This document shows, one piece after another, positions 1 to 64,000 of a stretch of 64,000 bases of DNA; within the stretch, counting starts at the first letter, position 1, and each line of letters begins with the position of its first letter. The translations under genes and the position numbers were made by a program. The notes beneath the pieces are model-generated. The model was given only the letters and a program-made list of their open reading frames with translations. It was not told where the DNA came from and ran no database searches. This DNA is from an uncultured Candidatus Saccharibacteria bacterium (GTDB lineage: Bacteria > Patescibacteriota > Minisyncoccia > Phycocordibacterales > SIBU01), in the NCBI GenBank assembly GCA_964430335.1, contig CAYSEN010000001.1, positions 1,653 through 65,652 on the forward strand, in the 5' to 3' direction.

Positions 1-59
1 ATAAAATCAAACACGCTCTCAAAATTTTAGGAAAATAAAATGACCAGTGTAAACACTGG

Positions 60-275
60 TCACGAGTCATCTTTGTCCTTCATTCCCACCAAAGTGATTC
101 CGAAGACACAAAGAAACACTAGGCCGAAACACAATTCGGTATCTGGCTGACCAAACAGCTTGTCTAATGGCGGAACCACCTTACTGAGAGCGATGAGGAA
201 AACGACCCCGATAAAAAACCAACCGAGAATATTCAAACGCTTCAGGGATTGCATAAAATTACAGACTATTTTCAA
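60..275 (-). CDS. small hypothetical membrane protein (2 predicted hydrophobic helices)
   Basis: ORF track. Hydrophobic stretches are WFFIGVVFLIAL and LCFGLVFLCVFGITLV. A perfect 9-bp hairpin (tgaccagtg/cactggtca) lies at about 41-62, just 3' of the stop. No family recognised. Confidence 0.3.
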   Translation of the reverse strand: MKIVCNFMQSLKRLNILGWFFIGVVFLIALSKVVPPLDKLFGQPDTELCFGLVFLCVFGITLVGMKDKDDS

Positions 276-329
276 TACTACACATAAACGTCATTTGCTC
301 AAAGCTTTATTTAAAACTAAGATAATATC

Positions 330-1595
330 GTGGAAACAGTCATCAAATTCGCAAAAAAGTTACTGCCGAGCAAAGTAGTCTCAAAACTACTGCCTTTTTA
401 CCATTTTCTACTGGCAATAACTGGCGCAGTAATCTACCGCTTCCCTTCTAATTCTGTGAAGGTGGTTGCAGTTACTGGAACAAAAGGTAAAAGCTCTACA
501 GTTGAAATCGCAAATGCCATTCTAGAAGAAGCCGGATTTAGGACTGCAATATTGAGCACCATTCGTTTCAAAATTGGTAACGAAAGTAAGCCTAATCTTC
601 TAAAAATGACCACCCCTGGAAGATTTTTCGTCCAAAAATTTATACGCGATGCTGTAAACGCTAAATGTGATTATGTCGTTTTGGAAATGTCTTCTGAGGC
701 CGCAAAGCAATTCCGCCACAAATTCATTTCCTACGACGCTTTGATTTTTACAAACCTCTCTCCCGAGCACATTGAATCACATGGATCGTATGAGAATTAT
801 GTAAACGCCAAGCTATCAATCGGAAAGGAATTGGAAAAAAGCGGTAAACAAAACAGTGCGCTTGTAGTAAACGCTGACGAAAAAGAATCAGAAAGATTTT
901 TGAAATTAAAAATTCCTACAAAATTAAGTTACAGTCTTAACGAAAGCGCCTACAAAACCGAAAAAGGCAAAATTAGTTTTAATTTTGACGGCCAAGTGCT
1001 ATCCGCCCCACTCGAAGGTAAATTTAACATTTACAACTGTCTAGCCGGTGCCACCTACGCCAAAAGCCAAGGGATTGATACAGAGACCATAAAAAAGGCG
1101 CTAGAAAAAATAAAAATTATTAGAGGAAGAGTTGAGCACATAAACTGCGGTCAGGATTTCGATGTGGTTGTCGACTACGCCCATACCGCAGATTCCTTGG
1201 AAAAACTTTATCAAGCTTTTCCAAACCAAAGAAAAATTGCCGTGTTAGGAAATACAGGAGGAGGTAGAGACACTTGGAAAAGGCCAGTCATGGCGGAAGT
1301 TGCTGATAAATATTGCAACTACATCATTTTGACAAACGAAGACCCTTACGACGAAGACCCTCGTGAAATAATTAACCAAATGATTCCTGGGATTAAGAAT
1401 CACAAACCAGAAATAATTATGGATCGAAGAGGGGCGATTGAGGCCGCCCTTCGGGCGGCCTCCCCTTCCTCCGTTGTCTTAATCACCGGTAAAGGCACCG
1501 ACCCTTTTATCATGGGGCCAAATGGATCCAAAACCCCTTGGGATGACGCTACTGTCGTACGAGAAGAATTGAGTAAACTTCTAAAGAAAAAATAG
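330..1595 (+). CDS. murE: Mur ligase family protein, MurE-like (UDP-MurNAc-tripeptide synthetase)
   Basis: P-loop VTGTKGKSST, the DYAHTADSLEKL motif (MurE DYAHTPDAL) and the glycine-rich GNTGGGRDTWKRP (MurE GGDRDxxKRP). Shorter than typical MurE, so the MurE assignment within the Mur ligase family is tentative. Confidence 0.6.
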   Translation: METVIKFAKKLLPSKVVSKLLPFYHFLLAITGAVIYRFPSNSVKVVAVTGTKGKSSTVEIANAILEEAGFRTAILSTIRFKIGNESKPNLLKMTTPGRFFVQKFIRDAVNAKCDYVVLEMSSEAAKQFRHKFISYDALIFTNLSPEHIESHGSYENYVNAKLSIGKELEKSGKQNSALVVNADEKESERFLKLKIPTKLSYSLNESAYKTEKGKISFNFDGQVLSAPLEGKFNIYNCLAGATYAKSQGIDTETIKKALEKIKIIRGRVEHINCGQDFDVVVDYAHTADSLEKLYQAFPNQRKIAVLGNTGGGRDTWKRPVMAEVADKYCNYIILTNEDPYDEDPREIINQMIPGIKNHKPEIIMDRRGAIEAALRAASPSSVVLITGKGTDPFIMGPNGSKTPWDDATVVREELSKLLKKK

Positions 1596-1637
1596 CTTCT
1601 TCTTGCTTCTTGTTGGTCGATTAATTATTCTTTCACC

Positions 1638-2552
1638 ATGCCCGAATTACCTGAAGTTCACACAACAGCCACCATGCTAGATTCGCTCATTAAAAACGAG
1701 CGAATTGTTTCTGTTTGGACAATTTACAACAGCAAAAGTCATGTGGGCAAAGACAACATAAAAAATCCTAAATTTTTTGAAACTTTTAAAAAGGAAGTGA
1801 TAAACGGGAAATTCACAAACATTTACCGTAGGGGAAAAAATGTGTTGATGGAATTAAATAACGGAAAAACCATTTTAGTTCACATGAAAATGACAGGCCA
1901 CCTACTTTATGGCAAATATGCACTTTCAAAAAAGAATATCTGGGAAGCCAAAGAAAAAGGCCCTCTGCAGGACGCGAAAAATCAATTCATCAGATTTGTC
2001 ATCACGTTATCAAACGGCAAAAACCTTGTACTCTCTGACATGAGAAAATTCGCCAAAGTAACCGTTTATCCCACAGACAAAATACACTCCTCTGTTCACC
2101 TAAAGGATACTGGACCAGAGCCACTTGAAAAAAATTTTAATTTAAGTGTTTTTGTCGAACGACTGCAATTGAGACCAAACGGAAAAATTAAGCAGGTCTT
2201 ACTTGACCCAAAAATTCTTGCCGGCGTTGGGAATATTTATTCTGATGAAATGCTCTTTCTTTCCGGAATTCACCCCTTTAGTATTGTGAGAAAAATTCCA
2301 GAGAATAAATTTGGCGAGTTGTATAAAGCCATGAAATTGGTTCTTAAAAAAGGTATAGATTTTGGTGGTGATTCCACCTCTGACTACCGAAACCCGTTAG
2401 GAGAATTTGGAAAATTTCATCATCACCACCAAGCCTACAGAAACACAGGAAAAGCCTGCGAGATAAAAAATTGCAACGGAGTTATACAAAAGTTAAAATT
2501 TGGTGGTCGAAGCGCACATTTTTGCAACAAACATCAGATTTTATACAAGTAA
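1638..2552 (+). CDS. mutM: formamidopyrimidine-DNA glycosylase (Fpg/Nei family)
   Basis: N-terminus MPELPEVHT (catalytic Pro2/Glu3 signature of Fpg/Nei). C-terminal zinc finger CEIKNCNGVIQKLKFGGRSAHFCNKHQ. Confidence 0.8.
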   Translation: MPELPEVHTTATMLDSLIKNERIVSVWTIYNSKSHVGKDNIKNPKFFETFKKEVINGKFTNIYRRGKNVLMELNNGKTILVHMKMTGHLLYGKYALSKKNIWEAKEKGPLQDAKNQFIRFVITLSNGKNLVLSDMRKFAKVTVYPTDKIHSSVHLKDTGPEPLEKNFNLSVFVERLQLRPNGKIKQVLLDPKILAGVGNIYSDEMLFLSGIHPFSIVRKIPENKFGELYKAMKLVLKKGIDFGGDSTSDYRNPLGEFGKFHHHHQAYRNTGKACEIKNCNGVIQKLKFGGRSAHFCNKHQILYK

Positions 2553-2569
2553 ACTGATATAATATTTTT

Positions 2570-3517
2570 ATGCATGAAGATATAAAATGGCTATTTGGAC
2601 TAATCCTAATATTTGGACTTTTCTGGTTCATTTCGATGTTCTCAAAAACACCGATAAATCAAACTCAAGGTTCGCAGGAAACACAAAACCAGTTTTACGA
2701 AACAAGTAATCAAAACACTTATGGTTCAAACCCTGGCTATGGAACAACAAAACCAACTGCAACAGAGGAAATCGGCCAAAGCATAAAAAACGCCACAGCA
2801 AAAGCAGAAGAAATAAAGGCCAAGCTAGCAGAAATCGAGAGAGCTAAAAACACTTCCCCACTAAATGGGAAACTTTCACTTTCAAATGTATCGAGAGGTT
2901 CTGGAACTTCTGCTGGAGAATTTGCAGTTGTAAGAGCAAACCCTAACAACAAAGAAAAAATACTAATTACTGGACTAAGACTCCAAAGTCCGGTTTCAGG
3001 GCAAGGTGCAAATATTCCAAAAGGGGTGGCTTTATACTTTCAAAACCAAATCAACAAAGAAGAGCCCATATATTTAGCTCCAGGCGAAACAGCCTACATC
3101 ATTACCGGTCGTTCACCTCTTGGAACATCATTTAAACTGAACAAATGTACGGGATTCTTTAATCAATACCAAAGCTTTAATCCAGGAATTCCAAGCCGAT
3201 GTCCAAATCCCAACGAGTCTGACTTACCAAACAACGGCACAATATACAACGACGCCTGCCGAAGCTATATCAATTCTGTGCCAGGTTGCAGAGTAATCAC
3301 CGACACACCAGCAAACATTTCCCCTGAGTGTAAAAGATATGTCACAGAAGAACTGACTTATTTAAAATGTGTTGATAAATACAAAAACGGCTCAGACTTT
3401 TATGACCCTGAATGGCGAGTCTACCTAGGCAGAGATGACGGACTGTGGAAAAGCACAAGAGAAATCGTACAGCTGGTAGACCAAAATGGAAAAATTATAG
3501 ATATGGTTAACTACTAA
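2570..3517 (+). CDS. hypothetical membrane-anchored/secreted protein, cysteine-rich C-terminal domain
   Basis: N-terminal TM (LFGLILIFGLFWFISMF), a low-complexity linker and a C-terminal region with 8 Cys. No family recognised. Confidence 0.5.
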   Translation: MHEDIKWLFGLILIFGLFWFISMFSKTPINQTQGSQETQNQFYETSNQNTYGSNPGYGTTKPTATEEIGQSIKNATAKAEEIKAKLAEIERAKNTSPLNGKLSLSNVSRGSGTSAGEFAVVRANPNNKEKILITGLRLQSPVSGQGANIPKGVALYFQNQINKEEPIYLAPGETAYIITGRSPLGTSFKLNKCTGFFNQYQSFNPGIPSRCPNPNESDLPNNGTIYNDACRSYINSVPGCRVITDTPANISPECKRYVTEELTYLKCVDKYKNGSDFYDPEWRVYLGRDDGLWKSTREIVQLVDQNGKIIDMVNY

Positions 3518-3523
3518 TCAAAA

Positions 3524-3565
3524 TAAAACCGGCGCGACCAAGGGTTGCGCCGGTTTTATTGTAAC
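3524..3565. terminator. bidirectional rho-independent terminator between convergent genes
   Basis: GC hairpin ccggcgcgacc-aaggg-ttgcgccgg flanked by A-run and T-run. Confidence 0.7.
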
Positions 3566-4035
3566 AACCTAGAAATCCCGATACCGACCGTGATTGAAAT
3601 GTTTAGAGACTCTTTCTTCCCTTTCATCGGTATCTCAGCCACAACATCACACTTTTTTAATACAGATTGTGAAAGTCCTTCCACTTCATTACCAAATATG
3701 AAAGCAACAGGATTTTTTATTTTAACCTCTCGATAATCTACGGACTGCGAAGCTATCTCGAAGGCAACTTTGTAAACACCTTTTTTGTTTAGAAAAGAAA
3801 AAACATCAGCCATCTTTGGAAAATGCATCCAAGCAACAGTTTTCTCGGCACCCAACGACACCTTAGCAAAATCACTCCTCGCCCTACCAAAACGATCAAG
3901 AGGTGCGGGTGTAACACCAACCAAAATCACGCATGGCACACCAAGACAGTCAGCAGTTCTGAATATCGAGCCCACATTGTGCACGCTTCGCACATCAGAT
4001 AGGACTATGTAGGAATCGTAATTAACGTCATTCAT
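3556..4035 (-). CDS. SpoU/TrmH-class RNA 2'-O-methyltransferase (TrmL-like, 159 aa)
   Basis: SPOUT motifs HNVGSIFRTADCLG, FIFGNEVEGLS and IPMKGKKESLNISITVGI. Confidence 0.75.
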   Translation of the reverse strand: MNDVNYDSYIVLSDVRSVHNVGSIFRTADCLGVPCVILVGVTPAPLDRFGRARSDFAKVSLGAEKTVAWMHFPKMADVFSFLNKKGVYKVAFEIASQSVDYREVKIKNPVAFIFGNEVEGLSQSVLKKCDVVAEIPMKGKKESLNISITVGIGISRLLQ

Positions 4036-4112
4036 GGCCCAACCTTATCAAACCGAAATGAAATATCAAGCATGTGCATGCCTATTTAAATTACTTATGC
4101 TAAAATATTGAA

Positions 4113-4496
4113 ATGTTAAGCATTTTCCCAACATTATTTACTTACAGCCTAGTAGTACCTTTGGTTTTTAGAATTGTCATCGGATTGGTATTTCTAACTC
4201 TCGGTTATAAAAGTATCAAAAGCGGTCTGGTGTCACCTTCTCTCAGCACAAATCCTATTGTTTCTAAAATTGTTATTGCGGTAGAAATTGCAGGAGGAAT
4301 ACTGCTAATCATTGGCCTTTGGACACAAATTGTAGCCATGATTTTGTCTGCTCTTTCTTTGCTTGGAGTACTAAAGAAAAATCCTGAAGGAGCTGCTGTT
4401 GTAATTCCAAAAGAAGTACTAGCACTTTTATTACTAATTACCGCTTCTCTAATTTTTCTAGGACCTGGTTTCTACGCTTTTGATTTACCTCTATAA
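4113..4496 (+). CDS. small integral membrane protein (DoxX-like topology)
   Basis: Four hydrophobic helices in 127 aa. Family assignment is by topology only. Confidence 0.4.
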   Translation: MLSIFPTLFTYSLVVPLVFRIVIGLVFLTLGYKSIKSGLVSPSLSTNPIVSKIVIAVEIAGGILLIIGLWTQIVAMILSALSLLGVLKKNPEGAAVVIPKEVLALLLLITASLIFLGPGFYAFDLPL

Positions 4497-4545
4497 ACTT
4501 GAATTAAACTGGCTTTTGAAGTATCTTACTCATGAGTTTATTTAT

Positions 4546-4618
4546 GCGCCCATAGCTCAGTTGGTAGAGCACCTGCCTTTTAAGCAGAGGGTCGTAGGTT
4601 CGATTCCTACTGGGCGCA
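4546..4618 (+). tRNA. tRNA-Lys (anticodon UUU)
   Basis: Manual fold: acceptor gcgccca/tgggcgc, D-arm gctc-agttggta-gagc, anticodon stem cctgc/gcaga with loop cTTTTaa, T-arm gtagg-ttcgatt-cctac. No encoded CCA. Confidence 0.85.
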
Positions 4619-4626
4619 CAAGACGA

Positions 4627-4654
4627 AAAAATCCGGACTGCTCCGGATTTTTTC
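4627..4654 (+). terminator. rho-independent terminator after tRNA-Lys
   Basis: aaaaaatccgga-ctgc-tccggatttttt. Confidence 0.75.
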
Positions 4655-4659
4655 GTACC

Positions 4660-4705
4660 TGTGCGAGCCGGAGCCATGTTTCGCTACCAAGCGAAACGGG
4701 CGAGG
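4660..4705. repeat. 46-nt direct repeat, copy 1 (copy 2 at 4899-4944), hairpin-containing
   Basis: Identical tgtgcgagccggagccatgtttcgctaccaagcgaaacgggcgagg at both loci. Internal hairpin gtttcgc/gcgaaac. Confidence 0.8.
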
Positions 4706-4837
4706 CAAGGTCATGAAAATTTTCGAGTGGCGACGAGAAAATTATTCCTGACCACAGGCGAAATGACCAAGCAGGTCTAAATGACCTGCGTGTAGGAATC
4801 GAACGGCGGAGTATAAAATTTTCAGCAGAAAATTTTT

Positions 4838-4900
4838 CGAGCCGGTGACCAGACAAAACTTTTTGACGAAAAAGTTTTAGTCGAGGGAGATTTCCTATTG
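4838..4900 (+). ncRNA. conserved tRNA-trailing structured element (copy A; homolog at 62056-62120)
   Basis: cgagccGGTGACCAGACAA-[hairpin aaactttttg/caaaaagttt]-TAGTCGAGGgagatttCCtaTTG aligns with 62056-62120 cgaggcGGTGACCAGACAA-[hairpin atctacaaac/gtttgtagat]-TAGTCGAGGtcgaatCCctgTTG. Flanks are conserved and the hairpin base pairs covary. Confidence 0.5.
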
Positions 4901-4944
4901 TGCGAGCCGGAGCCATGTTTCGCTACCAAGCGAAACGGGCGAGG
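4899..4944. repeat. 46-nt direct repeat, copy 2
   Basis: Exact copy of 4660-4705. Confidence 0.8.
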
Positions 4945-5026
4945 AGGGGTCGCGAGTTTCGAGGCTGACGAGCCGAAGAAAACTTGTGACCACAAGAAAG
5001 TTCACTTAATGAACTATGTTTCTACC

Positions 5027-5428
5027 CTACTCCCTCCCAATCAAATAAACCCCGAGTAATTTTCTAAAATATTCCGTTTCGGGATTAAAACACGCTTCTT
5101 TTATATGCAATAAAGGATGTGACTCCGGTGAATACTCATAATGCGCTCGGATTTCTCCATCAATAAAAAGTCTAATGTGGTACTGAAAAATCTCTTTATC
5201 GATTTTTCTCATACTCAAAACCTCTCCGGGATCTTTCCATGCAATTTTTGCCAATTCAAAACCTTGGTCAAACAAATACGCCTCTAAATCCAATCTGTTG
5301 TAATTGGCGTTTAAATGACCTAGTAAATATTTTTGTCTGAAATCATGAAAACCCAATTTTTCAACCGTTCGTATGATCGGTGGCCAAACCTGATAGGCCA
5401 AATTCCAAAAGAATCGGATTTTTTCCAT
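5027..5428 (-). CDS. hypothetical protein
   Basis: ORF track only. No motif recognised. Confidence 0.4.
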   Translation of the reverse strand: MEKIRFFWNLAYQVWPPIIRTVEKLGFHDFRQKYLLGHLNANYNRLDLEAYLFDQGFELAKIAWKDPGEVLSMRKIDKEIFQYHIRLFIDGEIRAHYEYSPESHPLLHIKEACFNPETEYFRKLLGVYLIGRE

Positions 5429-5437
5429 ACAAGTATA

Positions 5438-6154
5438 TTACACGCTCAATATAAATCTCTCAAGACGACTAATAAAATCCACCTCCCCTCTGTGGGCATC
5501 GTGATAAATTGAAACCAGCTCTTGCGCAAATTTACTCAAATCATTATCACTAAAATTTTTCGCATATCTAAGCGCCTTGTTAAAAACAAAAGGGTTTAAA
5601 CCAGATTCGGTAGCGTTTTTAGTTTCTGATGAAATAATCATATTTTTAATCTGCCAAAACAAAATTCCAGAAATTTCCTCTGGTGTGGCCCCACTTCTTA
5701 TGGCTTTCTCATAAATTACCCAGAGTTTTTTCCTATTTCTTTCTCCTAAGGCATCGGCCAAAGCAAAGGTGTTAAATGGTTCAACTTTTTTTTCTTCTTT
5801 ACCCTCGAAGGACTGCACCTTATCGGCAAATTTACCGACCGCATCTAGAGTTTTTTTATCAACAACCTCGTTTATAAAAATAAATACGTTTTCTGAATTT
5901 TTTAGCAAATCCAGCTTTTCAATCACAAAATCTTTAATTTCCTTATTCTCAAAAATCCTGCTAGCAAGAACTATAAATTTTCTTTCAAAAAGCCCCTGTG
6001 AACCAAGAAATTCCTCAAACCTTCCTTCGCTCCAATTGTCCTGGTCAATCTTAAAAAGCTCGGCATCTGGTTTTCTTTTCTGCATAACCGAAACCAGTTC
6101 AAGCGCCTTCGCCCTAGCTGCGTCCATATTTTTTCCGTAAAGAAAATAAAGCAT
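5438..6154 (-). CDS. holA: DNA polymerase III delta subunit-like (HolA-like, short)
   Basis: N-terminus MLYFLYGKN resembles the delta-subunit start. All-helical C-terminus. Lies immediately downstream of polA. Tentative. Confidence 0.45.
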   Translation of the reverse strand: MLYFLYGKNMDAARAKALELVSVMQKRKPDAELFKIDQDNWSEGRFEEFLGSQGLFERKFIVLASRIFENKEIKDFVIEKLDLLKNSENVFIFINEVVDKKTLDAVGKFADKVQSFEGKEEKKVEPFNTFALADALGERNRKKLWVIYEKAIRSGATPEEISGILFWQIKNMIISSETKNATESGLNPFVFNKALRYAKNFSDNDLSKFAQELVSIYHDAHRGEVDFISRLERFILSV

Positions 6155-6203
6155 GAATGTTTGAAGTAACTATTTGTCTTTTCTAATGTCTAATTACTAG
6201 ATA

Positions 6204-8675
6204 CTACTTACTTTTCTCCATCTCTCCCCAGTTTTCTCCAACCTTCACTTCTACCTTGCAAACCACACCCTTGGTTTTTTCTGGTGAAATCACACTCTCC
6301 ATAATTTTTTTCGCCTCTGATATAAATTCACCTTCCGCACCTTTTTTAACTTCATAAACCAATTCATCGTGCACTTGGAGCAACAAGAAAACCTTGTCAT
6401 TCAAATTGTTTTTTTCAATGTACTGGTCTGCGTGAATCATCGCGATTTTAATAATATCCGCCTCCGTGCCTTGAATCGGCGCGTTAATAGCCATTCTCTC
6501 AGCTGCCGCTCTAATGAAAGGCAACTTTGAAGAAATTCCTGGAAAATATCTTCTCCTGCCAAAAAATGTTTCAGTGTAGCCTAACTTTCTTGTCTCAGAC
6601 TTTACATCTTCCAAATACTTGGCTAGGCCGGCAAACTTTGAAAAATAATCATTGTAAAATTTTTGAGATTCTTCTCTCGTTGTCCCCTCACCCAAATTCG
6701 CCCTAAGCGCATTTACACCCATTCCGTACATGACTCCGAAGTTGATGACTTTTGCCTTTCTTCTCATGTCAGGAGTAACCTTTTCAGGAGGTACACCGAA
6801 AACCTCCGAAGCCACTGCTGTGTGCACGTCCTCGCCGTTTTTAAAAATCTCAATCAATTTCTGATCGCCCGACAAAAAAGCAGCGATGCGGAGCTCAATT
6901 TGAGAATAATCAAACGCTACAAACTGAAAACCTTTGGTAGCCACAAAAGCGTTTCTGATCGCCCGGCCCAATTCCGTCTTGTTTGGAATGTTTTGCAAGT
7001 TAGGATTTTCACATCCCATTCTTCCCGTTGTTGTTCCAGCCTGCAAAAACTGAGCGTGAAGTTTTCCGTCTTTATCCACCATTTCAGGAATCGTGTCGAT
7101 GTAGGTTCCCAAAAGCTTTGAAAGTTCTCGGTATTCCAAGATCAAAGAAATTATTGGATGGACATCTCTTAGTTTCTCCAATTCAGATTCCTTAGTAGAA
7201 AGTGCTCCACCACTAGTCTTTTTCTGATTCTTGGCCTTAAGTCCAAGTTTTTCAAACAAAATCACACCGAGTTGCTTGGGAGAGCTAACGTTAAACTCCT
7301 CGCCGGCCAAACTCCAAATTTTCTTTTCAAGTCCAGCTAATGTTTTGTGATACTCCACCGACAATTCCTTAAGACGTTCTTTGTCTATAGCAATTCCCCG
7401 CTCTTTCATTTTAGAAACAACTGGCATTAGAGGAACCTCTATGTCGTTGAAAACTGAATTTAATTTATACTCGCTGAGTCTTTTTAAAATAATCTTTTCC
7501 GCTTCTTCAAAAGTTTTAGCACCTGTAAAATTCAAAATATCATCGAGCGTAGGATTTGTGGTGTTGGAATTGACCAACCACAAAGCAATAGCCACTCTCG
7601 CTAAATCTTTTGGATCCGGCGCTGGTATCGAGCTTGCAGAAGTTGAAAATAGGTTCTGAACTGGCGCTTCATTTTTAGTCTCCACTTTGTCACCCACTTT
7701 TGCACCGTTCTCCTTAGTTGAAGTTACACTTTTTCCGGAAAGTGCCTGTGTTAATCTCTGTCCCAGATTTCTAAACTCTAAGTCTGCAAAAATCTTTACG
7801 ATTTTCCCAATTTCAATACTTTCCTTCCACTCTTTTTCTGGCAAAACAAAATCGATAGGCGCGTCTCGTCGAATAGTGGCTAGCATTTTGCTAAACTCTG
7901 CTTCTTCTTCGTTGTCCTTAAGTAATTTAATAATGCGATCAGTAAGACCTGCTTTTTTAAAAGCCTTATCATCTTTTTTTAGACTTGCGTAAATATTTTC
8001 AACAGTGCCAAAGTTTTGTATCAAAATTGAAGCAGTTTTTTCACCGATCCCTTTAATGCCGATGATGTTATCCGAAGGATCTCCTCTTAGACCTTTGTAA
8101 TCTGGTAAGAGTTTAGGCGGAAAACCGAACCTTTTAACCACAGCTTCCTCGTCATAAAGGATCGTATCTTGAATACCTTTTTTCAACGTGTAAACCTGAA
8201 CCTTTTCATCGTCGACAAGCTGGAGTGTATCCATATCTCCTGAAGCAATTATAATGTCTGTTGGATTTTCACCTTCCTTTAGTTTTGAATTTCTATCATT
8301 TATCTTGTCGACAATTGTTCCTAAAATATCGTCGGCTTCAAAACCTTCCTTGTCATACATAGGAATTGAAAACGCTTCGAACACATCTCGAGATCTTTTC
8401 ATCTGAGAAACCAACTCAGGGTCTGCTTTTGCCCTCCCTGCTTTGTAATCTTTGTAAGCCTCGTGTCTGTAGGTCGGCTTTGGTAAATCGTACGCCGCCA
8501 CAATATAATCCGGTTTTAAATCAGCGATAATTTTTATTAACATGCTAGCAACACCATAAAGAGCGCCGGTAGGTTCACCTTTTGAACTGCTAAAGTCAGG
8601 TAGAGCATGATAGGCTCGATGCAATATCGCGTGAGCATCAAGTAACACCAGCCTTTTATTGTCATTTTTGGACAT
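6204..8675 (-). CDS. polA: DNA polymerase I (5'-3' exonuclease plus polymerase domains; apparently no 3'-5' exo domain)
   Basis: Motif A DYSQIELR, motif B RRKAKVINFGVMYGMG, motif C VHDELVYEV. N-terminal FEN-like LLDAHAILHRAYHA. Confidence 0.9.
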   Translation of the reverse strand: MSKNDNKRLVLLDAHAILHRAYHALPDFSSSKGEPTGALYGVASMLIKIIADLKPDYIVAAYDLPKPTYRHEAYKDYKAGRAKADPELVSQMKRSRDVFEAFSIPMYDKEGFEADDILGTIVDKINDRNSKLKEGENPTDIIIASGDMDTLQLVDDEKVQVYTLKKGIQDTILYDEEAVVKRFGFPPKLLPDYKGLRGDPSDNIIGIKGIGEKTASILIQNFGTVENIYASLKKDDKAFKKAGLTDRIIKLLKDNEEEAEFSKMLATIRRDAPIDFVLPEKEWKESIEIGKIVKIFADLEFRNLGQRLTQALSGKSVTSTKENGAKVGDKVETKNEAPVQNLFSTSASSIPAPDPKDLARVAIALWLVNSNTTNPTLDDILNFTGAKTFEEAEKIILKRLSEYKLNSVFNDIEVPLMPVVSKMKERGIAIDKERLKELSVEYHKTLAGLEKKIWSLAGEEFNVSSPKQLGVILFEKLGLKAKNQKKTSGGALSTKESELEKLRDVHPIISLILEYRELSKLLGTYIDTIPEMVDKDGKLHAQFLQAGTTTGRMGCENPNLQNIPNKTELGRAIRNAFVATKGFQFVAFDYSQIELRIAAFLSGDQKLIEIFKNGEDVHTAVASEVFGVPPEKVTPDMRRKAKVINFGVMYGMGVNALRANLGEGTTREESQKFYNDYFSKFAGLAKYLEDVKSETRKLGYTETFFGRRRYFPGISSKLPFIRAAAERMAINAPIQGTEADIIKIAMIHADQYIEKNNLNDKVFLLLQVHDELVYEVKKGAEGEFISEAKKIMESVISPEKTKGVVCKVEVKVGENWGEMEKSK

Positions 8676-8691
8676 AAAGCTATTGTAACAA

Positions 8692-9159
8692 CTATAGAGT
8701 TATTTTTCTCGTCTGGTCGTCAACAAATTCAAAATTCATTTTTATAGTATCGTCGGGCAATACATCGGCGACTAAATCTGCCCACTCAATCAAAATTAGA
8801 TTTTTAGGATTTTTTAAAATATTATCGATTCCCAATTTTCTCAATTCATCACCACCCTTCAAACGATAAGCGTCGATGTGTATCAAAGTGTCAAAACGAG
8901 AGTATGAAATTTTGTAAAATTTCATTATGACAAAAGTCGGGCTAGTGATTTGTTCTTTCACGCCAAAGGCCTCCGCTACATATTGCACAAAAGTGGTCTT
9001 ACCAGCGCCCAAATTTCCCACAAGGCCGACAACAGTGGCGCCACTTCTTTCACTTTCTACAATGATCTCACGTAAGGCCTCAACTGCCCCCTTGGTCTCT
9101 TCTAAACTTTTACTGAAAATATCCATAAGCGAAATTGTAGCATATACATTTTTTCCCAA
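8692..9159 (-). CDS. tsaE: tRNA threonylcarbamoyladenosine biosynthesis protein TsaE
   Basis: P-loop VGNLGAGKTTFV. Size and architecture of YjeE/TsaE. Confidence 0.8.
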   Translation of the reverse strand: MGKNVYATISLMDIFSKSLEETKGAVEALREIIVESERSGATVVGLVGNLGAGKTTFVQYVAEAFGVKEQITSPTFVIMKFYKISYSRFDTLIHIDAYRLKGGDELRKLGIDNILKNPKNLILIEWADLVADVLPDDTIKMNFEFVDDQTRKITL

Positions 9160-9213
9160 AAGAAAAAGGCACTTCGATAATCTCGAAGTGCCCGCGTAAA
9201 TTTTGAAGTTGGC

Positions 9214-9789
9214 TTATGGGCCAACTCGGTACCGCCTGATGGGCCCGGGACCATTGAGGTCCCGGATCTCCCGGATTCCTCCGGGAGATCCCCAGTAACG
9301 GTACCCTCCAGGGGGCGTGGGTGGTTCCCAACTGTATCCAGGAACCGTACCACCCTGTGGAAGCACGACCGGGACAGCTGGTGGTGTCATGACAACACCT
9401 TGAGGTGGCTGGGACCAAACCTGCCCTGGAGGAGGCGTGGCCCAGCTTCGCTGGGGACCAAAATTGAACTGTCCGTTCGATCCTGCTTGCGCCTGCTGTG
9501 CAGACGCAAGCCCGTTGGTGCGAGCGTACTCATGCTCACGACGCTCGTACTCCATCTTCACCATCGCCTCCTCGTGTCGGAGGCGTGCCTCCTGCAGTGA
9601 CCGGACATGCCGGTCGTATTGCTTGCCGCCATTTTCTAGCACCCTCTGTTCGGGCTCTTGCCCAAACTGATAGGGGCCCTGTCCACGAACGGCGCGGACG
9701 TGCTCGACCCGTGGGGTCGACGAACAACCGGCGAGAAGTACGGCCATTGTGGCGACGATGACCGAACCGATGAATTTAAAGGTCTTCAT
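9214..9789 (-). CDS. proline-rich lipoprotein encoded in a high-GC (about 60%) gene
   Basis: Signal peptide plus lipobox LLAGCSS. Pro/Gly/Gln-rich C-terminus. Composition is sharply different from the flanks. A hairpin ggcacttcg-ataatc-tcgaagtgcc lies 3' at 9166-9190. Confidence 0.5.
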   Translation of the reverse strand: MKTFKFIGSVIVATMAVLLAGCSSTPRVEHVRAVRGQGPYQFGQEPEQRVLENGGKQYDRHVRSLQEARLRHEEAMVKMEYERREHEYARTNGLASAQQAQAGSNGQFNFGPQRSWATPPPGQVWSQPPQGVVMTPPAVPVVLPQGGTVPGYSWEPPTPPGGYRYWGSPGGIREIRDLNGPGPIRRYRVGP

Positions 9790-9973
9790 AACACAGAATT
9801 TCTGTAATGGAGCATTTTGCTCCGGGTTGAATTGCAGGCGGATTTGCCTAATATAATAATAGCATTATTTGTGCTAAATGTCAATACATAGTTGGGCTCT
9901 AATCGCCTTGTTTTCCAACATTTTTTAGCCTTTTCCATTTGTGTAAAGATATAAAAAAAGCTAAAATCTTTGC

Positions 9974-11650
9974 ATGGTAATTCAATTTGACGAGGACAAA
10001 CAAAATCAAAAACTCGACACTCTCCGAAAAAAAGAAGAAGAAGACTTCGCAAAGGACACCGCTGAAAGACTTGGACTTGAATACATAAACCTAATTCTTG
10101 TACCCATAAACACCGAGGCACTAAAATTGGTGCCCGAGCAACAAGCCAGACAGGCGAAAATTGCCCCTTTTAACATTGTCGGAAAAAAAGTTCAGGTTGC
10201 AGTCTCCTCCCCCGAATCAAGCGCTACAGCAGAGGTTTTAGAATCACTATCGAAAAGCGGTTACAGCTTGATCGTGTTTGTAACAACTCACGAAAGCCTA
10301 GAAAAAGCTTGGGGCTACTACAAAGATCTTTCATACTCAACAGAATCGACCGCAGGAGCGCTCGACGTTTCAAGTGATGAAATCGGTCAGTTTCTATCTA
10401 AGGTACACTCCATTAAAGATATTGGTACCCTCATTGAAGATATACTTGCTCAGAAAAAAAGTTACAGAATCTCTCGCTTGATTGAGATCGTCCTTGCCGG
10501 AGCAATAGCAACACACGCTTCGGATATTCACATAGAACCAGAAGAAGGTTACGCAAGGCTCCGCTACAGACTTGATGGGGTTTTAAACGATGTTCTCAAA
10601 TTTGATAAGGAGACTTTTGACTTAGCCCTATCTAGAATCAAATTGCTTTCTGGTCTAAAGCTAAATGTTAAATCTGAAGCTCAGGACGGAAGATTTAGTG
10701 TAAAAATAAACGGTGATGATATTGAAATAAGAACCTCCCTGCTCCCAGGAGCTTACAGCGAATCAGTGGTAATGAGAATTCTTAACCCTAAATCGATCAA
10801 TGTGCCGATCGAATCGCTCGGCATTAACCCAAAACTTTTGGAAATTTTGCTACATGAAATTAGTAAACCTCACGGTATGATTCTCACCACAGGTCCTACA
10901 GGTAGCGGTAAAACTACAACGCTCTACGCTTTCCTTAAAAAAATTCACACTCCAGACATAAAGATTATTACGATTGAAGATCCTATCGAGTATCACTTAC
11001 CAGGAATTGTGCAAACTCAAACAAATTCTGAGAAGGGGTACACTTTCCTAGAAGGATTACGTAGCGCGCTTCGACAAGACCCAGACGTGATCATGGTTGG
11101 TGAAATCAGAGACAGCGAAACAGCTGAAATCGCAGTGAACGCCGCCGAAACAGGACACTTAGTGTTCTCTACTCTTCACACTAATACTGCAGCTGGTACA
11201 TTCCCACGCCTCGTAGACCTCGGAGTGAATCCAAAAACCATGGCCTCAGCAATCAATGTATCGATGGCTCAAAGATTGGTAAGAACCCTGTGCAAGGATT
11301 GTAAAAAAGAAGTTGCGATTACCGGAAAAGAAAAAACTCTGATTGATAACATCGTCGCCTCCCTTCCAGATCAAAGCGAAGTTACAAACACTGAAAAAAT
11401 GTGGGTTGAAAATGGTTGTGACAAATGCAATCACACAGGTTTTAAAGGAAGAGTCGGAATATATGAGGCAATTTTAATGAATGAAGTAATAGAAACCGTA
11501 GTAAGAGAAAATCCTAGTGAAAGAGAAATTCAAAAAGCTGCTCTACCACAAAAAATTCCGACAATGAAACAGGATGGAATCATAAAAGTCCTAAACGGTA
11601 CGACTTCCTTAGGAGAATTATCAAGAATAGTCGACCTAGAAAAAGAATAA
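9974..11650 (+). CDS. pilB: type IV pilus/type II secretion assembly ATPase (GspE/PilB family)
   Basis: Walker A GPTGSGKTTT. A GspE N-terminal-like domain. Tetracysteine CKDC...CDKC. Confidence 0.85.
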   Translation: MVIQFDEDKQNQKLDTLRKKEEEDFAKDTAERLGLEYINLILVPINTEALKLVPEQQARQAKIAPFNIVGKKVQVAVSSPESSATAEVLESLSKSGYSLIVFVTTHESLEKAWGYYKDLSYSTESTAGALDVSSDEIGQFLSKVHSIKDIGTLIEDILAQKKSYRISRLIEIVLAGAIATHASDIHIEPEEGYARLRYRLDGVLNDVLKFDKETFDLALSRIKLLSGLKLNVKSEAQDGRFSVKINGDDIEIRTSLLPGAYSESVVMRILNPKSINVPIESLGINPKLLEILLHEISKPHGMILTTGPTGSGKTTTLYAFLKKIHTPDIKIITIEDPIEYHLPGIVQTQTNSEKGYTFLEGLRSALRQDPDVIMVGEIRDSETAEIAVNAAETGHLVFSTLHTNTAAGTFPRLVDLGVNPKTMASAINVSMAQRLVRTLCKDCKKEVAITGKEKTLIDNIVASLPDQSEVTNTEKMWVENGCDKCNHTGFKGRVGIYEAILMNEVIETVVRENPSEREIQKAALPQKIPTMKQDGIIKVLNGTTSLGELSRIVDLEKE

Positions 11651-11669
11651 CTTGCAAAAAATTGAACAA

Positions 11670-11701
11670 TACCGGCTCGACATGTGTCGAGCCGGTATTG
11701 C
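11670..11701 (+). terminator. rho-independent terminator after pilB
   Basis: aataccggctcgaca-tg-tgtcgagccggtatt followed by T-rich sequence. Confidence 0.7.
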
Positions 11702-12078
11702 TTTTCCTATTTTTCCTGTTGAAAACGTTTTTTTCGATTGCCTTTAAAAAAAAGCGATAGTACTATAAGTGCAGTAGTTTAATTTCAGAAGAAAGTTCTT
11801 CCAAAACATAAATCTCTAAGCAATACTTTTAATATGCGTACTAAAAGTTAAATATATCCCCAAGGATAGCCCCAGCAAATTACCGAAGTAATAACCAGAA
11901 CGTCCTCAAAAAAATATTAGGAAGCCTCGGAAGGCCTAATTGCTTAGAGATTTATATTTTGGATGACAATAATTCACCAAAAAAGAATTTTGACGAATCG
12001 GCAATAAAAAATACGCATAACTGCGCAAATGAATTAGCCTTTTAAGGACTGCAGAGAGTCTATCACACAAAAGATTTT

Positions 12079-13158
12079 ATGTCAAGAAAGTCTAACACAA
12101 AACGAGCAGAAAATGACTCCGAAGAAAACAACACACCTGATGAAAAAACCATAAAAGACAAGGTTTTTTCGGACGATGAAGGTTTTTTAGATCAAACTCT
12201 AAGACCAAGTCATTGGGACGAATATATCGGTCAAAAAAATATTAAGGAGAATTTGAGGATTCTTTTGACCGCTGCCGCTGAAAGAAAACACCCGCCGGAG
12301 CATCTTTTGTTTTACGGCCCTCCAGGATTGGGAAAAACTACCCTCGCCCACCTCATTGCCAAGGAAATTGGTGCACAAATCAAGATAACTTCAGGACCTG
12401 CCATTGAAAAAGTTGGAGATTTAGCATCCGTACTTACAAATTTGTCACCAGGAGACATTCTTTTTATCGATGAAATTCACCGTCTCAACAAAGCTATCGA
12501 GGAAGTGCTATATCCAGCAATGGAATCTGGTCAGCTCGACATCATAATCGGCAAAGGTCCATCAGCCCGCACAATCCAACTTGAACTTCCTCCTTTTACT
12601 CTAATCGCCGCAACTACACGCATCGCACTTCTCTCTTCCCCGCTACGATCACGCTTTGGCGGAGGAGTTTTCAGACTCGAATTTTATTCTGATGAAGAAA
12701 TAGAGGAAATTGTAAAAAGATCTGCAAAAATTTTAGGAGTGGCGGTAGAAAAAACCGCCTCGCAAGAAATTGCCAAGAGAAGTCGTTTCACTCCAAGAAC
12801 TGCAAACTATCTTTTAAAACGAGCCCGAGATTTTGCTCAGGTGAACAAAGGTGATCTTACAAAAGAGATCGTTGATAAATCACTAGCACTGCTCGGAATC
12901 GATGAGCTTGGACTTGGGCACTCAGACAGAGCGCTTCTAAATACACTTATAGAAAAATTTAACGGTGGCCCTGTTGGACTAAACACTTTAGCAGCAGCTC
13001 TTTCTGAGGAGCAAGCAACCATAGAAGAAGTTCATGAACCCTACCTTCTCCAACTTGGCCTGATCGAACGCACACCGAGAGGACGTGTCGCATCCGAAAA
13101 AGCATATCGTCATCTCAAAATCTCCGTTCCAAAAAATCTTCAAGAAAAGCTCCTGTAA
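12079..13158 (+). CDS. ruvB: Holliday junction helicase RuvB (with roughly 45-aa acidic N-terminal extension)
   Basis: GPPGLGKTTLA Walker A, DEIHRL sensor, and RuvB C-terminal winged helix. Confidence 0.9.
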   Translation: MSRKSNTKRAENDSEENNTPDEKTIKDKVFSDDEGFLDQTLRPSHWDEYIGQKNIKENLRILLTAAAERKHPPEHLLFYGPPGLGKTTLAHLIAKEIGAQIKITSGPAIEKVGDLASVLTNLSPGDILFIDEIHRLNKAIEEVLYPAMESGQLDIIIGKGPSARTIQLELPPFTLIAATTRIALLSSPLRSRFGGGVFRLEFYSDEEIEEIVKRSAKILGVAVEKTASQEIAKRSRFTPRTANYLLKRARDFAQVNKGDLTKEIVDKSLALLGIDELGLGHSDRALLNTLIEKFNGGPVGLNTLAAALSEEQATIEEVHEPYLLQLGLIERTPRGRVASEKAYRHLKISVPKNLQEKLL

Positions 13159-13177
13159 AACAGCCAAAATAAAAGCC

Positions 13178-13212
13178 GCCGCGACAAGGTCGCGGCGGCT
13201 TTTATTTTTGTG
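13178..13212 (+). terminator. rho-independent terminator after ruvB
   Basis: aaaagccgccgcgacc-aaggtcgcggcggcttttattttt. Confidence 0.8.
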
Positions 13213-13482
13213 TGCCGAAGAGAGAGATTGCGATCCAAAAAGGTTGAACCTTTTTGGATCTAAACACACATTTCACTCTGCATTTTGTGGGCTTGTGACC
13301 AGCATCAATCTCAAAGTTAAATATTTAGAATGATGGCTGCATTAAAATGTGGAGAATTTTCATCCAGCACAAATCACTTTGTGATGGATTAACCCTAAAT
13401 CGAAACTTGAGATTCTCCCGAACTCACGCTTCTCTTAACCTTCGCGGACTTTTATAAGGAGGTCCGCACCCCGTGAAATAGA

Positions 13483-13791
13483 TCAACCGCCTTGGCTGAC
13501 CCATCGCTTGGCGGCATCAAGAGCCTCTCCAGCGTTCTCGAAACAGACAATGTCCGTTTCGTTGTGCCAGAACTTAATCTGGTCTGTGGCGTTCGCCAGC
13601 GCATCCAGCACCTCGGCGTCCGTCACTATTTTTCGAGTCGGGTGTAAACCCCGACCGAAGAAGCGTTCGAAACAACCTTCGGAACCTCGAACGCCTGAAA
13701 TCTGGAATGTTCGGTCACCAACCTTCCATTCCAGAGATTTCCGATTCCCCTCCACCCAAATGCGGAGGAGGGCTAGTTGTGTGGTGTTCAT
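13483..13791 (-). CDS. hypothetical protein (high-GC island)
   Basis: ORF in a high-GC region. No family recognised. Confidence 0.35.
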   Translation of the reverse strand: MNTTQLALLRIWVEGNRKSLEWKVGDRTFQISGVRGSEGCFERFFGRGLHPTRKIVTDAEVLDALANATDQIKFWHNETDIVCFENAGEALDAAKRWVSQGG

Positions 13792-13816
13792 AATGAACAG
13801 GGTGTGGGGTAAAGCC

Positions 13817-14197
13817 CTACACCAACGAGATCAGACAGACCTCTTTTTCCGTCATGTCACCCATACACCCGTAAGGGCAGTGGCCCTTTGGGGTGACATC
13901 GTAATCGTAGGAGATTCCAATGTTGCCGCAAATGCAGCAGCCTCCTCCTGGGACCCACCACACACCGGCGATGGGTTGAAAAACTCCCGTAGGAGTCAGA
14001 TAGGCCAGGAGTCCTTCGGATTCCTGGCCGCTATAGACAAGACGCTTTTTTGCAGCGTCTAGCACGGGGACACACTCTTCCCCCTGTGTTACTGAGCCGT
14101 CGGCCCAGTAACAGACGTAGCGAGGAATCTCGTTCCTCGCCTGAAGAGAACGAAGCAATGCTTCGATCTCTTTTTTTGATTTTGTTGAACTACTCAT
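13817..14197 (-). CDS. hypothetical Cys-rich protein (high-GC island)
   Basis: Cys cluster GGGCCICGN...HCPYGC. No family recognised. Confidence 0.35.
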   Translation of the reverse strand: MSSSTKSKKEIEALLRSLQARNEIPRYVCYWADGSVTQGEECVPVLDAAKKRLVYSGQESEGLLAYLTPTGVFQPIAGVWWVPGGGCCICGNIGISYDYDVTPKGHCPYGCMGDMTEKEVCLISLV

Positions 14198-14285
14198 AGA
14201 ATTTCATTTTCGAAAAATCAAAAACAAAATTCTATGAGTAGTGCTGAATACTGTCTTTAGATTTACCAACGTTTTGATAAACCCA

Positions 14286-14321
14286 ATAAACAGGAGAAGT
14301 TGTAACCGCAACTTCTCCAAA
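14286..14321. repeat. hairpin direct repeat copy 1 (ataaacaggagaagttgtaaccgcaacttctccaaa)
   Basis: 10-bp perfect stem ggagaagttg/caacttctcc. Near-identical copy at 16058-16093. The flanks (tgataa... and ...cgacaattt) are also shared. Confidence 0.75.
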
Positions 14322-14481
14322 CCTAACGACAATTTTTTCTCGGGATAGTCGTCCTTCCCATGACACTGCATGTCAGGCCACACCATTTAGAACGGTGGCA
14401 ACTTTCCAGCATTTTTCATGCCGGACTTTTACGCACTTCTGTTACGAAGGTGGTGCGATCCTTCGGATGTCTTTCCATCAG

Positions 14482-14805
14482 TCAGAGAGTGACGCGGATA
14501 GCCACAACCTCGTCGTCCGCACTGCATTTGAATATACCAAGTACCTGTTCAAGGCCGTTTGTGCGACGTTGAAAGTCTTGGTCATCATTTGCATTGTGAC
14601 GATTGGTGGCATTTTCATGCGCAGTCTTCGGGAAAAAACAAACGCAATAAACGCTGTCGTTCCAAAAACCTGAACATGAATCCTCATCACTCTCTCCCTC
14701 CAAAATCGCTTCTGGCACATAAGTGAAATCAAATGTACCGAAGGTATTTCGAGCAATCTTTATTGCCCGAATGATCTCAGAGGGATTAAGGCTAACTTCC
14801 TTCAT
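14482..14805 (-). CDS. hypothetical protein (107 aa from MKEV start)
   Basis: Strong SD GGGAGGAG upstream of the ATG (MKEVSLNP). The ORF-track N-terminal extension is probably not translated. Confidence 0.4.
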   Translation of the reverse strand: MKEVSLNPSEIIRAIKIARNTFGTFDFTYVPEAILEGESDEDSCSGFWNDSVYCVCFFPKTAHENATNRHNANDDQDFQRRTNGLEQVLGIFKCSADDEVVAIRVTL

Positions 14806-14923
14806 GGAAGCTCTCCTCCCACTTTTTTCACTGAAGTGGCAAACCGTCGAATGCAGTTCCGCCAAACAGCTCACGTTTTACGATAGGCAGTGAGGGCCTT
14901 TGAGAGACTGACGGTCTCTCAAA

Positions 14924-15853
14924 CTACTTGAGGTACTTCGTGAGCACCTCAACCACCCGCTCGACTGAAAGGGTCGAGCTGACACCCTGAGGGCTTCCGC
15001 CGATGGTCGGGGAACCTCCCCAACCCGGCTCGAGGGTCGCCAACTCGGCGAGCGCGGACTTGATGTCCGCGTACTTGCTGGCCTCGAAGGCGCAGATCGT
15101 GAACTTCCGGTGGGGCTCTCCCGCCCCGAGCCGAAAGCTCGGGTTGAGCGCCACCACGACCGGCGCCAGCGCATAGCCAACCGACGTGGCGGCGCGGTGC
15201 GTCGACTCGACGACCGCAATGCACCCGCCGGCACAAACCTCGTGCCGAATCGCTCCGCTCTCAAGAGCGGCGATCATGTCGGCGCGCTCGCGCTCAACCT
15301 GAGCGCGATAGTTGCCCGGCTCCTCGCCGGTCAACAACCACTTTTCCATAGTGGCGACCCGCTCCCCGAGTGGGATCTTGAAGTCCGCAACCGCCGCCGC
15401 AATCGCGGCGAGCGGTCGGGACGATTCGGCCCCTGCCGAGCTATCGTCCCACGGGCTGCCCCGGGTCGGGAGGGGTTTCGGGCCGGTGTACCCGCCACGT
15501 GCGAACTTGTCGGCGGCGGCAACCATACTGATCCGATCCATCGCGGACTCGAGACCTTCGCCCTTCGCCCGGATGTTGAAGATCGCCATCGCCCCAACAC
15601 TGTCGAGGTCGGCTCGCACAGTGACCAATGTCGCCCTCTCGGCCGGGATCTCTACCGTCAGCGCGGCCTCGATGGCCGAGCTGTTGGCGTCTCCTTCCGA
15701 TCCGTGCTGGGGGTCGAGGTTGTACACGCACCGAGCCGCAAGGCTCGGGACGGTCACCTCGATTCCGAACACCTGCCCGGACGAGAAAACCTTCTCGTTC
15801 GCCTCAGAGGCGGCCGGAAGATTGCGGGGATCCAGAATTGCAAAATGAAACAT
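14924..15853 (-). CDS. hypothetical protein (309 aa, about 65% GC) with C-terminal Gly-rich motif GWGGSPTIGGSPQG
   Basis: ATG (MFHFAILDP) preceded by AGGTGA. Many overlapping ORFs here are high-GC artefacts. No confident family. Confidence 0.45.
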   Translation of the reverse strand: MFHFAILDPRNLPAASEANEKVFSSGQVFGIEVTVPSLAARCVYNLDPQHGSEGDANSSAIEAALTVEIPAERATLVTVRADLDSVGAMAIFNIRAKGEGLESAMDRISMVAAADKFARGGYTGPKPLPTRGSPWDDSSAGAESSRPLAAIAAAVADFKIPLGERVATMEKWLLTGEEPGNYRAQVERERADMIAALESGAIRHEVCAGGCIAVVESTHRAATSVGYALAPVVVALNPSFRLGAGEPHRKFTICAFEASKYADIKSALAELATLEPGWGGSPTIGGSPQGVSSTLSVERVVEVLTKYLK

Positions 15854-16057
15854 TTTGTAATTCACCTATCTTCAAACAAAAGCAAAAAAATGTGACTATT
15901 TTGGTACACACTTATTTTGTTCTCACAAAACGCGGGTTTCTAAGTCGCGAATTGTGCCTGAATCGGATTTGTCGACAAGTGAGCGGGGGTCTAGACTGTC
16001 CCCATTCACCTGTCGAAACCAATTCGTGTCTACAGACTGGCAAAATTTGTCAGCCTG

Positions 16058-16093
16058 ATAAACAGGAGAAGTTGTAACCACAACTTCTCCAAA
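16058..16093. repeat. hairpin direct repeat copy 2 (ataaacaggagaagttgtaaccacaacttctccaaa)
   Basis: See copy 1. There is one loop substitution (g to a). Confidence 0.75.
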
Positions 16094-16158
16094 ACCCGTG
16101 CGACAATTTATCCATTTTGTGGAATAGGAAGTCGCCCTTCCTTTGTTGTTGGTCTGGA

Positions 16159-16557
16159 CTAGCGATATGTTGCATCTTTCCAGACTGTAAAACTACGACC
16201 TTCCGCGGTCGTAGTTTCGATGATCTGGTGACCGGGAGCTTCCCCGGTCTCAGCCAGAACCTCCTCATCCAGGCATTCCATCCTGGATGAAAGAGTGGTC
16301 AGCCGGAGATTCCCGGCCACGGCGAGTTTCTCGAACTCGCCGTTCATCTCGCGCAACTGCGCGAGACAGTAAGCCAGATGTTCTGGCGCATCTTCGACGC
16401 CTGTAGCATCGACCGATATCTCCGGACCGCACAGGCAGTCCGGAGATGTCTCATTCAGAAAGAGCAACTGCCCCCTCCGAACGAACCACAATTTCATTTT
16501 CATAAAATTGTAAAAAGGATGGTACCGCCAGCCAACATGGCCAGCGAACAAATACAA
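16159..16557 (-). CDS. hypothetical protein (island)
   Basis: ORF track. AGAGGG-like SD before the first ATG. Confidence 0.3.
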   Translation of the reverse strand: MYLFAGHVGWRYHPFYNFMKMKLWFVRRGQLLFLNETSPDCLCGPEISVDATGVEDAPEHLAYCLAQLREMNGEFEKLAVAGNLRLTTLSSRMECLDEEVLAETGEAPGHQIIETTTAEGRSFTVWKDATYR

Positions 16558-17189
16558 TCCCTCTTTCCGGCACTAAGTAAATCTAACGCCGGAGAAGAGG
16601 AATAACATTGCGGTTATTGCTTTGGCAAAATTTGTTCCGCCTTACTCCTTCCTCTCTATTTAGTTTTCAAATTACTTCCCTACTCTACCTATCACTTTCC
16701 GCAACTCGCGGACTTCCTGGTGTAAGGACATTTTGAAGTACAAAGTGGGTTAGACTTTACACTTCATCGATGTCCTGACGAGCCTTCTCGTCGACAACGG
16801 GCGATGAGTTTACCTTAAAGGTATATCTCCGTCATTTGGAATGGGTTTCGAAGCCAGACCATATGTAGAGCACTCATCATTCGAAACGAGATATTCAAAA
16901 GGCTGCCTCTCTCCCCACTCTCTCTTCTTTCCATACTTAGCCGCTTTCGCGGAGGCTATGGGACCTTCCCTTTCGGGCTAGAGGTGGGGGGCAATCTTTC
17001 GGCTATCTCCTGAACGAACTTGACTTTCTGGCAATAGAATATCTTAATTAGATAGCGAGTGTCAATTATTTATGACATAAAATGGCCGGTTATTGCAAAA
17101 TCTAGTAACAACATGGATTTTATGGCTTATCCACATATTACTATTGTCATATACTTGTGACAAAAACAGCTTTATGCTAGACTAAAAGT

Positions 17190-17996
17190 ATGGAAAATTC
17201 ATCATACGAAAAATTTTTAAGCGAGTTGGGCCTAACAAAAGAACAATCTTCCGTGTATGAAAGCCTTCTAAAAAACGGCCTTTTGCCGGCTAGACTTGTT
17301 TCCTTAAAAACAGGAATAAAGCGCAGCTTGGCCTATAAGATAATTGAACAGCTGATTGCCCTAGGTTTGGTTGAAAAAAGGGAAAATATTGGCAAAGTCA
17401 CTCTGTTCTTCCCTACCCATCCCGGAAAACTTCGTGAATTGGTCCAGAGACGCGAGGAGGAGCTGAAAAAGGCGGAGGCTAGCCTCGGTGGAATTATGGG
17501 CAAAATGGTTTCGGATTTTAATTTACTTTCAGGAAAGCCAAATGTTCAATTCTATGAAGGAATGGACGGTATGAAAAAAGTTCTTGAAGACTCTTTGACT
17601 GCGGAGGGTGAGATTTTGGCTTACTCAGATATTGTGGCGATACAAAAATACATACCCGAAGTAAATGCTGACTACGTTGCGAAAAGAAGAAAATTTGGTG
17701 TTAAGAAAAAAGGTTTGATATTTGATTCTCCAGAAGCTAGAAAAATACTAGAGGGTTACAATCCTGACATTACTGAAAACAAATTCATTAAATTTAAAGC
17801 TGATCCTTCAAAAACAATTATGCAGATATATGACAACAAGATTTCATATATCACTCTTAGTGAAAATCAAATGATAGGCGTTATTGTGGAGGACAAACAA
17901 ATCGCTTCACTGCACAGAAACCTATACGAGTATCTTTGGAATACTATTCCGCAAGACGGCTCATCTGCGTCGGTCGCGAAAAAGTTTGAAGATTAG
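17190..17996 (+). CDS. TrmB-family transcriptional regulator (N-terminal winged HTH plus C-terminal domain)
   Basis: N-terminus LTKEQSSVYESLLKNGLLPARLVSLKTGIKRSLAYKIIEQLIALGLV is wHTH-like. Size is typical of TrmB. Confidence 0.5.
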   Translation: MENSSYEKFLSELGLTKEQSSVYESLLKNGLLPARLVSLKTGIKRSLAYKIIEQLIALGLVEKRENIGKVTLFFPTHPGKLRELVQRREEELKKAEASLGGIMGKMVSDFNLLSGKPNVQFYEGMDGMKKVLEDSLTAEGEILAYSDIVAIQKYIPEVNADYVAKRRKFGVKKKGLIFDSPEARKILEGYNPDITENKFIKFKADPSKTIMQIYDNKISYITLSENQMIGVIVEDKQIASLHRNLYEYLWNTIPQDGSSASVAKKFED

Positions 17997-20373
17997 CTTC
18001 GTCAATTTTCTCAAATACAAGAAGCACCGTGTCGGCCTTTTTGTCCCTGATGTATCTTGTTAAAACATTTCTCTTCCCTCCCTCCTTTTGGTTTAGAGGA
18101 GAAAATGCTTCAGGAGTTAGTTCGGACAGTCTCAATTCAACACACTCAAAAGGCAAAGTTCCGGATTCTTTTTTCTGTTTAATTTCTTCGGCGGTCATTG
18201 ATTTAGAGGAGAAAAGACCGACACTTTGGTCATTTCTCACAATATCCATCGAGTATATTTCGTGGACCTGTTCTGCTCCCGTTCCTACGAAACCTCTCTC
18301 TACGTAATTCGAGGCAATTGCCTCGGTAGCAGTACAGCTGGCTTCGATTACAGAGTCTTTGGCCACAACGTCGAGTGATTTCTGCATCAAAGCCTCCCCG
18401 ATACCAGAACCACGATATCTTGGATTCATGTTGAAAGCGCCGAAGTATGTAGTATCAGACTCAGTAATGCCAAGTCGATAAAAACCTTCAATGACTCCTT
18501 CGTATCTTAGAATGTAAAATCGATTTGCAGGGTCTCTTACAACAGAGTCAAATCGCTCGATAAGCATTTTTTGGAATTTTGGGTATAGGATGTAATTAAT
18601 TTTATACAGCTCTTTCATTCGGTCGACGTCTGCCGGCGACAGCTCCCCACCACTAACTTCACTTTCGAAACTAACCCCTTTGATTTCTGAAAAATCAGGA
18701 GTCTCGCCGTTTTGAGAAAATTCTCTAAATGATGCGGCGAAGAGTGAGGCATCTGCACGAGTGAGCTCAAGTTCTTTTTCGAGTTCTTCCGCTGTAACAG
18801 TTTCAGCTCCCGCAGAATTTAATCTGGTGGCGAATCCTGAGAGCAAATCCCTTCCTCGACGCATCAAATTGTCTTGAATAGATGAAATTGTGGCCTCGTT
18901 GGCATCTTTGCCGTAGTGTTCTCGAACATAGGAACCAGCGGATTCGGCAGCGTCGACTAGCTCAGAATATTTGATAAAAATTCTTTCAGCCTGGTCCTGT
19001 GGCAATTTTTCACCAAGTTCAACAATACTGTCACCAAATTCACGGCCATATTCTAGAGAAAGGAACGTGCGAAAGCCGGTTTTTCCGTATCTGGAAACAA
19101 AATTTTGTACAGGTGGAATATGCTTCGCTTCTTTTGTTTTTATAAAATTTAGAAACTGAAATTGTTCGGACAATGACATTTCTGAAATTTTTATTCCGAA
19201 ATCTTTCTCCACTCTTTCACGTGTTGGTTTTCGTAATAGATACGCATAACTGGCCAAGTCTTCTTCATTGGCTTCACCAAACACTGCCAAATCCTCAACG
19301 CGCGCCACCCTCATTGTTGAATAAATTTCAGAATAAAGTGAACTTCTTTCTTGCATTAATGGATAGCCCATAGAAATTTGCCCACTTTTTCTCAAAATTT
19401 TATCTATATCCTCACTTAATTCAGAAATTCTACCCACAAGATCCTCTAGTTTTTTACGGTCAGATGGTTCACTTATATACAAAACATCATCTAGATGAAA
19501 TGCGTAGCGATCGCCAGTTATTAAAACCGGCAGATGGTCCTGATCAGAACCCCAGTCTCCATTTTCCATCGCAGAATATACTTCTTTGGCTCTTACATTT
19601 AACAAATAACTACCTTGTTGTTTTTCTACTGCTTCGTTGAGCAATTGTCGAAGACGAGGAGCCTCTTTTTCTGAAAAACTTGTGTCTGCAGAAATAAAAT
19701 AAAGTCGTTTTAAAAATTCGATAAAATTTGCGGTTTTGGAATAATTATCTGGATTTTTAAAATCGAGATTCCTTTCTATTGCACTGTCATAAGCACCGCC
19801 TGAAAACGCATGTAAATATTGGAGTGAGCTCATTAGGTCCTGTCTAAGAAATTTACTTGCTCCATATCTTCCTACCGCCTGAGCAGTTTCATCGATTAAA
19901 ATGTCGGGTCTAACAAAGTGATTTTGTCCAAAAATGTTTTCTATTGCACCTGCGCCGTTTGGATATTTTTCATAGAGTTTCAGATTGGCACGAAACGCCT
20001 TATCACCAATAGACTCATCGTTTGGATTTAGCCTAGTTAAATCTGTATTTATCATTAAACCTTGGGTAATTTTCACAACCATATCGAAATCTATTTTTCC
20101 ACCCTCGCTAGATCTTTCTAAGGTCTGTAAATTTCTTTCAACGAGCAAATCGACCGACTCTTGTGACAGTTGGTGCCTTTGAGGAACTTGTGGCAAAACA
20201 CTCATTAATCCCTCCAGTTCCTCATCAGTTAAATTTTGTATGGTTTCGTTTATTTTTTCCTCATCTTTGCTTTCGATAAGAGAAATCAAATTCCTAGGCA
20301 ACTCAACACCCTCTCCTGTTCTGTCAGGAATTTCTCTACCAGAAGCCTCTTCCAAAAAATTTTCATGTGCCAT
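17944..20373 (-). CDS. large (809 aa) cytoplasmic protein with C-terminal GNAT acetyltransferase-like domain
   Basis: GNAT core NMNPRYRGSGIGEALMQ ... VERGFV near residues 620-700. The N-terminal 600 aa is of unknown family. Confidence 0.55.
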   Translation of the reverse strand: MAHENFLEEASGREIPDRTGEGVELPRNLISLIESKDEEKINETIQNLTDEELEGLMSVLPQVPQRHQLSQESVDLLVERNLQTLERSSEGGKIDFDMVVKITQGLMINTDLTRLNPNDESIGDKAFRANLKLYEKYPNGAGAIENIFGQNHFVRPDILIDETAQAVGRYGASKFLRQDLMSSLQYLHAFSGGAYDSAIERNLDFKNPDNYSKTANFIEFLKRLYFISADTSFSEKEAPRLRQLLNEAVEKQQGSYLLNVRAKEVYSAMENGDWGSDQDHLPVLITGDRYAFHLDDVLYISEPSDRKKLEDLVGRISELSEDIDKILRKSGQISMGYPLMQERSSLYSEIYSTMRVARVEDLAVFGEANEEDLASYAYLLRKPTRERVEKDFGIKISEMSLSEQFQFLNFIKTKEAKHIPPVQNFVSRYGKTGFRTFLSLEYGREFGDSIVELGEKLPQDQAERIFIKYSELVDAAESAGSYVREHYGKDANEATISSIQDNLMRRGRDLLSGFATRLNSAGAETVTAEELEKELELTRADASLFAASFREFSQNGETPDFSEIKGVSFESEVSGGELSPADVDRMKELYKINYILYPKFQKMLIERFDSVVRDPANRFYILRYEGVIEGFYRLGITESDTTYFGAFNMNPRYRGSGIGEALMQKSLDVVAKDSVIEASCTATEAIASNYVERGFVGTGAEQVHEIYSMDIVRNDQSVGLFSSKSMTAEEIKQKKESGTLPFECVELRLSELTPEAFSPLNQKEGGKRNVLTRYIRDKKADTVLLVFEKIDEANLQTFSRPTQMSRLAE

Positions 20374-20471
20374 GCAACAATTATAGAAAATGTGACGTAA
20401 AAAGCTATTGAATTTGTTTTTTTAGCTCTTTCTCCTATACTAATAACACCTTACCACTTAACCATAAACAC

Positions 20472-20999
20472 ATGTCGGGACATAACAAATGGTCACAAAT
20501 TAAAAGACAGAAGGAGAAAACTGACGGTCAGAAAAGTAAGATGTTTTCTAAATATGGCAAATTGATTGCCATTGAAGCAAAAAAGGCTAACGGTAATCGC
20601 GAAGCTGCCGGACTTAAGGCCGTGATTGAGCGTGCAAAGGCTGAAAACATGCCAAATGACAACATCGAGCGTGCCATCAAAAAAGCTACGGATAACTCTA
20701 TCCCTCTTGAATCGATTACCTACGAAGCCTACGGACCAGGAGGGTGCGCTATGGTAATTGAAGCCTTGACTGACAATCGTAATAAAGCTGCCCAAGAGAT
20801 TAAATTTATTCTTTCACAAAACGGTTTCGCTCTTGCTGGAATGGGAGCGGCTACTTGGGCTTTTGCTAAAGAAGGCATGGTTTGGAAGCCAACCACCACG
20901 GTTCCTCTTGAAGATGCTGACTTGGAAAAATTGAGTAAATTGGTTGAGGACTTGGAAAATAATGATGAGGTACAGGACGTCTTCACAAACGTAGAATAA
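20472..20999 (+). CDS. yebC: YebC/PmpR-family protein (short, 175 aa)
   Basis: MSGHNKWSQIKRQKEKTD...MPNDNIERAIKKA matches the YebC N-terminus. Lies immediately upstream of ruvC, as in the classical yebC-ruvC arrangement. Confidence 0.7.
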   Translation: MSGHNKWSQIKRQKEKTDGQKSKMFSKYGKLIAIEAKKANGNREAAGLKAVIERAKAENMPNDNIERAIKKATDNSIPLESITYEAYGPGGCAMVIEALTDNRNKAAQEIKFILSQNGFALAGMGAATWAFAKEGMVWKPTTTVPLEDADLEKLSKLVEDLENNDEVQDVFTNVE

Positions 21000-21001
21000 A
21001 A

Positions 21002-21478
21002 ATGAAAATCCTCGCTGTAGACCCGGGGTATGAAAAAATCGGCATAGCCATACTCGAGAAAAATTCTGGCAAAGAAGAGTTGGTTTTTTCTGAGTGTTTT
21101 AAAACCTCCCGAAAAATTTCTCCCCAAGAAAGACTTCTCTCCCTTGGACAAGAGGTTATGAGGGTTATTGAGGAATATCATCCATCAGCTCTTTCGATTG
21201 AAAAACTTTTTTTTGAAGTAAATCAAAAAACTGCCATGCTGGTCTCAGAAGCAAGGGGTGTAATTATCTACGAAGCCGTGAAGGCGGGCTTAAAAATTGA
21301 GGAATTTACACCACTTCAAGTTAAAGTGGCGGTAACTAGCTACGGTAAGAGTTCGAAGAACCAAGTGAAATATATGGTTGATAGGTTGATCAAAATAAAA
21401 AAATCTATAAAAGAGGATGACGAATATGATGCTATTGCACTTGGTTTAACTTATTTTGCTTGTGTAGGCAAAAACTAA
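21002..21478 (+). CDS. ruvC: Holliday junction resolvase RuvC
   Basis: ILAVDPGYEKIGIAI N-terminal catalytic motif. About 158 aa. Confidence 0.8.
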   Translation: MKILAVDPGYEKIGIAILEKNSGKEELVFSECFKTSRKISPQERLLSLGQEVMRVIEEYHPSALSIEKLFFEVNQKTAMLVSEARGVIIYEAVKAGLKIEEFTPLQVKVAVTSYGKSSKNQVKYMVDRLIKIKKSIKEDDEYDAIALGLTYFACVGKN

Positions 21479-21479
21479 C

Positions 21480-22082
21480 ATGGAAAACATTTTGTACTTA
21501 AAATTTGCATCTTCGGTCTTGGCAAGCATCATCACGTTTTTTGGTTTTTACCCTTACATAAAAGATATATTTGCCGGGAACACAAAACCTCATTTGTACA
21601 CATGGCTTATCTGGTCACTAACCCAAATTACGAATGCGATTATTGTTGCAAGAGGAGGAGCGGGTTATCTAGCCTCTATATCATTCGTTACTGGGTCATC
21701 GCTTGTTTCATTAGTATTTATACTCAGTATCAAATATGGAACTAAAAATATTACCAAGACTGACACTAGCTTACTGATATTAGAATTGGTCGCAATTTTA
21801 TTTTTATGGAAATTCAATGACCCACTGACCTCACTCTTATTAATTTCCTTCATTGATCTGGCTGGTTACATTCCAACTATAAGAAAGTCGTTTGAGGAAC
21901 CATGGAGTGAATCTTTAATATTTTGGATCTTAATGAATGTTGGAAATATTTTTACATTAATAGCTCTCAACAAATACAACATTTTAACCACTTTTTACTT
22001 AATTATTCTCTTTGTAGGCAATAGTGCAGTTTTTTCGGTATGTATACTTAGAAGGAGAATTATTGATAAGATAAGCAAATAA
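21480..22082 (+). CDS. hypothetical polytopic membrane protein
   Basis: About 6 hydrophobic helices. Confidence 0.45.
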   Translation: MENILYLKFASSVLASIITFFGFYPYIKDIFAGNTKPHLYTWLIWSLTQITNAIIVARGGAGYLASISFVTGSSLVSLVFILSIKYGTKNITKTDTSLLILELVAILFLWKFNDPLTSLLLISFIDLAGYIPTIRKSFEEPWSESLIFWILMNVGNIFTLIALNKYNILTTFYLIILFVGNSAVFSVCILRRRIIDKISK

Positions 22083-22290
22083 GTTGTCCACAGAAAGCAG
22101 GTATTTGCAAAAAAAATGGCTATTTGATAAAACTATGACACTAGGGTGTTTCCTTTAAAAAGAACAAGGAAAATACTCATTAACAATTAACTTTTTGTTC
22201 ATGGACGACGAGAACGAGACATTAGATCCAGATCTTATGGATGAAGCATCTCCAGATCTAGGAGATGGTGAGGAAGAAGACATGATATAA

Positions 22291-22324
22291 AAATAAACCC
22301 CCTTTAAAGGGGGTTTATTTTTAT
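22291..22324. terminator. bidirectional terminator (serves tyrS on the minus strand)
   Basis: aaataaaccccctttaaagggggtttattttt. Confidence 0.8.
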
Positions 22325-22325
22325 A

Positions 22326-23540
22326 TCATTTGATTGTTACTTTTAGGAATCGATGTTTCCCGACCTTAAACACAGCGGAAGATTCAACTTTGAAGTTAAA
22401 ATCCAAAATCTTTACGACTTTTCCATCCGATTCTAGAAAACCGACCGCGTTTTCCCCAACAAGCCTTCTCCATTCTGACTTTGAAGATATTAGGCTGGTT
22501 TTGAGCAGACACTCGGACAAAAGGCTTCCCTTCTCTGATTCAATTTCTGGTATCTCGTCTGGAATTTCACCTTTGCTAAAAGTTTTAAGAAAATTTTCTT
22601 TCGCAACTTTAGCTTTTTTGTCTCCGTAGTAAACAGCCACTACCTTTTCTGCAAGTCTCAATTTCAAATCTCTAGGATTAACTCCGGATTCTAAACTTTT
22701 TTTAATATCGGCTATTTCGGAAAGTGGCACGGTTGTACACAATTCAAAAACCGGCAAAATAAAGTCATCAGACCAACTCATTACTTTGCCAAAAATTTCA
22801 TCTGGTTTTTCGTTTAAAGAAACCATGTTCCCCTCTGTTTTACCCATTTTTTTGCCAGTAGAGTCGACAAGCAACTTCATTGAAATAACCACCTTTTCTT
22901 TGTCGTTTAGCTTTTTAAGCAAATCCCTACCCATCAACATATTAAAGGTTTGGTCATTTCCTCCTATCTCTCCATCTACATTCATCGCAACCGAATCGTA
23001 ACCTTGTAAGACAGGGTAAAGGAATTCACTTAAATACAGATCTTTTCCTTCACTAATTCTTTTCTGGAACATGTCTCGCTTAATGGTCTGAGCATAGGTT
23101 ACATTTGAAAGAAGTTTGGCAATGTCCACCATCGATAATTTATTTATCCACTTTGAATTATATTTTAATTCGGCAGGATTATTGCCTGAAAAATTCAAAA
23201 TCTTTGAAACCTGCTTTTTGTAGAACTTGGCGTTGGCTACAACTTGTTCGCGAGTAAGAGGGACTCTCATCGACATTTTATCAGGATCGCCAATCATGGC
23301 TGTAAAATCTCCGATCAGTAAAATAATTTTATGTCCTAATTTCTGGAATTGAGCCAATTTTAGCATCGGAATTACATGACCAAGATGAAGGGTTGGTCCT
23401 GTAGGGTCGGCTCCTAAATATATAGTTAATTTCTCACTTTTTGAGAGTTTTTCTTGCAAATATTCCCTGCTCGGGTATATTCGCTCAACTCCTCGGGTTA
23501 ACAGTTCGTTAATTATTTCTTGATTTTCCATGAACAACAT
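22326..23540 (-). CDS. tyrS: tyrosyl-tRNA synthetase
   Basis: HIGH motif LHLGH, KMSKS-like KMGKT and a C-terminal S4-like domain. The true start may be the internal Met (MENQEI, about 23531). Confidence 0.9.
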   Translation of the reverse strand: MLFMENQEIINELLTRGVERIYPSREYLQEKLSKSEKLTIYLGADPTGPTLHLGHVIPMLKLAQFQKLGHKIILLIGDFTAMIGDPDKMSMRVPLTREQVVANAKFYKKQVSKILNFSGNNPAELKYNSKWINKLSMVDIAKLLSNVTYAQTIKRDMFQKRISEGKDLYLSEFLYPVLQGYDSVAMNVDGEIGGNDQTFNMLMGRDLLKKLNDKEKVVISMKLLVDSTGKKMGKTEGNMVSLNEKPDEIFGKVMSWSDDFILPVFELCTTVPLSEIADIKKSLESGVNPRDLKLRLAEKVVAVYYGDKKAKVAKENFLKTFSKGEIPDEIPEIESEKGSLLSECLLKTSLISSKSEWRRLVGENAVGFLESDGKVVKILDFNFKVESSAVFKVGKHRFLKVTIK

Positions 23541-23594
23541 TTTAGCATAAACACCTTCTTAAAATCTTGTAAGGACGTGGTATTATATTATCCA

Positions 23595-26123
23595 ATGAAA
23601 CACAAAGAAACTGTGTCTAAGTATCGAATTTTAAAGGAATTATTCTTGGGTCTAATTATTTTAGGAACTATTGGCGTGGGTGGCGTACTACTTTGGGTTT
23701 CGACATTCACCATGCCTGACCTGTCCTCCTTTAGCGACAGAAAAGTTAGCGAATCAACAAAAATTTATGACCGAACAGGCAAAGTTCTACTTTACGACTT
23801 AAACCAGGGTACAAAAAGAACTAATGTCGCCGATAGCGAAATTTCAATAAATGTTAAAAATGCGACCGTCGCTATAGAGGACAGCGATTTTTACGAACAT
23901 CACGGTATTAAAATCACTTCCATTTTCAGAGCAATTATTGCCAATATTTTCTCTAGAGGTTACAGCCAAGGAGGTTCTACTATAACCCAACAAGTAGTAA
24001 AAAACTCGCTTCTTACAACTGAGAAAAAAATCTCAAGAAAACTGAAAGAGTGGGTTTTGGCCTTAAAACTAGAAAGAGTTCTCAACAAAACTGAAATCCT
24101 AGACATCTACTTAAACGAAGCTCCATACGGAGGGACTATTTACGGAATAGAAGAAGCTAGCCAAACATATTTTGGGAAAAAAGCTTTGGATTTAAGCCTG
24201 GCAGAATCTGCTTATCTCTCTGCCCTACCAAACGCTCCGAGCTACTATTCACCTTACGGCAACAATAAACAAAGACTAGAAGATAGAAAAAATTTGGTCC
24301 TATCAAAAATGCTTGAGAAAAAATTTATTACTCAAGAAGAATATGATAAAGCTAAGGCTGAAAAAGTAGCCTGGAGACCTCAAGAAAATACTGGAATCAA
24401 GGCGCCACATTTTGTGATGTATATTAGGCAGTATCTAGAAGAAAAGTATGGAAAATCGATGATAGAACAAGGTGGTTTGAAGGTGACAACCACATTAGAT
24501 TACGGCCTACAGGCAAAAGCTGAGGAATTGGCAAACAAATACGCACTCGAGAACGAAAAAAATTACAATGCCGAAAATGCTTCTATCGTGGCATTGGACC
24601 CGAAAACAGGACAGATTTTGGTAATGGTTGGTTCCAGAAATTATTTTGATAAAAACATTGATGGAAATTTCAACGTAGCGCTGGCCCACAGACAACCAGG
24701 TTCTTCATTTAAACCGATCGTCTACGCCGAAGCCTTCATAAAAGGTTATACACCGGACACGGCTGTTTTTGACTTACAGACCGAGTTCTCCTCCGAATGT
24801 AACCCAGACGGAACACCTATTGTGAAAGGTGATGAGAAGAAGTGTTACATGCCTGAAAATTATGATCATGTTTACAGAGGTCCTATAAGTTTCCGAAATG
24901 CACTAGCACAATCGATAAACGTACCGGCTATTAAAGCTCTTTACTTAGCGGGTTTAAAAGATTCGCTTAGATTGGCAAAAGATATGGGCATTAAAAGCCT
25001 TACCAACACTAATCAATACGGATTAACTCTCGTTTTGGGAGGCGGAGAAGTTTCCCTACTTGATATGAGTAGCGCTTACGGGACATTTGCAGCTAACGGT
25101 GTAAGAAATCCATACCAAGGAATATTAAAAGTGGAAGATAAAAATGGAACAGTTCTTGAACAATTCGAACCTCATCCAATCGAAGTGATGCCGGAGCAAG
25201 TCGCTTTAATGATTTCAGATGTTTTGAGCGACAACAAAGCTCGTACACCAGCTTTCGGTGAACATTCAGCTCTCTATATCGAGGATCGACCTGTGGCTGT
25301 CAAAACCGGTACCACCAACGACTACCGTGACGCGTGGATTATGGGATATACACCAAACCTTGTAGTAGGTGCTTGGGCCGGAAACAACGACAACAGCCCT
25401 ATGGAAAAAAAGGTGGCAGGCTTTATAATCGCTCCGCTTTGGAATGCGTTTATAAAAGAAGCTTTGAAACAATACCCAGTTGAGAATTTTAAAAAACCAG
25501 ACCCAATAGATAAATCAACTCTCAAACCAGCATTGGCCGGCTTTTGGCAAGGTGGTAAAGCTTACTTTGTAAATAAATTATCTGGAGAGAAAGCAACAGA
25601 CGCCACCCCTCCTGAACTTAGAGAAGAAAGAGTTATAAAACAAATCCACTCAATTCTTTTCTGGGTAGATAAAGACAACCCAGCAGGACCGGCACCAGTA
25701 AACCCTGACCAGGATCCTCAATTTAAACTTTGGGAATACCCTATCAGAAAGTGGGTTACGGCAAATAATGTTATTGAAGAAGGTGAAAATGTTATTCCTG
25801 TAAGCACCGACTCCATGCACGGGCCAGAGTCAATTCCAACAATTACCATTTCAAACCCAATTTCTGGAACTCTATATCCTAAAAATCAAAATATTGTTAT
25901 TACAGTAAATACAAGCGGAAGATTCCCAATCTCAAAGGTGGATTATTTCATCAATGGTGCTTTTGTGGGTTCAGCTACTAGAGCTCCATGGAGTTTTAGC
26001 TTCCTTCCTAGGGAGTTGGATACCTTAAGAACTGAAAATGAGCTAAAGGCGATCGTCTACGACACGGCCTTTAACCGAAGCGAAACAAAAATCACCTTTA
26101 ACATTGCTTCCTCTAGCATTTAG
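23595..26123 (+). CDS. class A penicillin-binding protein (glycosyltransferase GT51 plus transpeptidase)
   Basis: GT51 EDSDFYEHHGI. Transpeptidase SSFKP, SIN and KTGTT. Start chosen at MKHKETV to avoid overlap with tyrS. The ORF track extends to 23520. Confidence 0.85.
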   Translation: MKHKETVSKYRILKELFLGLIILGTIGVGGVLLWVSTFTMPDLSSFSDRKVSESTKIYDRTGKVLLYDLNQGTKRTNVADSEISINVKNATVAIEDSDFYEHHGIKITSIFRAIIANIFSRGYSQGGSTITQQVVKNSLLTTEKKISRKLKEWVLALKLERVLNKTEILDIYLNEAPYGGTIYGIEEASQTYFGKKALDLSLAESAYLSALPNAPSYYSPYGNNKQRLEDRKNLVLSKMLEKKFITQEEYDKAKAEKVAWRPQENTGIKAPHFVMYIRQYLEEKYGKSMIEQGGLKVTTTLDYGLQAKAEELANKYALENEKNYNAENASIVALDPKTGQILVMVGSRNYFDKNIDGNFNVALAHRQPGSSFKPIVYAEAFIKGYTPDTAVFDLQTEFSSECNPDGTPIVKGDEKKCYMPENYDHVYRGPISFRNALAQSINVPAIKALYLAGLKDSLRLAKDMGIKSLTNTNQYGLTLVLGGGEVSLLDMSSAYGTFAANGVRNPYQGILKVEDKNGTVLEQFEPHPIEVMPEQVALMISDVLSDNKARTPAFGEHSALYIEDRPVAVKTGTTNDYRDAWIMGYTPNLVVGAWAGNNDNSPMEKKVAGFIIAPLWNAFIKEALKQYPVENFKKPDPIDKSTLKPALAGFWQGGKAYFVNKLSGEKATDATPPELREERVIKQIHSILFWVDKDNPAGPAPVNPDQDPQFKLWEYPIRKWVTANNVIEEGENVIPVSTDSMHGPESIPTITISNPISGTLYPKNQNIVITVNTSGRFPISKVDYFINGAFVGSATRAPWSFSFLPRELDTLRTENELKAIVYDTAFNRSETKITFNIASSSI

Positions 26124-26131
26124 TATTTTGT

Positions 26132-26389
26132 CTACCTTAATCCTGAGATCTTAGTAGGTCCTAGATTATTTGATAGTTCTTTTAAAAAGAACTGTCTTTT
26201 AATGAACAATTCGCTTTTTAGTGCTGGAGAAGCTTTTACATACAAAACCCCTTCCCTTATTACAATATCCGCCAACTCTAATTTTAGATTCAAATGCTTT
26301 TCGACAAGTTCGGAAAAAATTTTTTTGACGGCAATATCTCCGAGTCCAAGCGATTTAAACTTTTCTAAGAAGAATGAGATTTTTTCCAT
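26132..26389 (-). CDS. DUF721/DciA-like small protein downstream of dnaN
   Basis: 85 aa with pattern VKKIFSEL...REGVLYVKASPALKSEL...LNNLGPTKI, resembling DUF721. Its position after dnaN is typical. Confidence 0.5.
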   Translation of the reverse strand: MEKISFFLEKFKSLGLGDIAVKKIFSELVEKHLNLKLELADIVIREGVLYVKASPALKSELFIKRQFFLKELSNNLGPTKISGLR

Positions 26390-26402
26390 ATTTAAAACCT
26401 CT

Positions 26403-27503
26403 TTATTTGTTCATTGGCATCACGAGGTAGGTAAACATCTTATCGGACACTCCTCTAATCACCACGGGCCTATTAGGGCCTGAGAACGACAAGCTAATAC
26501 TGTCTGTGTCTATTGATTGCAAACAATCATTTATATATCGGAAATTAAAATTCACTTCGTTGGACTCCCCTGTCATGGCCGAATCAATTAAGGTCGTGTT
26601 TTCACCTAAGGTTGTGTTTTTTGTGGTTAGTTGGAATTTCTTCTCAGAAGGTGCGATATTTAAATTGATTTGGTTAAAGGCGTCTGAAAAGATAGTACTG
26701 ATTTTTAAGGCTCTTATTAAATCTTCTTTTAAGACAACAACTTCGGTTTTAAACTCTTTAGGGATAATCTGTTGGTAATCAGGAAAAGCTCCTTCAATCA
26801 ATCTTGAGGTTAAGTAGGTACCTCCAAAAACAAAAGCGATTTGATGTTTGTTAAAACGAACTTCTATTGATTGAGGATTTTTCTCTAAAATCCTCATGAT
26901 TTCTGCAATATTTTTAAAAGGGATTAGAATCTTCTCGAATTCCTTACCAATTTTAAATTTTATTTTCTTTTCTGCTAGTCTAAATGAATCGGTCGCAGCA
27001 AAGACTACGTTATTATCATCTGAATAAACACAAACACTCGATAACTCTGGCTTGATACTTGAATTAGAAGAACTGTAAGACACAGACTTTAACCCCTTCA
27101 CAAAATCATGAGATTCAATTTCGAAAGACTGTTCGTTTGAGATCTCAGGGATAGTTGGAAAATCTTCTGAAGAAAAACACTTTATATTACTTTTACTTTT
27201 GTTGGAGGTGACAGTAAGAGTCAGCTCGTTACTCTCGAGTTTTATGTTTTTTTCATTAGAGATACTAGAAACAATAGAACTCAAAACATTTGCTGGAACA
27301 GCCAAAACACCCTCTTCATCAACCTTTGCCGGTATCGAGCTTTGGAAACCTAGGTCTAGGTTAGTGGACCTGATTTGTAGTAAACCTTTTTTAGCTTCAA
27401 TAAGTACACAAGAAAGCACTGGTAAGTTTAAATTCTTTCCAGCTATTTTCTCTGCTTGGTTTAGAACTTCCTGCAATTTGTTCTGTACACATTCTACTTT
27501 CAT
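26403..27503 (-). CDS. dnaN: DNA polymerase III beta sliding clamp
   Basis: 366 aa with a three-domain pattern. Immediately downstream of dnaA. Confidence 0.85.
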   Translation of the reverse strand: MKVECVQNKLQEVLNQAEKIAGKNLNLPVLSCVLIEAKKGLLQIRSTNLDLGFQSSIPAKVDEEGVLAVPANVLSSIVSSISNEKNIKLESNELTLTVTSNKSKSNIKCFSSEDFPTIPEISNEQSFEIESHDFVKGLKSVSYSSSNSSIKPELSSVCVYSDDNNVVFAATDSFRLAEKKIKFKIGKEFEKILIPFKNIAEIMRILEKNPQSIEVRFNKHQIAFVFGGTYLTSRLIEGAFPDYQQIIPKEFKTEVVVLKEDLIRALKISTIFSDAFNQINLNIAPSEKKFQLTTKNTTLGENTTLIDSAMTGESNEVNFNFRYINDCLQSIDTDSISLSFSGPNRPVVIRGVSDKMFTYLVMPMNK

Positions 27504-27710
27504 ATTCTATATATAAGATTATTACTACTACTAAGGGTGTGGATAATGTGTGTTTCTAATAATAATGTTGCTAATTAAGGTTTAAATGGAATTTTTAAAA
27601 ATGATAAGTTGTGGAAATCTTAGGAAGAATTGTGGGTGAAAAAATCAGAATCCATAAATCGTGTTTTTATTCCCCATACTGTTCTCCACTTTTACACAGG
27701 TTATCCACTT
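27504..27710. promoter_or_regulatory. DnaA-box cluster in dnaA-dnaN intergenic region (oriC-associated)
   Basis: Perfect TGTGGATAA at about 27538-27546, TTATCCACT at 27701-27709 and variants TTGTGGAAA at 27609. AT-rich. Confidence 0.5.
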
Positions 27711-29057
27711 TTAAAGCATTGTTCTAATCTGGTCTAATTCCTGGCTAAGACTCGTGTCCATTTTCAACTCCTCTTTAATCTTTTCACATGAATGAATCAC
27801 TGTTGTATGGTCTCTGCCTCCTAATTTCTGACCAATCAAAGGATAAGATATTCTGAAATCCTCTCTTAAGATGTACATTACAAGCTGTCTTGGTTTTACT
27901 ACTTCTTTTCTTCGGGTTTTTTCATAAATATCCGCTTCTTCTATGTTAAAGAAGCTTGCCACAGCCTTTGTTACTTCTTTAACCGAAATCGCTTTTTTAG
28001 GTTTCGCACTGTTTTTTATCAGATTTCTGACTTCAGCAATACCCAACTCTCTACCTTTGAGTTGAGATTGGCAGATTAGTACGTTTAGCATACCTTCAAG
28101 TTCTCGAATGTTTCCCTCAAGAGAGTTGGCTAGGTGATCTAAAACATCTTCTGAAACAGACACAGAAGACATCTGAGCTTTGGTTTTAAGAATAGCCAAC
28201 CTTGATTCCCTATCAGGTGTAGGAATGTCTACTATCATACCCGCAGAAAATCTGGATTTTAATCGGTCTTCTAGATTTTGAATGTAATTTGGATGCTTAT
28301 CAGATGAGAATACAATCTGCTTGTTACTTTCGTGCATAGTATTGAACAAATGGAACAACTCTTCCTGGGTTTTTTCTTTGTTTGAGAAGAATTGAATATC
28401 GTCCATGATTAAGATGTCATACTTTCTGTATTTATCCTTAAAAACATTGATTTTATTGGCTTGTACGGCGTTGATGTAATCTATGGCGAACTTCTCTGAG
28501 GTCACGTAAAATATTTTTTTACTAGGGTTTTGTGCCCTAGCGTAATTGCCTATAGCTTGTATCAAGTGAGTTTTACCGTGCCCTGTGTTTCCGTAAATAA
28601 ATAATGGGTTGTACACACTTCCTGGTTTTCTTGCCACAGCCTGAGCGGCGGCATGAGCCAATTCATTAAAAGGTCCAACAACAAAAGACTCAAACGTGTA
28701 TTTTGGATTTAAGTTGTTCTCTTTATCAACATACACATCCTGTAGGGGTAACTCAGCGGTAGGACTTGGTTGTTGACTTCTCGCATTCTCCGCTTCCCTT
28801 CTCTTGCCGTCATCCTTAGTGATTATGTATTCGAGCGCCCTTGTGTGCTCGTCGAGGTTTCTTAAGGACTTTAAGATTGTTTTGTGGTATTTGTTGAATA
28901 GCCAATCCTTAGCGAAGGCGTTTGGTACTGATATGAATACCACACCATCGTCTCTTTTGATTATCCTTGTATCCTTAAACCATGTGTTAAAGTTGGCTTT
29001 TGATACCGTCAGTTCGATTTCTCCTAGTACATTATTCCAGAGTTGCTCATTTTCCAT
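27711..29057 (-). CDS. dnaA: chromosomal replication initiator DnaA
   Basis: Walker A GNTGHGKTHL, box VII/sensor motifs, and a C-terminal DNA-binding domain KLGGRDHTTVIHSCEKI. Confidence 0.95.
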   Translation of the reverse strand: MENEQLWNNVLGEIELTVSKANFNTWFKDTRIIKRDDGVVFISVPNAFAKDWLFNKYHKTILKSLRNLDEHTRALEYIITKDDGKRREAENARSQQPSPTAELPLQDVYVDKENNLNPKYTFESFVVGPFNELAHAAAQAVARKPGSVYNPLFIYGNTGHGKTHLIQAIGNYARAQNPSKKIFYVTSEKFAIDYINAVQANKINVFKDKYRKYDILIMDDIQFFSNKEKTQEELFHLFNTMHESNKQIVFSSDKHPNYIQNLEDRLKSRFSAGMIVDIPTPDRESRLAILKTKAQMSSVSVSEDVLDHLANSLEGNIRELEGMLNVLICQSQLKGRELGIAEVRNLIKNSAKPKKAISVKEVTKAVASFFNIEEADIYEKTRRKEVVKPRQLVMYILREDFRISYPLIGQKLGGRDHTTVIHSCEKIKEELKMDTSLSQELDQIRTML

Positions 29058-29207
29058 AGTTTGAATGATTATTTAAGTCGTCTCATTATATACTTATTTA
29101 TAAAGGCATGAACTTGTGGAAAATCGTGAGATATGTTTATAATGTGTGAACAGTTTGGGGATAACGATACTCAACAATATAAATTTCAAGTATTTACTTA
29201 ATCTAAT
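29058..29207. promoter_or_regulatory. dnaA/rpmH divergent promoter region with weak DnaA-box variants
   Basis: TTGTGGAAA at 29114, TGGGGATAA at 29157 and TATAAT at about 29136. Confidence 0.35.
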
Positions 29208-29342
29208 ATGTCTTTTACATACAAACCAAAAAGAAAAAAGAGAGCTCGAACCCACGGTTTTCTTGTTAGACAAGCAAAACACGGAGGTAAGAGAGTGATA
29301 AAGAGCCGAAGAAGAAAGGGTCGCAAGAAGCTTACCGTCTAG
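29208..29342 (+). CDS. rpmH: 50S ribosomal protein L34
   Basis: Translates to MSFTYKPKRKKRARTHGFLVRQAKHGGKRVIKSRRRKGRKKLTV (44 aa), below the ORF-track cutoff. A classical L34 sequence upstream of rnpA. Confidence 0.85.
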   Translation: MSFTYKPKRKKRARTHGFLVRQAKHGGKRVIKSRRRKGRKKLTV

Positions 29343-29370
29343 TCTTCATCTCAATAGGTCATTTAATTTA

Positions 29371-29721
29371 ATGATCCCCTCAAAAAGAAAGGTTGGAAAA
29401 CACCTATTTAAAGCCGTTTTATCCAAAAACCGGTCATTTCATTCTGATCATTTTAATTTAAAAATAAGCAATATTGGTAAAAATAAGGCTAAGTTTTCGG
29501 TTGTAGTGTCTAAAAAGGTTGAAAAAACCGCAGTTAACAGGAACCTAACCAAAAGAAGGGTTTATGGTGTATGCAGACCGTTGATAAAAGACGTTGTTTC
29601 TGGAACTGTTGGTGTGTTTTTCGTGAAGAAAAGCGTTGTAGGTATACCTTTCAATGATTTGGAGCTAGAAGTCAAAAATCTGATTAGTAAAACTGGTATC
29701 ATCTCAAAAATTACGCTATAG
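29371..29721 (+). CDS. rnpA: RNase P protein component
   Basis: VVSKKVEKTAVNRNLTKRRV (RNR motif). Position between rpmH and yidC. Confidence 0.85.
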   Translation: MIPSKRKVGKHLFKAVLSKNRSFHSDHFNLKISNIGKNKAKFSVVVSKKVEKTAVNRNLTKRRVYGVCRPLIKDVVSGTVGVFFVKKSVVGIPFNDLELEVKNLISKTGIISKITL

Positions 29722-29730
29722 TGTTGGCTA

Positions 29731-30456
29731 ATGATAAGCCATATATTTAACCTAGTGTTTTACCAGCCGTTGTATAACGGCCTCATTCTTTTGATGGATC
29801 TTATTCCTTGGGCTGACGCGGGGGTCTGTGTTGTTATTTTTACAATACTGGTTAAGCTCGCCCTATTCCCTATTTCCCAGAAGGCCACAATCACTCAGCT
29901 TAAATTAAAGGCTCTAGAACGCGACTTAGCTGAGCTCAAGGAAAAGCATAAGGATGACAAAGAGGCTTACACTAGAGCCACTCTAGCTTTTTATAAAGAA
30001 AAGGATGTTAATCCATTCTCGACTTTTTTCCTCACCTTAATTCAAATACCTATAATTTTAAGTCTTTACTACATTTTTTACAGCGGAGGATTACCTGTGG
30101 TTGATAAAGCAATCCTATATTCTTTTGTTAAGGTTCCTGAGGTTGTCATGCACTTTTTAGGGTTTATAGATATTACACATGGTAGTATTTATCTAGCAGT
30201 TTTGGTTGCCGTCAGTCAGTATTTCCAAATTAAATTTTCAATGCCAGATCAAAAACCTCACACCCCTGGCACTTCAATGAAAGATGATTTTGCAAAGGTT
30301 CTAAATTTACAAATGAGATATTTCTTACCAGCTTTTGTAGGAGTCATTGCCTACAATATTTCTGGCGCCGTCTCTCTTTATTGGATCACTAGCAATCTTT
30401 TTGCCATAGGTCAGGAAATTTATGTAAGAAAGTCCTTTTTAAAAAGAACAACATAA
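29731..30456 (+). CDS. yidC: membrane protein insertase YidC (short form)
   Basis: Conserved TM1 region ILVKLALFPISQKA. 5 TM. Operon context. Confidence 0.85.
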   Translation: MISHIFNLVFYQPLYNGLILLMDLIPWADAGVCVVIFTILVKLALFPISQKATITQLKLKALERDLAELKEKHKDDKEAYTRATLAFYKEKDVNPFSTFFLTLIQIPIILSLYYIFYSGGLPVVDKAILYSFVKVPEVVMHFLGFIDITHGSIYLAVLVAVSQYFQIKFSMPDQKPHTPGTSMKDDFAKVLNLQMRYFLPAFVGVIAYNISGAVSLYWITSNLFAIGQEIYVRKSFLKRTT

Positions 30457-30465
30457 ATAAAATCT

Positions 30466-30954
30466 ATGCCTTTAGATAACACGGTTGAAATCATAAAGAA
30501 TATTCTAGGTTTAATGGGTTTAAGGTTTGATTCGGTGGAGAAGGTTGAAGATTCGAAATCGAATTATTTTAAGTATTTAATAAAAACAGAAGAATCGGGA
30601 GTATTGATAGGTCCAAACGGAGCGAATCTAGATGCTTTAAATTACTTAGTACGAAAAATTGTTAGTAAGCAAAATGGCGACGAAACCTCAGCTAAGTTCT
30701 CTATTGATGTGAATGGATATCACGATAAAGCCCTTGAGTCCTTGAAGACTAAGGCAAAAATAATGAGCGACAGAGCCAAATCTTTTAAAATTGATGTAGA
30801 ACTAGACCCTATGTCGTCTTACGAGAGAATGATCGTTCACTCACACCTCGAAGGTGTTCCAGAAATTAAAACCGAATCAATCGGTGAAGGTTCTAGTAGA
30901 AGAGTGGTAATAAAATATATCGGAGCTGTCTCGAATCCAGAGAAATTTATTTAA
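30466..30954 (+). CDS. khpB: Jag/KhpB RNA-binding protein (KH plus R3H)
   Basis: R3H motif YERMIVHSHLEG. Follows yidC. Confidence 0.75.
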   Translation: MPLDNTVEIIKNILGLMGLRFDSVEKVEDSKSNYFKYLIKTEESGVLIGPNGANLDALNYLVRKIVSKQNGDETSAKFSIDVNGYHDKALESLKTKAKIMSDRAKSFKIDVELDPMSSYERMIVHSHLEGVPEIKTESIGEGSSRRVVIKYIGAVSNPEKFI

Positions 30955-32192
30955 TTTGATCCGAGTCTAAGGCTCCAGATATGATAATCAATTTTGTTGG
31001 TTATCATTAGGTAATCTTCTTTAGGGCTAAGCATGAGGTTCATTCCGTCTATATCTTTCTTAGCGTAGTCTTTCAATCTCAATAGTAATTCCCCTGATCC
31101 GGTATCCGTATTTATTTTCCATATTTCATCTGAAAACAAAACTTGTCCTTTATACCAAGAGTCCGGGTACAAACCTTGCGGAATATATGATGGAACACTG
31201 CAATAGATAATTTCTTGGTTATTCTTTGACCAGACACATTTTTCTGGGAATGTAGAAACTGGCGTGTCGGTTACCTTCCCTGTTTTGAAGGAATAGATCT
31301 TAAAATTTATTCCACCTGATGTGCTTTCCGAATAAACTGCGCGCTCGCCTTTCAAATCAGTTTTAGTGGTCAGTCCATTTATGTTAGATATCGCCTTTGT
31401 TAATTGGCCGTTTTTAGCATTTAGCATAAACATTACCCCACCGGCGCCTGCAGATGGTTTCGATGTTATTGTGATAATGTTTGAGCTAGGCCAATCAACT
31501 AGCCACTCCGTAAGTGGTGAATCAAAAATTTGTGTCCTTTTAGCGTTATCAAAATCTGCCACAATTCCGTTACTGCCAACCGAACTCTGGAGTAAATAAA
31601 AGATTTTATCTTTGTCTGGGTTGATTGTGATTGATTTGATATTTTCCGCCATAAAATTACCACCCAAAGCACCGTCTGGATGATCAGAGTTTTTGTCCTG
31701 TATGTAGGCGTTGTATGACTTTATGTTATCGCTATCATCCTCCGCGTATCTTATTATTATTTTCTTCCCTGTTTTGTCCCAAATCGCTTCTTCGATTTTT
31801 GGAATGGTCGTGTTGGTCACTCGATCCTCGGCGTCATTTTGGGGACTAACATTGTATACATTACCTGTCCCTTTTTCTATAAAGCTAACAATAATATTTG
31901 ACGAACTCGCCGTGATTGTCGCTCCTGCAATCGGTCTGGTTGAGAGTTCTTTTAAAACAGGGATAAACGCGTTTCCTGTCGGTGTTTCGCTCTGGCTGGG
32001 TGTGCTAGTACCGATGTTTGTTTCTGGGCTGGGATTCTCACCTCCTGGGAAGGGGTTTTCGATTTTAGGGTTTTGGTTTTGGTTTGAATCTACCTTATTG
32101 TTATTTTTTGTATAAAAATAGAAAACAAGCAGGCCTCCTGAAACCAGAAGCAAAACCAAAATAATTATGATGATAGCGGTTTTTTTAGACAT
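30951..32192 (-). CDS. N-terminally anchored extracytoplasmic protein (operon member)
   Basis: TM IIIIILVLLLVSGGLLVFYF followed by a beta-rich domain. Last gene of the minus-strand operon. Confidence 0.5.
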   Translation of the reverse strand: MSKKTAIIIIILVLLLVSGGLLVFYFYTKNNNKVDSNQNQNPKIENPFPGGENPSPETNIGTSTPSQSETPTGNAFIPVLKELSTRPIAGATITASSSNIIVSFIEKGTGNVYNVSPQNDAEDRVTNTTIPKIEEAIWDKTGKKIIIRYAEDDSDNIKSYNAYIQDKNSDHPDGALGGNFMAENIKSITINPDKDKIFYLLQSSVGSNGIVADFDNAKRTQIFDSPLTEWLVDWPSSNIITITSKPSAGAGGVMFMLNAKNGQLTKAISNINGLTTKTDLKGERAVYSESTSGGINFKIYSFKTGKVTDTPVSTFPEKCVWSKNNQEIIYCSVPSYIPQGLYPDSWYKGQVLFSDEIWKINTDTGSGELLLRLKDYAKKDIDGMNLMLSPKEDYLMITNKIDYHIWSLRLGSN

Positions 32193-33287
32193 TTAATTAT
32201 TTGGCCAATTTCTGCAACTAAGTAGAATATGACTCTTGCCAGATGTCTGACCTGTTTGATCCGCACAAGCCTTTTTAATAATTTCGATTGTTTCATCGGC
32301 TTTTTTTCTTATTGCCTTTGCTAGCTCTGGGTCACTATACTGATTATTTGCCCTACTTATTGCGGCGACAGCTTCATTGTCTACCGTTCTCATCATCTCG
32401 TTGGCAATCTTAGAGTTCCCTTTGTTTATATCGTTGAAGGCTATGAACGGAGCGGTAATATTTAAATTTTGAAATTTATCTAACTCCAATTTTTTAGCAG
32501 CGGGCTCGTCATTGAACCTAAGCATGTCTTTTATTTCGTTGTTAAAACTACCAATCATTAATTTTTGATAGCCTGACGCATTTTGAGCACTATCAGCAGA
32601 CAGGTCATTTACCGTCTGATTAACAGCAAGTCTCCTATTCATTTCTATTGCTTTTTGTGATTCCATTTGCAACGCGTCTTTTTCCAGTTTATCAGCTGCG
32701 TCCCTCATGGCCACATAAGATTCTGGACTGGTTGCCTGATCCATTTGAGACCGGATCTGATTAGCCGTGGCCTTCTTTTCATCGGCGGTTTTTGTTACGT
32801 CAGCAACTTCTTGTCGCAATTTAGTATAAAGATTATCGAGGGTTTGAAGATCTGTCGGAGCCAGAATTTCTTTACCAGCCTTTGCCTGCTTCCAGAATAG
32901 AAAATTCATACTCACGAGCGTTGGGTCAATGGTATACAAAATAATGTAGGAAGTAAGAGCAAGTATAAGCCCTCCAATAGCTCGCTCTATTCTCGCCTTC
33001 CCTTCCTCTTTTCCTGTAATAGCGTCGGTCGATAGGTATTCAAAACCGCCAAGAACTATCATTAAGAATGCCAAAATACCTGCTAAAGCAATCCCGACTT
33101 TAAATGAACCAATTAAATAAACAGAAAGGTTGGTAGCACATGGTGGAGTGGCACAGTTGGGCGTCGTGCCTGGGATAGGCGCAAGTGGTACATAGTCAGC
33201 TGCCGAGAGTGTTAAAACTGGTAAAAGAAAAAAACTTAGGATTAGCAGAGTTTTAAATAGGCTGTTTTTTATTTTTTTTAATCGCAT
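32193..33287 (-). CDS. membrane protein with VirB2/TrbC-like N-terminal module (signal peptide plus two hydrophobic helices) and coiled-coil C-terminus
   Basis: Signal peptide, then VGIALAGILAFLMIVLGG ... AIGGLILALTSYIILYTI with a short charged loop between. The pilin-like topology is only suggestive. Confidence 0.4.
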   Translation of the reverse strand: MRLKKIKNSLFKTLLILSFFLLPVLTLSAADYVPLAPIPGTTPNCATPPCATNLSVYLIGSFKVGIALAGILAFLMIVLGGFEYLSTDAITGKEEGKARIERAIGGLILALTSYIILYTIDPTLVSMNFLFWKQAKAGKEILAPTDLQTLDNLYTKLRQEVADVTKTADEKKATANQIRSQMDQATSPESYVAMRDAADKLEKDALQMESQKAIEMNRRLAVNQTVNDLSADSAQNASGYQKLMIGSFNNEIKDMLRFNDEPAAKKLELDKFQNLNITAPFIAFNDINKGNSKIANEMMRTVDNEAVAAISRANNQYSDPELAKAIRKKADETIEIIKKACADQTGQTSGKSHILLSCRNWPNN

Positions 33288-33292
33288 TTTAT

Positions 33293-34306
33293 TTAAAATT
33301 GAACCTCACTTGTTTTTCCAAAACTCAAAGAGATGTCATTTGCTGCCATTTGGAACATCTTATCTGGGTTTGAAATTTGAAGGCTTACAAAGGATACACC
33401 TTTTGTGTCTTTGTCTTGCCTAAAAATTAAAGTGCTTTTGTTACCAGAATTTACAATGTTGCCATTTTGTCTCCATTCATATTTCAAATTATTACCTTCC
33501 CTCTCTTTTGCGCCAATAAAATATGGAATACCGACAATGCTTATTTCAGATTGACTAAGTACTGTATTGCTACTTAAGGCTCTGTTGTACTGTATTCCAT
33601 ATATAGGACTGTTTTCATAAAACAAGAGTTGAGGCAGTTGAGGTGCTAGGGAAATTGTTTTTGAAGCGTTGTATTTTTTATCTAACGTGGACACATCTAC
33701 TGATATTTTAACTGTGTTTGGCAACGTTCCGCCAGTGTAAATCATGTAATTTTTACCTAAACCTGAGGCTTGGGAAACTGCATCTCCGTCTATTGACCAC
33801 GTGTATACTAGATTTTTAGAAGATTCCTGAACGCCTCCGATAACAATGTTTGGCACTGCGACAATCTTAACACTCCCCTGCATTGGATAGATGGCCTTAC
33901 CTTTATAGAAAGGAGGTGTATAGGATTGTGCCTCCCAAATCAAATCCACATTTGCCGGGTTAATGTTTAGAGTTTGTTGGTATGATTGCCCATTCTTGTC
34001 TTTTATTAAAACAAGAATGTTTGTACTGCTACCAATGGGGCCAGTTTTAAACATTAATGTTTTGTCACCAGTGGCCTCCTTTTCTAGTTGACCGTTAATG
34101 AACCAAGATATTTCAGTTCGGTTTAAATCAATTGCATAGCTCTCCAAATTAACTTTAACGAATTGGTTTGGTCCGGGATAAGTAGGATCAGTGGTTATCA
34201 GTATGTTGTTTGAACTTCCAGAACCGCCTAATACTTGAAGGTCGGCAAATGATACTAAAGGTAATAAAAATAAAGCTATGAGAAATGTGATTGAAACAGG
34301 TTTCAT
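33293..34306 (-). CDS. secreted beta-rich repeat protein (operon member)
   Basis: Signal peptide. Repeated roughly 90-aa Ig-like segments. Confidence 0.5.
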   Translation of the reverse strand: MKPVSITFLIALFLLPLVSFADLQVLGGSGSSNNILITTDPTYPGPNQFVKVNLESYAIDLNRTEISWFINGQLEKEATGDKTLMFKTGPIGSSTNILVLIKDKNGQSYQQTLNINPANVDLIWEAQSYTPPFYKGKAIYPMQGSVKIVAVPNIVIGGVQESSKNLVYTWSIDGDAVSQASGLGKNYMIYTGGTLPNTVKISVDVSTLDKKYNASKTISLAPQLPQLLFYENSPIYGIQYNRALSSNTVLSQSEISIVGIPYFIGAKEREGNNLKYEWRQNGNIVNSGNKSTLIFRQDKDTKGVSFVSLQISNPDKMFQMAANDISLSFGKTSEVQF

Positions 34307-34333
34307 GTACTAATATTTTATCACAGAAAAAAA

Positions 34334-35236
34334 TTATTCAGTTAAGCTGTTTTCCTCATCTTCTTTAGCCTTTTTTCTTTGACCGTAAGAGAGAGATAAA
34401 TCTAGCAAATTACTTCTAAACTTTAAGGCGTCTTTGCTTTTTTGCCTCTCCTCGTTGTTTGCGCTCCCCCTTAGGTCTAGGCTGTTAGGATCTGAAGCGT
34501 CATCTTCCGCCCCTTGGTCAGAATTATTGTTACTATAACTTCTGCTTTCACGACTGGTCTGCCTTCTCGAGGTTTTTTGTTTCGGTGTGCTGTTTCTGTT
34601 GTTTTGATTTTCCTCCCCGATTGCTCCTTCATTGTTGTCTCCCAATTCACCACCATCTGAGTCTCCGTTTTCTTGATCATCATCCCCCTCCTCATCTTCG
34701 TCATCTAATTCCGGAGGAACGGATTCGTTTTCTGCCACCTCACCCGCTAGAGAGGCTCCTTCGGCACCAGCACCTACTTCTGCCCCTACCCCAGAGGCCA
34801 CAGCTCCTTCAGCTGCCAAAGAAGCACCTCCTGTTTCAGGAGCCAAAGCCACAGCTCCGGCAGCCACCGCGACTTTTGCAATTTTTGCTAATTTCTTTTC
34901 AGCTTCTACGGAAGCGTACATTACAATCCCGTCTAAAAACCAAAATGGCATCGCGTCTACGTCAGGAATCTCTTCTAGTAAAAACCCTAAACTGACAGTT
35001 AGTATTTTAGGTGCGTCAAAATTTACTCCTCTTAAATATAGATATGTCGGCCAAGCAAGTCCTGTAGCGAAGCTAATAAAACGATTCAAGAGTGTCCCTA
35101 CAGTTGCTATGAAAGGAATTCCAATCCAATCCAACACAAATTGGGCAATATCAATAATGCCGAGAATGGATATAACCATTCCCCACTCTAGTTTGCTGAT
35201 GTTTGGGCCACTTTTTTTAGCTTTTTTCTCGGCCAT
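34334..35236 (-). CDS. membrane protein with Ala/Gly-rich region and disordered acidic C-terminal tail
   Basis: 3-4 TM helices, then a DDEDEEGDDDQENGDSDGGE tail. Confidence 0.5.
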   Translation of the reverse strand: MAEKKAKKSGPNISKLEWGMVISILGIIDIAQFVLDWIGIPFIATVGTLLNRFISFATGLAWPTYLYLRGVNFDAPKILTVSLGFLLEEIPDVDAMPFWFLDGIVMYASVEAEKKLAKIAKVAVAAGAVALAPETGGASLAAEGAVASGVGAEVGAGAEGASLAGEVAENESVPPELDDEDEEGDDDQENGDSDGGELGDNNEGAIGEENQNNRNSTPKQKTSRRQTSRESRSYSNNNSDQGAEDDASDPNSLDLRGSANNEERQKSKDALKFRSNLLDLSLSYGQRKKAKEDEENSLTE

Positions 35237-35248
35237 TTGCTAAGGGTT

Positions 35249-37066
35249 TTACTTCTGGTCGCTGCTTTCCAAATCTTGTTTTGCCTGCTTGATCGCAAGT
35301 AGTTGTGACGGGTCTGAGGTGATGATCTGGTCTTCAGTGTACGAAGCGATCACTTTTATAGCGACGTGCTTTAGTCCCACGAAGAAAATTCCCTCACCTA
35401 CGTCCGATTCGAGTAGCAGATATTTTTCTTCATCAGTAAGACTAAAAGTTTTTTGAATTTTATCAATAGACGAGGGTGATTGTTTTAGCAACATTTGAAT
35501 AGAAGAGTTCGTGATGATAGGTAGTCCGTATGGAGATTTTAGGAAGTCGTCCACGTCTTGAGTAATGGTTGAAAGACCAAGGTAATATTTTCTTCCTCTT
35601 TTTGCCAGTCCAAGTAGGAATGAAGCCGTATCTTCTGATTTCATCATCCACCAAGCCTCGTCGATAACCAAAAGTCTTTTCTTAAGGTTTTTACGAATGG
35701 CGTTCCAGATGTAGTGCATGACTATATACATCGCCACCGGCTTTAGTTCATCTTCCATGTCTCTAAGAGAAAATACGATAAATTTACTATCAATATCGAT
35801 GTTTGAAGGTCGGTTAATAAAACCAGCCCAAGTTCCTCTTGTGTATTTACTTAGTCTTTGGACCAAAGAGTCCGCTCCTTCCATTCCAGCCAATACCAAT
35901 TCAAAATCAGACAGAAGTGGTGGCTCTACATTTCTAAAATCTGAATCAGGTGAAATGTCTTTGAGTGCGTACGTTTCGCTGATTGCGCGGTCTATAAGAG
36001 CGTCTTCCTCTGGTGTTAGGCCCCCTAACATGATTCTGAAAAGGCCAACAAGGTTAATTATGTTAGAGCGTAAAACATCTGCTGGTGACTCGTCTTCTCT
36101 TGGAATAGGCAAATCAAATGGGTTTATATGATGACTTGAGTTTAGTGAAATCGTAAAGTACTTCCCTCCCGTAGCCTCTGCCATATATTCGTATTCTCTT
36201 TCAGGATCAATCACGATAACTTCTGTATCAAACATCAAAGTTCTTAAAATTTCCAATTTGGTATTGTAACTTTTACCAGAACCAGATTTCGCAAAAGTAA
36301 TTGAGTTGTAGTTTTCCAAACTAAATCGATCAAAAAGCACAAGCGAAGAATTATGTCTGTTGATTCCGTACAAAATACCTTTGTCAGAAGTTAGGTCGAA
36401 AGAAGTGAATGGAAAAAGCGAAGAAAGAGGTTCAGAATTTAACTTCGAATGAATCATGAGTTCATCCTTAGCCATTGGCATAACACTTCGGAAACCTTGT
36501 TCTTGTTGGAAGAGTGCAGGCTTAATGTAAATCAATTTCGATTCCAAAAGTGATTTTATCTCCGACTCAATTTTGTCGAGCTCTGCATCAGAGTCTGCGT
36601 AAATAGACATGTACAGACCAACATCAAATAATTTTTCCTGAGCTTGCATCAAATTGTCACGCAACCTCTCAAGGTCTTGATATGCAGTATCTAGCATCGG
36701 GTCTCTGACCAGCCCTTTTTTCTCCCTAGTGCTGATTTGGCTTTGAACCTCGGCCACTTTTTTCTGAAATTGTCTCAAGACAGTGGCTGTGTCTATCGGG
36801 TGAATCATTATGGAAATATCAAAAACCTTGTCTAGGTTTATGATAGGAGAAAACCACCCAGCTGAAAGAAATCTAGGATATGAAATTACGAAAAAAGTTC
36901 TTACGATTTTATCACCCAAGTTTAGCGCTCTCGGACTAACCTTTAGAGCTGATGGTGCTATAACATCCTTAAGCTCTAATACACCTGCCTCGTAAATTTC
37001 TTGTGGAAGAATCGAGGCGATGTCTGGAGTCTTATCTTTGCTTTTTAGAAAATCAAATAATCCCAT
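35249..37066 (-). CDS. virB4: VirB4/TrbE-family T4SS ATPase, C-terminal roughly 605 aa (middle plus ATPase domains)
   Basis: Walker A FAKSGSGKSY, Walker B RLLVIDEAWWMM and upstream VIDPEREY. Start set at MGLFDFLKSK. The ORF-track upstream extension to 37171 is in the overlapping frame. Confidence 0.8.
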   Translation of the reverse strand: MGLFDFLKSKDKTPDIASILPQEIYEAGVLELKDVIAPSALKVSPRALNLGDKIVRTFFVISYPRFLSAGWFSPIINLDKVFDISIMIHPIDTATVLRQFQKKVAEVQSQISTREKKGLVRDPMLDTAYQDLERLRDNLMQAQEKLFDVGLYMSIYADSDAELDKIESEIKSLLESKLIYIKPALFQQEQGFRSVMPMAKDELMIHSKLNSEPLSSLFPFTSFDLTSDKGILYGINRHNSSLVLFDRFSLENYNSITFAKSGSGKSYNTKLEILRTLMFDTEVIVIDPEREYEYMAEATGGKYFTISLNSSHHINPFDLPIPREDESPADVLRSNIINLVGLFRIMLGGLTPEEDALIDRAISETYALKDISPDSDFRNVEPPLLSDFELVLAGMEGADSLVQRLSKYTRGTWAGFINRPSNIDIDSKFIVFSLRDMEDELKPVAMYIVMHYIWNAIRKNLKKRLLVIDEAWWMMKSEDTASFLLGLAKRGRKYYLGLSTITQDVDDFLKSPYGLPIITNSSIQMLLKQSPSSIDKIQKTFSLTDEEKYLLLESDVGEGIFFVGLKHVAIKVIASYTEDQIITSDPSQLLAIKQAKQDLESSDQK

Positions 37067-37070
37067 ATTT

Positions 37071-37721
37071 TTATTTAACTTGAATTGGCTTTTCGGTGTC
37101 ACCCGGATTAAATATTTTGTAGAAAAGTTCCACCACCTCTTCTGTTCCGAGCAAAACTGCTCTAATACCACATCTCATAAGTCCTTGTTCTACAACGGAA
37201 ATTCTCTGTAGCAGTTGGCTTCGGCTCTCCTCAAATGCATCTTGTTTTCTCTGCGATTTTTCAACCGCTTCTTTTCTGGTCAAGAATTTTCCTGCTAATT
37301 CTATCACTCCCCCTTTGGCTTGGAGAGGTGCTGGAGCGTAGGGTATGACAACAAAAAAGGTCTTAGTCATAATGCTCGTGCTTTCTGTAAAATTTTTGAT
37401 GAATTCTATGTACTCTCTTGTTTGAGTTTTCATCAGATCAGTCGTCTGGTTTTTGTAGGTCTCTTCTAGGAGTGCAATATATGGTCTGATATCCAATTTT
37501 CTCGATTCGATAAATAGTTGCACGGAAAAATCTAGAGAATTTAGAAAGTTCTGGAATTGCAATATGATAGCGTTTTGGTTGTCCTCAGACTTTAGTGCAA
37601 AGTTTAAAGACGAAGTCATGACTATTCCACGAAACGAGCCGTCTCTAAGCACGACAATACCGTCCCGAACCTCTTTGATCGGTACGAATTCTTGAGTCGC
37701 CTTAGAACTTTCTGTCGCCAT
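37071..37721 (-). CDS. VirB4 N-terminal domain encoded as a separate 216-aa ORF
   Basis: FVPIKEVRDGIVVLRDGSFRGIVMTSSLNFALKSEDNQNAIILQFQNFLNSL...VQLFIESRK matches, from memory, the first 100 aa of Agrobacterium VirB4 (PYIGHLSDHIVLLEDGS...GVAFELEE...FNTLLRNI...VSIYAHLVRH). The stop TAA lies 4 nt before the ATG of the ATPase ORF. Confidence 0.6.
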   Translation of the reverse strand: MATESSKATQEFVPIKEVRDGIVVLRDGSFRGIVMTSSLNFALKSEDNQNAIILQFQNFLNSLDFSVQLFIESRKLDIRPYIALLEETYKNQTTDLMKTQTREYIEFIKNFTESTSIMTKTFFVVIPYAPAPLQAKGGVIELAGKFLTRKEAVEKSQRKQDAFEESRSQLLQRISVVEQGLMRCGIRAVLLGTEEVVELFYKIFNPGDTEKPIQVK

Positions 37722-37771
37722 GCCTTGTATTATAACTTAGATTGCGATTGTTATTAACGATTTTTCTGTGC

Positions 37772-38200
37772 CTATCTATTTTCCATAGTCTCTTTTACTC
37801 CTGGATTCTGAGTGTCATTTATATCAAGGCTCCATGTGAGATCCTTGAGTTTGCTATCAGATAACTTTGGAACATATAGAGGTGACTGTGACTCCACTTC
37901 TTCTTTGTGCTGAGGTTTCTTCTCAGTTTTCTTCCAAATATAGAGCTTGTCAGTGAAAAAATATTTAAATGCTGCTTCAACCACAAAGACGAAAGGACGA
38001 TTGTTAACCTTGTATAGCGCTAAAGCAAGGGAAAATGCTATTACTGGAGCCATTAAAAATATGGCGATATAAAAGTTTAGGTAATGGTATATTATAAATG
38101 AAAGACCTGCCCCACCAGCAAGATAGACAAATTGTTTGACCGTAAAAGGGCCGAAAATTTTGTCTTCAATTTCTATGAATTGTGGAACTTGGAATCTCAT
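37772..38200 (-). CDS. PrgI/VirB3-like small T4SS membrane protein
   Basis: MRFQVPQFIEIEDKIFGPFTVKQFVYL followed by two hydrophobic helices. Lies immediately upstream of VirB4, as do VirB3/PrgI homologs. Confidence 0.55.
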   Translation of the reverse strand: MRFQVPQFIEIEDKIFGPFTVKQFVYLAGGAGLSFIIYHYLNFYIAIFLMAPVIAFSLALALYKVNNRPFVFVVEAAFKYFFTDKLYIWKKTEKKPQHKEEVESQSPLYVPKLSDSKLKDLTWSLDINDTQNPGVKETMENR

Positions 38201-38208
38201 TTGTTTTT

Positions 38209-40038
38209 TTAAGCTATAGGTTCTCTGTAAGGGTCAGAACTATATTTTGCCTCAGTCTTCTTTGATTGAACAGGAGCTCCTAGTTTCTGTTCAATGATAT
38301 TTTTTGCAGGCATTGTTGGTATTGGTCTTTGACCTATCACTATTTTTGGAATTTCTCTAGGTGTTTCTTTGATTGGGTTTTGTGATGGAGTGCTGGAAAT
38401 ATTAGGCGTAGAGGCTTTAGGTGCTGGTGCGATTACTATTTTCGGCATTGGTTCTGGAGCCTTTGGTTTTGGTGGCGCAGGAGGTTGCGGTAATCTGTCC
38501 TCTACTGGTTTAGGTGGTGCCACAGGAGGCCTTGGTGGTGTCGGAATCTGAGAAACTGGTTTCGGAGGCATTGGGGGAACAGGAGGGGTCGCACTACTTA
38601 CAGGCTTTTGAGGGGGCACAAACTTCGGTGGCTGTGGAGGAACAGGTTTTGCTGGTTCTGCGGGTCTGATATTTTGAGAAATTTTAACTTTTTCTGGCTC
38701 AGGCTTAAACCAATCCTGCGCTGTGAATTTTTCGGTATCTAGAGAAGTAGATGAATTTGGATTTTCGATATCTTTTAAAATTGCTTCTCTGTTAGGCAGG
38801 ACTTCCTCGCTCTTTTTTATAGGTTCTGCTTCGTTTGGTTGTATTGGTGAGAGTCTCGTTTTTAGGGTGTTGCTTGTGTATGAAGAAGGCACTTCCCCGT
38901 TTACTTGTTTTAACGCCTCACGTATTTTAAGGAAAACTTCGTTATTAATTTCTTGGGCAAGAGATTTGGTTTTTTCTTCATTAATTCCGAGTCTTCTTGA
39001 TAGTCTTGGTAAGAATTGAGATGTGGGCGTCATTCCTAGAATAACCATGCCTGTCTCTTCCCCGAGTTCCCCGAGCTTGTCTACATGTAGAGCATATTTT
39101 CTACCGATGTCCAAAACTTTTTTTGCGGAATCAACAGATCTCAATGCGTTTTTTAATGTGTAAGGAAGTTTGTCGAATCTGGCCTGTAGCTCCTTTTCGC
39201 TCAACTTGCTCGAGAGCATTTTCAGGAATGATCCGAGAGGATTTTCGGACATTCTTTCACTATTCATTTCAACAATAGGAGGTCGGCTAAAATTACTTTG
39301 CGCACCGCTAGAAATCTCTGAGCTATTTGCCGTTGAGGTTGGTGTGTAGACTTTTGTGGTGGAGAATTCTGATAGTGGCTGTGGAGGAACAGGGGCTAAT
39401 TTGGATGGCTGGAAATTCTCGAAACCAAAATCCTTTGTGTTACTAATGTATGAGGGTTTGATTTCAGCTTGTTCTTTTGGTTTCTCCGGAATAATTTTTT
39501 TAATTGGTACAGATCTTTCCTGGCTCTGAGCGACTGATTCAGCGGAATCAGGTTCTGATTGCGAATCGATTTTGTCTTGCTCATTAAATTCGATTCCGGA
39601 ATCGTTTATCGGCATTCTTGGGGCGCTAATTTCGGCTTCTTGTGTTTCAGTATTTTCCTGTACAGGATTTCCCTCTTCTTGTGCTTGTGTTTCGGCCGGA
39701 GTTTCGTTGATTGTTAAAGGAGAAATGCCGAGAGCTGGCAGTATTTTGGTAAAAATTTTTTCGTTGATCTCGCTTACAATGGTCGCAACTTTTTCTCTAT
39801 TATCCTCGTCTAATTTTTCTAGTAACTTTTCCTCAAATTCAGTAACCGGTATTTCCTTTTTTGCGATCTTTTCTATTACCTCGCAAGTCTCGCCTATTTC
39901 GGCGTAGGTTATTTCTATTTGATTTAAAATTTCCTCGATCCGTTCAATAAGGGCCGTATCTGGGAAAACAGAATTAAACTCCGGGTTTAACCTTTTAATT
40001 GTTTGAAGTAAATTGTTTTCTTGTGAAATGAATTTCAT
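38209..40038 (-). CDS. acidic/proline-rich low-complexity protein (no TM detected)
   Basis: Extensive PxxP tracts PPQPPKFVPPQKPV... in the C-terminal third. Coiled-coil N-terminus. Confidence 0.5.
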   Translation of the reverse strand: MKFISQENNLLQTIKRLNPEFNSVFPDTALIERIEEILNQIEITYAEIGETCEVIEKIAKKEIPVTEFEEKLLEKLDEDNREKVATIVSEINEKIFTKILPALGISPLTINETPAETQAQEEGNPVQENTETQEAEISAPRMPINDSGIEFNEQDKIDSQSEPDSAESVAQSQERSVPIKKIIPEKPKEQAEIKPSYISNTKDFGFENFQPSKLAPVPPQPLSEFSTTKVYTPTSTANSSEISSGAQSNFSRPPIVEMNSERMSENPLGSFLKMLSSKLSEKELQARFDKLPYTLKNALRSVDSAKKVLDIGRKYALHVDKLGELGEETGMVILGMTPTSQFLPRLSRRLGINEEKTKSLAQEINNEVFLKIREALKQVNGEVPSSYTSNTLKTRLSPIQPNEAEPIKKSEEVLPNREAILKDIENPNSSTSLDTEKFTAQDWFKPEPEKVKISQNIRPAEPAKPVPPQPPKFVPPQKPVSSATPPVPPMPPKPVSQIPTPPRPPVAPPKPVEDRLPQPPAPPKPKAPEPMPKIVIAPAPKASTPNISSTPSQNPIKETPREIPKIVIGQRPIPTMPAKNIIEQKLGAPVQSKKTEAKYSSDPYREPIA

Positions 40039-40050
40039 AAATCAATTTTT

Positions 40051-43000
40051 CTAAGCCTTTCGCCATTGATCGCTAGCAAAAGTAATTTGCTTACTCGGTG
40101 ATTCAGCCTGATTTTCCAGTTCACTGTACACACTTCTGAGTTCAGGGCTCAAAGTTTCGATCGGTCTGGTTATTGTTTTACTTCTAGGATCTAGGAATAA
40201 ATATTTTAACAATCTTCTGTTTTCATCGGTAACTAATCCATAACCATCTTTCTCTGCTTTGTATGATTTCAATAAACTTTCGAATAGAGATGTAATATCT
40301 TCGCTGTCCTTGTCCTTAAATTGTTGGAAAATACCTTCATCGATCATTGAGTGCACTATCTCGCTATTTCTTGTTCGGCTTCTAGCGCCAGCTAATTCGT
40401 TCGCAGCTCTTCCTGACTTCCAGTTTAAGGCAATACTTCTTCTTAATGTGTCTCCAAGAGTGCCTTTTGAGTAAGTTTCCATGAAAGCTGTGTTCATTGT
40501 CTTGCTTATTTCATCTGGTGTTGCACCAGGCGTTGATGTAAGTAGTGCTTGTTTAGCATCTTCTGCAGCTTTTTTGGCTGCATCAAATGCCGCTTTTCTG
40601 GTCACACTCTCTTCCATTGCTTTCTTTTTTACTTCCTCGATTTCTTCCTTGGTTGCGGTAGGTTTTGAAGCCTTTAGGGCAGCCACAGCCTTTTCAGCAT
40701 CTCTTTCCCCATCACTTTTTATGTAGTTAGGGTCATTTGTTACTACGATCTTATCCATGTCAGAATCTTTATCGTAACTTAATCGGTCTCTTAGGTTAAA
40801 GGCGAAGTTTTCATTTGTTCGTATTTCCTTGTTTGTTAACCCCCATCTCATTGTGTGAACTAGCTCTTTTATGTCAAACATGTTTGGAGCTACAAATGAC
40901 GCCAGTTCGTATTCAGGTAGAGTCATCTTGTTTCTAGCCCAAGCTTTAAGATTACCTGGAAGGGTAGGCTTTGATTCAGGGTTTTCAATCTTCTCACCTG
41001 TGTTAAGTACTGCATACCTCACTCCGTTGATTGTTTGAATTGCACTTTCATCTACATCGCCGTTCTCTGGGTTTACCTGAACTTTACCGTCCAAAATGGC
41101 TTTTCGTACCGCTGCCTTCTTAGCGTCGTAATCATCAACCTGTTTTTGATAAACTGCGAATTGTTGAATTTCGTCTTTCCATCTTGAACCAATCATTTCT
41201 TGTTTTTCTTCCATTGTCCAGTGATCATTGGCAAGCACAGCCTTTAGTTGTTTCAGGGTGGCGTACCTTGAGAATTCTTCAATAGTGTGTTCATCCAGAT
41301 CGGCAAAATCCTCCGGTGCAATCCTTGTTACCGCTGAAGACAGTGCAGACTCGGCTTTCTTAGTGGCATCGTCGGCCAACTTGATTCTAGCCTGATCTTT
41401 ACTTGCTCTAGCAGCTTCCATTTCTTCCCTAGCTTTATCCAGCTGAGTTAGTCCGGATTTAGCAAAATCAATTTGCCCAAGTGCAAATCTTCGATTTTTT
41501 AGTTTCTCACTATCTTCATAATATTCTTCAACTGACTCTTCCCCACCAAATTTTGCATGGGCTCCAAAAAGGGATCCACCGGTAGTCTTTTTTCTTATAA
41601 AACTTCCCAATTCAGTAGCACCAAAACCTGTACGTTTGAATTTTTTATCCAATTCGTTGATATCGATATTTTTTTGTACCTTTTCCGCTCCGCTCTTAAA
41701 TTTGTCACCAAAATTTTTAAGTCCTTCTCTACCCGTCCATTTTCCAAGTGTACTAGCGGCTCCACCGACAACATTTCCAACTGCGGATACATATGTGCCT
41801 CTAACTACAGTTCTACCAACAAACGCTCTGGCCTCCTTCCCTACCTCATCTGCAAACTCAACTCCAGTCGCCTCAAGTTTGTGAGCCACCATGATTGAGC
41901 CTAGCATCAATCCAATTAGAAGAATGAAGTTAAATACAAATGCTAGTCCTGCCGTTGTGCCGTTGTCTGCACCTCCAGTACCAAAGATTAGTTTAGCGGC
42001 TGAAACGGCGGTAGAGGCCGCTGAGTACGCAGTGTCTTGTCGGTTTACGGTCATAACACCAAACTTAAATGCATCAGTTTGAATGGTTAAAACTACCACA
42101 TAGCAAAGCGCCATATATATCGGTGCGAATATAGATTGGCTGATGAGTTTTTCCTTCCATTCCTCCGCGTAGTGTTCGGTAGAAGGAAGCACAAATGATA
42201 GAAAACCTAGAGGCGAAAGAATCATTACCATCATAAGTACTACCACTCTTATTATGAAAAGTATGGCTGCTACTATGAAAACGTACGCGGCGGTAATCAT
42301 CAAAATAATGCCGAATATTCCAATTAAAATAATTTTGCCAAAGTTTATTACTCCTCCCGCGATTTGGCTGTTAAGATCAGACTGAATGCCTGCCTGTTGC
42401 AATGCTTGGCCCCCTGCGGTTTGCGGTTCGTAGACTGTTTGTATCTTGAGACCTTCCATGAACGCTCCTGAAAAACTTGAGGTCGGAGTAGCGTAATTAC
42501 TTACAAAGGACTGTATTTCATCCCCGTTTGGTTTAGGATTTGGTGTCACAATCAGGTTATAGAAATGGAGAGCGACAATGTTTGACCCGTCAATAACAGC
42601 CTTTGTAATGAAAAGGCTGAAGTTCATGAGTAATGCCACGATAACGAGATTTACGATAATTTCCTTTGTCTTCCCTGTCGCTAGACCGAGAATGGTTCCT
42701 ATAGCTGTCCAAAGCAAAATGAAAATAAATAAAATATTGGCCAAATCTCTGAAGATTCTCCAACCAATGTCTACTATTGGCACATGCTTCATAAGGTCGG
42801 CCATGTTTAAGGTGTAGTAGATCGACATGTCTAAGATCTTTCCGGCTAGCCACAAAAACCATGAGAAAATCCACATGATTATGTAGACAATACTTGCTGC
42901 GCAAGCGTCCAGGTTTAAGGAAGGAATACCAAAATTGCCACTAAGACATCCGATGGTGGTTGGAGGATTTTTACCGTTTGCACCTTGGTTGTCGGCACTG

Positions 43001-43188
43001 GCCGCTTTTTGACCCGTGGATTGAGGTGTTGTCTGCGCCCCGTTAGGACTCGGTGCCGCAGCTCCTGTAACTACCGAGTTAGGGTTAAGTTCTTGAACCT
43101 GAGCGAAAGCCGTCTCAACACCCAGCGGGTTTAAAAAACCACTTAACAGAGTTGCTAGTATGAATGTTGATAATAAAATTTTTTTCAT
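40051..43188 (-). CDS. VirB6/TrbL-like polytopic membrane protein with roughly 600-aa hydrophilic C-terminal extension
   Basis: Signal peptide, then at least 6 TM helices across residues 95-480. A long coiled-coil-rich C-terminus. VirB6-like topology and neighbourhood. Confidence 0.55.
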   Translation of the reverse strand: MKKILLSTFILATLLSGFLNPLGVETAFAQVQELNPNSVVTGAAAPSPNGAQTTPQSTGQKAASADNQGANGKNPPTTIGCLSGNFGIPSLNLDACAASIVYIIMWIFSWFLWLAGKILDMSIYYTLNMADLMKHVPIVDIGWRIFRDLANILFIFILLWTAIGTILGLATGKTKEIIVNLVIVALLMNFSLFITKAVIDGSNIVALHFYNLIVTPNPKPNGDEIQSFVSNYATPTSSFSGAFMEGLKIQTVYEPQTAGGQALQQAGIQSDLNSQIAGGVINFGKIILIGIFGIILMITAAYVFIVAAILFIIRVVVLMMVMILSPLGFLSFVLPSTEHYAEEWKEKLISQSIFAPIYMALCYVVVLTIQTDAFKFGVMTVNRQDTAYSAASTAVSAAKLIFGTGGADNGTTAGLAFVFNFILLIGLMLGSIMVAHKLEATGVEFADEVGKEARAFVGRTVVRGTYVSAVGNVVGGAASTLGKWTGREGLKNFGDKFKSGAEKVQKNIDINELDKKFKRTGFGATELGSFIRKKTTGGSLFGAHAKFGGEESVEEYYEDSEKLKNRRFALGQIDFAKSGLTQLDKAREEMEAARASKDQARIKLADDATKKAESALSSAVTRIAPEDFADLDEHTIEEFSRYATLKQLKAVLANDHWTMEEKQEMIGSRWKDEIQQFAVYQKQVDDYDAKKAAVRKAILDGKVQVNPENGDVDESAIQTINGVRYAVLNTGEKIENPESKPTLPGNLKAWARNKMTLPEYELASFVAPNMFDIKELVHTMRWGLTNKEIRTNENFAFNLRDRLSYDKDSDMDKIVVTNDPNYIKSDGERDAEKAVAALKASKPTATKEEIEEVKKKAMEESVTRKAAFDAAKKAAEDAKQALLTSTPGATPDEISKTMNTAFMETYSKGTLGDTLRRSIALNWKSGRAANELAGARSRTRNSEIVHSMIDEGIFQQFKDKDSEDITSLFESLLKSYKAEKDGYGLVTDENRRLLKYLFLDPRSKTITRPIETLSPELRSVYSELENQAESPSKQITFASDQWRKA

Positions 43189-43194
43189 GATTCC

Positions 43195-45564
43195 CTATTG
43201 AACGTTGATTGTGCTTGTTTGTGTCGCAATCACACTCTCCTTTGATGTATTTGTGGCCGGTTTATACACTTCTGTAATCAATTGATACTTATATCCTAAC
43301 ACCGCACTGCTTTTAATGTGTCCGATCTGATCGATTTGTAACGAATTAGCCGAGGTTAGTGTTAGGGATTTGTTGTAAGTAAATGTTGTTTGTGACATAT
43401 CATCTGCAAAAAATACGAATTCTGTTTTTTTGTTTTCTGGTTTTGTGGTTTCGTTTATCTGGAAGGAATCAAATAGCGTTGAAAGTGAAAATGATGTTCC
43501 GTCCTGGCTTTTTAGGCTAATTCTTACTCTTAATCCCGGAATGTCTTGGTTGTTATCAAGTACCAAGGCGTTGCTAAATGAATCACCAGGGTTTTTGTTG
43601 ATGTTGTTGATCTGTGCCATTGCAAACGAAGTGTCTAATGGGGATGAGCTGTCTACCGGTCCACCACCTGTTGTGTTTGATGAGGTGTTAGTAGAAGGTT
43701 TGTAAAGCTCTACTTTGTAAATGGCAATTTCGTTTGGATTGGAAACCACGATAGCGTTCGCTGTTATCGGCTGATTTAGTGTGATAGTAAAGTCGTCTAC
43801 AGATCCAGAAAATGTGAAGTTGGAGTTAGCACCGCTGTTACTTGATGGGTAGTGGAAAACCACGTAACTCATAATGTCATTTTTCGAAACAGGAATACCT
43901 GTTTTGTCTGCTGGCATATTTGCTAGGTAGACTTCGTTACCAGTACCGTGACCAGGATATGATCGGACCTTAATAATTTGAACTTTATCAGATTGATTTA
44001 GAGCTGCAGACCACCAGTGTGGAGCAGGTCCACCGCTGGTCCAAGAAAAACTGTAACCCCCTACTGCGTTCTGAGGTCCGTAGGTTCTGCCATCGCCATC
44101 GATTCCTACATAAGACTGATTTAGCTTTGCGCTGTTTAGGTTAATACTTCTGTCCGGAGGTGCTTGTGTTGCTGGTTTTGTGACGACTGGTGCAGTCACT
44201 GAATTGTTGCCGTCAATAAATTCGTTTGTACCGTTTGCAATAGATGTGGTTTTGTCGATGTTCTTACAATAAAGTACGACGTTGTTGTAATTGGCTACAG
44301 TCCACTTTGTGGTGGTGTTGTCTGCGCCAATTTTTACTGTAGGCGTGTATGATGCCGTTTTGCTAACTACTCCGTTGATCTTTACCAATACTGGTGAAGT
44401 AAGGGTCGGTTGAGTGTTGGTCGGTGTATCAACTCCGTAAATGTTTTTATTAAATTCATTACAGAACTGAAGTCCTGTAGGTCCATTGGCACCTGTTGGT
44501 CCAATACCGTTTACATACAGACCGTCTGGAAGATTTTTTGCTTGGTTGTTTTCAGAAATGATTTGATCACTACTACTCTTAAGGGCCTTGTCTACTGCCG
44601 ACTGTCCTCCGTTGTCATATGATGGAGTACTTGCTCCAGCTAAGCCCCCTACTCCTCCTAAGACCTGATTTATTAGTTGTCCAACAAGCGCTCCCAATAT
44701 TGCATCAAGATCTTTTGCTAGGCCAACTCGGTGAACTTGCTCGCCAAGAGTGTTTGATAGTTGGTCTTCGATGAGTGACCCTGGCGTCGTGATCTTCCCT
44801 GTTTTTGGATCTACAGAAGAAAGAAATCCTTTACCGAAATCTAATTGTTTTGTAAGTCTAAACTGAACACCCGCAATTCTTGCGTCAACTGTGTTTACGG
44901 CTTGAAGATATGAGCCGTAAATATTATTTTGCGGAGTGACTGTTAGATTAAGCCAGTTATCCCATCCATTCTTGCCGAACACTCCTGTGGTGAAAGCTCT
45001 TTGTACGTTTTTTTGGATATCACTTAGTCTACACCCCACATACTGATAATAGTCAGGTCTCGAGTATTGAATTCCAAGGGAAATTCTTAATTGAAAATCA
45101 AAAGGACTACATACAATCGAACCGATTGGACCTAGGCCTTCAATGAAAGTTCCCGCAGCCTGATCGGCGGCGTCAGCCAAAAAACCTTGTAGGTTAGTTA
45201 CGTATAGAGGGCTTCCGCTAAAGCCGTTGTTGATCCAGTTTACGGTTTGGGCGGTGAAATTGTCGAGCAGAGATCTGGCCATGATCGTCACAAGTGGCTC
45301 GACAATACATCTCTGTATTGTAAAACCTGTAGTCTGACCTGCTGTTTCGCTGTTTGCGCTATGGTTTGCTGAGTCGTAAGTAGGCACAGCCTGTATTTGA
45401 TTGGCCACTCCTTGGGCTAACTGCTTACCTTTCGTTGCCAAAATTCCCGCCAGACAAGATGAATCGGCGTGCGCCCCATTTGGAAGAGCTGTTAGAAAAG
45501 GTCCTACTATCAAAAGTAATGTTGCGAGTATTCCGAAAGTTTTTTGTTTCAAATTATTTCTCAT
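43195..45564 (-). CDS. large secreted/surface protein (789 aa)
   Basis: Signal peptide MRNNLKQKTFGILATLLLIVGPFLTALPNGAHA. Thr/Ser/Asn-rich beta-rich sequence. Confidence 0.5.
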   Translation of the reverse strand: MRNNLKQKTFGILATLLLIVGPFLTALPNGAHADSSCLAGILATKGKQLAQGVANQIQAVPTYDSANHSANSETAGQTTGFTIQRCIVEPLVTIMARSLLDNFTAQTVNWINNGFSGSPLYVTNLQGFLADAADQAAGTFIEGLGPIGSIVCSPFDFQLRISLGIQYSRPDYYQYVGCRLSDIQKNVQRAFTTGVFGKNGWDNWLNLTVTPQNNIYGSYLQAVNTVDARIAGVQFRLTKQLDFGKGFLSSVDPKTGKITTPGSLIEDQLSNTLGEQVHRVGLAKDLDAILGALVGQLINQVLGGVGGLAGASTPSYDNGGQSAVDKALKSSSDQIISENNQAKNLPDGLYVNGIGPTGANGPTGLQFCNEFNKNIYGVDTPTNTQPTLTSPVLVKINGVVSKTASYTPTVKIGADNTTTKWTVANYNNVVLYCKNIDKTTSIANGTNEFIDGNNSVTAPVVTKPATQAPPDRSINLNSAKLNQSYVGIDGDGRTYGPQNAVGGYSFSWTSGGPAPHWWSAALNQSDKVQIIKVRSYPGHGTGNEVYLANMPADKTGIPVSKNDIMSYVVFHYPSSNSGANSNFTFSGSVDDFTITLNQPITANAIVVSNPNEIAIYKVELYKPSTNTSSNTTGGGPVDSSSPLDTSFAMAQINNINKNPGDSFSNALVLDNNQDIPGLRVRISLKSQDGTSFSLSTLFDSFQINETTKPENKKTEFVFFADDMSQTTFTYNKSLTLTSANSLQIDQIGHIKSSAVLGYKYQLITEVYKPATNTSKESVIATQTSTINVQ

Positions 45565-45609
45565 GAAAAACTCCGTTACCCAAAAATAATTTGGATAACT
45601 TTGTGTAAA

Positions 45610-46584
45610 TTATAACTTATCAAAGAATTGGTAGCCATCCTCTCCTTTGCCGAAAACAACGTCTTTGCTAATAAAATAAGTTTTGAAGGCGGTTACTGAG
45701 TCCGGAAAATTTTTAGCACTGTCTGCGTAGCTAGCCACTCCTGGCAAAGCCTTTATCGGGTCAGTCAAAATGTATTTTAAACCGTTGATACTCCAGGCCA
45801 TGGCTTCTGTGCTATTTAGCAAAGCCAAGTGAAAAGGAACAGCACTTTTTGGCACCTTCATTGCTAATAGAGAGACCCCGATTTTTTTATAGGCGGCGAT
45901 GTTGTCGTTTAATTTTTCAAGCTCAGCAGGTTTTTTACTCTCTTCTGCCCTGTTTACTATTTCTATCTCGTATTCTAGTTTTTTAGTTGGCGGTTTTTTT
46001 AGTAGAGATGCAATAGAATTGCCATAATTTTTTATAATCTCATTTGATTCCTCTGTAATTAAATTTAAGTCTGATTCTGAGTAAGTCTTTAATTTTTGAG
46101 TATCTATTTCATTTTTGATTGCTTTGTTTAGGAATTCCTGAAAATCAGCCTCAGTTGGAGGGTTTTCAGAATTTCCCGAAGCGATTACTTTCACAAAAAG
46201 CTCTCTTGAAAATTTATCGGTGTCGGTTAGATCTTGCTCGGTTTGTGAATTGATTTTACTGCCTACGGTCTCTTGGTCCAATTTGTCATTTGGCCCTGCA
46301 ACTGTTGGGTTTCTACCACTTTTTATCTCCGCTCCATCCATAACTCCGTCACCGTCAGAATCCGGATTGTGTGAGTCGGTTTTCCATAGTTGCTCTTCCC
46401 AATCTTTAAGTCCGTCGCTGTCATTATCAATTGCCAGGAAGGTGTTGTTTGGGGTCACCTTAGGAGTTCCTGCTACATAGGATGTTTTTTGTGTAAGTTT
46501 TGTGGTTAGAAAAATTAACCCAAAGATTACTATTGCTATAGAAATTAATATTAGTTTTTGTCTCTTTGGATTCATGTTAAGCAA
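45610..46584 (-). CDS. membrane-anchored protein with thrombospondin type-3-like Ca-binding Asp repeats
   Basis: TM then DNDSDGLKDWEE and DSDGDGVMDGAE repeats. First gene of the operon. Confidence 0.5.
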   Translation of the reverse strand: MLNMNPKRQKLILISIAIVIFGLIFLTTKLTQKTSYVAGTPKVTPNNTFLAIDNDSDGLKDWEEQLWKTDSHNPDSDGDGVMDGAEIKSGRNPTVAGPNDKLDQETVGSKINSQTEQDLTDTDKFSRELFVKVIASGNSENPPTEADFQEFLNKAIKNEIDTQKLKTYSESDLNLITEESNEIIKNYGNSIASLLKKPPTKKLEYEIEIVNRAEESKKPAELEKLNDNIAAYKKIGVSLLAMKVPKSAVPFHLALLNSTEAMAWSINGLKYILTDPIKALPGVASYADSAKNFPDSVTAFKTYFISKDVVFGKGEDGYQFFDKL

Positions 46585-46664
46585 AACTGCGCGGTAAAAT
46601 ATTCCGCACCACTATAAAAGAATTATATCAGAAAAATTACTATTTTTTTCCACAGATTTTTTTA

Positions 46665-46695
46665 AAATTTGCGACCTTTTTCTTTGTAGTATAAT
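46665..46695 (+). promoter_or_regulatory. sigma70-like promoter (TTGCGA-15nt-TATAAT) giving leaderless or near-leaderless mRNA for 46703 ORF
   Basis: TATAAT ends about 7 nt before the ATG. -35 TTGCGA. Confidence 0.3.
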
Positions 46696-46702
46696 TATTC
46701 CA

Positions 46703-47692
46703 ATGAAATATTTTAGATTGATTATTCTATTGGCGATTTTGTTGCCCAACCTTACTTTTGCCATATCAATTACTAAGACTTTGAGAGTCGGCAGTAGTGG
46801 ACCAGAGGTTTTGGAGTTACAAAGAATTTTAAATAAAGATAAGCAAACAGAAGTTGCCAGTTTCGGCCCCGGTTCATTAGGCAACGAAACCAGTTTTTTT
46901 GGAATTGCGACTAAACAAGCGGTTATAAAGTTTCAGGAAAAATATAAAGACGAGGTTTTGATCCCTGCAGGTCTTTTACGTGGTACTGGAGTGGTCGGAG
47001 CTTTAACAAGAAATAAATTAGCTTCCCTCGATTTTGTCAGTAATGCCCTGCCTTTACCAAAAATTAACGAAAAAACCCCTAAAAACAACAATATTTTGGC
47101 TACCAGTTCTACTCCATCAGACGTTTCTGTGGATTTTAGCAATGTGCAGTTCGATCAGAATAGTTTCCTGTCCGCAATAGAAAAAGTTGGCACAGCGAAA
47201 GGTCTCTCAAAGGAGAAATTGGCCAATCTCAAGACTGAAGTCGAGAAAAATATAAATACCAACCATTCTGAGAAACTCTTTTTATCGAGAGTCCAAAAAA
47301 GCGGGGTTAAGATTCATGTTTCATCAAACGCAACATCAAATAAAAAACCGAATGGCCTCATGACATTTTTTGAAGGTGTTATGGACTTTTTTAAGCCAGA
47401 AAAAGCCTATGCTTTTGGTACGCCTTTTGGTGGCAGAGTGCTTTTCACTTTCCTTTGTACTTGCTCAGGAAATTGGTTGGTCACACTTATGCCGACTGGG
47501 CCAACCTATGCAACACTGCTCACTTATTACGAAGGTACTCAGGCTTACATGGGCTACAATTTACCATTCACGCTAAATGTCTTAGGTGAATACACACAAG
47601 GTTCAGTTTGCGAGTTTTACGTGGGTACTGCTTGTGGCGAAATCCCTTCCGAAGGAATGATTGGCCCAATTACAGGCAGTTCCCCACTATAA
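46703..47692 (+). CDS. secreted protein with N-terminal peptidoglycan-binding (PG_binding_1-like) domain and Cys-rich C-terminus
   Basis: Signal peptide. LRVGSSGPEVLELQRILN...ATKQAVIKFQEKY pattern. Confidence 0.5.
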   Translation: MKYFRLIILLAILLPNLTFAISITKTLRVGSSGPEVLELQRILNKDKQTEVASFGPGSLGNETSFFGIATKQAVIKFQEKYKDEVLIPAGLLRGTGVVGALTRNKLASLDFVSNALPLPKINEKTPKNNNILATSSTPSDVSVDFSNVQFDQNSFLSAIEKVGTAKGLSKEKLANLKTEVEKNINTNHSEKLFLSRVQKSGVKIHVSSNATSNKKPNGLMTFFEGVMDFFKPEKAYAFGTPFGGRVLFTFLCTCSGNWLVTLMPTGPTYATLLTYYEGTQAYMGYNLPFTLNVLGEYTQGSVCEFYVGTACGEIPSEGMIGPITGSSPL

Positions 47693-47698
47693 TTTGTA

Positions 47699-48466
47699 TT
47701 AAATTATCTTAGAAAGAGTAAGCCAGTCTTTTAAACTAAGTTCTTCTGGTCTGGATTTTTCTGATAAACTCATGTTTTTTAGAATTTCCGGATCAATTTT
47801 TAAAGTTCCAGTTAGCATTTTTCTCTTTTGACCAAAGGCTTTTTTGGTAATTTTCCAAAAATTTTCCTCGTGGGCGGCTGATTCAAAGTTTGCTCTAGAA
47901 ATATTCTCGATGGCAAGAATGGCCGAGTCCACTTTTGGCGGAGGATTAAAGTTTCCTTTAGTCACTGTGGCAACATACCTTGGAGTCCCGTAAGCTTTCA
48001 CTCCCAAGGACATAAGACTTTCCTTGTTGTCTTTCGCAACAATTCTTTGTGCCACTTCTTTTTGTATCATGAACACAATTTTTGAAGGCTGGTTTTCGCC
48101 AGCAAGGAATTTCCTAAGTAGCAAACCGGTAATGTAGTAAGGTATGTTGGCAATTATTTTGTATTCATTTGACCTTAAGTCATATTTTTCTGGACTGAAT
48201 TCCAAAATATCCCCTTCTATTAGGTTTAGCTGACCACTTTTTATCTCGTCTTGAAATTTAACACTCAAAGGCTCGATTAGCCTTCTGTCTTTTTCAATCG
48301 CGATTACTTTAGCTCCGGATTTTAATAGTTCGCTAGTCAGTACTCCCATGCCAGGGCCGGCTTCAACAATGATGTCGCTCGGTTTAATGTCTCCCGAATC
48401 GACAATATCTCCAAGAGCTTTTTTGGAGTTTAAAAAGTTTTGACCAAGTGATTTTTTCTGAAACAT
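47699..48466 (-). CDS. rsmA: 16S rRNA (adenine1518/1519-N6)-dimethyltransferase
   Basis: N-terminal LGQNFL. SAM motif VEAGPGMGVLT. Confidence 0.9.
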   Translation of the reverse strand: MFQKKSLGQNFLNSKKALGDIVDSGDIKPSDIIVEAGPGMGVLTSELLKSGAKVIAIEKDRRLIEPLSVKFQDEIKSGQLNLIEGDILEFSPEKYDLRSNEYKIIANIPYYITGLLLRKFLAGENQPSKIVFMIQKEVAQRIVAKDNKESLMSLGVKAYGTPRYVATVTKGNFNPPPKVDSAILAIENISRANFESAAHEENFWKITKKAFGQKRKMLTGTLKIDPEILKNMSLSEKSRPEELSLKDWLTLSKII

Positions 48467-48467
48467 A

Positions 48468-50447
48468 TTAGTCTAAATATATAATTTTCCCTCCACCTGA
48501 AAACGTCTCTTCTTTTTCAGAAAGTTCCTCGTCTATGTCCATTAAGAACTCAGAAGGCATGTTTACTTGCTTTGAGCCGAAGATGGTCCTAACACTTGCA
48601 TAGGAAAGGTATAACTTTTTCTTGGCTCTGGTCAAGGCCACATAAAACAGTCTTCTCTCTTCCTCTGCTTGCCTTTCGTCGAATTTCCCCTTATCCATCT
48701 TTTTGTGAGGGAAAAGATCTTCTTCTAATCCAGTAATAAAAACATATTCAAATTCGAGTCCTTTAGCCGCGTGGACTGTCATTAGCTTTACTGCCTCTCG
48801 ATTTTTCATTAGTTCATCTTGATCTGAGGCCAGCGCCGCTTCTTCTAGTAATTTCAGTATCCCCTCCTCACTGTTTTCATAGACATCGAATTTAGTTGCA
48901 AAAGTCACCAATTCCTTAATGTTTTCAAGTCTTTCTTCTTCATCGCTACCACCCATTTGTAACTCGTGCTCAATGCCACTTAATTTTATAATTTGTTTTA
49001 TTGTTTGAGATGGTTTTTCGATGTTTGAAATAATTTTTATTTCCTCAAGTATTTTTTTAAAGTCTGAAACCTTTTTTCGGGTGGCCGAGGGCAGTGTGTC
49101 TTCCTGTCCAGCTAAAACTTTTAGAACTGTCACTTTACCCAAACCTCTTGCTGGTACATTTATAATTCGCTTTAAGTCCGAGAGACTCTCAGGGTTTAGA
49201 GAGGCTTTTAAGTACGCAATAATATCCTTGATTTCTTTTCTTTCGAAAAATCTGGTTCCTAAAACTTGGTAAGGAACAACTTGATTTAACATCGCCTCTT
49301 CAATAGCTCTTCCTTGGAAATTAGCTCTGTATAAAACGGCAATTTCTGAAGGCGAAACCCCTTTGTCCTCGATAAGTTGTCTTGATCTTATGGCTACAAA
49401 TTTAGCTTCATCGTTCTCGTCGTAGGCAGAAAGAACTCCAATTTTCTCCCCTTCACCGTTTTTGGTGAACAGGTTTTTTTCTCTCCTGACTTTGTTTTTA
49501 GCTATGACACGATTGGCGGCTGTTAAAATTGTTTGAGTCGAACGATAGTTTTCTTCAAGAAGTACCATTTTGGCTTCTGGATAATCTTTTTCAAATCCAA
49601 GAATATTTTTTATATCAGCTCCTCGCCAGCTATAAATAGTCTGGTCAATGTCACCCACTACACAGATATTTCGATTTTTCTCAGCTAAATATTTTGCAAT
49701 CAAATACTGTACCTTATTGGTGTCTTGATACTCATCAATGTGAATATACTTCCATTTGTTTTGATAGTGACCACGAACTTCCTCATCATTTTTAAGAAGG
49801 TTAGCGGTTTTTAAAAGCAAATCATCGAAATCGAGCGCCTTCTCTTTTGAGAGAGCTTCCTCGTAGTGTTTCCAGATAGATAATATGACACTCTGAACAT
49901 ATTCGCCGTCAGTTTTTTCTGCGAATCTATCCACTGTAACTCCCGAACCCTTTTCCCTACTAATTAAATTTTGAATTGAGCTTGGATCAAAATTCTTTTT
50001 ATCTATCCCTGCTTTATCCATGGAGTCCTTGATAATTTTTAGAGTGTCGGATTTATCTAAAATAGAAAAATGCATCGGAATACCGAGCTTTTTAGCGTTT
50101 TCTCTAATTATTTGAACGCCTAAAGAGTGGAAAGTGCACACGGTCGGTATGTTTCTAGATCTGAATTCGTATTCGCTCGAAAAACTAAACTCTGCTATTG
50201 GTAGATTTAAACCCTTATCTTCGTTTAACAGCTTGATTACCCTTTCACGCATCTCCTTCGCTGCTTTGTTGGTAAAGGTGACAGCAAGAATGCTCTTAGG
50301 GTCGGCTCCCTGTTTGATCAGGTGAAGGATTCGATGGGTTATTGTTTTAGTTTTACCTGCACCGGCACCTGCAATGATTAACATTGGTCCATCTGTATGA
50401 AGGACGGCCTCCTTTTGTTGTGAGTTTAATCCGGTTAGGTGTTCCAT
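48468..50447 (-). CDS. UvrD/PcrA-family ATP-dependent DNA helicase
   Basis: IIAGAGAGKTKTITHR (motif I), DEYQDTN (motif II) and further helicase motifs. Confidence 0.9.
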   Translation of the reverse strand: MEHLTGLNSQQKEAVLHTDGPMLIIAGAGAGKTKTITHRILHLIKQGADPKSILAVTFTNKAAKEMRERVIKLLNEDKGLNLPIAEFSFSSEYEFRSRNIPTVCTFHSLGVQIIRENAKKLGIPMHFSILDKSDTLKIIKDSMDKAGIDKKNFDPSSIQNLISREKGSGVTVDRFAEKTDGEYVQSVILSIWKHYEEALSKEKALDFDDLLLKTANLLKNDEEVRGHYQNKWKYIHIDEYQDTNKVQYLIAKYLAEKNRNICVVGDIDQTIYSWRGADIKNILGFEKDYPEAKMVLLEENYRSTQTILTAANRVIAKNKVRREKNLFTKNGEGEKIGVLSAYDENDEAKFVAIRSRQLIEDKGVSPSEIAVLYRANFQGRAIEEAMLNQVVPYQVLGTRFFERKEIKDIIAYLKASLNPESLSDLKRIINVPARGLGKVTVLKVLAGQEDTLPSATRKKVSDFKKILEEIKIISNIEKPSQTIKQIIKLSGIEHELQMGGSDEEERLENIKELVTFATKFDVYENSEEGILKLLEEAALASDQDELMKNREAVKLMTVHAAKGLEFEYVFITGLEEDLFPHKKMDKGKFDERQAEEERRLFYVALTRAKKKLYLSYASVRTIFGSKQVNMPSEFLMDIDEELSEKEETFSGGGKIIYLD

Positions 50448-50790
50448 GAAGCACTACTATATCATGGAGATTAAATTTGGAGTGTGAATTGCCACAAAAA
50501 AGTAAAAAATTTTGACCAAATTCTCATCCACAGGCTATCCACATTAACATTTTTATGTTGTTGACTTTTGGGTACCACAAGCTACACTTATTGGACCGCT
50601 CAGTTTTGATGATATTACCAATATATGGCTTGGTTGAGCCATTTCCAGAGAGGAAGGATGAAATAACTAAGAATATAGGCTTATTTTAGGAAACCCTCAC
50701 AAACCTTTTGAGTCATTTACCAAAATTTGGCTCAATAAGGCCATAAATTCGGCATTTAAAGGCCTTCTGTACTCAAGGCTGGTTTTTGCT

Positions 50791-51756
50791 TTGCTTGCCA
50801 TGGCTTCTCCTATAACAGCCCAGGCAAGCATTTTTTCTTTTGTTTCTGACATTTTTACAGATCACCAGTCTCAAAATACGGCTTCAGTAGTCACCTCTCA
50901 AAACATTGCCGTCCTTCAGGCTGATCTAAATCCGAACGCTAATCTTGCCAAAGGGGGCGGTGATATTATTGTTGTGAATGACACTGCTCTACTACCTGAA
51001 ACTGGACCTTCTGGAAGTATGGCTGATATTGAGGAAGGTCATTCAGATCAAATCAGTATCTACGTTGTCCGCCAAGGAGACACTCTTTCGCAAATAGCCA
51101 AAATGTTCGGTGTTACTGTAAACACTGTCATGTGGGCCAATGACGTTAGTGAAAAAACCTTAAAGCCGGGAGATCAGTTGGTCATTCTACCTATTTCTGG
51201 TGTTCGCTATACCATAAAAACTGGGGACACTCTTAAGAGTATTGCTACAAAGTACAAAGCCGATGCAAATGAAATTGTTCAGTACAATGATTTAAAGTCA
51301 GAGTCACCTCTTGCAATAGGTACAACGATTATCATTCCTGATGGAGAAATCGTAATGCCTAAAACTAGTCAGCCAACATCAAAACTTCACGGTGCAGGTG
51401 GTCCAAATTATGTTGGTTATTACGCCAAGCCACTGTTGACCTACACAAAGAGTCAGGGACTTCACGGTTACAACGCTGTGGACCTTGCTGCTCCTATCGG
51501 CACTCCTATCATGGCTTCAGCTGAAGGTGATGTAATCATTAGCAAGAATTATGGTTGGAATGGTGGCTACGGTGAATATGTTGTTATCTCACATCCAAAC
51601 GGAACACAAACTCTTTATGCACACATGAGCAGTAACCTTGCTTACCAAGGTATGCATGTTTACAAAGGACAGGTAATCGGCTTTGTTGGATCGACCGGAA
51701 AATCTACTGGTAGCCACCTTCACTTCGAAGTTAGAGGAGCAAAAAATCCATTTTAA
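50791..51756 (+). CDS. LysM-domain M23 family metallopeptidase (cell-wall hydrolase)
   Basis: Signal peptide, two LysM repeats (YVVRQGDTLSQIA, YTIKTGDTLKSIA) and the M23 motif GSHLHFEVR. Confidence 0.8.
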   Translation: MLAMASPITAQASIFSFVSDIFTDHQSQNTASVVTSQNIAVLQADLNPNANLAKGGGDIIVVNDTALLPETGPSGSMADIEEGHSDQISIYVVRQGDTLSQIAKMFGVTVNTVMWANDVSEKTLKPGDQLVILPISGVRYTIKTGDTLKSIATKYKADANEIVQYNDLKSESPLAIGTTIIIPDGEIVMPKTSQPTSKLHGAGGPNYVGYYAKPLLTYTKSQGLHGYNAVDLAAPIGTPIMASAEGDVIISKNYGWNGGYGEYVVISHPNGTQTLYAHMSSNLAYQGMHVYKGQVIGFVGSTGKSTGSHLHFEVRGAKNPF

Positions 51757-51785
51757 AAAAACACCTCTAGGTGTTTTTTTTGTTT
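51754..51785. terminator. bidirectional terminator
   Basis: aaaaaaacacctctaggtgtttttttgttt. Confidence 0.75.
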
Positions 51786-53337
51786 AATAGTTATTAAGTT
51801 GTTTTGGTCTGTACTGCATTGCTTCAAGTACGTGCTTTTCCTCGATCTCTTCTTTAGAGTCTAAATCTGCGATCGTGCGAGCCAGTTTTATCACTCGGTG
51901 GTATGCGCGACCAGATAAACCTAGTTTTTCAGAAGACATATTTAGGATTTTAGTAACGCTTTCACTTAGGTTAATAATATTTGAAATGTCTCTAGCGGTC
52001 ATTTCACTATTTGTATTTATCGGCCGTCCGTGCTTTTTGAATCGGCTCTCTTGAATTTTTCTGGCGTTTTCAACTCTTTTAGCAATATCTTTTGTACTCT
52101 CTGCCCTCTCCTTTTTAGAAAGTGTTTGGTGTGAGATACGTGGCACCTCAACCCAGAGGTCGATACGGTCAATTATTGGACCGGAGATTTTATCTTTGTA
52201 TCTTTTGAGTGTAATTGGTGTGCAGATACATTCTTTTTCCTGTGAACCATAGTTTCCACACGGGCAGGGATTCATGGCCGCAATCAAAATAAAATTTGCT
52301 GGAAATTGTACCGTTCCCTTCGCTCTAGATACACTTATGACTCGTTCTTCAAGGGGTTCTCTTAAGGCATCAATTGCACGACGCTCAAATTCCGCAAACT
52401 CATCAAGAAATAGCACGCCGTGATGAGCTAGTGTTACTTCTCCCGGTTTAGGATTTACACCTCCTCCGACTAGTGAAACATAAGAGGCAGTATGGTGAGG
52501 AGATCTTAGTGGAGGTTCTGACATCATGTAGCCTTTCAAAATGCCCGCAACGGAATGAATGGCTGTAGTATCCAAAATTTTTTCAAAAGTGAGTGGTGGA
52601 ATGATATTTTTAAATGCCTTAGCCAACATGGTTTTGCCGGTTCCTGGAGGTCCAAACATGGCGATGTTGTGTCCACCTGATGCGGCAATTTCTAAGCCTC
52701 TTTTTGCTGTATCCTGACCTTTGATATCTGCGAAGTCTACATCAAAGTTTTTAGATTCTGTTTCAATCTCTGTTTTTGGCTGTGGAACAATGGTTTTACC
52801 TACTTTGTCAGGAGTGGCACTTGTGGCCAAGTGTTCGATAATCTGACTGAGGTCTTTTACGCCGTAGACCTTGATCCCTCCAATTAAGGCCGCTTCTTTC
52901 GCATTTTCCTCAGGTACATATATTTCCAAAAAACCACTATCCTTAGCTTTTCTAGATAGTGGAAGAACCCCGTTTATTTTTCTTAGTTTACCGTCTAGAG
53001 AAAGTTCACCCAAAAAAACTTTGTCTTCAGCTTCAAATTTTATTTCCTCTGATGCCTTTAGATACGCGATTGCTATAGCTAGATCAAAAACAGCCCCTTC
53101 TTTTTTCAGTTCTGCAGGAGCTAGGGATATGGTGATTTTTTGGTTTTTCTGTTTTGGAGATTTAAATCCAGAATTTTTAATTGCAGCCGACACTCTGTCT
53201 CTGGATTCCTCTACCCCTTTGTCTGGTAGACCAACAATCGAAAAAGAGTGGAGTCCTTTAGAAAGATCGACTTCAACAGTAATTATTTGTGAGTTTAAAA
53301 TATTTGTCTGAGCACTGTATACTTTGGCAAAAGACAT
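51784..53337 (-). CDS. comM: Mg-chelatase-like AAA+ protein YifB/ComM
   Basis: N-terminal ChlI-like domain, GPPGTGKTMLA Walker A and C-terminal zinc-ribbon cysteines. Confidence 0.85.
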   Translation of the reverse strand: MSFAKVYSAQTNILNSQIITVEVDLSKGLHSFSIVGLPDKGVEESRDRVSAAIKNSGFKSPKQKNQKITISLAPAELKKEGAVFDLAIAIAYLKASEEIKFEAEDKVFLGELSLDGKLRKINGVLPLSRKAKDSGFLEIYVPEENAKEAALIGGIKVYGVKDLSQIIEHLATSATPDKVGKTIVPQPKTEIETESKNFDVDFADIKGQDTAKRGLEIAASGGHNIAMFGPPGTGKTMLAKAFKNIIPPLTFEKILDTTAIHSVAGILKGYMMSEPPLRSPHHTASYVSLVGGGVNPKPGEVTLAHHGVLFLDEFAEFERRAIDALREPLEERVISVSRAKGTVQFPANFILIAAMNPCPCGNYGSQEKECICTPITLKRYKDKISGPIIDRIDLWVEVPRISHQTLSKKERAESTKDIAKRVENARKIQESRFKKHGRPINTNSEMTARDISNIINLSESVTKILNMSSEKLGLSGRAYHRVIKLARTIADLDSKEEIEEKHVLEAMQYRPKQLNNY

Positions 53338-53355
53338 TTTATTTTAATAAAGTCT

Positions 53356-53718
53356 TTATTTCATATGAGCCACACAGGTGCTGGCTGCTGGGTTAGCTTC
53401 CAATCTCTCTTTTTCAATTGGATGATGGTCTGCTTCGCATAGTCCATAAGTCCCCTTTTCAATTTTCTCTAAAGCTTTTTTGATTTCGTTAAATCTAATT
53501 TCCAACTGCTTTAAAATCGCGGTATTTTCCTCATAAGATTCTATGCTATCAGCCACGTCATTTGAGTCAGACGCTAAGGTGTCCATTTGGTCTGGTTTTG
53601 CTTCCCAATCAGATGGGTTCGATGGATTGATTCGGCCAATAGACTCTAATTCTTTTTCAACGACTTTCAGTTCAGATTCTAATAGTGTTTTGAAATGTTT
53701 TGTATTTTCCATAAACAA
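53356..53718 (-). CDS. DksA/TraR-like small protein (coiled coil plus C-terminal Cys/His pair)
   Basis: 120 aa, a helical N-terminus and C-terminal GLCEADHH...STCVAH. Tentative. Confidence 0.4.
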   Translation of the reverse strand: MFMENTKHFKTLLESELKVVEKELESIGRINPSNPSDWEAKPDQMDTLASDSNDVADSIESYEENTAILKQLEIRFNEIKKALEKIEKGTYGLCEADHHPIEKERLEANPAASTCVAHMK

Positions 53719-53735
53719 ATCATAACACCAGATGT

Positions 53736-54665
53736 TTATTGCACAAGTTTTTTGGTGAGCAATCTGGTTATCACCTGATCTAGTGTTTCAGGGTTGGTTG
53801 CGATAATAATAGTATTTTTGTCTAAGAATGAATAAATGAGGTTTATTTTTCTATTTGAATCTCTCAGGGCTCTTGTGTCTCTGTTTTTATATACAACGTC
53901 CTCAAAATCCTTATATTTTTTAATAAGATTTTCGCTGGTTGTGGCCACAACTTCTGCTTCAGGAGCAAAAAATATGCCACCTAGATTATTTTTTATATCT
54001 TTTTCCCAAGAAAGCATCCCGGAAAAAGCTCCTTGGTAATAGTTGGTTTTAAGTATTAAAAATACTTCATTTTTACTCAGCACGTGAACTCCTAGTGTGA
54101 ATTTGTCGTCTAGTGTCCTTAGAAAACTATCAGGTGCGTCTGTTTCTAATAAACTGAAGAACTGACTGGTGGTGATTTTGGTATTTTTTTCATCAATAAG
54201 TTTAAATTCAACCATCGAGCCATTTTTTTCCTTTTGTGATTTTATTTCTGTTGAGATGGCCTCGATAAGTCTGTATCGATTCATCCCAGAAATATTTATT
54301 GTTTTTTCGTTCTCAGTTGAGATCAGACCTTGTTCACTTATCGGGGTCACTGCCTTTTGAGGAAGAATGACGTTTCTGTATTGATAAATATAATAAAGTG
54401 CTCCAGAACCTATTAGGATAAACAAAATACTAATGGTTAAAATTAGTTTTGTGTGATTATGTTCCGGAGGGTCATCTGCAATCATCTGGGCATTTTTTCT
54501 GTCATTCTCAGCGATGGCAATTTTTGAGAGAGTTCCGTCACCTGATTTAATCAACCCTTCCACGTCACCTTTGAAAGTGCGAATCGGGCTTACTTGTTCG
54601 TCTGGTTTTTCATCCATGCTTATATTTTCGCAGACACTTCGATTGTAAGCAAGAAATAAAAACAA
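53736..54665 (-). CDS. hypothetical single-pass membrane protein
   Basis: One TM (LILTISILFILIGSGALYYIY). Confidence 0.45.
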   Translation of the reverse strand: MFLFLAYNRSVCENISMDEKPDEQVSPIRTFKGDVEGLIKSGDGTLSKIAIAENDRKNAQMIADDPPEHNHTKLILTISILFILIGSGALYYIYQYRNVILPQKAVTPISEQGLISTENEKTINISGMNRYRLIEAISTEIKSQKEKNGSMVEFKLIDEKNTKITTSQFFSLLETDAPDSFLRTLDDKFTLGVHVLSKNEVFLILKTNYYQGAFSGMLSWEKDIKNNLGGIFFAPEAEVVATTSENLIKKYKDFEDVVYKNRDTRALRDSNRKINLIYSFLDKNTIIIATNPETLDQVITRLLTKKLVQ

Positions 54666-54694
54666 AAAACACCCTTGTCGGGGTGTTTTTTGTT
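54666..54694 (-). terminator. rho-independent terminator after pnp
   Basis: aaaaaacaccc-ttgtc-ggggtgtttttt. Confidence 0.75.
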
Positions 54695-54695
54695 T

Positions 54696-56867
54696 TTATT
54701 TTTGTGCCGGTTTCTTAATAAAGTTTGGATCGGCGTCCTTGATTGATAATTTTATTCTATCTCTTTCGTCGATTTCTTTTACGATTACTGGGACAACATC
54801 TCCCTCTTTTAAGTATGATGCCACCTGATCAATTCTAAACGGTGCTATCTCTGATATGTGAACTAAACCTTCTGTAGAGCCACCAATTTTTACGAACGCT
54901 CCGAACTCAGCGATTTTTACGACCACACCTTGGAATCTCTCACCTCTTTTGTACTCGTGTGTCATGTCTTCGATAATCTTTTTGGCCTTTTCGGCTGTGC
55001 CGTTTTTACCTGTAATGTAAACTGTTCCATCATCTTCTATATCGATACCGTCAACTCCGGTTTTTTCCTTTATGTCGTTAATAGTTTTTCCGCCAGTACC
55101 AATCACAAGTCCGATTTGATCCACTTTTATCTTTACAAGAAGAATCTTCGGAGCGTTTGGTGAAATATCTGCTCTAGGGAGATTAATTTCGGCTAACATG
55201 ACACCTAGGATTTTTAATCTGGCCTGTTTAGCCTTTTCAAAAGCCTCCTCCAAAACATGAAGTGGAATTCCATCTACTTTTACATCCATTTGCACTGCTG
55301 TTACACCTTTTGTTGTTCCCGCTACTTTAAAATCCATATCTCCGTGATGGTCCTCTGGTCCTTGAATATCAGTGAGAACCTTATACTCTTTAGAATTTTT
55401 CATCATTAGACCTGAGGCGATTCCTGCAACAGGAGCAGATATTGGCACTCCAGCATCCATCAGCGCTAGGGTTGAACCACAAACACTACCCATCGAAGTT
55501 GAACCATTTGAAGCAAATGCTTCAGAAACAATTCTAATGGTGTATGGGAAACTGTCTTTGTGAGGTAAGACCGGTACAAGAGCTTTTTCAGCAAGTGCGC
55601 CGTGGCCAATCATTCTTCTGTTAGTCGAACCAATTCGACCTGTTTCGCCAGAAGAAAATGGTGGAAAGTTATAATGATGCATGTATCTCTTTTTTGTCTG
55701 TGACTCCATTCCTTCAATCACCTGAGATTCACCAGGACCTCCTAGTGTAAGAGCGGATAAAATATGAGTACCTCCTCTGTAGAAGATTCCTGAACCGTGC
55801 AAAATAGGAGAAACTCCCCCAGCTTTAGCAAAAAGCGGTCGTAGTTCGTCCATTTTTCTATTATCAGGTCTCTTGTCATTTTTGATGGCCTCTTCGTGAA
55901 TAAGGTCATTTACTCTTTCTTCAAAATATCCATCTGCTACTCCTGACTTTTGCTCAGGTAATTTCTCCTTGAAAAGATTCATCCATTCTGATTTAAGTTC
56001 GTATATTTTAGCGTTACCAGGTTCACCACACATGACAAAATCTGCCATCTTGCCTTCGATGTTTTGAGCAAATAGGTCAACAATCTCTTTTGAAACCTCA
56101 GGTTTAGGAATTATTTTCTTGGTCTTGCCTATTTCTTTCACTACCATTTTCTGAAATTCTTGAAGTTTCTCGATTTCTTCAACCGCTTTTTTAAGTGCGG
56201 ACATTAGAATTGGCTCTGCGATTTCCTTACCCCCAACTTCAATCATGTTGATATTCCCATCTTTTCCACAAGCGACTATGTCAGCATCGTAATTTTCCGC
56301 CTCTCGTGTTTTGTAATTAGGGTTAATCACAAAGTTATTGGTTTCCTTCTCAATTCCAATTCTTACTGAAGAAACCGGTCCATTCCAAGGGATGTCTGAA
56401 GTGCTAAGAGCAAGCGATGCTCCCAAGACCCCTAAAACATCTGGATCGTCCTCATCGATTGATAGTACGGTTATGACTACTTGAACCTCATGACGAATGT
56501 ATTGGTCAAAAAGTGGTCTGATTGTTCGGTCGACAATTCTTCCGGAAAGGATAGCTTCGTCGGTTGGTCTTCCCTCTCTTCTCACAAAACGACTACCTAA
56601 AATTTTACCTCCAGCATAAAATCGTTCCTCGTAATCAACAGTAAGAGGAAACCAGTCGCCCCCTTCTTTTGCGTTTTTTGACATTACTGCTGTGGCTAAA
56701 AGTACAGTATTACCATATCGGATTATCACCGAACCATTGGCTTGTTCAGCCAAATCACTAAACTCTGCAGTAAGAGTCTTCCCTCCCAACTCTATCGAGA
56801 ATTCTTTTTTCTTCATAACATTTTGAGACCTTCGAATCTGCCCCGTAGTGAATTCAATGGAACTCAC
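54696..56867 (-). CDS. pnp: polyribonucleotide nucleotidyltransferase (PNPase)
   Basis: Two RNase PH domains, a KH domain (GLVIGTGGKTI) and a C-terminal S1 domain (ERFQGVVVKIAEFGAFV). Confidence 0.95.
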   Translation of the reverse strand: MSSIEFTTGQIRRSQNVMKKKEFSIELGGKTLTAEFSDLAEQANGSVIIRYGNTVLLATAVMSKNAKEGGDWFPLTVDYEERFYAGGKILGSRFVRREGRPTDEAILSGRIVDRTIRPLFDQYIRHEVQVVITVLSIDEDDPDVLGVLGASLALSTSDIPWNGPVSSVRIGIEKETNNFVINPNYKTREAENYDADIVACGKDGNINMIEVGGKEIAEPILMSALKKAVEEIEKLQEFQKMVVKEIGKTKKIIPKPEVSKEIVDLFAQNIEGKMADFVMCGEPGNAKIYELKSEWMNLFKEKLPEQKSGVADGYFEERVNDLIHEEAIKNDKRPDNRKMDELRPLFAKAGGVSPILHGSGIFYRGGTHILSALTLGGPGESQVIEGMESQTKKRYMHHYNFPPFSSGETGRIGSTNRRMIGHGALAEKALVPVLPHKDSFPYTIRIVSEAFASNGSTSMGSVCGSTLALMDAGVPISAPVAGIASGLMMKNSKEYKVLTDIQGPEDHHGDMDFKVAGTTKGVTAVQMDVKVDGIPLHVLEEAFEKAKQARLKILGVMLAEINLPRADISPNAPKILLVKIKVDQIGLVIGTGGKTINDIKEKTGVDGIDIEDDGTVYITGKNGTAEKAKKIIEDMTHEYKRGERFQGVVVKIAEFGAFVKIGGSTEGLVHISEIAPFRIDQVASYLKEGDVVPVIVKEIDERDRIKLSIKDADPNFIKKPAQK

Positions 56868-57091
56868 TATATGGTAGAATTTTCAACTCTTGGCACTTTC
56901 CTCGATTTTCAAGGGAAATATCAAAAATTGAATTCTACTTTGGGGTTTTAGGTTTCGTCCAAACGTTGTTTGGGCAAAAACTACCTATTCGAAGACCTCG
57001 GCTAACTTTTAATGTTTAGAGTTTAGCAGAAATGTGAACATTTTAATATTTGACACTTATCTGTCTTTCTTGCTTAGAGAAACAAAAGAAA

Positions 57092-57120
57092 ATGCCCGGC
57101 GCGTTTCGCGCCGGGCATTT
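57092..57120. terminator. GC-rich hairpin terminator between NYN gene and pnp leader
   Basis: gcccggcgcg-tttc-gcgccgggc flanked by A-run and T-run. Confidence 0.7.
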
Positions 57121-57123
57121 TCT

Positions 57124-57696
57124 TTATTCTTCCGAAGGCTTTCTACCGCCCTCCTCAAATTTTTCAACTCTTTCTGGTCTCCTACTTGTGGTACCCATCA
57201 AGTATTTTCTCGGATTTTCATCTAAATCAATAAATTCATCAGCAGCTTCTTTCAATCTTCCAGAGGCGGATTTTCCAAAGGTCACCACTTCTACTTGGCA
57301 ACCTTCGTGAACTTGTAAATATTCTACGAGTGGTACAAAGTCACCGTCTCCTGTTACGAGAATCACAGCATCTAATTTAGGAGCTAATTTAATTGCATCA
57401 ACTGCCATCCCTACATCCCAATCGGCTTTCTTGGCTCCACCAGCAAAAATCTGCAAATCTTTTGTTTTTGCTTCGATTCCCATTTTAGCTAAGGCCTCAA
57501 AAAAGCCCTTTTCATCTCCAGATTCGGTGGTGATGACATAGGCCATGGCACGGATGAGTGCCCTACCTGCCAAAGCGTCTTTAACTACTTGTCCAAAGTT
57601 TACACGGGCGTTATAGAGATTTCTCGCTGTGTGATATAGATTTTGCGTATCAATAAAAATACCAACCCTCTGTTCCTTGTGTTTAATTACAGTCAT
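57124..57696 (-). CDS. NYN-domain (LabA/PIN-like) protein
   Basis: VGIFIDTQNLYH...ILVTGDGDFVPLV pattern typical of NYN nucleases. Confidence 0.7.
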   Translation of the reverse strand: MTVIKHKEQRVGIFIDTQNLYHTARNLYNARVNFGQVVKDALAGRALIRAMAYVITTESGDEKGFFEALAKMGIEAKTKDLQIFAGGAKKADWDVGMAVDAIKLAPKLDAVILVTGDGDFVPLVEYLQVHEGCQVEVVTFGKSASGRLKEAADEFIDLDENPRKYLMGTTSRRPERVEKFEEGGRKPSEE

Positions 57697-57789
57697 AAAA
57701 ATAGACTTCGCTCTTAATTGAGCTTACTTATTAAAAATTACTTAGTTAACTATAGACCAGTATAGCATGAGGTTGCTATACAAATTTAT

Positions 57790-58059
57790 TTAAATTTTCT
57801 TGAGTTCGAGTTTTTTTACCACAGCGTTGTATCGCTTGATATTTTTCTTCTCAAGATACTTCATATGAGATTGTCTATCGGCAACCATAGCCAAAAGTCC
57901 TCTCCTTGAATGTTTATCCTTTGCGTTTTTCTTTAAATGTGAAGCTAGAGCCTCGATTTTCTTGGTAAGTAAAGCAATCTGGACTTCAGAAGAACCAGTA
58001 TCTTTATCGTGAATCGCCACCTCTTTTATAGTTTTTTGTTTCTTGGTCTTGGTTAACAT
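57790..58059 (-). CDS. rpsO: 30S ribosomal protein S15
   Basis: GSSEVQIALLTKKIEALASHLKKNAKDKHSRRGLLAMV matches the S15 core. Start set at the internal Met (MLTKTKK). The ORF track extends to 58095. Confidence 0.85.
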   Translation of the reverse strand: MLTKTKKQKTIKEVAIHDKDTGSSEVQIALLTKKIEALASHLKKNAKDKHSRRGLLAMVADRQSHMKYLEKKNIKRYNAVVKKLELKKI

Positions 58060-58133
58060 GTGCGAAATGATAGCACAAAACAAAATTTTACGCAAGTCTT
58101 TATTTATGTTCCCTTTTATAGGTTATAATTATT

Positions 58134-59072
58134 GTGCGACACGTTATGAAAAACGAAATTGAGAGCCTAAAAAGGCAATTTTTGGAATATATCGAGATAG
58201 AAAAGGGCCGGGCTATAAGAACCGTAGAGAATTATGACCATTATTTGACGGTTTTTATCAGACAGACCAAGGTCAGCGGTCCTAAAGATATAACCGACGA
58301 CAACGTCAGGGATTTTCGTATTTGGTTGAATAGACAATCAAACGGCAATAACCGCGCCACTGGGGACACTATGAAAAAGAAGACCCAGAACTATTATCTA
58401 ATAGCTCTGAGGAGTTTTTTAAAGTTTTTGGCCAAAAGAGGTGTCACTGCCCTGCCGGCGGATCATATCGAACTAGCAAAGGTTGGAGAAAGGCAAATAG
58501 ATGTAATATCTAAGGATGAATTAAAAAGATTGTTTGATGCTCCAAACAAGGAAAAGAATCTAGAAAGAAAGTTTCGCGATAAAGCAATCTTGGAAATGTT
58601 GTTTTCCACTGGTTTGCGTGTTTCTGAGCTTTGCTCATTAACTAATGATCTTGATTTACGTTTAGATGAATTTTCTGTTAGAGGAAAAGGAGGCAAGGTC
58701 AGGGTTGTTTTTTTGTCCGATGAAGCTAGGCACTCAGTAAAGGAGTATCTGCACCTACGTAAAGACATGTCCAATGCGCTTTTTGTTAAATTAAGTGATG
58801 AAACAGCTAAAAATGGTGATGTTACAGGTTTAACTCGGCGATCTGTAGAAAGAATTGTAAAAAGATACGCAACTATTGCTGGAATCTCAAAAAAAGTCAC
58901 CCCTCACGTCATTCGTCATGTGTTTGCTACGGATTTGCTTTCAAATGGTGCTGATATAAGGTCTGTGCAGGCCATGTTGGGCCACGCAAATATAGGCACA
59001 ACTCAGATTTACACTCATGTTACCGACAAACACCTGCGAGACGTGCACAAAAAATTTCACAATAAAAGCTAA
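58134..59072 (+). CDS. tyrosine site-specific recombinase (XerC/XerD family)
   Basis: C-terminal catalytic HVIRHVFATDLL...LGHANIGTTQIYTHV with the nucleophile Tyr. Confidence 0.85.
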   Translation: MRHVMKNEIESLKRQFLEYIEIEKGRAIRTVENYDHYLTVFIRQTKVSGPKDITDDNVRDFRIWLNRQSNGNNRATGDTMKKKTQNYYLIALRSFLKFLAKRGVTALPADHIELAKVGERQIDVISKDELKRLFDAPNKEKNLERKFRDKAILEMLFSTGLRVSELCSLTNDLDLRLDEFSVRGKGGKVRVVFLSDEARHSVKEYLHLRKDMSNALFVKLSDETAKNGDVTGLTRRSVERIVKRYATIAGISKKVTPHVIRHVFATDLLSNGADIRSVQAMLGHANIGTTQIYTHVTDKHLRDVHKKFHNKS

Positions 59073-59112
59073 AAAATGCCTTCGAAACTTCGTTTCGAAG
59101 GCATTTTTTGTT
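59071..59112 (+). terminator. rho-independent terminator after xer
   Basis: aaaaaatgccttcgaaac-ttcg-tttcgaaggcatttttt. Confidence 0.8.
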
Positions 59113-59118
59113 ACTATC

Positions 59119-59928
59119 ATGTGTATGAAAATAATTTCTTGGAATGTAAACGGCATACGGGCTGTTCACAAAAAAAATCTTTTTATTCCCTTTGTTGAGA
59201 AATATAAGCCAGATATTTTGTGTTTACAGGAGACAAAAGCTGAGCAGAACCAATCCTCTGTCGACCTCCCTGAATATGAGGAATATTGGAATTCAGCATT
59301 GAAAAAAGGTTATTCGGGAACTGCTATTTTTACAAACAACGTGCCAATTTCGGTTGCTAATGGTATACCTCAGAAAATCTCCAAAAAATTCAATTTGGGT
59401 CCAGACGAGTACGGTGACCCAACCACCGAGGGTCGCGTAATTATGGCTGAATACAAGGATTTTTTCGTTGTAACGGTTTATACTCCGAATGCCAAAGATG
59501 ATCTGACTCGAATTCCCCTACGTTACAAACATTGGGATCCAGCCTTTCTTGCCTACTGCAAGGAGTTAGAAAAAACTAAACCAGTAATTTTTTGCGGTGA
59601 CTTAAATGTGGCACACACACCAGATGATTTGGCCAGACCAAAAGAAAATGAAGGAATGAAAGGATTCACCAAAGAAGAACGAGAAGGTTTCGAGGCTTTC
59701 ATTCACGCTGGTTTTGTAGATACATTTAGAATTTCCCACAAAGGAAACGGCTTTTATACCTGGTGGTCTAATTGGTCAAATGCTAGAGGAAGAAACGTTG
59801 GTTGGAGAATAGATTATATTTTAGTTTCTCAATCGCTTAAAGATAAAGTCAAAAAGGCGGAAATACTCCCCGAAGTAATGGGCTCAGACCACTGCCCTGT
59901 CTACCTCGAAATCGATTTAAAATCGTAA
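59119..59928 (+). CDS. xth: exodeoxyribonuclease III (Xth/APE family)
   Basis: MKIISWNVNGIRA start region and C-terminal SDHCPV. The ORF-track upstream extension overlaps the terminator, so it is not used. Confidence 0.85.
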   Translation: MCMKIISWNVNGIRAVHKKNLFIPFVEKYKPDILCLQETKAEQNQSSVDLPEYEEYWNSALKKGYSGTAIFTNNVPISVANGIPQKISKKFNLGPDEYGDPTTEGRVIMAEYKDFFVVTVYTPNAKDDLTRIPLRYKHWDPAFLAYCKELEKTKPVIFCGDLNVAHTPDDLARPKENEGMKGFTKEEREGFEAFIHAGFVDTFRISHKGNGFYTWWSNWSNARGRNVGWRIDYILVSQSLKDKVKKAEILPEVMGSDHCPVYLEIDLKS

Positions 59929-60246
59929 AGGACAAGTTATCCACATGTATGTCCTTTACATGTCTTTTACAGCTGATACAATATTGCCAGAGATGTTAGA
60001 ACGGAGATGTGCTCCTCTGACAAAATGTTCTTTGATAAAGTGTTCTAATCTCTTTGAGATTCTAAAGTCAAAATTTAAATTCTGAAAATAAATCCTCAAT
60101 TTCTCTATGTTTTCGGATTATATATTTCAAGTTTAAAAATTCACAATAAGAATCTCTATAAGTTTCAACCGCCTTAAATGGTGCGACATTTTTAGAGCAT
60201 GTTTCAGTATTCATTACCATGAATGTTGTAACATGCTTTAAAGAAA

Positions 60247-60272
60247 GACCGCCTATGGGCGGTTTCTCTTTG
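60247..60272 (-). terminator. terminator hairpin 3' of cca
   Basis: gaccgcc-tatg-ggcggtttc followed by T-rich sequence on the minus strand. Confidence 0.6.
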
Positions 60273-60313
60273 GAAATTTTTGACCATATGGCCTAAAATA
60301 AAGACCAATTTGT

Positions 60314-61846
60314 CTAATTAACCTTATATTTTCCCCTTATTTTCTTTAAATTGTCATTTTCAACCTGATCCTTAGACTCCTTACCTTTTTCTGCTAACTT
60401 TATGAGTGTTTCATCTGAAACATCTTTAAGTTCTATAGCTCTTTGTTCGAGATACTCAGCGGTATTCAACTCCGGTTTTTCTAGCACTTCCTCTAAAAGA
60501 GCAAGCAAAATATGGCCAATTTTGGGTCCAGGGGTTACATGTGTAACCTCCATTAGTCTTCGGCCATCTATTTTAAGCATTCCCACTGTAACAGGGTCCC
60601 TCATTACTTCCTCAATCATTGCCTTATATTTTCTTAGTCTATAAGGATCCTCCTTAGGCCTTCCTGTTCCTATTCTGTCACATATACGTAGGTTCATTAG
60701 GTCCCAGACATTTTCCTTGCCCACCTTAGCAATCAACCTTCTGACCGCAGAAGGAGTGATTTGTTCGGTATCAGAGAAAAACATGTGCCATCTTATTAGT
60801 TTCACTACGGTTTCTATGGTTTTTTTAGGGAAAACAAGCCGATTTAAAATTTTCTCTGTTACACGTGAACCAACAACCTCATGGCCGTAGAAGGTCCATT
60901 GACTTGTTTCATGTGAAAAGCGTCTAGTTTCAGGCTTAGAAATATCGTGAAATAGGGCTGCTAGTCTTATTTCTAGGCTCCATTTCTTGTCCGCAGCGTG
61001 CTGTAAGGATCTTAGAAGGTGTTCCCAGACATCATATGAGTGAGCTTGGTTTTGCTCAACACCGATTGATTTCTCCAGTTCAAGGCTTATAAACTTAAGA
61101 ACACCCAATTCATGGCTTAGAATAAGGCCTGACATTGGATTGTCAGACATAATAATCCTGACGAACTCATCTCTAATCCTTTCATTAGCAATCTCTTTTA
61201 GCAGGTCTGCATTGTTTTTAATAGCTACCGAGGTTTCAGGGTCTATCTTAAAGCCTATTTCGGTCGAAATCCTAACGGCTCTTAGCATTCTTAGCGCATC
61301 CTCGTTAAATCTCTCGTGGGCATCCCCTACCGTTCTAATCAGCTTTGAAGATAAATCATCTTGTCCTTTATAAAGGTCAATCAATTGTCCTTTAACATCT
61401 GAATATATCTTTTCCGACTTAGGATCACTCGTATAATCTTCTATATCGAGCGCAATTGCGTTAATAGTGAAATCTCGACGCTTCAGGTCATCTTCTAGCT
61501 TGTTACTAAATTCAACGCTGTCAGGACGTCTTTTGTCGGAATAATCGGATTCTAGTCGGTAAGGTGTAATCTCAACAATCGAAAGTGTTTCATCTGAAAC
61601 GTTTTCGTTAACAACTCCGACTGTTCCGTACTTATTCTCATAGAATGTCTTTGGGAAGATTTTTATTATATCCTCTGGCCTTGCGTTGGTTGTGAAATCC
61701 CAATCTTTAGGTTTCCTTCCAATTAACAAGTCTCTTACGCAACCGCCGATCAAATAAGCTTCAAAGTTAGCCTTTTTCAGTGTATTTGATACATTTACAA
61801 TCTCGACTGGCAATTGAAAGTTTTGTGCTTGTTTTAAGGCTTTCAT
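60314..61846 (-). CDS. cca: CCA-adding tRNA nucleotidyltransferase with HD domain
   Basis: GGCVRDLLIGRKPKDWDFTT polymerase-beta head motif. HD domain residues later. Confidence 0.85.
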   Translation of the reverse strand: MKALKQAQNFQLPVEIVNVSNTLKKANFEAYLIGGCVRDLLIGRKPKDWDFTTNARPEDIIKIFPKTFYENKYGTVGVVNENVSDETLSIVEITPYRLESDYSDKRRPDSVEFSNKLEDDLKRRDFTINAIALDIEDYTSDPKSEKIYSDVKGQLIDLYKGQDDLSSKLIRTVGDAHERFNEDALRMLRAVRISTEIGFKIDPETSVAIKNNADLLKEIANERIRDEFVRIIMSDNPMSGLILSHELGVLKFISLELEKSIGVEQNQAHSYDVWEHLLRSLQHAADKKWSLEIRLAALFHDISKPETRRFSHETSQWTFYGHEVVGSRVTEKILNRLVFPKKTIETVVKLIRWHMFFSDTEQITPSAVRRLIAKVGKENVWDLMNLRICDRIGTGRPKEDPYRLRKYKAMIEEVMRDPVTVGMLKIDGRRLMEVTHVTPGPKIGHILLALLEEVLEKPELNTAEYLEQRAIELKDVSDETLIKLAEKGKESKDQVENDNLKKIRGKYKVN

Positions 61847-61904
61847 TTAGGGTTATTTTATTATATCTTTTGATTTTTCGCTAATTAGCGTATGATATGG
61901 AAAC

Positions 61905-61976
61905 GCTCTCGTGGTGAAATGGATATCACAACGGTCTTCGGAACCGTCGTTGGGGGTTCGAATCCCTCCGGGAGCA
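61905..61976 (+). tRNA. tRNA-Arg (anticodon UCG)
   Basis: Acceptor gctctcg/cgggagc (one G-U), anticodon stem acggt/accgt with loop cTTCGga, T-arm ggggg-ttcgaat-ccctc. Overlapping ORF 61892-62095 is spurious. Confidence 0.8.
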
Positions 61977-62055
61977 CAATAAGCGAAGCTATATTGCTCC
62001 CGGAGGGATTCGAGCGCCGGAGCACACGAAGTCCAGACTCAGCAGAGTTTGGGTG

Positions 62056-62120
62056 CGAGGCGGTGACCAGACAATCTACAAACGGCGGTTTGTAGATTAG
62101 TCGAGGTCGAATCCCTGTTG
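62056..62120 (+). ncRNA. conserved tRNA-trailing structured element (copy B)
   Basis: See copy A at 4838-4900. Confidence 0.5.
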
Positions 62121-62191
62121 TTTACGATCTTTGAGTATCAAGTCTTCTCATTTGTATAAATTTAATTTCAAGCTATAATGTTTGAAATTAA

Positions 62192-62262
62192 GCGGGTATG
62201 GTTTAGTGGTAGAATGGTTCCTTGCCAAGGAACAGACGGGAGTTCGATTCTCCCTACCCGCA
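62192..62262 (+). tRNA. tRNA-Gly (anticodon GCC)
   Basis: Acceptor gcgggta/tacccgc, anticodon stem gttcc/ggaac with loop tTGCCaa, T-arm gggag-ttcgatt-ctccc. Confidence 0.85.
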
Positions 62263-62373
62263 CAACAGTAAGGGTAAGGAGGCATGTTATGCCTCCGTGG
62301 GAGAATCGAAGCCCGATTGAGCCGAGCTTCCTAGCGAGCCAATTGGGGTACTGAAACTGTAAGTTTAGATTCT

Positions 62374-62392
62374 CCCTACCCGCACATTGTAG
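62374..62392 (+). repeat. 19-nt direct duplicate of tRNA-Gly 3' end (gattctccctacccgcaca), followed by a terminator hairpin at 62396-62423
   Basis: Exact copy of 62244-62262. The sequence between contains an inverted T-arm copy gggagaatcgaa. Confidence 0.7.
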
Positions 62393-62773
62393 AAAAACCG
62401 CTTTTATAGCGGTTTTTCTGTTACGCACTGGGCTGTTTGACGAAACATGGTGCTTTTGTTTACAGCGTGCATAAAAGCAGTCATAAGAACGTGTTGAAAT
62501 AGGACATTTTTAAAAGACCTTAGATTTTGGACATTCGTCACTATGTGACCACTAAATATCTCTTTGATGACTCATAAGGTCCGGGATTATATTCATTGTT
62601 ATCAACAAAAAACCTCAAAACTGTGGATAACTATGTGAACTAGTGTATAAGAGACAGTTTACCGCCAAAAGAGACATTCATCTCTTTCTGCCTTTTAATG
62701 GCCTAAAATATGGCTATTACAGGTATTTGTCCGATTCCGTTATCAGTTTCACGTGAAAAAAATGTGATAAAGT

Positions 62774-63175
62774 GTGTTTGTGGACATAAGGAAAACAGAA
62801 ATTCAAAAAACAGGGGCTTTAGGTGAGGATTTGGCGGTTAAATACCTTGAAAATAAAGGCTATTTTGTAATTAGACGTAATTATCTCAAAAAATATGGAG
62901 AGATAGATATAATAGCCAAAAATAAGGATTTAATTCATTTTATTGAGGTGAAAACTGTTACTGTTCCATCGGGTTTAAATTCAGGCAATGATTTTCATCG
63001 TCCAGAGGATAATGTTCATAAACAAAAGCTTCTAAGGCTTTCCCGAACTATTCAGGCCTATCAAATTGAGAATATGAAGGAAGGGGAGGATTGGCAGTTT
63101 GATGTGGTGACTGTTTTGCTCGACAAAATCAATAAAACGGCCAAAATCAATCTGATTGAGGATATTGTACTTTAA
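62774..63175 (+). CDS. yraN: YraN-family (UPF0102) endonuclease-like protein
   Basis: GALGEDLAVKYLENKGYFVIRRNY...GEIDIIAK...IHFIEVKT. The start may be a downstream codon. Confidence 0.7.
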   Translation: MFVDIRKTEIQKTGALGEDLAVKYLENKGYFVIRRNYLKKYGEIDIIAKNKDLIHFIEVKTVTVPSGLNSGNDFHRPEDNVHKQKLLRLSRTIQAYQIENMKEGEDWQFDVVTVLLDKINKTAKINLIEDIVL

Positions 63176-63322
63176 GGAATGGCCGTTTTTAAATTTATAT
63201 GATAAGCTTTGCATTCTAAGAATATTGATAAGTAAGCTGTGTCGTTTTCGTAGAGTGTGGTTTACAGGAAGTGTAAAAGTTCGGGGTTATTTGATCATTA
63301 ATTAATTTCTAGTGTTGTTCGT

Positions 63323-63393
63323 CGGGGCGTGGTGTAACGGTAGCATAAACGCTTTGGGAGCGTTCAGTCCGAGTTCAAATCTCGGCGCCCCGA
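63323..63393 (+). tRNA. tRNA-Pro (anticodon UGG)
   Basis: Acceptor cggggcg/cgccccg, anticodon stem aacgc/gcgtt with loop tTTGGga, T-arm ccgag-ttcaaat-ctcgg. Confidence 0.8.
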
Positions 63394-63521
63394 CGAAACA
63401 CAATAGTATTTAATGGACAAATGACAGGACGAGCGAGGAGTATCCTTGGCCCAAAGGGCTAAGTTCAAGTTTATGTCTCATCGATCCGTAGAGAATATTA
63501 TTTCTAGAACAAGCAAACACA

Positions 63522-63830
63522 ATGAGCAGACTTTTTCAAAGAAAAATAGAAGATTTTTCTTGTGAGAATTGTGGTCATGAGGTTACTGGCAATGGATACA
63601 CAAATCACTGTCCAAAATGTTTGTGGAGTAAGCACGTAGATGTAAATCCTGGTGATAGGGAAGAGAAGTGTGGTTTTCTAATGGAGCCAGTGTCTTACGA
63701 AAAAAGAGGAGAAGAGTTTTATATAACACACAAATGTCTCAAGTGCGGTTTTGTAAGAAAAAACTCTTTTACTAAAGGGGATAATTTTGAAGCTCTGCTC
63801 AGTATTGGCAAAGACAGTACTATTGCTTAG
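63522..63830 (+). CDS. RNHCP-domain zinc-ribbon protein
   Basis: CENCGH...YTNHCPKCLWSKHVD...CLKCG. Confidence 0.6.
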   Translation: MSRLFQRKIEDFSCENCGHEVTGNGYTNHCPKCLWSKHVDVNPGDREEKCGFLMEPVSYEKRGEEFYITHKCLKCGFVRKNSFTKGDNFEALLSIGKDSTIA

Positions 63831-64000
63831 ACCTCAGTTCTTTTAATAGCAAACTTCTCAAATCAGGCATTACTTGCTTGTAGAATTCTTGGCTGAAAAT
63901 TTCAACGTCCGATTTCAGTAATTGATCTAAGGTTGTACCAGAATTTTGAAACAGACTATTGTTGATATGAGCTATGGATATTGCTTTTAGATTTCTACCG

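Follow-up and report, generated by a model that had tools for sequence, protein, structure and literature searches.

A tandem array of structured RNA units coupled to the 3' ends of tRNA genes in Patescibacteria

The gene-free stretch lying 3' of a tRNA-Lys gene in the analysed DNA (64,000 nucleotides, hereafter referred to as the window) is composed of three tandem units of a single RNA family, arranged in the order S-M-S. The family looks like a new RNA class, and our tentative interpretation, with a probability of roughly 0.45, is that the array consists of units of a Patescibacteria-specific structured RNA module built onto the 3' ends of tRNA genes. The original prediction, made from the sequence alone, had described a structured gene-free region containing a terminator, a 46-nt repeat (M1), a spacer and a second element (M2); all the elements described are present, and their occurrence is far from chance. 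The features of the locus are given below.

4546-4619, + strand: tRNA-Lys(UUU) (ARAGORN; Rfam tRNA 75.6 bits)
4615-4665, + strand: post-tRNA hairpin with an A-tract and a U-tract, the stem reaching into the tRNA and unit A
4660-4756, + strand: S-type unit A (covariance model R1, 108.9 bits, E = 1.7e-25; structure from the 78-unit alignment); arm 1 [GCC]GGA[GCC]AU-P1(4678-4697)-G[GGC]GA[GGC]; P0 strand UGUG; P2 from GGUCA (4709-4713) to UGACC (4749-4753); tail ACA
4757-4898, + strand: M-type unit (sequence, fold and 13 homologous M units), with hairpin 4771-4789; anti-T-arm GUAGGAAUCGAAC 4792-4804; arm 1 comprising [GGC]GGAG 4805-4811, P1 4815-4837 with loop AGCA, and CGA[GCC] 4838-4843; junction GGUG 4844-4847; P2 of the form ACC-A-GAC-hairpin-GUC 4848-4882 with loop GACG 4865-4868; degenerate sense T-arm copy GAUUUCCUAU 4889-4898
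4899-4994, + strand: S-type unit B (R1, 82.9 bits, E = 5.4e-19)
5000-5023, + strand: small terminal hairpin GUUCA-CUUAA-UGAAC followed by UAUGUUUCU (sequence, fold)
5027-5428, - strand: convergent 133-aa gene with no Pfam match, its stop codon abutted by the 5000-5023 hairpin

M1 is an exact direct repeat of 46 nt (4660-4705 and 4899-4944) with a spacing of 239 nt, none being expected from 100 shuffles. M2, described as GGTGACCAGACAA-hairpin-TAGTCGAGG, was found at 4844-4887, and gtaggaatcgaac at 4792-4804 is, as had been noticed, the exact reverse complement of the tRNA-Lys T-arm (4598-4610). The proposed M1-spacer-M2-M1 parsing holds for the existence of its elements and requires revision in their boundaries: M1 is the 5' half (closing strand and arm 1) of an S unit, and the spacer and M2 are not separate parts, together forming a third unit of a variant (M) type. 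The first 46 nt of unit B are thus those of unit A, while its P2 has diverged with compensatory changes. Such changes also occur among the 13 homologous M units, in [GNC]/[GN'C], in helix b and in the hairpins, and an orthologue of the M unit is present in L011. The array region folds at -143 kcal/mol on the + strand (z = -6.5) and at -123.5 kcal/mol on the - strand. None of the three ORFs crossing the region gave a significant Pfam match (best E = 0.054), and the minus-strand ORF at 4557-4916 is spurious as suspected, since it lacks a Pfam match, runs antisense over the tRNA and is interrupted by the naturally occurring 239-bp indel. The hairpin at 5000-5023 is a possible end of the tRNA-array transcript, where it may act as a terminator.

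The search for homologues with a covariance model, which the original prediction had called for, yielded 150 R1 hits in 96 sources, and a pattern scan recovered at least about 95 Patescibacteria matches with the family features; taken together, the two place about 150 copies in about 90 Patescibacteria genomes. The units are of 95-190 nt, with S units of about 96 nt, and are arranged on the + strand as a three-way junction of arm 1, a long arm P2 and a closing helix P0. The conserved arm 1 has the form [GNC]-GGAG-hairpin-CGAG-[GN'C] with a GA-rich internal loop. In the 78-unit alignment, 95.0% of the paired cells are complementary, as against 37-49% when the partners are slid; the covariation score of 0.49 (0.07-0.15 for slid partners) was reached by none of 500 shuffles, and changes on both sides are seen in 22 of the 33 pairs. 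The N/N' pair occurs as CG (46), GC (23), AU (17), UG (3), UA (3) and GU (1), with mismatches in two of the 95 matches listed. One pair is G.U in 75 of the 78 units, and this near-constancy fixes the RNA strand; G.U cells number more than 100 against about 15 A.C cells and fall on one strand only. Compensatory changes thus lend strong support to a three-way junction of each unit on the + strand.

Besides standing in tandem, units are found at several tRNA loci of the same genome, with at least four units within 5.8 kb in L131 and three loci in the window itself, where the paralogues differ by compensatory changes. The neighbouring genes encode a Mur ligase, Fpg, SpoU, DoxX, HolA, PolA and TsaE. 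The tRNA-Lys locus beside holA, polA and DoxX is common to about 16 loci, which speaks for a long residence of the units there. No recurrent non-housekeeping neighbour was found among about 90 loci. The other two loci in the window are as follows.

61905-62117, + strand: second locus (R1, 34.6 bits, E = 6.4e-07; sequence; fold)
61905-61977, + strand: tRNA-Arg(UCG)
61995-62013, + strand: 19-nt antisense copy of its 3' end, UGCUCCCGGAGGGAUUCGA
62016-62061, + strand: arm 1
62062-62102, + strand: GGUG-ACC-A-GAC-hairpin-GUC
62107-62116, + strand: sense copy UCGAAUCCCU (direct copy 10 nt, inverted copy 19 nt)
62192-62419, + strand: third locus (sequence; fold with a tRNA-like closing helix), not detected by R1
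62192-62263, + strand: tRNA-Gly(GCC), followed by a hairpin
62299-62310, + strand: antisense copy GGGAGAAUCGAA (inverted copy 12 nt), followed by a reduced internal domain
62368-62385, + strand: 18-nt sense copy of the tRNA 3' end, GAUUCUCCCUACCCGCAC
62391-62419, + strand: ordinary terminator

The association with tRNA genes is general. Units begin 39-42 nt past a tRNA on the same strand (Lys, Val, Ile, Arg, Tyr and others) or stand in tandem behind such a unit, and a unit away from tRNAs is very rare, L086 being the single clear case. Both strands of P0 reflect the 3' end of the upstream tRNA, the 5' strand in antisense and the 3' strand as a repeat of 4-21 nt. The 5' end of the unit covaries with the tRNA end, as in CGCACA/UGUGCG, CGCACU/AGUGCG and CGCACCG/CGGUGCG, and likewise in UCCACA/UGUGGA (tRNA-Ala), UCACCG/CGGUGA (tRNA-Glu) and CUCGCC/GGCGAG (tRNA-Trp). 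Among the 195 tRNAs in the related loci, 42 have an exact inverted copy of at least 10 nt of their 3' end within 320 nt downstream and none has one upstream. The 13-nt anti-T-arm of the window is therefore no coincidence, representing one case of a general rule of antisense to the tRNA end. Direct copies of at least 10 nt were found downstream of 40 of the 195 tRNAs and upstream of six, and the module is also present at 40 of 108 bystander tRNAs that had not been used for choosing the loci. M-unit folds (the Gly and Arg loci and L133) close with the acceptor and T-stem sequences of the tRNA itself. The sequences of the two P0 strands, antisense at the 5' side and sense at the 3' side, demonstrably mirror the upstream tRNA end.

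The hairpin directly following tRNA-Lys, which had been taken for a terminator, is indeed there but appears to be more than a terminator, with a conserved loop and a stem that extends into both the tRNA and the unit. A hairpin of this kind, about 40 nt long, separates the tRNA from the first unit. Its arms of 15 nt each (4623-4637 and 4642-4656) pair perfectly around a CUGC loop (4638-4641). The final bases of the tRNA, CGCAC (4615-4619), form the base of the hairpin, and the stem is extended by pairing of the tRNA 3' end CGCAC(A) with the (U)GUGCG that opens unit A. At least six consecutive pairs between the tRNA end and the unit start exist in 66 of 81 loci, and a CUGC loop is shared by 50 of the 80 homologous hairpins but by none of the other terminator-like hairpins of the window. 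The hairpin at 4623-4656 carries a CCGG top and a run of six U residues, and has the look of an efficient intrinsic terminator; it was not listed by the terminator scan because its U-run pairs with the A-run. In six loci (L040, L053, L054, L110, L091 and L023) the next tRNA on the same strand starts 15-38 nt past the unit, and the hairpin is therefore very likely read through and the units are very likely co-transcribed. Complete termination at this point would require a promoter belonging to the units, and no such promoter was seen. Kissing of the CUGC loop with the P1 loop (AGCA) was considered and rejected (complementarity 2.20, compared with 2.23 in shuffled pairings).

The arrays vary between genomes. 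Five JGI contigs of the same species (L001-L005) carry only one unit, corresponding to unit B, and are distinguished from the window by a 239-bp indel between the M1 copies. Neither a second copy of the M unit of the window nor another three-unit allele was found in two metagenome scans; the allele is so far confined to the window, a similar three-unit array following an identical tRNA-Lys 3' end in L025, which belongs to another species. Identity in tandem units is mosaic, M1 being identical and P2 diverged, and is best read as change of the arrays by recombination. The sense copy of the tRNA end often precedes what appears to be the original downstream context of the tRNA, namely a terminator in the Gly locus or a hairpin and an S unit in L133, and this points to an origin by insertion.

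Known RNA families do not account for the units. At gathering thresholds, Rfam 15 detected only tRNAs in the window. A search of positions 4500-5100 at E <= 10 gave RT-11 (20.1 bits, 143.5 needed) and Hammerhead_II (17.6 bits, 37 needed) as the best non-tRNA matches, neither of which recurred in eight related loci (E <= 1), and both were regarded as chance-level. The type II hammerhead combines three helices around a CUGANGA ... GAAA core with an NUH cleavage site. CUGACGA and CGAAAC are present in unit B, but its proposed stem III contains two non-pairs and its stem II is of only 2 bp; unit A has GCGACGA instead of CUGANGA, and these bases are not preserved in the family consensus. SRP/4.5S, 6S, RNase P, tmRNA and 5S RNAs are normally single copy, whereas the units are multi-copy, and none of these RNAs gave a match even at E <= 10. 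Twister, HDV-like, pistol, hatchet, SRP, 6S, RNase P and T-box RNAs were compared by eye with the units through their consensus and dropped, none of them having Rfam support.

Introns were also considered. A group I intron has a U.G pair in P1 at the 5' splice site and a P3-P9 core, and interrupts its host gene. The units gave no Intron_gpI match at E <= 10, have no P3-P9 core, are too small and leave the tRNAs intact, and the helix of the tRNA with the antisense strand lacks a U.G pair. Class IIC introns begin with GUGYG, carry a domain V AGC triad and a domain VI branch A, and exceed 400 nt. GUGCG does come after a terminator-like hairpin here, yet this motif covaries with the tRNA end (GUGGA, GGUGA, GGCGAG), so it is a guide strand rather than a splice-site consensus; there is also no Rfam match to group II introns, and the bulge of arm 1 is on the strand opposite to that of domain V. 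Group I introns are common in Patescibacteria tRNAs, where they occupy the anticodon loops (PMC13011429). A type III antitoxin array was rejected on account of the large unit size (92-140 nt) and of the downstream 133-aa gene, which is convergent and without a Pfam match. That gene was also rejected as a partner of the RNA because it is tied to holA, remaining with it in L013 and L014 where the RNA lies elsewhere. No reverse transcriptase or retron was found nearby, all the neighbours being housekeeping genes. A phage origin was discarded, with one match in 2.9 million viral contigs that has no adjacent tRNA. No description of the module was found in the openly accessible full-text literature, including searches with the conserved sequences; the only related paper is the one on group I introns (PMC13011429).

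The original prediction had offered an sRNA, a processed tRNA trailer or an att-associated element as possible identities. The part that stands is that of a conserved structured RNA physically tied to tRNA genes; the trailer fits best of the three, given the probable co-transcription. The prediction also withstood its own refuting conditions on homologues and known families, homologues being numbered in the hundreds and Rfam having no family of this kind. The units are best read as tRNA-trailer or spacer RNAs with tRNA-mimicking ends. Judged by their spacing, they would be transcribed together with the tRNA, as a trailer or as an inter-tRNA spacer. In the nascent transcript the antisense strand would at first extend the hairpin behind the tRNA so that it covers the 3' processing site of the tRNA and, once the 3' end of the unit is made, would close P0, which in the M units would copy the acceptor and T-stem stack of the tRNA. 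By analogy, the tRNA-like ends may allow RNase Z, RNase P and possibly RNase III to free a stable RNA of 95-140 nt, in which arm 1 and the conserved loops CUGC, AGCA and GACG could provide a putative binding surface for a partner. Recombination between units or between copies of the tRNA end would let the arrays grow, shrink and homogenise.

Several known systems share some of these properties. The external and internal transcribed-spacer RNAs of tRNAs (for example 3'ETS-leuZ of E. coli) and other sRNAs excised from tRNA precursors are made from the tRNA transcript and are freed by tRNA-processing nucleases. Like the units, they are non-coding RNAs lying directly 3' of a tRNA or between tRNAs, but they are short, lineage-restricted and weakly structured and pair with other sRNAs, whereas the units form three-way junctions of 95-140 nt with phylum-scale covariation, stand in tandem and carry the tRNA end in both antisense and sense copies. 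A stack of acceptor and T-stem with a 3' tail is what tRNA-processing enzymes recognise. The tRNA-like domain of tmRNA, mascRNA and external guide sequences resemble the units in having 5' and 3' strands that imitate this stack and a single-stranded 3' tail; the units differ in having a conserved junction in place of an intact T-loop and a helix that copies the neighbouring tRNA rather than a generic one. Intron internal guides (group I P1/P10, group II EBS-IBS) similarly pair a 5' region with sequence just upstream, IIC introns insert after terminator hairpins as the units sit at or after a tRNA or terminator-like hairpin, and the GUGCG at the start of S units is similar to the group II 5' consensus GUGYG; the units are, in contrast, far smaller, have no P3-P9 and no domain V/VI, and leave the tRNA intact without splicing. 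ToxI-like arrays also consist of head-to-tail structured RNA repeats behind a hairpin, but their repeats are of 34-45 nt and precede an adjacent toxin endoribonuclease gene that processes them, and no such gene lies near the unit arrays.

A parallel at the DNA level is with the att duplications left by integrases that target tRNA genes (prophages, ICEs, integrase-less CIME-type remnants), in which a direct repeat of the tRNA T-loop-to-3'-end segment flanks the insert, the intact tRNA is proximal and the content differs between strains, as is the case for the units. The att-like intuition was sound, as the link to the tRNA 3' end is real and general. A rather unlikely alternative is that the unit is a non-autonomous mini-element, mobile or integrative, whose insertion site is the T-loop-to-3'-end segment of a tRNA gene and which supplies a replacement end, leaving the original as a downstream direct repeat in the manner of attL/attR. 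Serial insertions would then generate the arrays, and the RNA structure would serve the propagation or processing of the element itself. M units are indeed flanked by direct repeats that comprise 10-21 nt of the tRNA 3' end (18 nt at Gly, 10 nt at Arg, 15 nt in L133), and the distal copy is followed, like an uninterrupted tRNA, by a terminator (Gly locus) or by a hairpin and an S unit (L133, L094, L127). Occupancy varies, as between L116 and L133 at tRNA-Val and between the window and L001-L005; the proximal copy of the tRNA in L127 and L104 has an encoded CCA that is missing from the distal one, and rearranged tRNA loci are seen as an inversion in L011 and a replaced tRNA-Val in L104. With the origin by insertion to which the downstream context points, a selfish element is conceivable. 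Set against these observations, the units of 95-190 nt are not of kilobase size and have no integrase, recombinase or other gene in or beside them, and a plain att model leaves the antisense copy unexplained. The copies within a genome are old and bear compensatory differences rather than being near-identical fresh insertions, the same locus is occupied across genera, and the 239-bp indel of the window is bounded by the M1 repeats of the units and not by tRNA-end repeats. Strand-specific covariation together with deep divergence of the paralogues indicates selection on RNA and not on recombination sites. Patescibacteria are reported to lack group II introns and, with them, the usual retro-mobility (PMC13011429).

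It is unlikely that the module is a cis-acting device for processing tRNA precursors, the antisense strand being an internal guide across the discriminator/trailer junction and the conserved junction cutting there through a new small ribozyme or a recruited RNase III or RNase P. In every case the complementary stretch reaches across the 3' processing site of the tRNA, with which it covaries, and the long perfect stems of 23-33 bp would suit RNase III. As in small ribozymes, nucleotide conservation is confined to junctions and internal loops, the helices being variable, and the head-to-tail tandem order is typical of self-processing RNAs. No known ribozyme class was matched, however, the hammerhead core being unsatisfied and its stem III unable to form. 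With a module at only some of the tRNAs, about one third or more, it is not a general maturation route, it shows no association with tRNAs lacking an encoded CCA (p = 0.39), and the second and third units of an array have no tRNA in front. An equally improbable extension is that the units represent a new class of catalytic or self-propagating RNA guided by base pairing, in the form of a small three-way-junction ribozyme. Its 5' antisense strand would guide action on tRNA 3' ends, either cleaving or maturing the precursor at the discriminator or copying itself behind tRNA genes without an element-encoded protein, and such a mechanism would account for the tRNA-specific guide, for the target regenerated at the 3' end and for the tandem arrays.

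Quite doubtful is the interpretation of the units as free-standing trans-acting sRNAs or protein sponges that exploit strong tRNA promoters, with the tRNA complementarity as a by-product of terminator design. The loops CUGC, AGCA and GACG and the GA-rich internal loops do resemble protein-binding sites and multi-copy arrays are like sponge RNAs, but neither the copying of 10-21 nt of a specific neighbouring tRNA by M units in both orientations nor the covariation of the 5' end with the tRNA acceptor end is accounted for, and units apart from tRNAs would not be expected to be so rare. That the units are no more than a DNA feature (palindromes serving recombination, replication or termination), or that they arose by chance or through faulty assembly, is scarcely credible: long perfect palindromes do overlap the tRNA ends and the three-unit allele is unique to the window, but the one-strand G.U excess over A.C cells, the compensatory changes in non-palindromic three-way junctions, the many R1 homologues and the comparable array of L025 speak against it, and Logan k=31 contigs break inside M1, as L007 does at M1 position 17, at exactly the place where the assembly graph would fork if M1 were repeated.

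The genomes of Patescibacteria are tiny and streamlined, and yet, in the genomes sampled, at least about a third of the examinable tRNA genes carry this module of 100-200 nt, which is unannotated in any database and shows exceptionally clear covariation. To our knowledge, no other RNA has a closing helix made from antisense and sense copies of the 3' end of a neighbouring tRNA. With a covariance model for the module, Patescibacteria annotations would lose hundreds of 'intergenic' gaps and spurious ORFs. If the units are a selfish RNA-guided element, they would constitute a new type of mobile element; if they are a processing or quality-control device, the view of tRNA maturation in a major bacterial branch would change; and if they are stable tRNA mimics, they may feed or regulate tRNA-dependent enzymes.

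Comparison with related loci resolves the region behind the tRNA-Lys gene into three tandem units, S-M-S, at 4660-4994; S and M units are two types of structured RNA module of about 95-140 nt, with a closing helix (P0), an arm 1 that includes P1 and a long arm (P2). The relevant features of the window are:

4546-4619: tRNA-Lys(UUU) (Rfam, 75.6 bits)
4623-4637 and 4642-4656: perfect 15-nt arms of the post-tRNA hairpin, loop CUGC
4660-4756: S unit A
4757-4898: M unit
4899-4994: S unit B
5000-5014: small hairpin, abutting the stop codon of a convergent 133-aa gene
61995-62117: M unit behind tRNA-Arg(UCG), which copies the tRNA 3' end in antisense over 19 nt (61995-62013) and in sense over 10 nt (62107-62116)
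62264-62385: reduced variant behind tRNA-Gly(GCC) (62192-62263), antisense 12 nt, sense 18 nt, then an ordinary terminator

The original prediction had described two copies of a 46-nt repeat (M1) around a spacer and a hairpin element (M2). The repeat is exact at 4660-4705 and 4899-4944, with none expected in shuffles. M2 is likewise present as described, as is the 13-nt stretch at 4792-4804 that is the reverse complement of T-arm positions 4598-4610 in the tRNA. The interpretation took the right direction, but its parsing as M1-spacer-M2-M1 was wrong: M1 makes up just the 5' half of a unit, which measures about 96 nt, and the spacer and M2 together form one M unit. In units A and B the closing strand of P0 and arm 1, which constitute M1, are identical while P2 has diverged through compensatory changes, a mosaic that points to gene conversion or unequal crossover and not to a fresh duplication. 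The GC content of the tRNA-trailer region exceeds that of the flanking DNA, and the region folds at -143 kcal/mol on the plus strand (z = -6.5) against -123.5 kcal/mol on the minus strand. No Pfam match was found for the ORFs across the region, of which one of 119 aa overlaps the tRNA in antisense.

The RNA structure of the units is conserved. In a MAFFT alignment of 78 units, the S unit has the layout 5' (U)GUGCGA-[GNC]-GGA-[GNN]-AU-P1 hairpin-[NNC]-GA-[GN'C]-R-G-[GGUCG...P2...UGACC]-ACA; the scan pattern fixed GUGCGAG and UGACCACA, and the alignment is thus uninformative on P0 (UGU/ACA). Paired cells amount to 95.0%; sliding the 3' partners by 1-3 columns lowers this to 37-49%. The covariation score is 0.49 against 0.07-0.15 for the slid versions, and none of 500 shuffles reaches 0.49. 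Both sides change in 22 of the 33 pairs, and the N/N' position is occupied by CG (46), GC (23), AU (17), UG (3), UA (3) and GU (1), with two mismatches. Since one pair is G.U in 75 of the 78 units and G.U is far more frequent than A.C, the functional strand is the plus strand of the window, as RNA. Loops are also conserved, with CUGC in the post-tRNA hairpin (50/80), AGCA or AGUA in P1 (41/80) and GACG in P2 (45/80), and no covariation between them was found in the 80-locus comparison.

At gathering thresholds, Rfam 15 returned only tRNAs. The top matches at E <= 10, RT-11 (20.1 bits, 143.5 needed) and Hammerhead_II (17.6, 37 needed), do not recur in eight related loci, and the hammerhead core is not satisfied. 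Sub-threshold matches to sX4, a proteobacterial sRNA, were observed in three related loci (L133 4824-5001, 41.7 bits; L032 1027-1202, 32.9; L116 4186-4322, 26.5); they cover tRNA-Ser and about 80 nt of its trailer and are probably driven by the tRNA part.

A pattern scan (GTGCGAGNCGGAG-N60-90-TGACCACA, one genome per species) yielded at least 120 loci. Among the matches listed, about 95 carry family features, all in Patescibacteria (Nomura-, Taylor-, Kaiser-, Adler-, Yonath- and Zambryski-bacteria, Paceibacterota, Minisyncoccia and records labelled Saccharibacteria), and about 28 from other phyla carry no other family feature, with about 34 chance matches expected by our own calculation. The Saccharibacteria labels may be loose; one locus so labelled (L104) is near-identical to that of a Parcubacteria genome (L116). 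A covariance model built from the 78 units gave 150 matches in 96 sources, and its third match in the window (62004-62120, E = 6.4e-07) lies behind tRNA-Arg; nothing comparable was found downstream of tRNA-Pro (63323-63394). In the viral contig collection the S-unit pattern matched once (IMGVR_UViG_3300045988_075897, L136 106-205). The stored locus begins at base 21074 of the contig, and ARAGORN detected no tRNA within the first 3 kb of this locus; the match may be carried by a phage, or may come from a piece of Patescibacteria DNA that was assigned to viruses.

Placement behind tRNAs is strict. For most loci, 39-42 nt separate the unit start from a preceding same-strand tRNA (Lys, Val, Ile, Arg, Tyr and others); all other units are second or third in arrays or lie at contig ends. 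The module is carried by 40 of 108 tRNAs uninvolved in the choice of loci, and its presence shows no correlation with an encoded CCA. A long hairpin makes up the spacer of about 40 nt; its stem runs from the last tRNA bases into the first bases of the unit, and the two ends covary:

tRNA ends and the unit starts behind them
CGCACA, UGUGCG: 24 loci
CGCACU, AGUGCG: 6 loci
CGCACCG, CGGUGCG: 2 loci
CGCACCAA, UUGGUGCG: 2 loci
UCCACA, UGUGGA: tRNA-Ala (L054)
UCACCG, CGGUGA: tRNA-Glu (L037)
CUCGCC, GGCGAG: tRNA-Trp (L050)

The 3' end of the L050 unit (..ACCGCC) changes in step, and at least six consecutive pairs join tRNA end and unit start in 66 of 81 loci. It follows from this covariation that GUGCGAG is not invariant but copies the commonest tRNA end in antisense, the terminal CACA being a minimal copy of it in sense orientation. 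Around 195 tRNAs, inverted copies of the tRNA 3' end of at least 10 nt number 42 downstream (within 320 nt) and none upstream, and direct copies 40 and 6, respectively, usually at offsets of +20 to +80 (inverted) and +100 to +170 (direct). In the fully developed M loci (L133, L032, L108), the order is tRNA, hairpin 1, anti-acceptor, hairpin 2 (CUGC loop), anti-T-arm, arm 1, GGUG, P2, sense T-stem with acceptor and discriminator, hairpin and S unit. Compensatory changes in 13 M units affect [GNC]/[GN'C], helix b (GAC/GUC, GCC/GGC, GGC/GCC) and both hairpins, and predicted folds give the M RNA a closing helix that reproduces the stacked acceptor and T-stem of the tRNA next to it. Because such copies recur across the tRNAs and M units examined, the inverted 13-nt T-arm of the window is one instance of a general rule.

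Array size varies between genomes. In the same species, five JGI metagenome contigs (L001-L005) have 100% identical flanks and a single S unit, lacking exactly one 239-bp repeat period (S+M) between the M1 copies (window 4668-4906), which reflects either a population indel or repeat collapse. M1 is also where two Logan k=31 contigs break off, one of them at position 17, at which a repeat of M1 would cause the assembly graph to fork, and the M unit of the window was not found in other metagenome contigs. A three-unit array occurs in another species (L025), whose tRNA-Lys has an identical 3' end, and the second unit of that array carries an anti-T-arm at the same offset. In the relative GCA_005804565.1 (L011; holA 57% identical), the tRNA-Lys and M-unit trailer block (4707-5038 against window 4546-5026) is inverted with respect to the conserved genes around it (polA-holA-small ORF to one side, DoxX to the other). 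At L104 6240-6400 (minus strand), an intact tRNA-Val, which encodes CCA and differs in its acceptor stem, lies about 20 nt upstream of an older, 5'-truncated tRNA-Val. The older copy retains the original hairpin, S unit and tRNA 3' end (compare L116), and the 5' part of the tRNA looks to have been replaced by incoming DNA. The tRNA loci concerned are hot spots of recombination.

No accompanying protein family was found among the neighbours of the units, which are housekeeping genes of the syntenic tRNA-Lys locus (holA, polA, SpoU, DoxX, TsaD and others). A conserved protein of 133-137 aa (window 5027-5428, minus strand), without a Pfam domain, always follows holA in three relatives (L011, L013, L014) and is not linked to the RNA units. 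Elsewhere in the window, a 1.77-kb segment (14286-16093; GC 0.54 against about 0.39 for the genome) is flanked by two 36-nt direct repeats (14286-14321, 16058-16093), each a hairpin GGAGAAGTTGTAACCRCAACTTCTCC; it holds only overlapping ORFs in several frames and has no Pfam or Rfam match.

We tentatively read the units as tRNA-trailer RNAs with tRNA-like ends, giving the whole mechanism a probability of about 0.45. The units would be transcribed together with the tRNA, mainly because in six loci (L040, L053, L054, L110, L091, L023) the next same-strand tRNA lies only 15-38 nt beyond the unit, which there would be a spacer inside a tRNA operon whose hairpin would have to be read through. The antisense strand would first lengthen the post-tRNA hairpin across the tRNA 3' processing site and next close the unit's own P0 helix; RNase Z, RNase P or RNase III would release a stable RNA via the tRNA-like ends, and arm 1 and the conserved loops would bind a putative partner. 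A selfish integrative mini-element is less likely: in its favour, what looks like the tRNA's native downstream context comes after the sense copy; against it, the units carry no gene, their paralogues are deeply divergent and they are retained at orthologous positions. A cis-acting guide or ribozyme for tRNA 3' processing appears improbable, a trans-acting sponge RNA slightly more so, and a DNA-only feature or artefact is very hard to credit.

Among known systems, tRNA-spacer-derived RNAs with a tRNA-like closing helix are nearest in working to the module, integrated elements share its att-like repeats and self-splicing introns its guide strand, but the module falls short of what defines each of the three. 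In Patescibacteria tRNAs, group I introns occur in anticodon loops, and group II introns are reported absent from the phylum (PMC13011429); this was the only related paper found in the full-text literature, where queries including the conserved sequences returned no description of the units, subscription journals lying outside the scope and a prior description being possible. The RNA family is widespread, strongly supported and, as far as can be told, undescribed, and it is coupled to tRNA 3' ends in a way that has no precedent. The trailer-RNA and mini-element readings are compatible: insertion at tRNA ends may first have spread the units, and a role as functional RNAs may then have kept them in place.

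Follow-up and report, generated by a model that had tools for sequence, protein, structure and literature searches.

The window analysed here is a 64,000-nt stretch of DNA in which ruvB and a TrmB-family gene enclose five ORFs (o1 to o5) lying, as the original prediction stated, on the opposite strand to both. The divergent TrmB gene and the parts of the array, in their order along the minus strand, are the following.

17190..17996, plus strand: TrmB-family regulator (Pfam PF01978), divergent from the array
17036..17065, minus strand: promoter-like site, TTGACA, a spacer of 16 or 18 nt and GATATT or TATTCT (10/12 consensus matches; named on consensus match only)
16595..17035, minus strand: leader RNA, conserved and structured, about 430 nt; several of its hairpins are GNRA-capped
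16159..16503, minus strand: o5, 114 aa
15854..16150, minus strand: structured module upstream of o4
14924..15853, minus strand: o4, 309 aa, core gene, remotely DHH/DHHA1-fold phosphoesterase-like
14482..14805, minus strand: o3, 107 aa
14379..14479, minus strand: pseudoknotted RNA motif
14286..14321, minus strand: 36-nt terminator-like hairpin repeat, copy 2, upstream of o2
13817..14197, minus strand: o2, 126 aa, Cys-rich
13483..13791, minus strand: o1, 102 aa
13270..13348, minus strand: predicted self-cleaving twister type P1 (Rfam RF03160) at the 3' end of the array
13166..13208, both directions: intrinsic terminator shared with ruvB, a perfect 20-bp stem with T runs on either side

The JGI and Logan gene callers give the same five ORFs in other assemblies (114, 309, 107, 126 and 102 aa), and the Shine-Dalgarno strings reported earlier are present in the sequence, GGGAGGAG before ATG 14805 and AGGTGA before ATG 15853. 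The start first given for o5, TTG 16557, was not retained; ATG 16503 is most likely, the gene being called at 114 aa in three JGI assemblies and at 112 aa in Logan. The earlier account, correct on the ORFs themselves, passed over the twister, the leader RNA, the pair of 36-nt repeats and a gene at 9214-9789, which is another G+C-rich gene of the array kind. Its statement that the ORFs belong to no recognisable family holds for curated libraries: searches of Pfam, PHROGs, NCBIfam and PADLOC gave no match for any of the five, and integrase or transposase families are absent from them. It does not hold otherwise, as the homologues of o4 number at least 813 and its predicted fold is DHH/DHHA1-like, and o1, o2, o3 and o5 have a few homologues each.

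More than 800 of the o4 homologues are found in CPR. The exceptions are a single Nesterenkonia contig, a small number of MAGs with other labels, and five viral relatives, all distant, on IMG/VR contigs. On the basis of its fold alone, o4 is predicted to be a divergent DHH/DHHA1-like phosphoesterase. It has the two-domain fold and size class of NrnA, PggH, GdpP/DhhP, TM1595, archaeal RecJ/Cdc45 and PAP phosphatase, a motif-I-like R-x-D-x-D-x-x-G following a beta strand, Asp, Glu and His residues that are invariant where strands end and, in its C-terminal domain, a loop rich in Gly; its BFVD fold matches are phage DHH phosphohydrolases. Sequence identity amounts to 6-14%, and a Pfam search of o4 found neither DHH nor DHHA1. 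Unlike in these enzymes, the DHH and GGGH motifs are non-canonical: DPQH replaces DHH and precedes the DxD motif, so that the motif order appears permuted, GWGGSPxIGGSPQG replaces GGGH, and some family members carry zinc-ribbon insertions. The TrmB gene is a conserved partner of o4, since 19 of the first 42 loci have a TrmB homologue close to o4 and the pairing is spread over many CPR classes. The window TrmB gene is host-like (GC3 0.38; structure z +0.6 with synonymous and +0.98 with dinucleotide shuffling).

The other cassette genes are less widespread. The homologues of o5 include an 89-aa protein (49% identity) and a 113-aa protein (34%), and a 50%-identical homologue of o3 lies immediately downstream of o4 in the related locus L004. 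The distribution of o2 is narrow, with only three homologues (94, 81 and 52%), and its strain substitutions amount to 22 per 381 nt. Finally, in each of the three related arrays o1 is the last cassette to precede the twister, its homologues in L011, a Nomurabacteria MAG, and in L076 being about 49.5% identical and each followed by a twister.

The switch from 38% to 55-65% G+C described earlier is real as a rise, which extends over about 13350-16650 above a window background of about 0.39, but it is patchy rather than uniform. The ORFs range from 0.45 (o3) through 0.52 (o2), 0.53-0.56 (o5) and 0.54 (o1) to 0.65 (o4), the long spacers have 0.41-0.42 and two short ones 0.51-0.52; the highest 300-nt value is 0.69 at 15000-15300. 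GC3 of o4 reaches 0.80 vs 0.33-0.38 for host genes. Positions 13051-16800 also form one unbroken block of excess RNA structure, with z < -4 in 25 of the 26 300-nt scan windows spanning it (median of the whole window -0.48), and L005, L011 and L008 have equivalent contiguous blocks with flanks near 0. With synonymous shuffling, z is -4.5 for o1, -7.3 for o2, -6.5 for o3, -5.3 for o4 and -9.9 for o5, vs +0.6 to -2.4 for host genes; dinucleotide shuffling gives -7.3 for o4 and -11.6 for o5, and homologues of o4 go down to -18. The sense fold was stabler than the antisense one in all 14 tests. These coding sequences fold as strings of local hairpins of 10-28 bp, and that of o5 is a succession of near-perfect ones.

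Most of the excess G+C sits in predicted hairpin stems. In o1, o2, o3 and o5, third codon positions have a host-like GC of 0.30-0.37 where unpaired and 0.48-0.73 where paired; unpaired third positions of o4 are still GC-rich (0.63). Hairpin positions are poorly conserved in the o4 family, only 4 pairs being common to half or more of the 48 sequences and 66 to 30% or more of them, indicating that the structure is generic and not one fold. Moreover, the o4 homologues in L029, L025, L093 and L027 combine a low GC3 with z near 0, so the protein itself does not need the structure. A mutational origin of the hairpins, for example through quasi-palindrome correction, is conceivable.

Several noncoding elements are conserved among related arrays. 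The promoter-like site stands at the head of the array, oriented away from the TrmB gene, and is followed by the leader (MFE z = -6.07), which shares 82% identity over 243 nt with L011 and strongly matches L076. In the three-sequence alignment, 19 of 105 predicted pairs show compensatory changes, and no Rfam match to the leader was obtained at E<=5. The hairpin of its 3' domain (16725-16776; AGGACAU, loop GUCUAACCC, AUGUCCU) recurs in 8 arrays of various CPR lineages; 11 of its 18 pairs are compensatory, and 96.5% of cells are paired. None of 500 shuffles equalled it, and slid controls reached 42-53%. The module upstream of o4 has homologues in L011, L076 and L004, and other arrays carry a hammerhead ribozyme at this position. 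It contains copy 1 of the 36-nt repeat (16058-16093), to which copy 2 is 97% identical; the repeat occurs only twice in 64 kb, for a chance expectation of 0, and the hairpin part of the module is present more than once in the window, in L011 and in L076 alike. The pseudoknotted motif starts at the o3 stop codon and consists of a hairpin, an H-type pseudoknot (14432-14479) and then a hairpin (14379-14398). Five sequences support 22 pairs of it, with 98.2% of cells paired and 10 compensatory pairs (0/500 shuffles equal; slid controls 35-46%).

The twister, the single recognisable ribozyme of the window, aligns to RF03160 over the whole model length with 50.5 bits (E = 1.8e-9), which does not reach the gathering score of 67.2, and its predicted cut lies at about U13344/A13343. 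Its core, UAAUGCAGCC...GGUCACAAGCCC...UGCAGAGUG, recurs unchanged at the equivalent position of L011 and L076, while the P4/P5 inserts differ and the pseudoknot is retained through a change of CCC/GGG to CAC/GUG, as read from the Rfam alignment. Related arrays have type-III hammerheads between and around cassettes in place of the twister: 45 matches, spread over 35 of 127 related loci, share the strand of o4, the opposite strand giving none, and they lie preferentially 165-184 nt upstream or 52-110 nt downstream of o4. The match in L031 looks doubtful, and Rfam concurs on several of the 45. L008 and L020 each have a unit of about 1.1-1.2 kb with one ORF between hammerhead-III repeats.

Two kinds of structured RNA resemble parts of this picture. 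Genome-scale ordered RNA structure (GORS), in persistent RNA viruses, is an excess of folding energy that extends over entire coding regions although no single fold is conserved, and the excess folding of the array likewise runs through whole coding regions. Retrozymes and Obelisks are rod-like circular RNAs with hammerheads, which the L008 and L020 units recall. Unlike these systems, the array is DNA-encoded in a bacterial chromosome, forms local hairpins and not a rod, and is without replicase or reverse transcriptase; its sequence does not suggest a circular RNA.

A closer parallel is found in the clustered ribozymes of bacteria and prophages. Hammerhead clusters border individual genes or short runs of genes and cleave polycistronic RNA, and such clusters occur in prophages and also flank ardA, as in Agrobacterium (Perreault et al. 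2011, PMC3088659); twister and hammerhead have common but unexplained gene associations (Roth et al. 2014, reviewed in PMC6765202). As in those clusters, several coding-strand ribozymes surround single genes or short blocks that are mostly unknown and changing, twister and hammerhead are interchangeable at equivalent sites, and processing of a long transcript is the proposed role (PMC3088659, PMC6765202). The array differs in occurring in CPR/Patescibacteria without prophage context, in having a DHH-like o4 core, a divergent TrmB partner, the leader RNA and the pseudoknot module, and in that all its coding sequences are hairpin-saturated and G+C-enriched, a feature that our literature search did not find described.

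Altogether, we consider it rather probable that 13166-17065 of the minus strand is a single, resident and conserved unit of Patescibacteria, an array of small gene cassettes both organised and marked on the level of RNA. An alternative, which we hold to be unlikely, derives the array from the early region of a CPR phage or conjugative element, now domesticated or degenerate, with ribozyme-processed moron or anti-defence genes whose hairpins might work in entering single-stranded DNA instead of RNA. The published hammerhead clusters, the strand-specific structure and the phage fold matches of o4 fit this, as do IMG/VR contigs L044 and L045, with o4 relatives amid many small same-strand ORFs (the L045 copy being hyper-structured, z = -7.7), and a DUF932 gene near the L043 copy. 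However, phage structural, replication and integration genes are absent from the window array and its neighbours, the PHROG search gave no match, the chromosomal TrmB/GNAT synteny is kept over lineages, the array is stable in a population of about 1% divergence, and the ribozymes together with the G-U-rich sense fold indicate RNA rather than DNA.

It was also proposed that the island was acquired from a high-GC donor whose composition it retained, possibly with a defence or toxin module as cargo; this we regard as quite improbable. The high GC3 of o4, the few homologues of o2 and the distant viral o4 relatives are in line with import, some arrays adjoin tmRNA or tRNA genes, and the Nesterenkonia relative has IS110 and IS3 transposases, a methylase and a McrBC-like pair as neighbours in a mobile/defence region of its contig. 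The notion of accessory cargo is partly upheld, as cassette order and content vary among close relatives. Recent import is nevertheless poorly supported, given the near confinement of the core gene to CPR, its pairing with TrmB in many CPR classes, and the host-like unpaired third positions of four of the five ORFs. High GC3 (0.6-0.95 across the o4 family, inside hosts of 0.37-0.50 GC) persists despite saturated synonymous sites, relatives showing no more nucleotide identity (68-75%) than amino-acid identity (65-78%); the actinobacterial copy has a GC3 of 0.54, below its own contig (0.58-0.60), and no excess structure. The borders hold no integrase, transposase, att-like direct repeat or tRNA, INPHARED phages and PLSDB plasmids gave no match, and a defence or toxin role, though conceivable, finds no support, PADLOC having returned nothing for the ORFs.

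An integron-like array without integrase (CALIN), with the hairpin repeats as attC sites, would account for small single-strand ORFs of varied content separated by conserved hairpin-bearing spacers, but it is very improbable: the 26-nt hairpin is terminator-like (perfect 10-bp stem, 6-nt loop, U-rich tail) and lacks R''/R' core sites (RYYYAAC / GTTRRRY) and extrahelical bases, an IntI gene is absent, and spacers of relatives contain ribozymes. The chimeric join suggested earlier, a contaminant high-GC piece stitched into a low-GC contig, could explain the sharp compositional change and the numerous public contigs ending within or beside o4, but is effectively refuted within the limits of sequence data, since contigs from three other JGI samples (L128, L129, L130; 99.0-99.2% identity) are colinear with the window over one or both borders, the Logan assembly L131 matches the entire island and both borders at 100%, the GNAT-TrmB-[array]-RuvB order recurs in L011, and spacers inside the island are host-like in GC. 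The four assemblies and the L011 synteny support a resident array.

For the resident array, the most likely reading is a set of ribozyme-processed, hairpin-stabilised mRNAs with a divergently transcribed TrmB gene. The array would be transcribed into long RNAs that the ribozymes would cleave into defined cassette mRNAs with 5'-OH and 2',3'-cyclic-phosphate ends. A 5'-OH end may destabilise mRNA in some bacteria, the glmS case being cited (PMC6765202). Hairpin saturation, which would account for the raised G+C and GC3 within an AT-rich genome, may confer resistance to single-strand-specific RNases, and we propose that the cassette mRNAs are long-lived because of it. Expression would be governed by TrmB and the leader RNA, and the DHH-like enzyme may act on a small phosphoester, with nanoRNA, pAp, a cyclic nucleotide or an RNA end as candidates.

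The array at 13166-17065 on the minus strand is a resident and conserved unit, with a promoter-like site and a leader at one end and a twister ribozyme and a terminator at the other. Beyond the twister end lies ruvB, and beyond the leader end lie the TrmB gene (17190-17996, plus strand) and a GNAT gene. The five minus-strand genes and their Shine-Dalgarno strings are as given in the original prediction, and the same five were called by independent gene callers on other assemblies. Read from the leader end, the parts are as follows.

Parts of the array
17065-17036, minus strand: promoter-like site, a near-consensus match of putative function
about 16595-17035, minus strand: leader RNA of about 430 nt, downstream of the promoter-like site (MFE z -6.07)
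16159-16503, minus strand: o5
15854-16150, minus strand: o4-upstream module of about 300 nt, also found in the related loci L011, L076, and L004
14924-15853, minus strand: o4
14482-14805, minus strand: o3
14379-14479, minus strand: pseudoknot motif starting at the o3 stop codon (hairpin, H-type pseudoknot, further hairpin)
13817-14197, minus strand: o2
13483-13791, minus strand: o1
13270-13348, minus strand: type-P1 twister

A chimeric join, one of the origins first proposed for this region, is contradicted by independent assemblies. The exact o4 protein is encoded on contigs from three other JGI samples, which share 99.0-99.2% identity with the window and run colinear with it over one or both borders; a Logan assembly is 100% identical over the island and crosses both borders, and the gene order of the flanks is also that of L011, a Nomurabacteria MAG. 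Comparison of the strain contigs, which are 99% identical, shows 22 substitutions within the 381 nt of o2 and 2 in the roughly 2 kb of o3, o4, o5, and the leader combined; flank divergence is 0.1-1.3%, depending on the strain. In at least two cases (L032 with L038, L033 with L041), the pieces of o4 are on separate contigs of the same MAG, and public assemblies, including many short metagenome contigs, often end inside or beside the gene. Such breaks suggest differences among strains, more than one copy, or a loss of coverage related to G+C.

At least 813 o4 homologues were found, with 57-75% identity among the best 120; the named ones are almost all from Patescibacteria (CPR), and none of the homologues contains a Pfam domain. 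A scan of species-representative genomes located o4 in Paceibacteria, Nomurabacteria, Saccharibacteria, Woesebacteria, Uhrbacteria, and Taylorbacteria MAGs, in a few otherwise-labelled MAGs, and in one copy on a Nesterenkonia flava contig. Since none of the five ORFs matched Pfam, PHROGs, NCBIfam, or PADLOC, the statement that they have no recognisable family stands for curated libraries, but not for o4 with its many homologues. The other genes have fewer relatives: o1 homologues occur in L011 and L076, an o3 homologue lies directly downstream of o4 in L004, three homologues were found for o2, and two short ones for o5, whose match to a 3390-aa LRR protein was set aside as uninformative.

In 19 of the first 42 loci, a divergently transcribed TrmB-family gene lies beside o4. 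The search of related genomes called for by the original prediction found the array at the same locus in L011, where the order GNAT-TrmB-array-RuvB is that of the window and the array measures 8 kb versus 3.9 kb. Cassette order varies among relatives, the flanks of the o3-type cassette being upstream of o4 in L011 and L076 and downstream in the window and L004. This shared location speaks against horizontally acquired cargo, as do the borders, which have no mobility gene, tRNA, or flanking direct repeats; the reported absence of integrase and transposase holds both in and beside the array. The suggested defence module found no backing either, as six ORFs gave no PADLOC match at E<=0.1.

Early regions of phages or plasmids are a possible origin of the arrays. 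Five distant o4 relatives lie on IMG/VR contigs and the Nesterenkonia copy sits among IS elements and restriction genes; tblastn against INPHARED phages and PLSDB plasmids found nothing. The Nesterenkonia copy (L027, a contig of N. flava JCM 14814, o4 homologue at 7127-8053) is the sole isolate-genome homologue found, with 57% identity, a GC3 of 0.54, and no excess RNA structure. It is placed between IS110 and IS3 transposases and a methylase, McrBC-like, and NucS-like cluster, and could be a real transfer to an actinobacterium or contamination. A tmRNA gene adjoins o4 arrays in two lineages (L001/L063, 7267-7615; L025, 10771-11160). Its distance from o4 is 386 nt in L001, where it lies upstream, and about 1.9 kb in L025, where it lies downstream on the opposite strand. 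Such genes often serve as integration sites, but no integrase was seen at these two tmRNA-adjacent arrays.

The base composition of the island is set out below with its predicted RNA folding, scored by synonymous-codon shuffles that preserve the protein and codon usage; z is the folding-energy score versus shuffled sequences, negative values being more stable, and all the structure evidence is MFE prediction.

G+C content and synonymous-shuffle z of features in the window
o1: GC 0.54; z -4.5
o2: GC 0.52; z -7.3
o3: GC 0.45; z -6.5
o4: GC 0.65, 300-nt windows up to 0.69; z -5.3
o5: GC 0.53-0.56; z -9.9
long spacers of the array: GC 0.41-0.42
two short spacers of the array: GC 0.51-0.52
gene at 9214-9789: z -5.5
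trmB: z +0.6
pilB: z -0.3
polA: z -0.9
ruvB: z -1.5
tsaE: z -1.6
GNAT gene: z -2.4

The window has a mean GC of about 0.39, and the rise over about 13350-16650 is uneven: the switch to 55-65% first described is real as a rise but not uniform, o3 and the long spacers staying well below that range. GC3 reaches 0.80 in o4 and 0.57-0.62 in o1, o2, and o5, as against 0.33-0.38 in polA, tsaE, pilB, ruvB, trmB, and the GNAT gene. When third positions were sorted by predicted pairing, the unpaired ones of o1, o2, o3, and o5 had a GC of 0.30-0.37, which is the host value, and the paired ones 0.48-0.73; in o4 the values were 0.63 and 0.86. A high-GC donor should have left its composition at all sites, whereas the long spacers and, except in o4, the unpaired third positions are host-like. 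The o4 homologues retain a GC3 of 0.6-0.95 in hosts of GC 0.37-0.50, although they share only 68-75% nucleotide identity with the window. Because unpaired third positions are host-like and high GC3 is kept despite this divergence, we infer that the island owes its composition chiefly to long-term selection for sense-RNA stems, as modelled by folding, of which it is a by-product, and not to a foreign donor. In o4, the raised GC3 of unpaired positions leaves room for a second contribution.

The excess of predicted structure is generic and sense-strand-specific, and it bears the G+C excess. Dinucleotide-preserving shuffles gave -7.3 for o4, -11.6 for o5, and +1.0 for trmB. In a 300-nt scan of all 64 kb, z was below -4 in 25 of the 26 windows over 13051-16800, the longest low-z block, with a minimum of -12.3 against a median of -0.48. 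Scans of L005, L011, and L008 likewise showed contiguous structured blocks coinciding with the arrays and flanking host genes near 0. Homologues of o4 reached -18.3 (L013), -13.0 (L036), -11.1 (L076), -8.4 (L050), -7.8 (L011), and -7.7 (the viral L045), and low-GC3 homologues were near 0 (L029, L025, L093, and the Nesterenkonia L027). In all 14 comparisons the sense RNA was more stable than its antisense, the difference being 4.5-87 kcal/mol, and in 13 of them the sense fold had more G-U pairs.

The predicted folding pattern is one of local hairpins in series, with stems of 10-28 bp and loops of 3-5 nt. Among 48 sequences of the o4 family, 66 pairs were common to at least 30% but only 4 to at least 50%, so that a single conserved mRNA fold was dropped as weakly supported; hairpin positions are weakly conserved, and the property is therefore general foldedness rather than one fold. 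A rod-like o4 unit of viroid or Obelisk type was also rejected, since its helices form locally and just 72 of 428 pairs bridge over 300 nt. An integron cassette array or CALIN using the hairpins as attC sites does not fit the data, since the hairpins are perfect, short, and terminator-like, without the core-site consensus (R''-L''...L'-R', where extrahelical bases are expected), and the array has no IntI integrase or tyrosine recombinase.

Other structured sites occur in the window. The gene at 9214-9789 (minus strand) is an isolated 191-aa lipoprotein-like ORF in the tsaE-pilB interval with an island-like phenotype (GC 0.61, GC3 0.61); the 127 related loci contain no homologue of it, and Rfam gave no ribozyme in its vicinity. 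Two other strong folding minima, at 22051-22350 (z = -12.8) and in the pilB-ruvB spacer, are due to long perfect terminator hairpins of ordinary appearance (22283-22330 and 11668-11700). Values below -4 were also obtained at 4501-4950, which overlaps a tRNA-Lys gene, at 56701-57300, and at 61651-62550, which overlaps Arg and Gly tRNA genes.

Several RNA modules of the array are conserved by covariation tests on 3-8 sequences each. The leader is 82% identical to that of L011 over 243 nt, the adjoining TrmB proteins being only 68.5% identical, and 19 of its 105 predicted pairs are compensatory among three sequences. Its 3' hairpin recurs in eight arrays, with 96.5% of cells paired and 18 pairs, 11 of them compensatory; none of 500 shuffles was as good, and slid controls gave 42-53%. 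For the pseudoknot motif, five sequences gave 98.2% of cells paired and 10 compensatory pairs, with 0 of 500 shuffles as good and slid controls at 35-46%. The o4-upstream module holds a 36-nt terminator-like hairpin, of which a 97%-identical second copy lies upstream of o2. Because it is located where other arrays have a hammerhead, this module is a candidate new ribozyme class. Rfam gave no match for the leader, the spacer modules, or the 9214-9789 region. Two identifications were rejected: the leader as a tmRNA, suggested by the tmRNA upstream of o4 in L001, was opposed by ARAGORN, Rfam, and nhmmer, and the o4-upstream module as a degenerate hammerhead three-way junction relied on a parse that fits the window and is not conserved in L011.

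Ribozymes mark this class of array. When 13000-17300 (4.3 kb) was searched permissively with Rfam, the twister (RF03160) matched the full model (positions 1-68) with 50.5 bits and E = 1.8e-9, under the gathering score of 67.2. It lies 135 nt past the o1 stop, immediately before the bidirectional terminator that the array shares with ruvB, and is the only recognisable ribozyme of the window array. The P1, P2, and P4 stems are present together with the core UAA-NGCNGCC / GGUC-CAAGCCC / GCNGAG, and in the alignment the pseudoknot triplet is kept through a compensatory change from CCC/GGG to CAC/GUG. The core UAAUGCAGCC...GGUCACAAGCCC...UGCAGAGUG is also found downstream of the o1 homologue in L011 and L076, where P4 is unrelated in sequence to that of the window and P5 carries long inserts. 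The recurrence of this core amid unrelated P4 and P5 gives comparative support to the twister as a real ribozyme.

In relatives, Rfam reported sub-threshold type-III hammerheads in L005, L095, L019, and L069; at the gathering threshold, nine further loci yielded nothing but tRNA and tmRNA, with no ribozyme of another class. A strict purpose-written descriptor, with the empty opposite strand as sole control, found 45 hammerhead-III matches in 35 of 127 related loci (about 1.03 Mb), 45 on the o4 strand and 0 on the other; one match, in L031, is doubtful. A hammerhead lies at most 400 nt upstream of the o4 start, mostly at 165-184 nt, in 17 of the 93 loci with enough upstream sequence, and 52-110 nt past the o4 stop in six loci. 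L008 and L020 have a hammerhead on each side of o4, and L005 has four hammerheads between successive cassettes. Those of L005 at 7073-7123 and 9389-9439, which bracket an o4-containing block, are identical over 55 nt, and those of L008 at 7855-7941 and 8973-9059, around another such block, have the same long stem-II insert while stem I differs by compensatory changes. Such direct repeats could be used for RNA circularisation or DNA recombination.

These placements agree with the literature, in which hammerheads flank single genes or short blocks of varying identity and cut polycistronic RNA (PMC3088659). Like the Perreault 2011-type clusters, the relatives have several coding-strand ribozymes around genes, whereas the window has a single recognisable one, the 3' twister; unlike them, the window array has no prophage or integrase context, with no PHROG match and no integrase or phage gene in or beside it. 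The gene associations of twister and hammerhead overlap, for a reason that "has not yet been determined" according to a 2019 review (PMC6765202). Our literature search found no paper tying twister or hammerhead ribozymes to CPR.

The o4 protein was modelled with AlphaFold from a 15-sequence alignment (pLDDT 84.5), and the fold assignment relies on this single model and shallow alignment of closely related sequences. Foldseek against the PDB placed archaeal RecJ2, PAP phosphatase, and DhhP at the top (E about 1e-3, probability >0.9), and against BFVD it returned phage "DHH superfamily phosphohydrolases"; the model has the two-domain DHH plus DHHA1 fold. No PF01368 or PF02272 match was obtained, nor any other in Pfam or NCBIfam, and a PDB sequence-profile search gave no DHH protein, only a chance SSB match. 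The DHH/DHHA1 superfamily carries motifs I-IV (DxD, D, DHH, D) and GGGH, whereas the sole canonical motif in o4 is the motif-I-like RxDLDxVG, preceded by DPQH (residues 47-50) in place of DHH, with GWGGSPxIGGSPQG (GGSPxxGGSPQG) standing in for GGGH. In the model, the invariant D8, E32, D47, H50, D82, D84, and D115 are at strand ends. Because invariant acidic and His residues follow all four N-terminal strands, the metal site appears intact, and this placement hints at a metal-dependent phosphoesterase activity. Zinc-ribbon-like CxxC...CxxC insertions occur at several loop positions in the homologues P0083, P0114, P0111, P0050, P0107, and P0077.

In the favoured working model, the array would be transcribed as long RNAs and trimmed by ribozymes to cassette mRNAs, which hairpin saturation would make long-lived or RNase-resistant; TrmB and the leader would regulate it, and the DHH-like o4 enzyme would handle a small phosphoester substrate. 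A bolder proposal, which we regard as rather unlikely, is that the arrays are an RNA-level cassette system whose mRNAs survive the destruction of ordinary mRNAs while o4 clears signal or debris. Ribozyme-delimited, hairpin-saturated mRNAs would be released with 5'-OH and 2',3'-cyclic-phosphate ends and would persist exonuclease-proof, possibly circularised, and still translatable. Ordinary AU-rich unstructured mRNAs would meanwhile be destroyed, possibly by toxin RNases, CRISPR type III/VI collateral RNases, or starvation, and the DHH-like enzyme would remove a nucleotide signal or RNA debris. If this proposal is true, the G+C "island" would be the mark that selection on RNA survival has left in the genome, and the leader and pseudoknot, both conserved, would be new classes of regulatory or catalytic RNA.

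A pronounced local anomaly of G+C and GC3, usually taken as HGT or misassembly, can instead mark selection on RNA structure, a caveat for composition-based HGT and contamination screens, above all in AT-rich CPR genomes. The family, which has over 800 homologues and in which the core gene is fixed, a regulator is present, and ribozymes lie at fixed distances, offers a large uniform test set for the question of ribozyme-gene association. Conserved but unannotated, the arrays belong to a major bacterial radiation that is poorly understood. Their new parts are the leader of about 430 nt, the stop-codon-adjacent pseudoknot, the o4-upstream module, and, with o4, a putative family of divergent DHH-like enzymes.

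Follow-up and report, generated by a model that had tools for sequence, protein, structure and literature searches.

The two hairpin-containing repeats in the window (the whole 64,000-nucleotide stretch of DNA analysed here) represent a previously undescribed family of structured elements, which occupy the intergenic gaps of one kind of gene array. The nearly identical 36-nt core shared by the two repeats corresponds to the middle hairpin (H2) of a longer, three-helix element on the minus strand. The elements most likely act as RNA-level punctuation of a cassette array in a clade of Parcubacteria, by attenuation and/or processing; we put the probability of this reading at about 55%.

If true, a new and well-supported class of structured RNA, with strong covariation and no Rfam match, would come from candidate-phyla-radiation bacteria. 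To our knowledge, almost nothing is known of gene regulation in these bacteria. The elements would also form part of a conserved genomic device, consisting of a regulator, a leader, element-separated cassettes and a ribozyme, that collects GC-rich foreign genes. This device would provide a setting for the questions of what purpose twister and hammerhead ribozymes serve in bacteria and of how cassette arrays exist without an integrase.

The repeated hairpin and the element family

The initial annotation described two copies of a direct repeat of about 55 nt, 1.77 kb apart, bracketing two genes. The direct repeat is present, with 36-nt copies at 14286-14321 and 16058-16093 that are identical at 35 of 36 positions and lie 1772 nt apart from start to start; the homologous unit is longer than described, however, spanning 110-118 nt (14256-14365 and 16031-16148). 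The other structural details are borne out by the sequence: the stem GGAGAAGTTG/CAACTTCTCC is a perfect 10-bp helix (11 bp in the second copy), both hairpins share the flanks tgataa and cgacaattt, T-rich sequence (TGTTTAT) follows both on the minus strand, and the repeats enclose minus-strand ORFs of 107 aa (14482-14805) and 309 aa (14924-15853). The hairpin repeat pattern occurs twice in the 64 kb compared with 0.00 occurrences expected from 100 shuffles, and a looser pattern, GGAGAA-N8-24-TTCTCC, matches both repeat sites and no other site in the window. The annotation advised a search for further copies; in the 64-kb window, the 36-nt core occurs only these two times. Because orthologous copies in relatives carry other inner-stem sequences, the near-identity of the core is peculiar to this species. 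Weaker similarity between the two window copies may continue into the upstream gene at its 3' end.

Copy 2 of the element (16031-16148, minus strand) is located between the 114-aa and 309-aa genes. In the family alignment it comprises H1 (16126-16142), H2 (16065-16090), a U-rich tail (16058-16064) and H3 (16033-16057), and it scores 102.6 and 100.2 bits with the covariance models R1 and R2, respectively (antisense strand, 12.2 bits). Copy 1 (14256-14365, minus strand) is located between the 107-aa and 126-aa genes and has the same parts, H1 at 14343-14359, H2 at 14293-14318, the tail at 14286-14292 and H3 at 14258-14285, scoring 93.1 bits with R1 and 85.5 bits with R2 (antisense strand, 11.5 bits).

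Homologous elements with compensatory changes in the inner stem are present at related loci (L028, L033, L035, L036, L038, L042 and L043). With R1 and R2, about 25 copies above 26 bits were detected in 290 kb, in seven related Parcubacteria loci, and every copy found is on the gene-sense strand, in an intergenic gap and inside one kind of gene array. No copy outside the array was detected in the remaining 60 kb of the window, in the flanks of the relatives' arrays or in locus L031, which has no array. The distance from the 3' end of the element to the next start codon is usually 35-72 nt, and the position is held more tightly to this start codon than to the preceding stop. Copies upstream of a gene of the 309-aa family (in the window, L036 and L043) are mutual closest relatives, as is the copy of L035, in which the downstream gene is cut off.

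This distribution bears directly on the suggestion of the annotation that the hairpins could be REP- or MITE-like elements, that is, a REP, BIME or MITE-like selfish repeat which landed twice here by chance. The element is indeed a short palindromic repeat in intergenic DNA, but only two copies exist in the 64 kb, both inside the array, and in relatives the copies are confined to arrays and to one strand. Neither terminal inverted repeats nor target duplications are seen in the two-copy and family alignments. Searches for the pattern GGAGAAGTTG-N6-CAACTTCTCC in genome, metagenome and viral contig collections returned only unrelated single hairpins with flanks unlike those in the window, and no homologous copy; when R2 was applied to five such hairpins, three scored 21-24 bits and two gave no score. 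Patterns combining the linker and H2 gave only chance matches in viral contigs, to which the covariance model assigned 12 bits or nothing. We therefore reject a selfish repeat as an explanation that is close to refuted.

Fold, strand and the terminator-like hairpin

Members of the family are about 110-150 nt long and are ordered as H1, a conserved GGGUU linker, H2, a U-rich tail and H3. H2 has a conserved base (GGAGAA/UUCUCC), a variable inner stem, a GGUU loop and the U-rich tail; H3 ends in UA|G, a 3' boundary that is sharply conserved across the family. In 21 sequences, 86.7% of the cells at paired positions can pair, compared with 45-50% when partners are slid, a proportion somewhat inflated because the alignment used for counting was fitted to the covariance model (the seed alignment was built with MAFFT and RNAalifold). 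Both sides change in all 25 pairs, in all helices, and the covariation score of 0.661 (about 0.19 with slid partners) is reached by none of 500 shuffles. Pairing of the H1 loop with a downstream linker as a pseudoknot is moderately supported (67.6% paired).

In the family alignment, G-U and U-G cells outnumber A-C and C-A cells (72 vs 26). Together with the higher scores of the sense than of the antisense strand, this excess indicates that the folded strand is the sense strand, that is, the array transcript. No relevant Rfam 15 match to the element was obtained with cmscan of 13100-17250 at E<=1 or of 15950-16200 at E<=10, and the same scan gave no match of the element to the DUF1874, pistol, hatchet, twister-sister, hammerhead or Drum models.

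Three simpler candidates were dismissed. A short ORF starting in H2 differs in frame between the two copies, a promoter hidden in H3 would lack a consistent -35/-10 pair across members, and the plus-strand string CUGAUAA...AAAA has the wrong core positions for a hammerhead by eye, Rfam also giving no match.

H2 and its tail resemble a terminator, as the annotation had proposed in calling the repeats reiterated terminators. A terminator scan flags both window hairpins on the minus strand, each being a stable GC-containing stem-loop; the two window copies of H2 have folding energies of -14.1 and -15.3 kcal/mol, and for 21 family members the median is -13.7 kcal/mol, with a median of 5 U in the 8 nt after H2. 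In the window, the tails after H2 are UGUUUAUU and UGUUUAUC, which contain 5-6 U in 8 nt and are interrupted. The interrupted U tract (UGUUUAU) may lower the strength of termination.

Thus the terminator-like character of H2 stands, whereas the idea of terminators and nothing more does not, as H2 is embedded in a conserved, covarying three-helix element that occurs only in arrays. The alternative would be a plain intrinsic terminator hairpin duplicated after two genes, with all other similarity being debris of the duplication and having no further function. The retention of H2 with a U-rich tail across the family agrees with such terminators, and a similarity of the window copies that reached into the upstream gene's 3' end is what a segmental duplication would give. 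Yet conservation extends to H1, H3 and the linkers, with compensatory changes, among species whose proteins are only 70-86% identical. An intrinsic terminator needs neither conserved flanks nor restriction to a locus, and the element has both; its occurrence in arrays only, with no copy after any other gene in the window, makes a generic terminator insufficient as an explanation. The ordinary terminator of this genome also differs, having a 20-bp GC-rich stem and an unbroken U run, and the element is tied in position more closely to the next start codon than to the preceding stop. Plain terminators are therefore an improbable account of the whole element.

The cassette array and its variation

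The array is headed by a conserved sigma-70-like promoter and a non-coding leader of about 400 nt (16620-17065, minus strand; TTGACA at 17060-17065). A promoter scan and an alignment of seven species give the promoter consensus TTGACA-17-TAYTAT. The RNAalifold consensus of the leader contains 73 pairs, and compensatory changes are seen in 18 of these; the leader has no ORF and no Rfam match. Its invariant loop CUAACCC is complementary to both the GGGUU linker and the GGUU loop of the element. Divergent from the promoter is a gene for a TrmB-like HTH regulator (17190-17996, plus strand; Pfam PF01978, E=2.3e-11), found at the same position in L028, L035, L036, L038, L042 and L043. The promoter scan also indicated one weak promoter-like site after element copy 1.

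At its 3' end, just ahead of the ruvB terminator, the array carries a probable Twister-P1 ribozyme (13270-13348, minus strand) that matches Rfam RF03160 over the full length with 50.5 bits and E=1.7e-9, below the gathering score of 67.2. Twister is also detected in L042 (E=0.004) and L036 (E=0.14), and the strings of the twister core are kept in L028, where they are visible in the sequence, and in L036 and L042. The terminator beyond it (13166-13208) is bidirectional and common to ruvB and the array, with a 20-bp perfect inverted repeat, T runs on both sides and a folding energy of -32.6 kcal/mol. In a single case, the one long gap of L042 that has no element, a canonical type III hammerhead is found.

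Arrays span three to about eight cassettes, whose genes are GC-rich and horizontally shuffled. In the window, the first cassette after the leader holds a gene of 114 (or 112) aa (16159-16503, minus strand), supported by ORF and gene calls. The cassette enclosed by the two elements starts with the 309-aa gene, which has 65% GC, followed by the 107-aa gene, which is also called in public contigs. In the 309-aa gene, the 5' untranslated region contains a long imperfect hairpin (15967-16017, minus strand) that is conserved with altered stem bases in L028 and L043 (84% by BLAST to L028 13825-13875); in L028 it is likewise an inverted repeat. The last cassette begins with a 126-aa gene (13817-14197, minus strand), again supported by ORF and gene calls. 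A 102-aa gene (13483-13791, minus strand) encodes a protein with 50-59% BLASTP identity to proteins of L028, L036, L042 and L043; its family adjoins twister wherever twister was located (the window, L028, L036 and L042), and a member is also present in L043.

Five array proteins, including those of 107 and 114 aa, have no Pfam, PHROGs or NCBIfam match, and for an 809-aa protein there are too few homologues for a useful structure prediction. The 309-aa protein has no Pfam match and no PDB match by sequence or profile search; its family has 714 representatives, one homologue being fused to Csx3. Its AF2 model (pLDDT 94.8) has PAP phosphatase, RecJ2, DhhP and NanoRNase A as top Foldseek matches in the PDB. 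DHH/DHHA1 phosphoesterases are the top eight and 14 of the 17 best matches, the other three being the C-terminal domain of alanyl-tRNA synthetase; probabilities are 0.54-1.0 and E-values of the top eight are 3e-4 to 3e-3, with low TM-scores of about 0.3. By its modelled two-domain fold, the protein is a DHH/DHHA1-like phosphoesterase. Several cassette genes encode hydrolases of nucleotides or oligonucleotides (DHH-like, Csx3, HD and NDK).

The annotation had further suggested recombination sites that delimit a cassette, and advised a check for strains lacking precisely the 1.77-kb segment. Elements do mark the limits of cassettes, and the order of cassettes is shuffled from species to species. 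No strain with the exact loss was found; all same-species contigs that cross both copies carry the segment. Three strain variants (L024, L021 and L023) diverge at window positions 13533, 14183 and 14494, none of which is at an element, and their alternative sequences match none of the other sequences fetched. Contigs L020, L022 and L025 end inside copy 1 (14315-14321). Logan assemblies use k=31, and because the repeat is exact over at least 31 nt, we interpret these ends as assembly breaks and do not count them as variation.

A single-stranded DNA recombination site similar to an integron attC, at which cassettes would be excised, inserted and shuffled, would account for several features. All cassettes point in one direction and follow the same conserved promoter, a structured element is found at nearly every cassette boundary, cassette families occur in a different order in different species, gene content varies even among strains of about 99% identity, and the GC content of the cassettes is foreign to the host. 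The shuffling of cassettes is equally suited to a DNA-level role for the element. Against an attC-like site, precomputed Pfam matches, covering every neighbouring gene in the window strain and in six relatives, include no tyrosine or other recombinase domain within about 10 kb on either side of any locus, the conserved proteins next to the array head having TrmB and GNAT domains only. The element consists of three separate hairpins, where an attC site has one long imperfect hairpin bearing R and L boxes, and reading of its ends for the attC R''/L'' and L'/R' boxes (RYYYAAC ... GTTRRRY) revealed no R-box consensus. The balance of G-U pairs points to folding of the sense strand, while it is the bottom strand of attC sites that recombines, and the strain breakpoints listed above are away from the elements. 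An attC-like DNA site is accordingly an unlikely identity for the element, with long odds against it.

Possible roles and comparison with known systems

In the favoured reading of RNA-level punctuation, the array on the minus strand would be transcribed as one unit from the leader promoter, the order being the divergent TrmB-like gene, the promoter with its leader, the cassettes, twister and the ruvB terminator. Each element would fold in the array transcript at a cassette boundary, where transcription might be attenuated or halted by H2 and its tail, or the complete fold might mark a processing site, or both. As a result, each cassette would be insulated and the mRNA ends would be defined. 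Two features speak against this reading: the interrupted U tract, and the placing of H3 beyond this tract, where no terminator or riboswitch model calls for it.

Processing could also take a more specific form, with the polycistronic array RNA being cut at cassette boundaries either by the element itself, as a self-cleaving ribozyme of a new class, or by a dedicated endoribonuclease that targets it. The element shares its niche with known ribozymes, with twister at the end of the array and a hammerhead in an L042 gap that has no element, and it combines a multi-helix fold, a possible pseudoknot and conserved junction nucleotides with its sharp 3' boundary. An earlier search by Weinberg and colleagues (in 2015) of intergenic regions near twister and hammerhead ribozymes reportedly led to twister-sister, pistol and hatchet. 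On the other hand, many of the RNA motifs located near ribozymes reportedly showed no cleavage in tests, and no known ribozyme family matches the element. Twister-sister, pistol and hatchet are listed among the ribozymes discovered by searching intergenic regions, and no cleavage is reported for other motif candidates (Weinberg et al. 2017, NAR 45:10811, PMC5737381). A hairpin as terminator-like as H2 is hard to reconcile with a ribozyme, an argument that the same paper makes for other motifs (PMC5737381), and we regard cleavage of this kind as a doubtful alternative, with the balance clearly against it.

A broader and rather unlikely proposal is that the element, the leader RNA and the twister and hammerhead ribozymes together make up an RNA-based counterpart of the integron, in which boundaries would be set by a new self-cleaving ribozyme class or by a terminator controlled through kissing loops. 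Candidate-phyla-radiation bacteria would then possess a promoter-driven array of exchangeable cassettes whose boundary module is a catalytic or leader-guided RNA.

Among known systems, intrinsic terminators share with the element a stable hairpin (10-12 bp in H2) with a U-rich tail 3' of a gene. They differ in that H2 lies between two conserved helices with linkers and is found in one array type only, and in that its U tract is interrupted while the sequences of the stem base and the loop are conserved across species.

Integron arrays resemble the present ones in that the cassettes face one way behind one conserved promoter, but no integron integrase is near the arrays studied here. Like attC, the element is found at cassette boundaries, has conserved outer parts and a variable inner stem, and accompanies cassettes that are reordered and of foreign composition. 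It differs from attC in that it lacks the architecture of one imperfect hairpin carrying R and L boxes and in that the sense strand folds. An attC site also belongs with the ORF upstream of it, whereas the element goes with the downstream gene, as seen for the 309-aa family.

The motifs discovered near twister and hammerhead ribozymes offer another comparison, since the element is likewise intergenic in gene clusters that carry both ribozymes; the twister-sister, pistol and hatchet families, however, do not match it. The DUF1874 RNA motif is a multi-stem structure that occurs in one intergenic region after another (motif, ORF, motif, ORF), mostly within potential 5' UTRs and with no integrase heading the run, and its authors were undecided between a role as RNA and an attC-like role as single-stranded DNA (Weinberg et al. 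2017, PMC5737381). The element is similarly multi-stem, is located in consecutive gaps and has no integrase at the head of the array. It has no match to the DUF1874 motif in sequence or structure (cmscan, Rfam 15, E<=10), and it is distinguished by its three hairpins, the central one of which is terminator-like, and by its setting with a leader, twister and hammerhead in Parcubacteria.

A structured element in the gene gaps of the array

A roughly 55-nt direct repeat with a perfect hairpin stem had been described in the initial annotation as bracketing the core of a GC island. The repeat proper is 36 nt long (14286-14321 and 16058-16093; identity 35/36, spacing 1772 nt), and both copies have the perfect stem (GGAGAAGTTG/CAACTTCTCC). 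The two minus-strand ORFs between them, of 107 aa (14482-14805) and 309 aa (14924-15853), are as described, and so is the GC island core, the 309-aa ORF being the regional GC peak (65% vs 40% in the window). The extent of about 55 nt does not stand, as minus-strand alignment of the copies reveals longer similarity, with a small upstream hairpin (GGAAGG..CTTCC), the string AAATTGTCG and a downstream hairpin common to both. The search for further copies in this genome covered the 64-kb window, where the hairpin pattern occurs twice (0 in 100 shuffles) and a looser pattern, GGAGAA-N8-24-TTCTCC, finds the same two sites only. The hairpin forms the most strongly conserved part of a new structured element of about 110 nt that lies in sense orientation (minus strand; 14256-14365 and 16031-16148) and punctuates the array of gene cassettes between ruvB and a TrmB-like gene.

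In the related locus L028, whose RuvB is 86% identical, the corresponding region consists of six other minus-strand genes, and its intergenic gaps contain hairpins with the stem base and loop of the window but different inner stems (for example, GGAGAAACTTTT-AACC-AAAAGTTTCTCC and GGAGAAGCAAA-ACCC-TTTGCTTCTCC), surrounded by the window's flanking strings. Similar hairpins are present in the gene gaps of further loci, which were gathered through homology to the TrmB-like protein. A first covariance model, built from an alignment of ten elements, yielded about 30 matches in 253 kb of retrieved loci, all in intergenic gaps of arrays and, except for the two weakest, all on the minus strand; a second model built from 21 matches gave the same picture over 290 kb. 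With the second model, unrelated loci that share the central hairpin by construction score at most 21-24 bits, and the window array, with filters off, contains exactly two copies, with scores of 100.2 and 85.5 bits in sense as opposed to 12.2 and 11.5 bits in antisense orientation. The element is a family, not a mere pair, in arrays that all belong to one clade; the larger genome and metagenome collections were covered by a search for the exact hairpin pattern, which gave only unrelated hairpins. REP/MITE-like elements, as had been proposed for the repeats, fail on distribution and anatomy.

RNAalifold analysis of the ten aligned elements gives three helices (H1, the central hairpin H2, and H3), with compensatory changes in 21 of 25 pairs. 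In the 21-sequence alignment, which was fitted to the model and thereby favours structure, standard pairs occupy 86.7% of cells (45-50% with partners slid by 1-3 columns), both-side changes occur in 25/25 pairs, the covariation score is 0.661 (about 0.19 in slid controls) and the observed covariation values are reached by none of 500 shuffles; the slid controls and an independent MAFFT seed agree. As G-U and U-G cells outnumber A-C and C-A cells (72 vs 26), the gene-sense strand is the folding strand; at one H3 position, 12 of the 21 sequences have a G-U pair. Conserved unpaired parts include the GGGUU linker, the H2 loop GGUU, a U-rich tail after H2 and a terminal UA then G, and the conserved 3' strand UUCUCC is listed among them. 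Tentatively, an additional pairing of the H1 loop with the linker may exist (GCGAC/GUCGC, GCGAU/AUCGC, AUGACU/AGUCAU), given that 67.6% of its cells are paired and four of five pairs show double changes. The element has no match among Rfam 15 families, even with a 251-nt query and a cutoff relaxed to E<=10.

The repeats had also been read as reiterated terminators. H2 and its tail fit a lenient terminator definition family-wide (median -13.7 kcal/mol, 5 U in 8 nt), making some terminator or attenuator activity of the element plausible, which partly supports that reading. A plain terminator, however, leaves unexplained why H1, H3, the linker and the loop are conserved and why the element is confined to arrays.

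Insertion and variation at the ruvB junction

The array lies between ruvB (12079-13158, plus strand) and the TrmB-like regulator gene (17190-17996, plus strand), which is followed by a gene for an 809-aa protein with a GNAT domain. It comprises five minus-strand genes (102, 126, 107, 309 and 114 aa), none of whose products matches Pfam, PHROG or NCBIfam. Judged by its RuvB homologues, the organism belongs to Patescibacteria/Parcubacteria, close to Taylorbacteria. In two more distant relatives (L031 and L032), yebC and ruvC directly follow ruvB, indicating that the array and the TrmB-like and GNAT genes form a block inserted at the ruvB junction. Other relatives carry different minus-strand genes at this junction. 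The loci gathered through the TrmB-like protein share one layout, in which 0.7-1.1 kb of non-coding DNA separates the TrmB-like gene from a mostly unannotated minus-strand run of 6 to 11 genes where covered by the contig, ending at ruvB in L042 and L043.

Compared with L031 and L032, the interval from ruvB to yebC-ruvC (window 13158-20373) is an insertion hot spot: the ruvB-yebC junction is empty in those two, whereas L029 and L033 have 2-5 small minus-strand genes there, and the window, L028, L042 and L043 have the full array together with the genes for the TrmB-like and GNAT proteins. The TrmB-GNAT-yebC side is present in L035, L036 and L038, whose contigs lack ruvB. The window has a second local GC rise (9001-10000; 51% vs about 40%) upstream of the gene for the T2SSE ATPase, at the site of a minus-strand gene of 193 aa that has no Pfam hits.

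A strain precisely lacking the 1.77-kb segment between the repeats was not found; all same-species contigs (99-100% identical) that span both copies carry it. Both loops carry G in the 99% strains, so that the G/A loop difference in the window is a recent change. Three same-species loci with flanks about 99% identical diverge elsewhere: L024 at window 13533, into AT-rich genes (31-38% GC; replacement L024 4136-5306) without element copies; L021 at window 14183 (replacement L021 8262-8438); and L023 at window 14494, 129 nt beyond copy 1 (replacement L023 6101-6144). None of these alternative sequences matches the other retrieved loci. Thus, the array varies within the species without precise loss of the inter-repeat segment. 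Several Logan contigs end inside copy 1, which we take to be breaks in the de Bruijn graph where an exact repeat reaches at least 31 nt.

Cassettes, promoter and leader

Array genes are GC-rich in all species (52-65% for most vs 40-51% for whole loci), and their families recur in varying order. The 309-aa family, shared by the window, L036 and L043, differs in rank among them. Genes of the 266-aa and 155-aa families lie side by side, with L028 showing the reverse of their order in L036 and L043. The NDK cassettes of L028 and L042 are 90% identical, whereas TrmB-like proteins are about 70-77% identical to that of the window. The element's 3' end usually lies 35-72 nt before the next start codon, and its 5' end ranges from overlap with the preceding stop codon to about 390 nt after it. 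The element copies that precede the 309-aa family gene are mutual nearest relatives in the window, L036 and L043; at least for this cassette, the element travels with its downstream gene. The L035 copy, whose downstream gene is cut off by the contig end, groups with these, and NDK-associated copies give a mixed picture.

The 309-aa protein family has 714 cluster representatives. The protein has no Pfam hit, and its AlphaFold model is confident (pLDDT 94.8). The top Foldseek PDB matches are DHH/DHHA1 phosphoesterases (PAP phosphatase, RecJ2, DhhP and NanoRNase A), with alanyl-tRNA synthetase C-terminal domains lower in the list. One homologue, P0262, is a fusion with a Csx3 domain, and the first cassette of L038 is a stand-alone Csx3. 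Related arrays carry Csx3, HD_4, NDK, DEAD helicase and MoxR/VWA genes.

Further small structures accompany the genes. The 5' UTR of the 309-aa gene (window 15967-16017, minus strand) contains a long imperfect hairpin, TCGACAGGTGAATGGGGAC...GACCCCCGCTCACTTGTCGA, kept with changed stem bases in L028 (13829-13875), where it precedes a different gene, and in L043 (about 5910-5960). The 126-aa gene has its start codon within an inverted repeat with 25-nt arms (14189-14242; 88% complementary), which might occlude translation initiation; a 19-nt string therein (14200-14218) is similar to the 114-aa gene's start region (16490-16508; 89%). MITE-like small palindromes with ends like CCCAGCACTAAC...GTTAGTGCTGGG, absent from the window, occur as insertions in the leaders and gaps of related arrays (L035 about 1250-1350; L036 1468-1509, 6171-6209 and 8300-8420; the L043 leader).

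A seven-species alignment of the array head (promoter and leader, window 16620-17065, minus strand) reveals a conserved minus-strand promoter, TTGACA-17-TAYTAT (window -35 at 17060-17065), conserved operator-like boxes between leader/promoter and the TrmB-like gene, and, after the promoter, about 400 nt of very conserved non-coding leader. The leader, which has no ORF and no Rfam match, has a predicted consensus fold of 73 pairs, 18 with compensatory changes, and may be a large structured leader or ncRNA at the head of the array. Its invariant hairpin loop GUCUAACCC (CUAACCC; window 16716-16724, minus strand) is complementary to the element's GGGUU(A) linker and also to the H2 loop GGUU(A) of both copies, a complementarity that is short and not statistically meaningful alone.

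Ribozymes, the role of the element and known systems

A full-length Rfam match to the twister-P1 self-cleaving ribozyme (RF03160; window 13270-13348, minus strand; 50.5 bits, E=1.7e-9, below the gathering score of 67.2) separates the final gene of the array from the ruvB terminator. Twister is also found in L042 (E=0.004) and weakly in L036, and its core strings are readable by eye in L028. The one long L042 gap that lacks the element (5575-5913) contains a hammerhead of canonical type III, whose core reads CUGAUGA ... GAAA (5743-5797, minus strand; Rfam E=4.2e-5, below the gathering score). The tail after the window's twister (13209-13269, minus strand) consists of GUGUGUUUA, a perfect 13-14-bp hairpin (13232-13260) and GCAAUCUCUCUCUUCGGCACACA; the outer strings are kept in L036 and L028, and the inner hairpin differs.

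Most likely, the element would act in the array transcript as punctuation, via attenuation and/or processing, with co-transcription, termination and cleavage as its presumed steps. Its co-occurrence with twister and hammerhead ribozymes would also allow it to be catalytic itself or guided by the leader. Recombination would instead make it an attC-like DNA site at cassette boundaries, which the arrangement of the array matches, but this explanation fails three tests: no integrase is present in the examined neighbourhoods of the window strain or its relatives, the fold differs from that of attC, and the wrong strand folds. The closest described analogue, although the element does not match that Rfam family, is the DUF1874 motif, a multi-stem structure of no known function that occupies consecutive intergenic regions with no integrase (PMC5737381).
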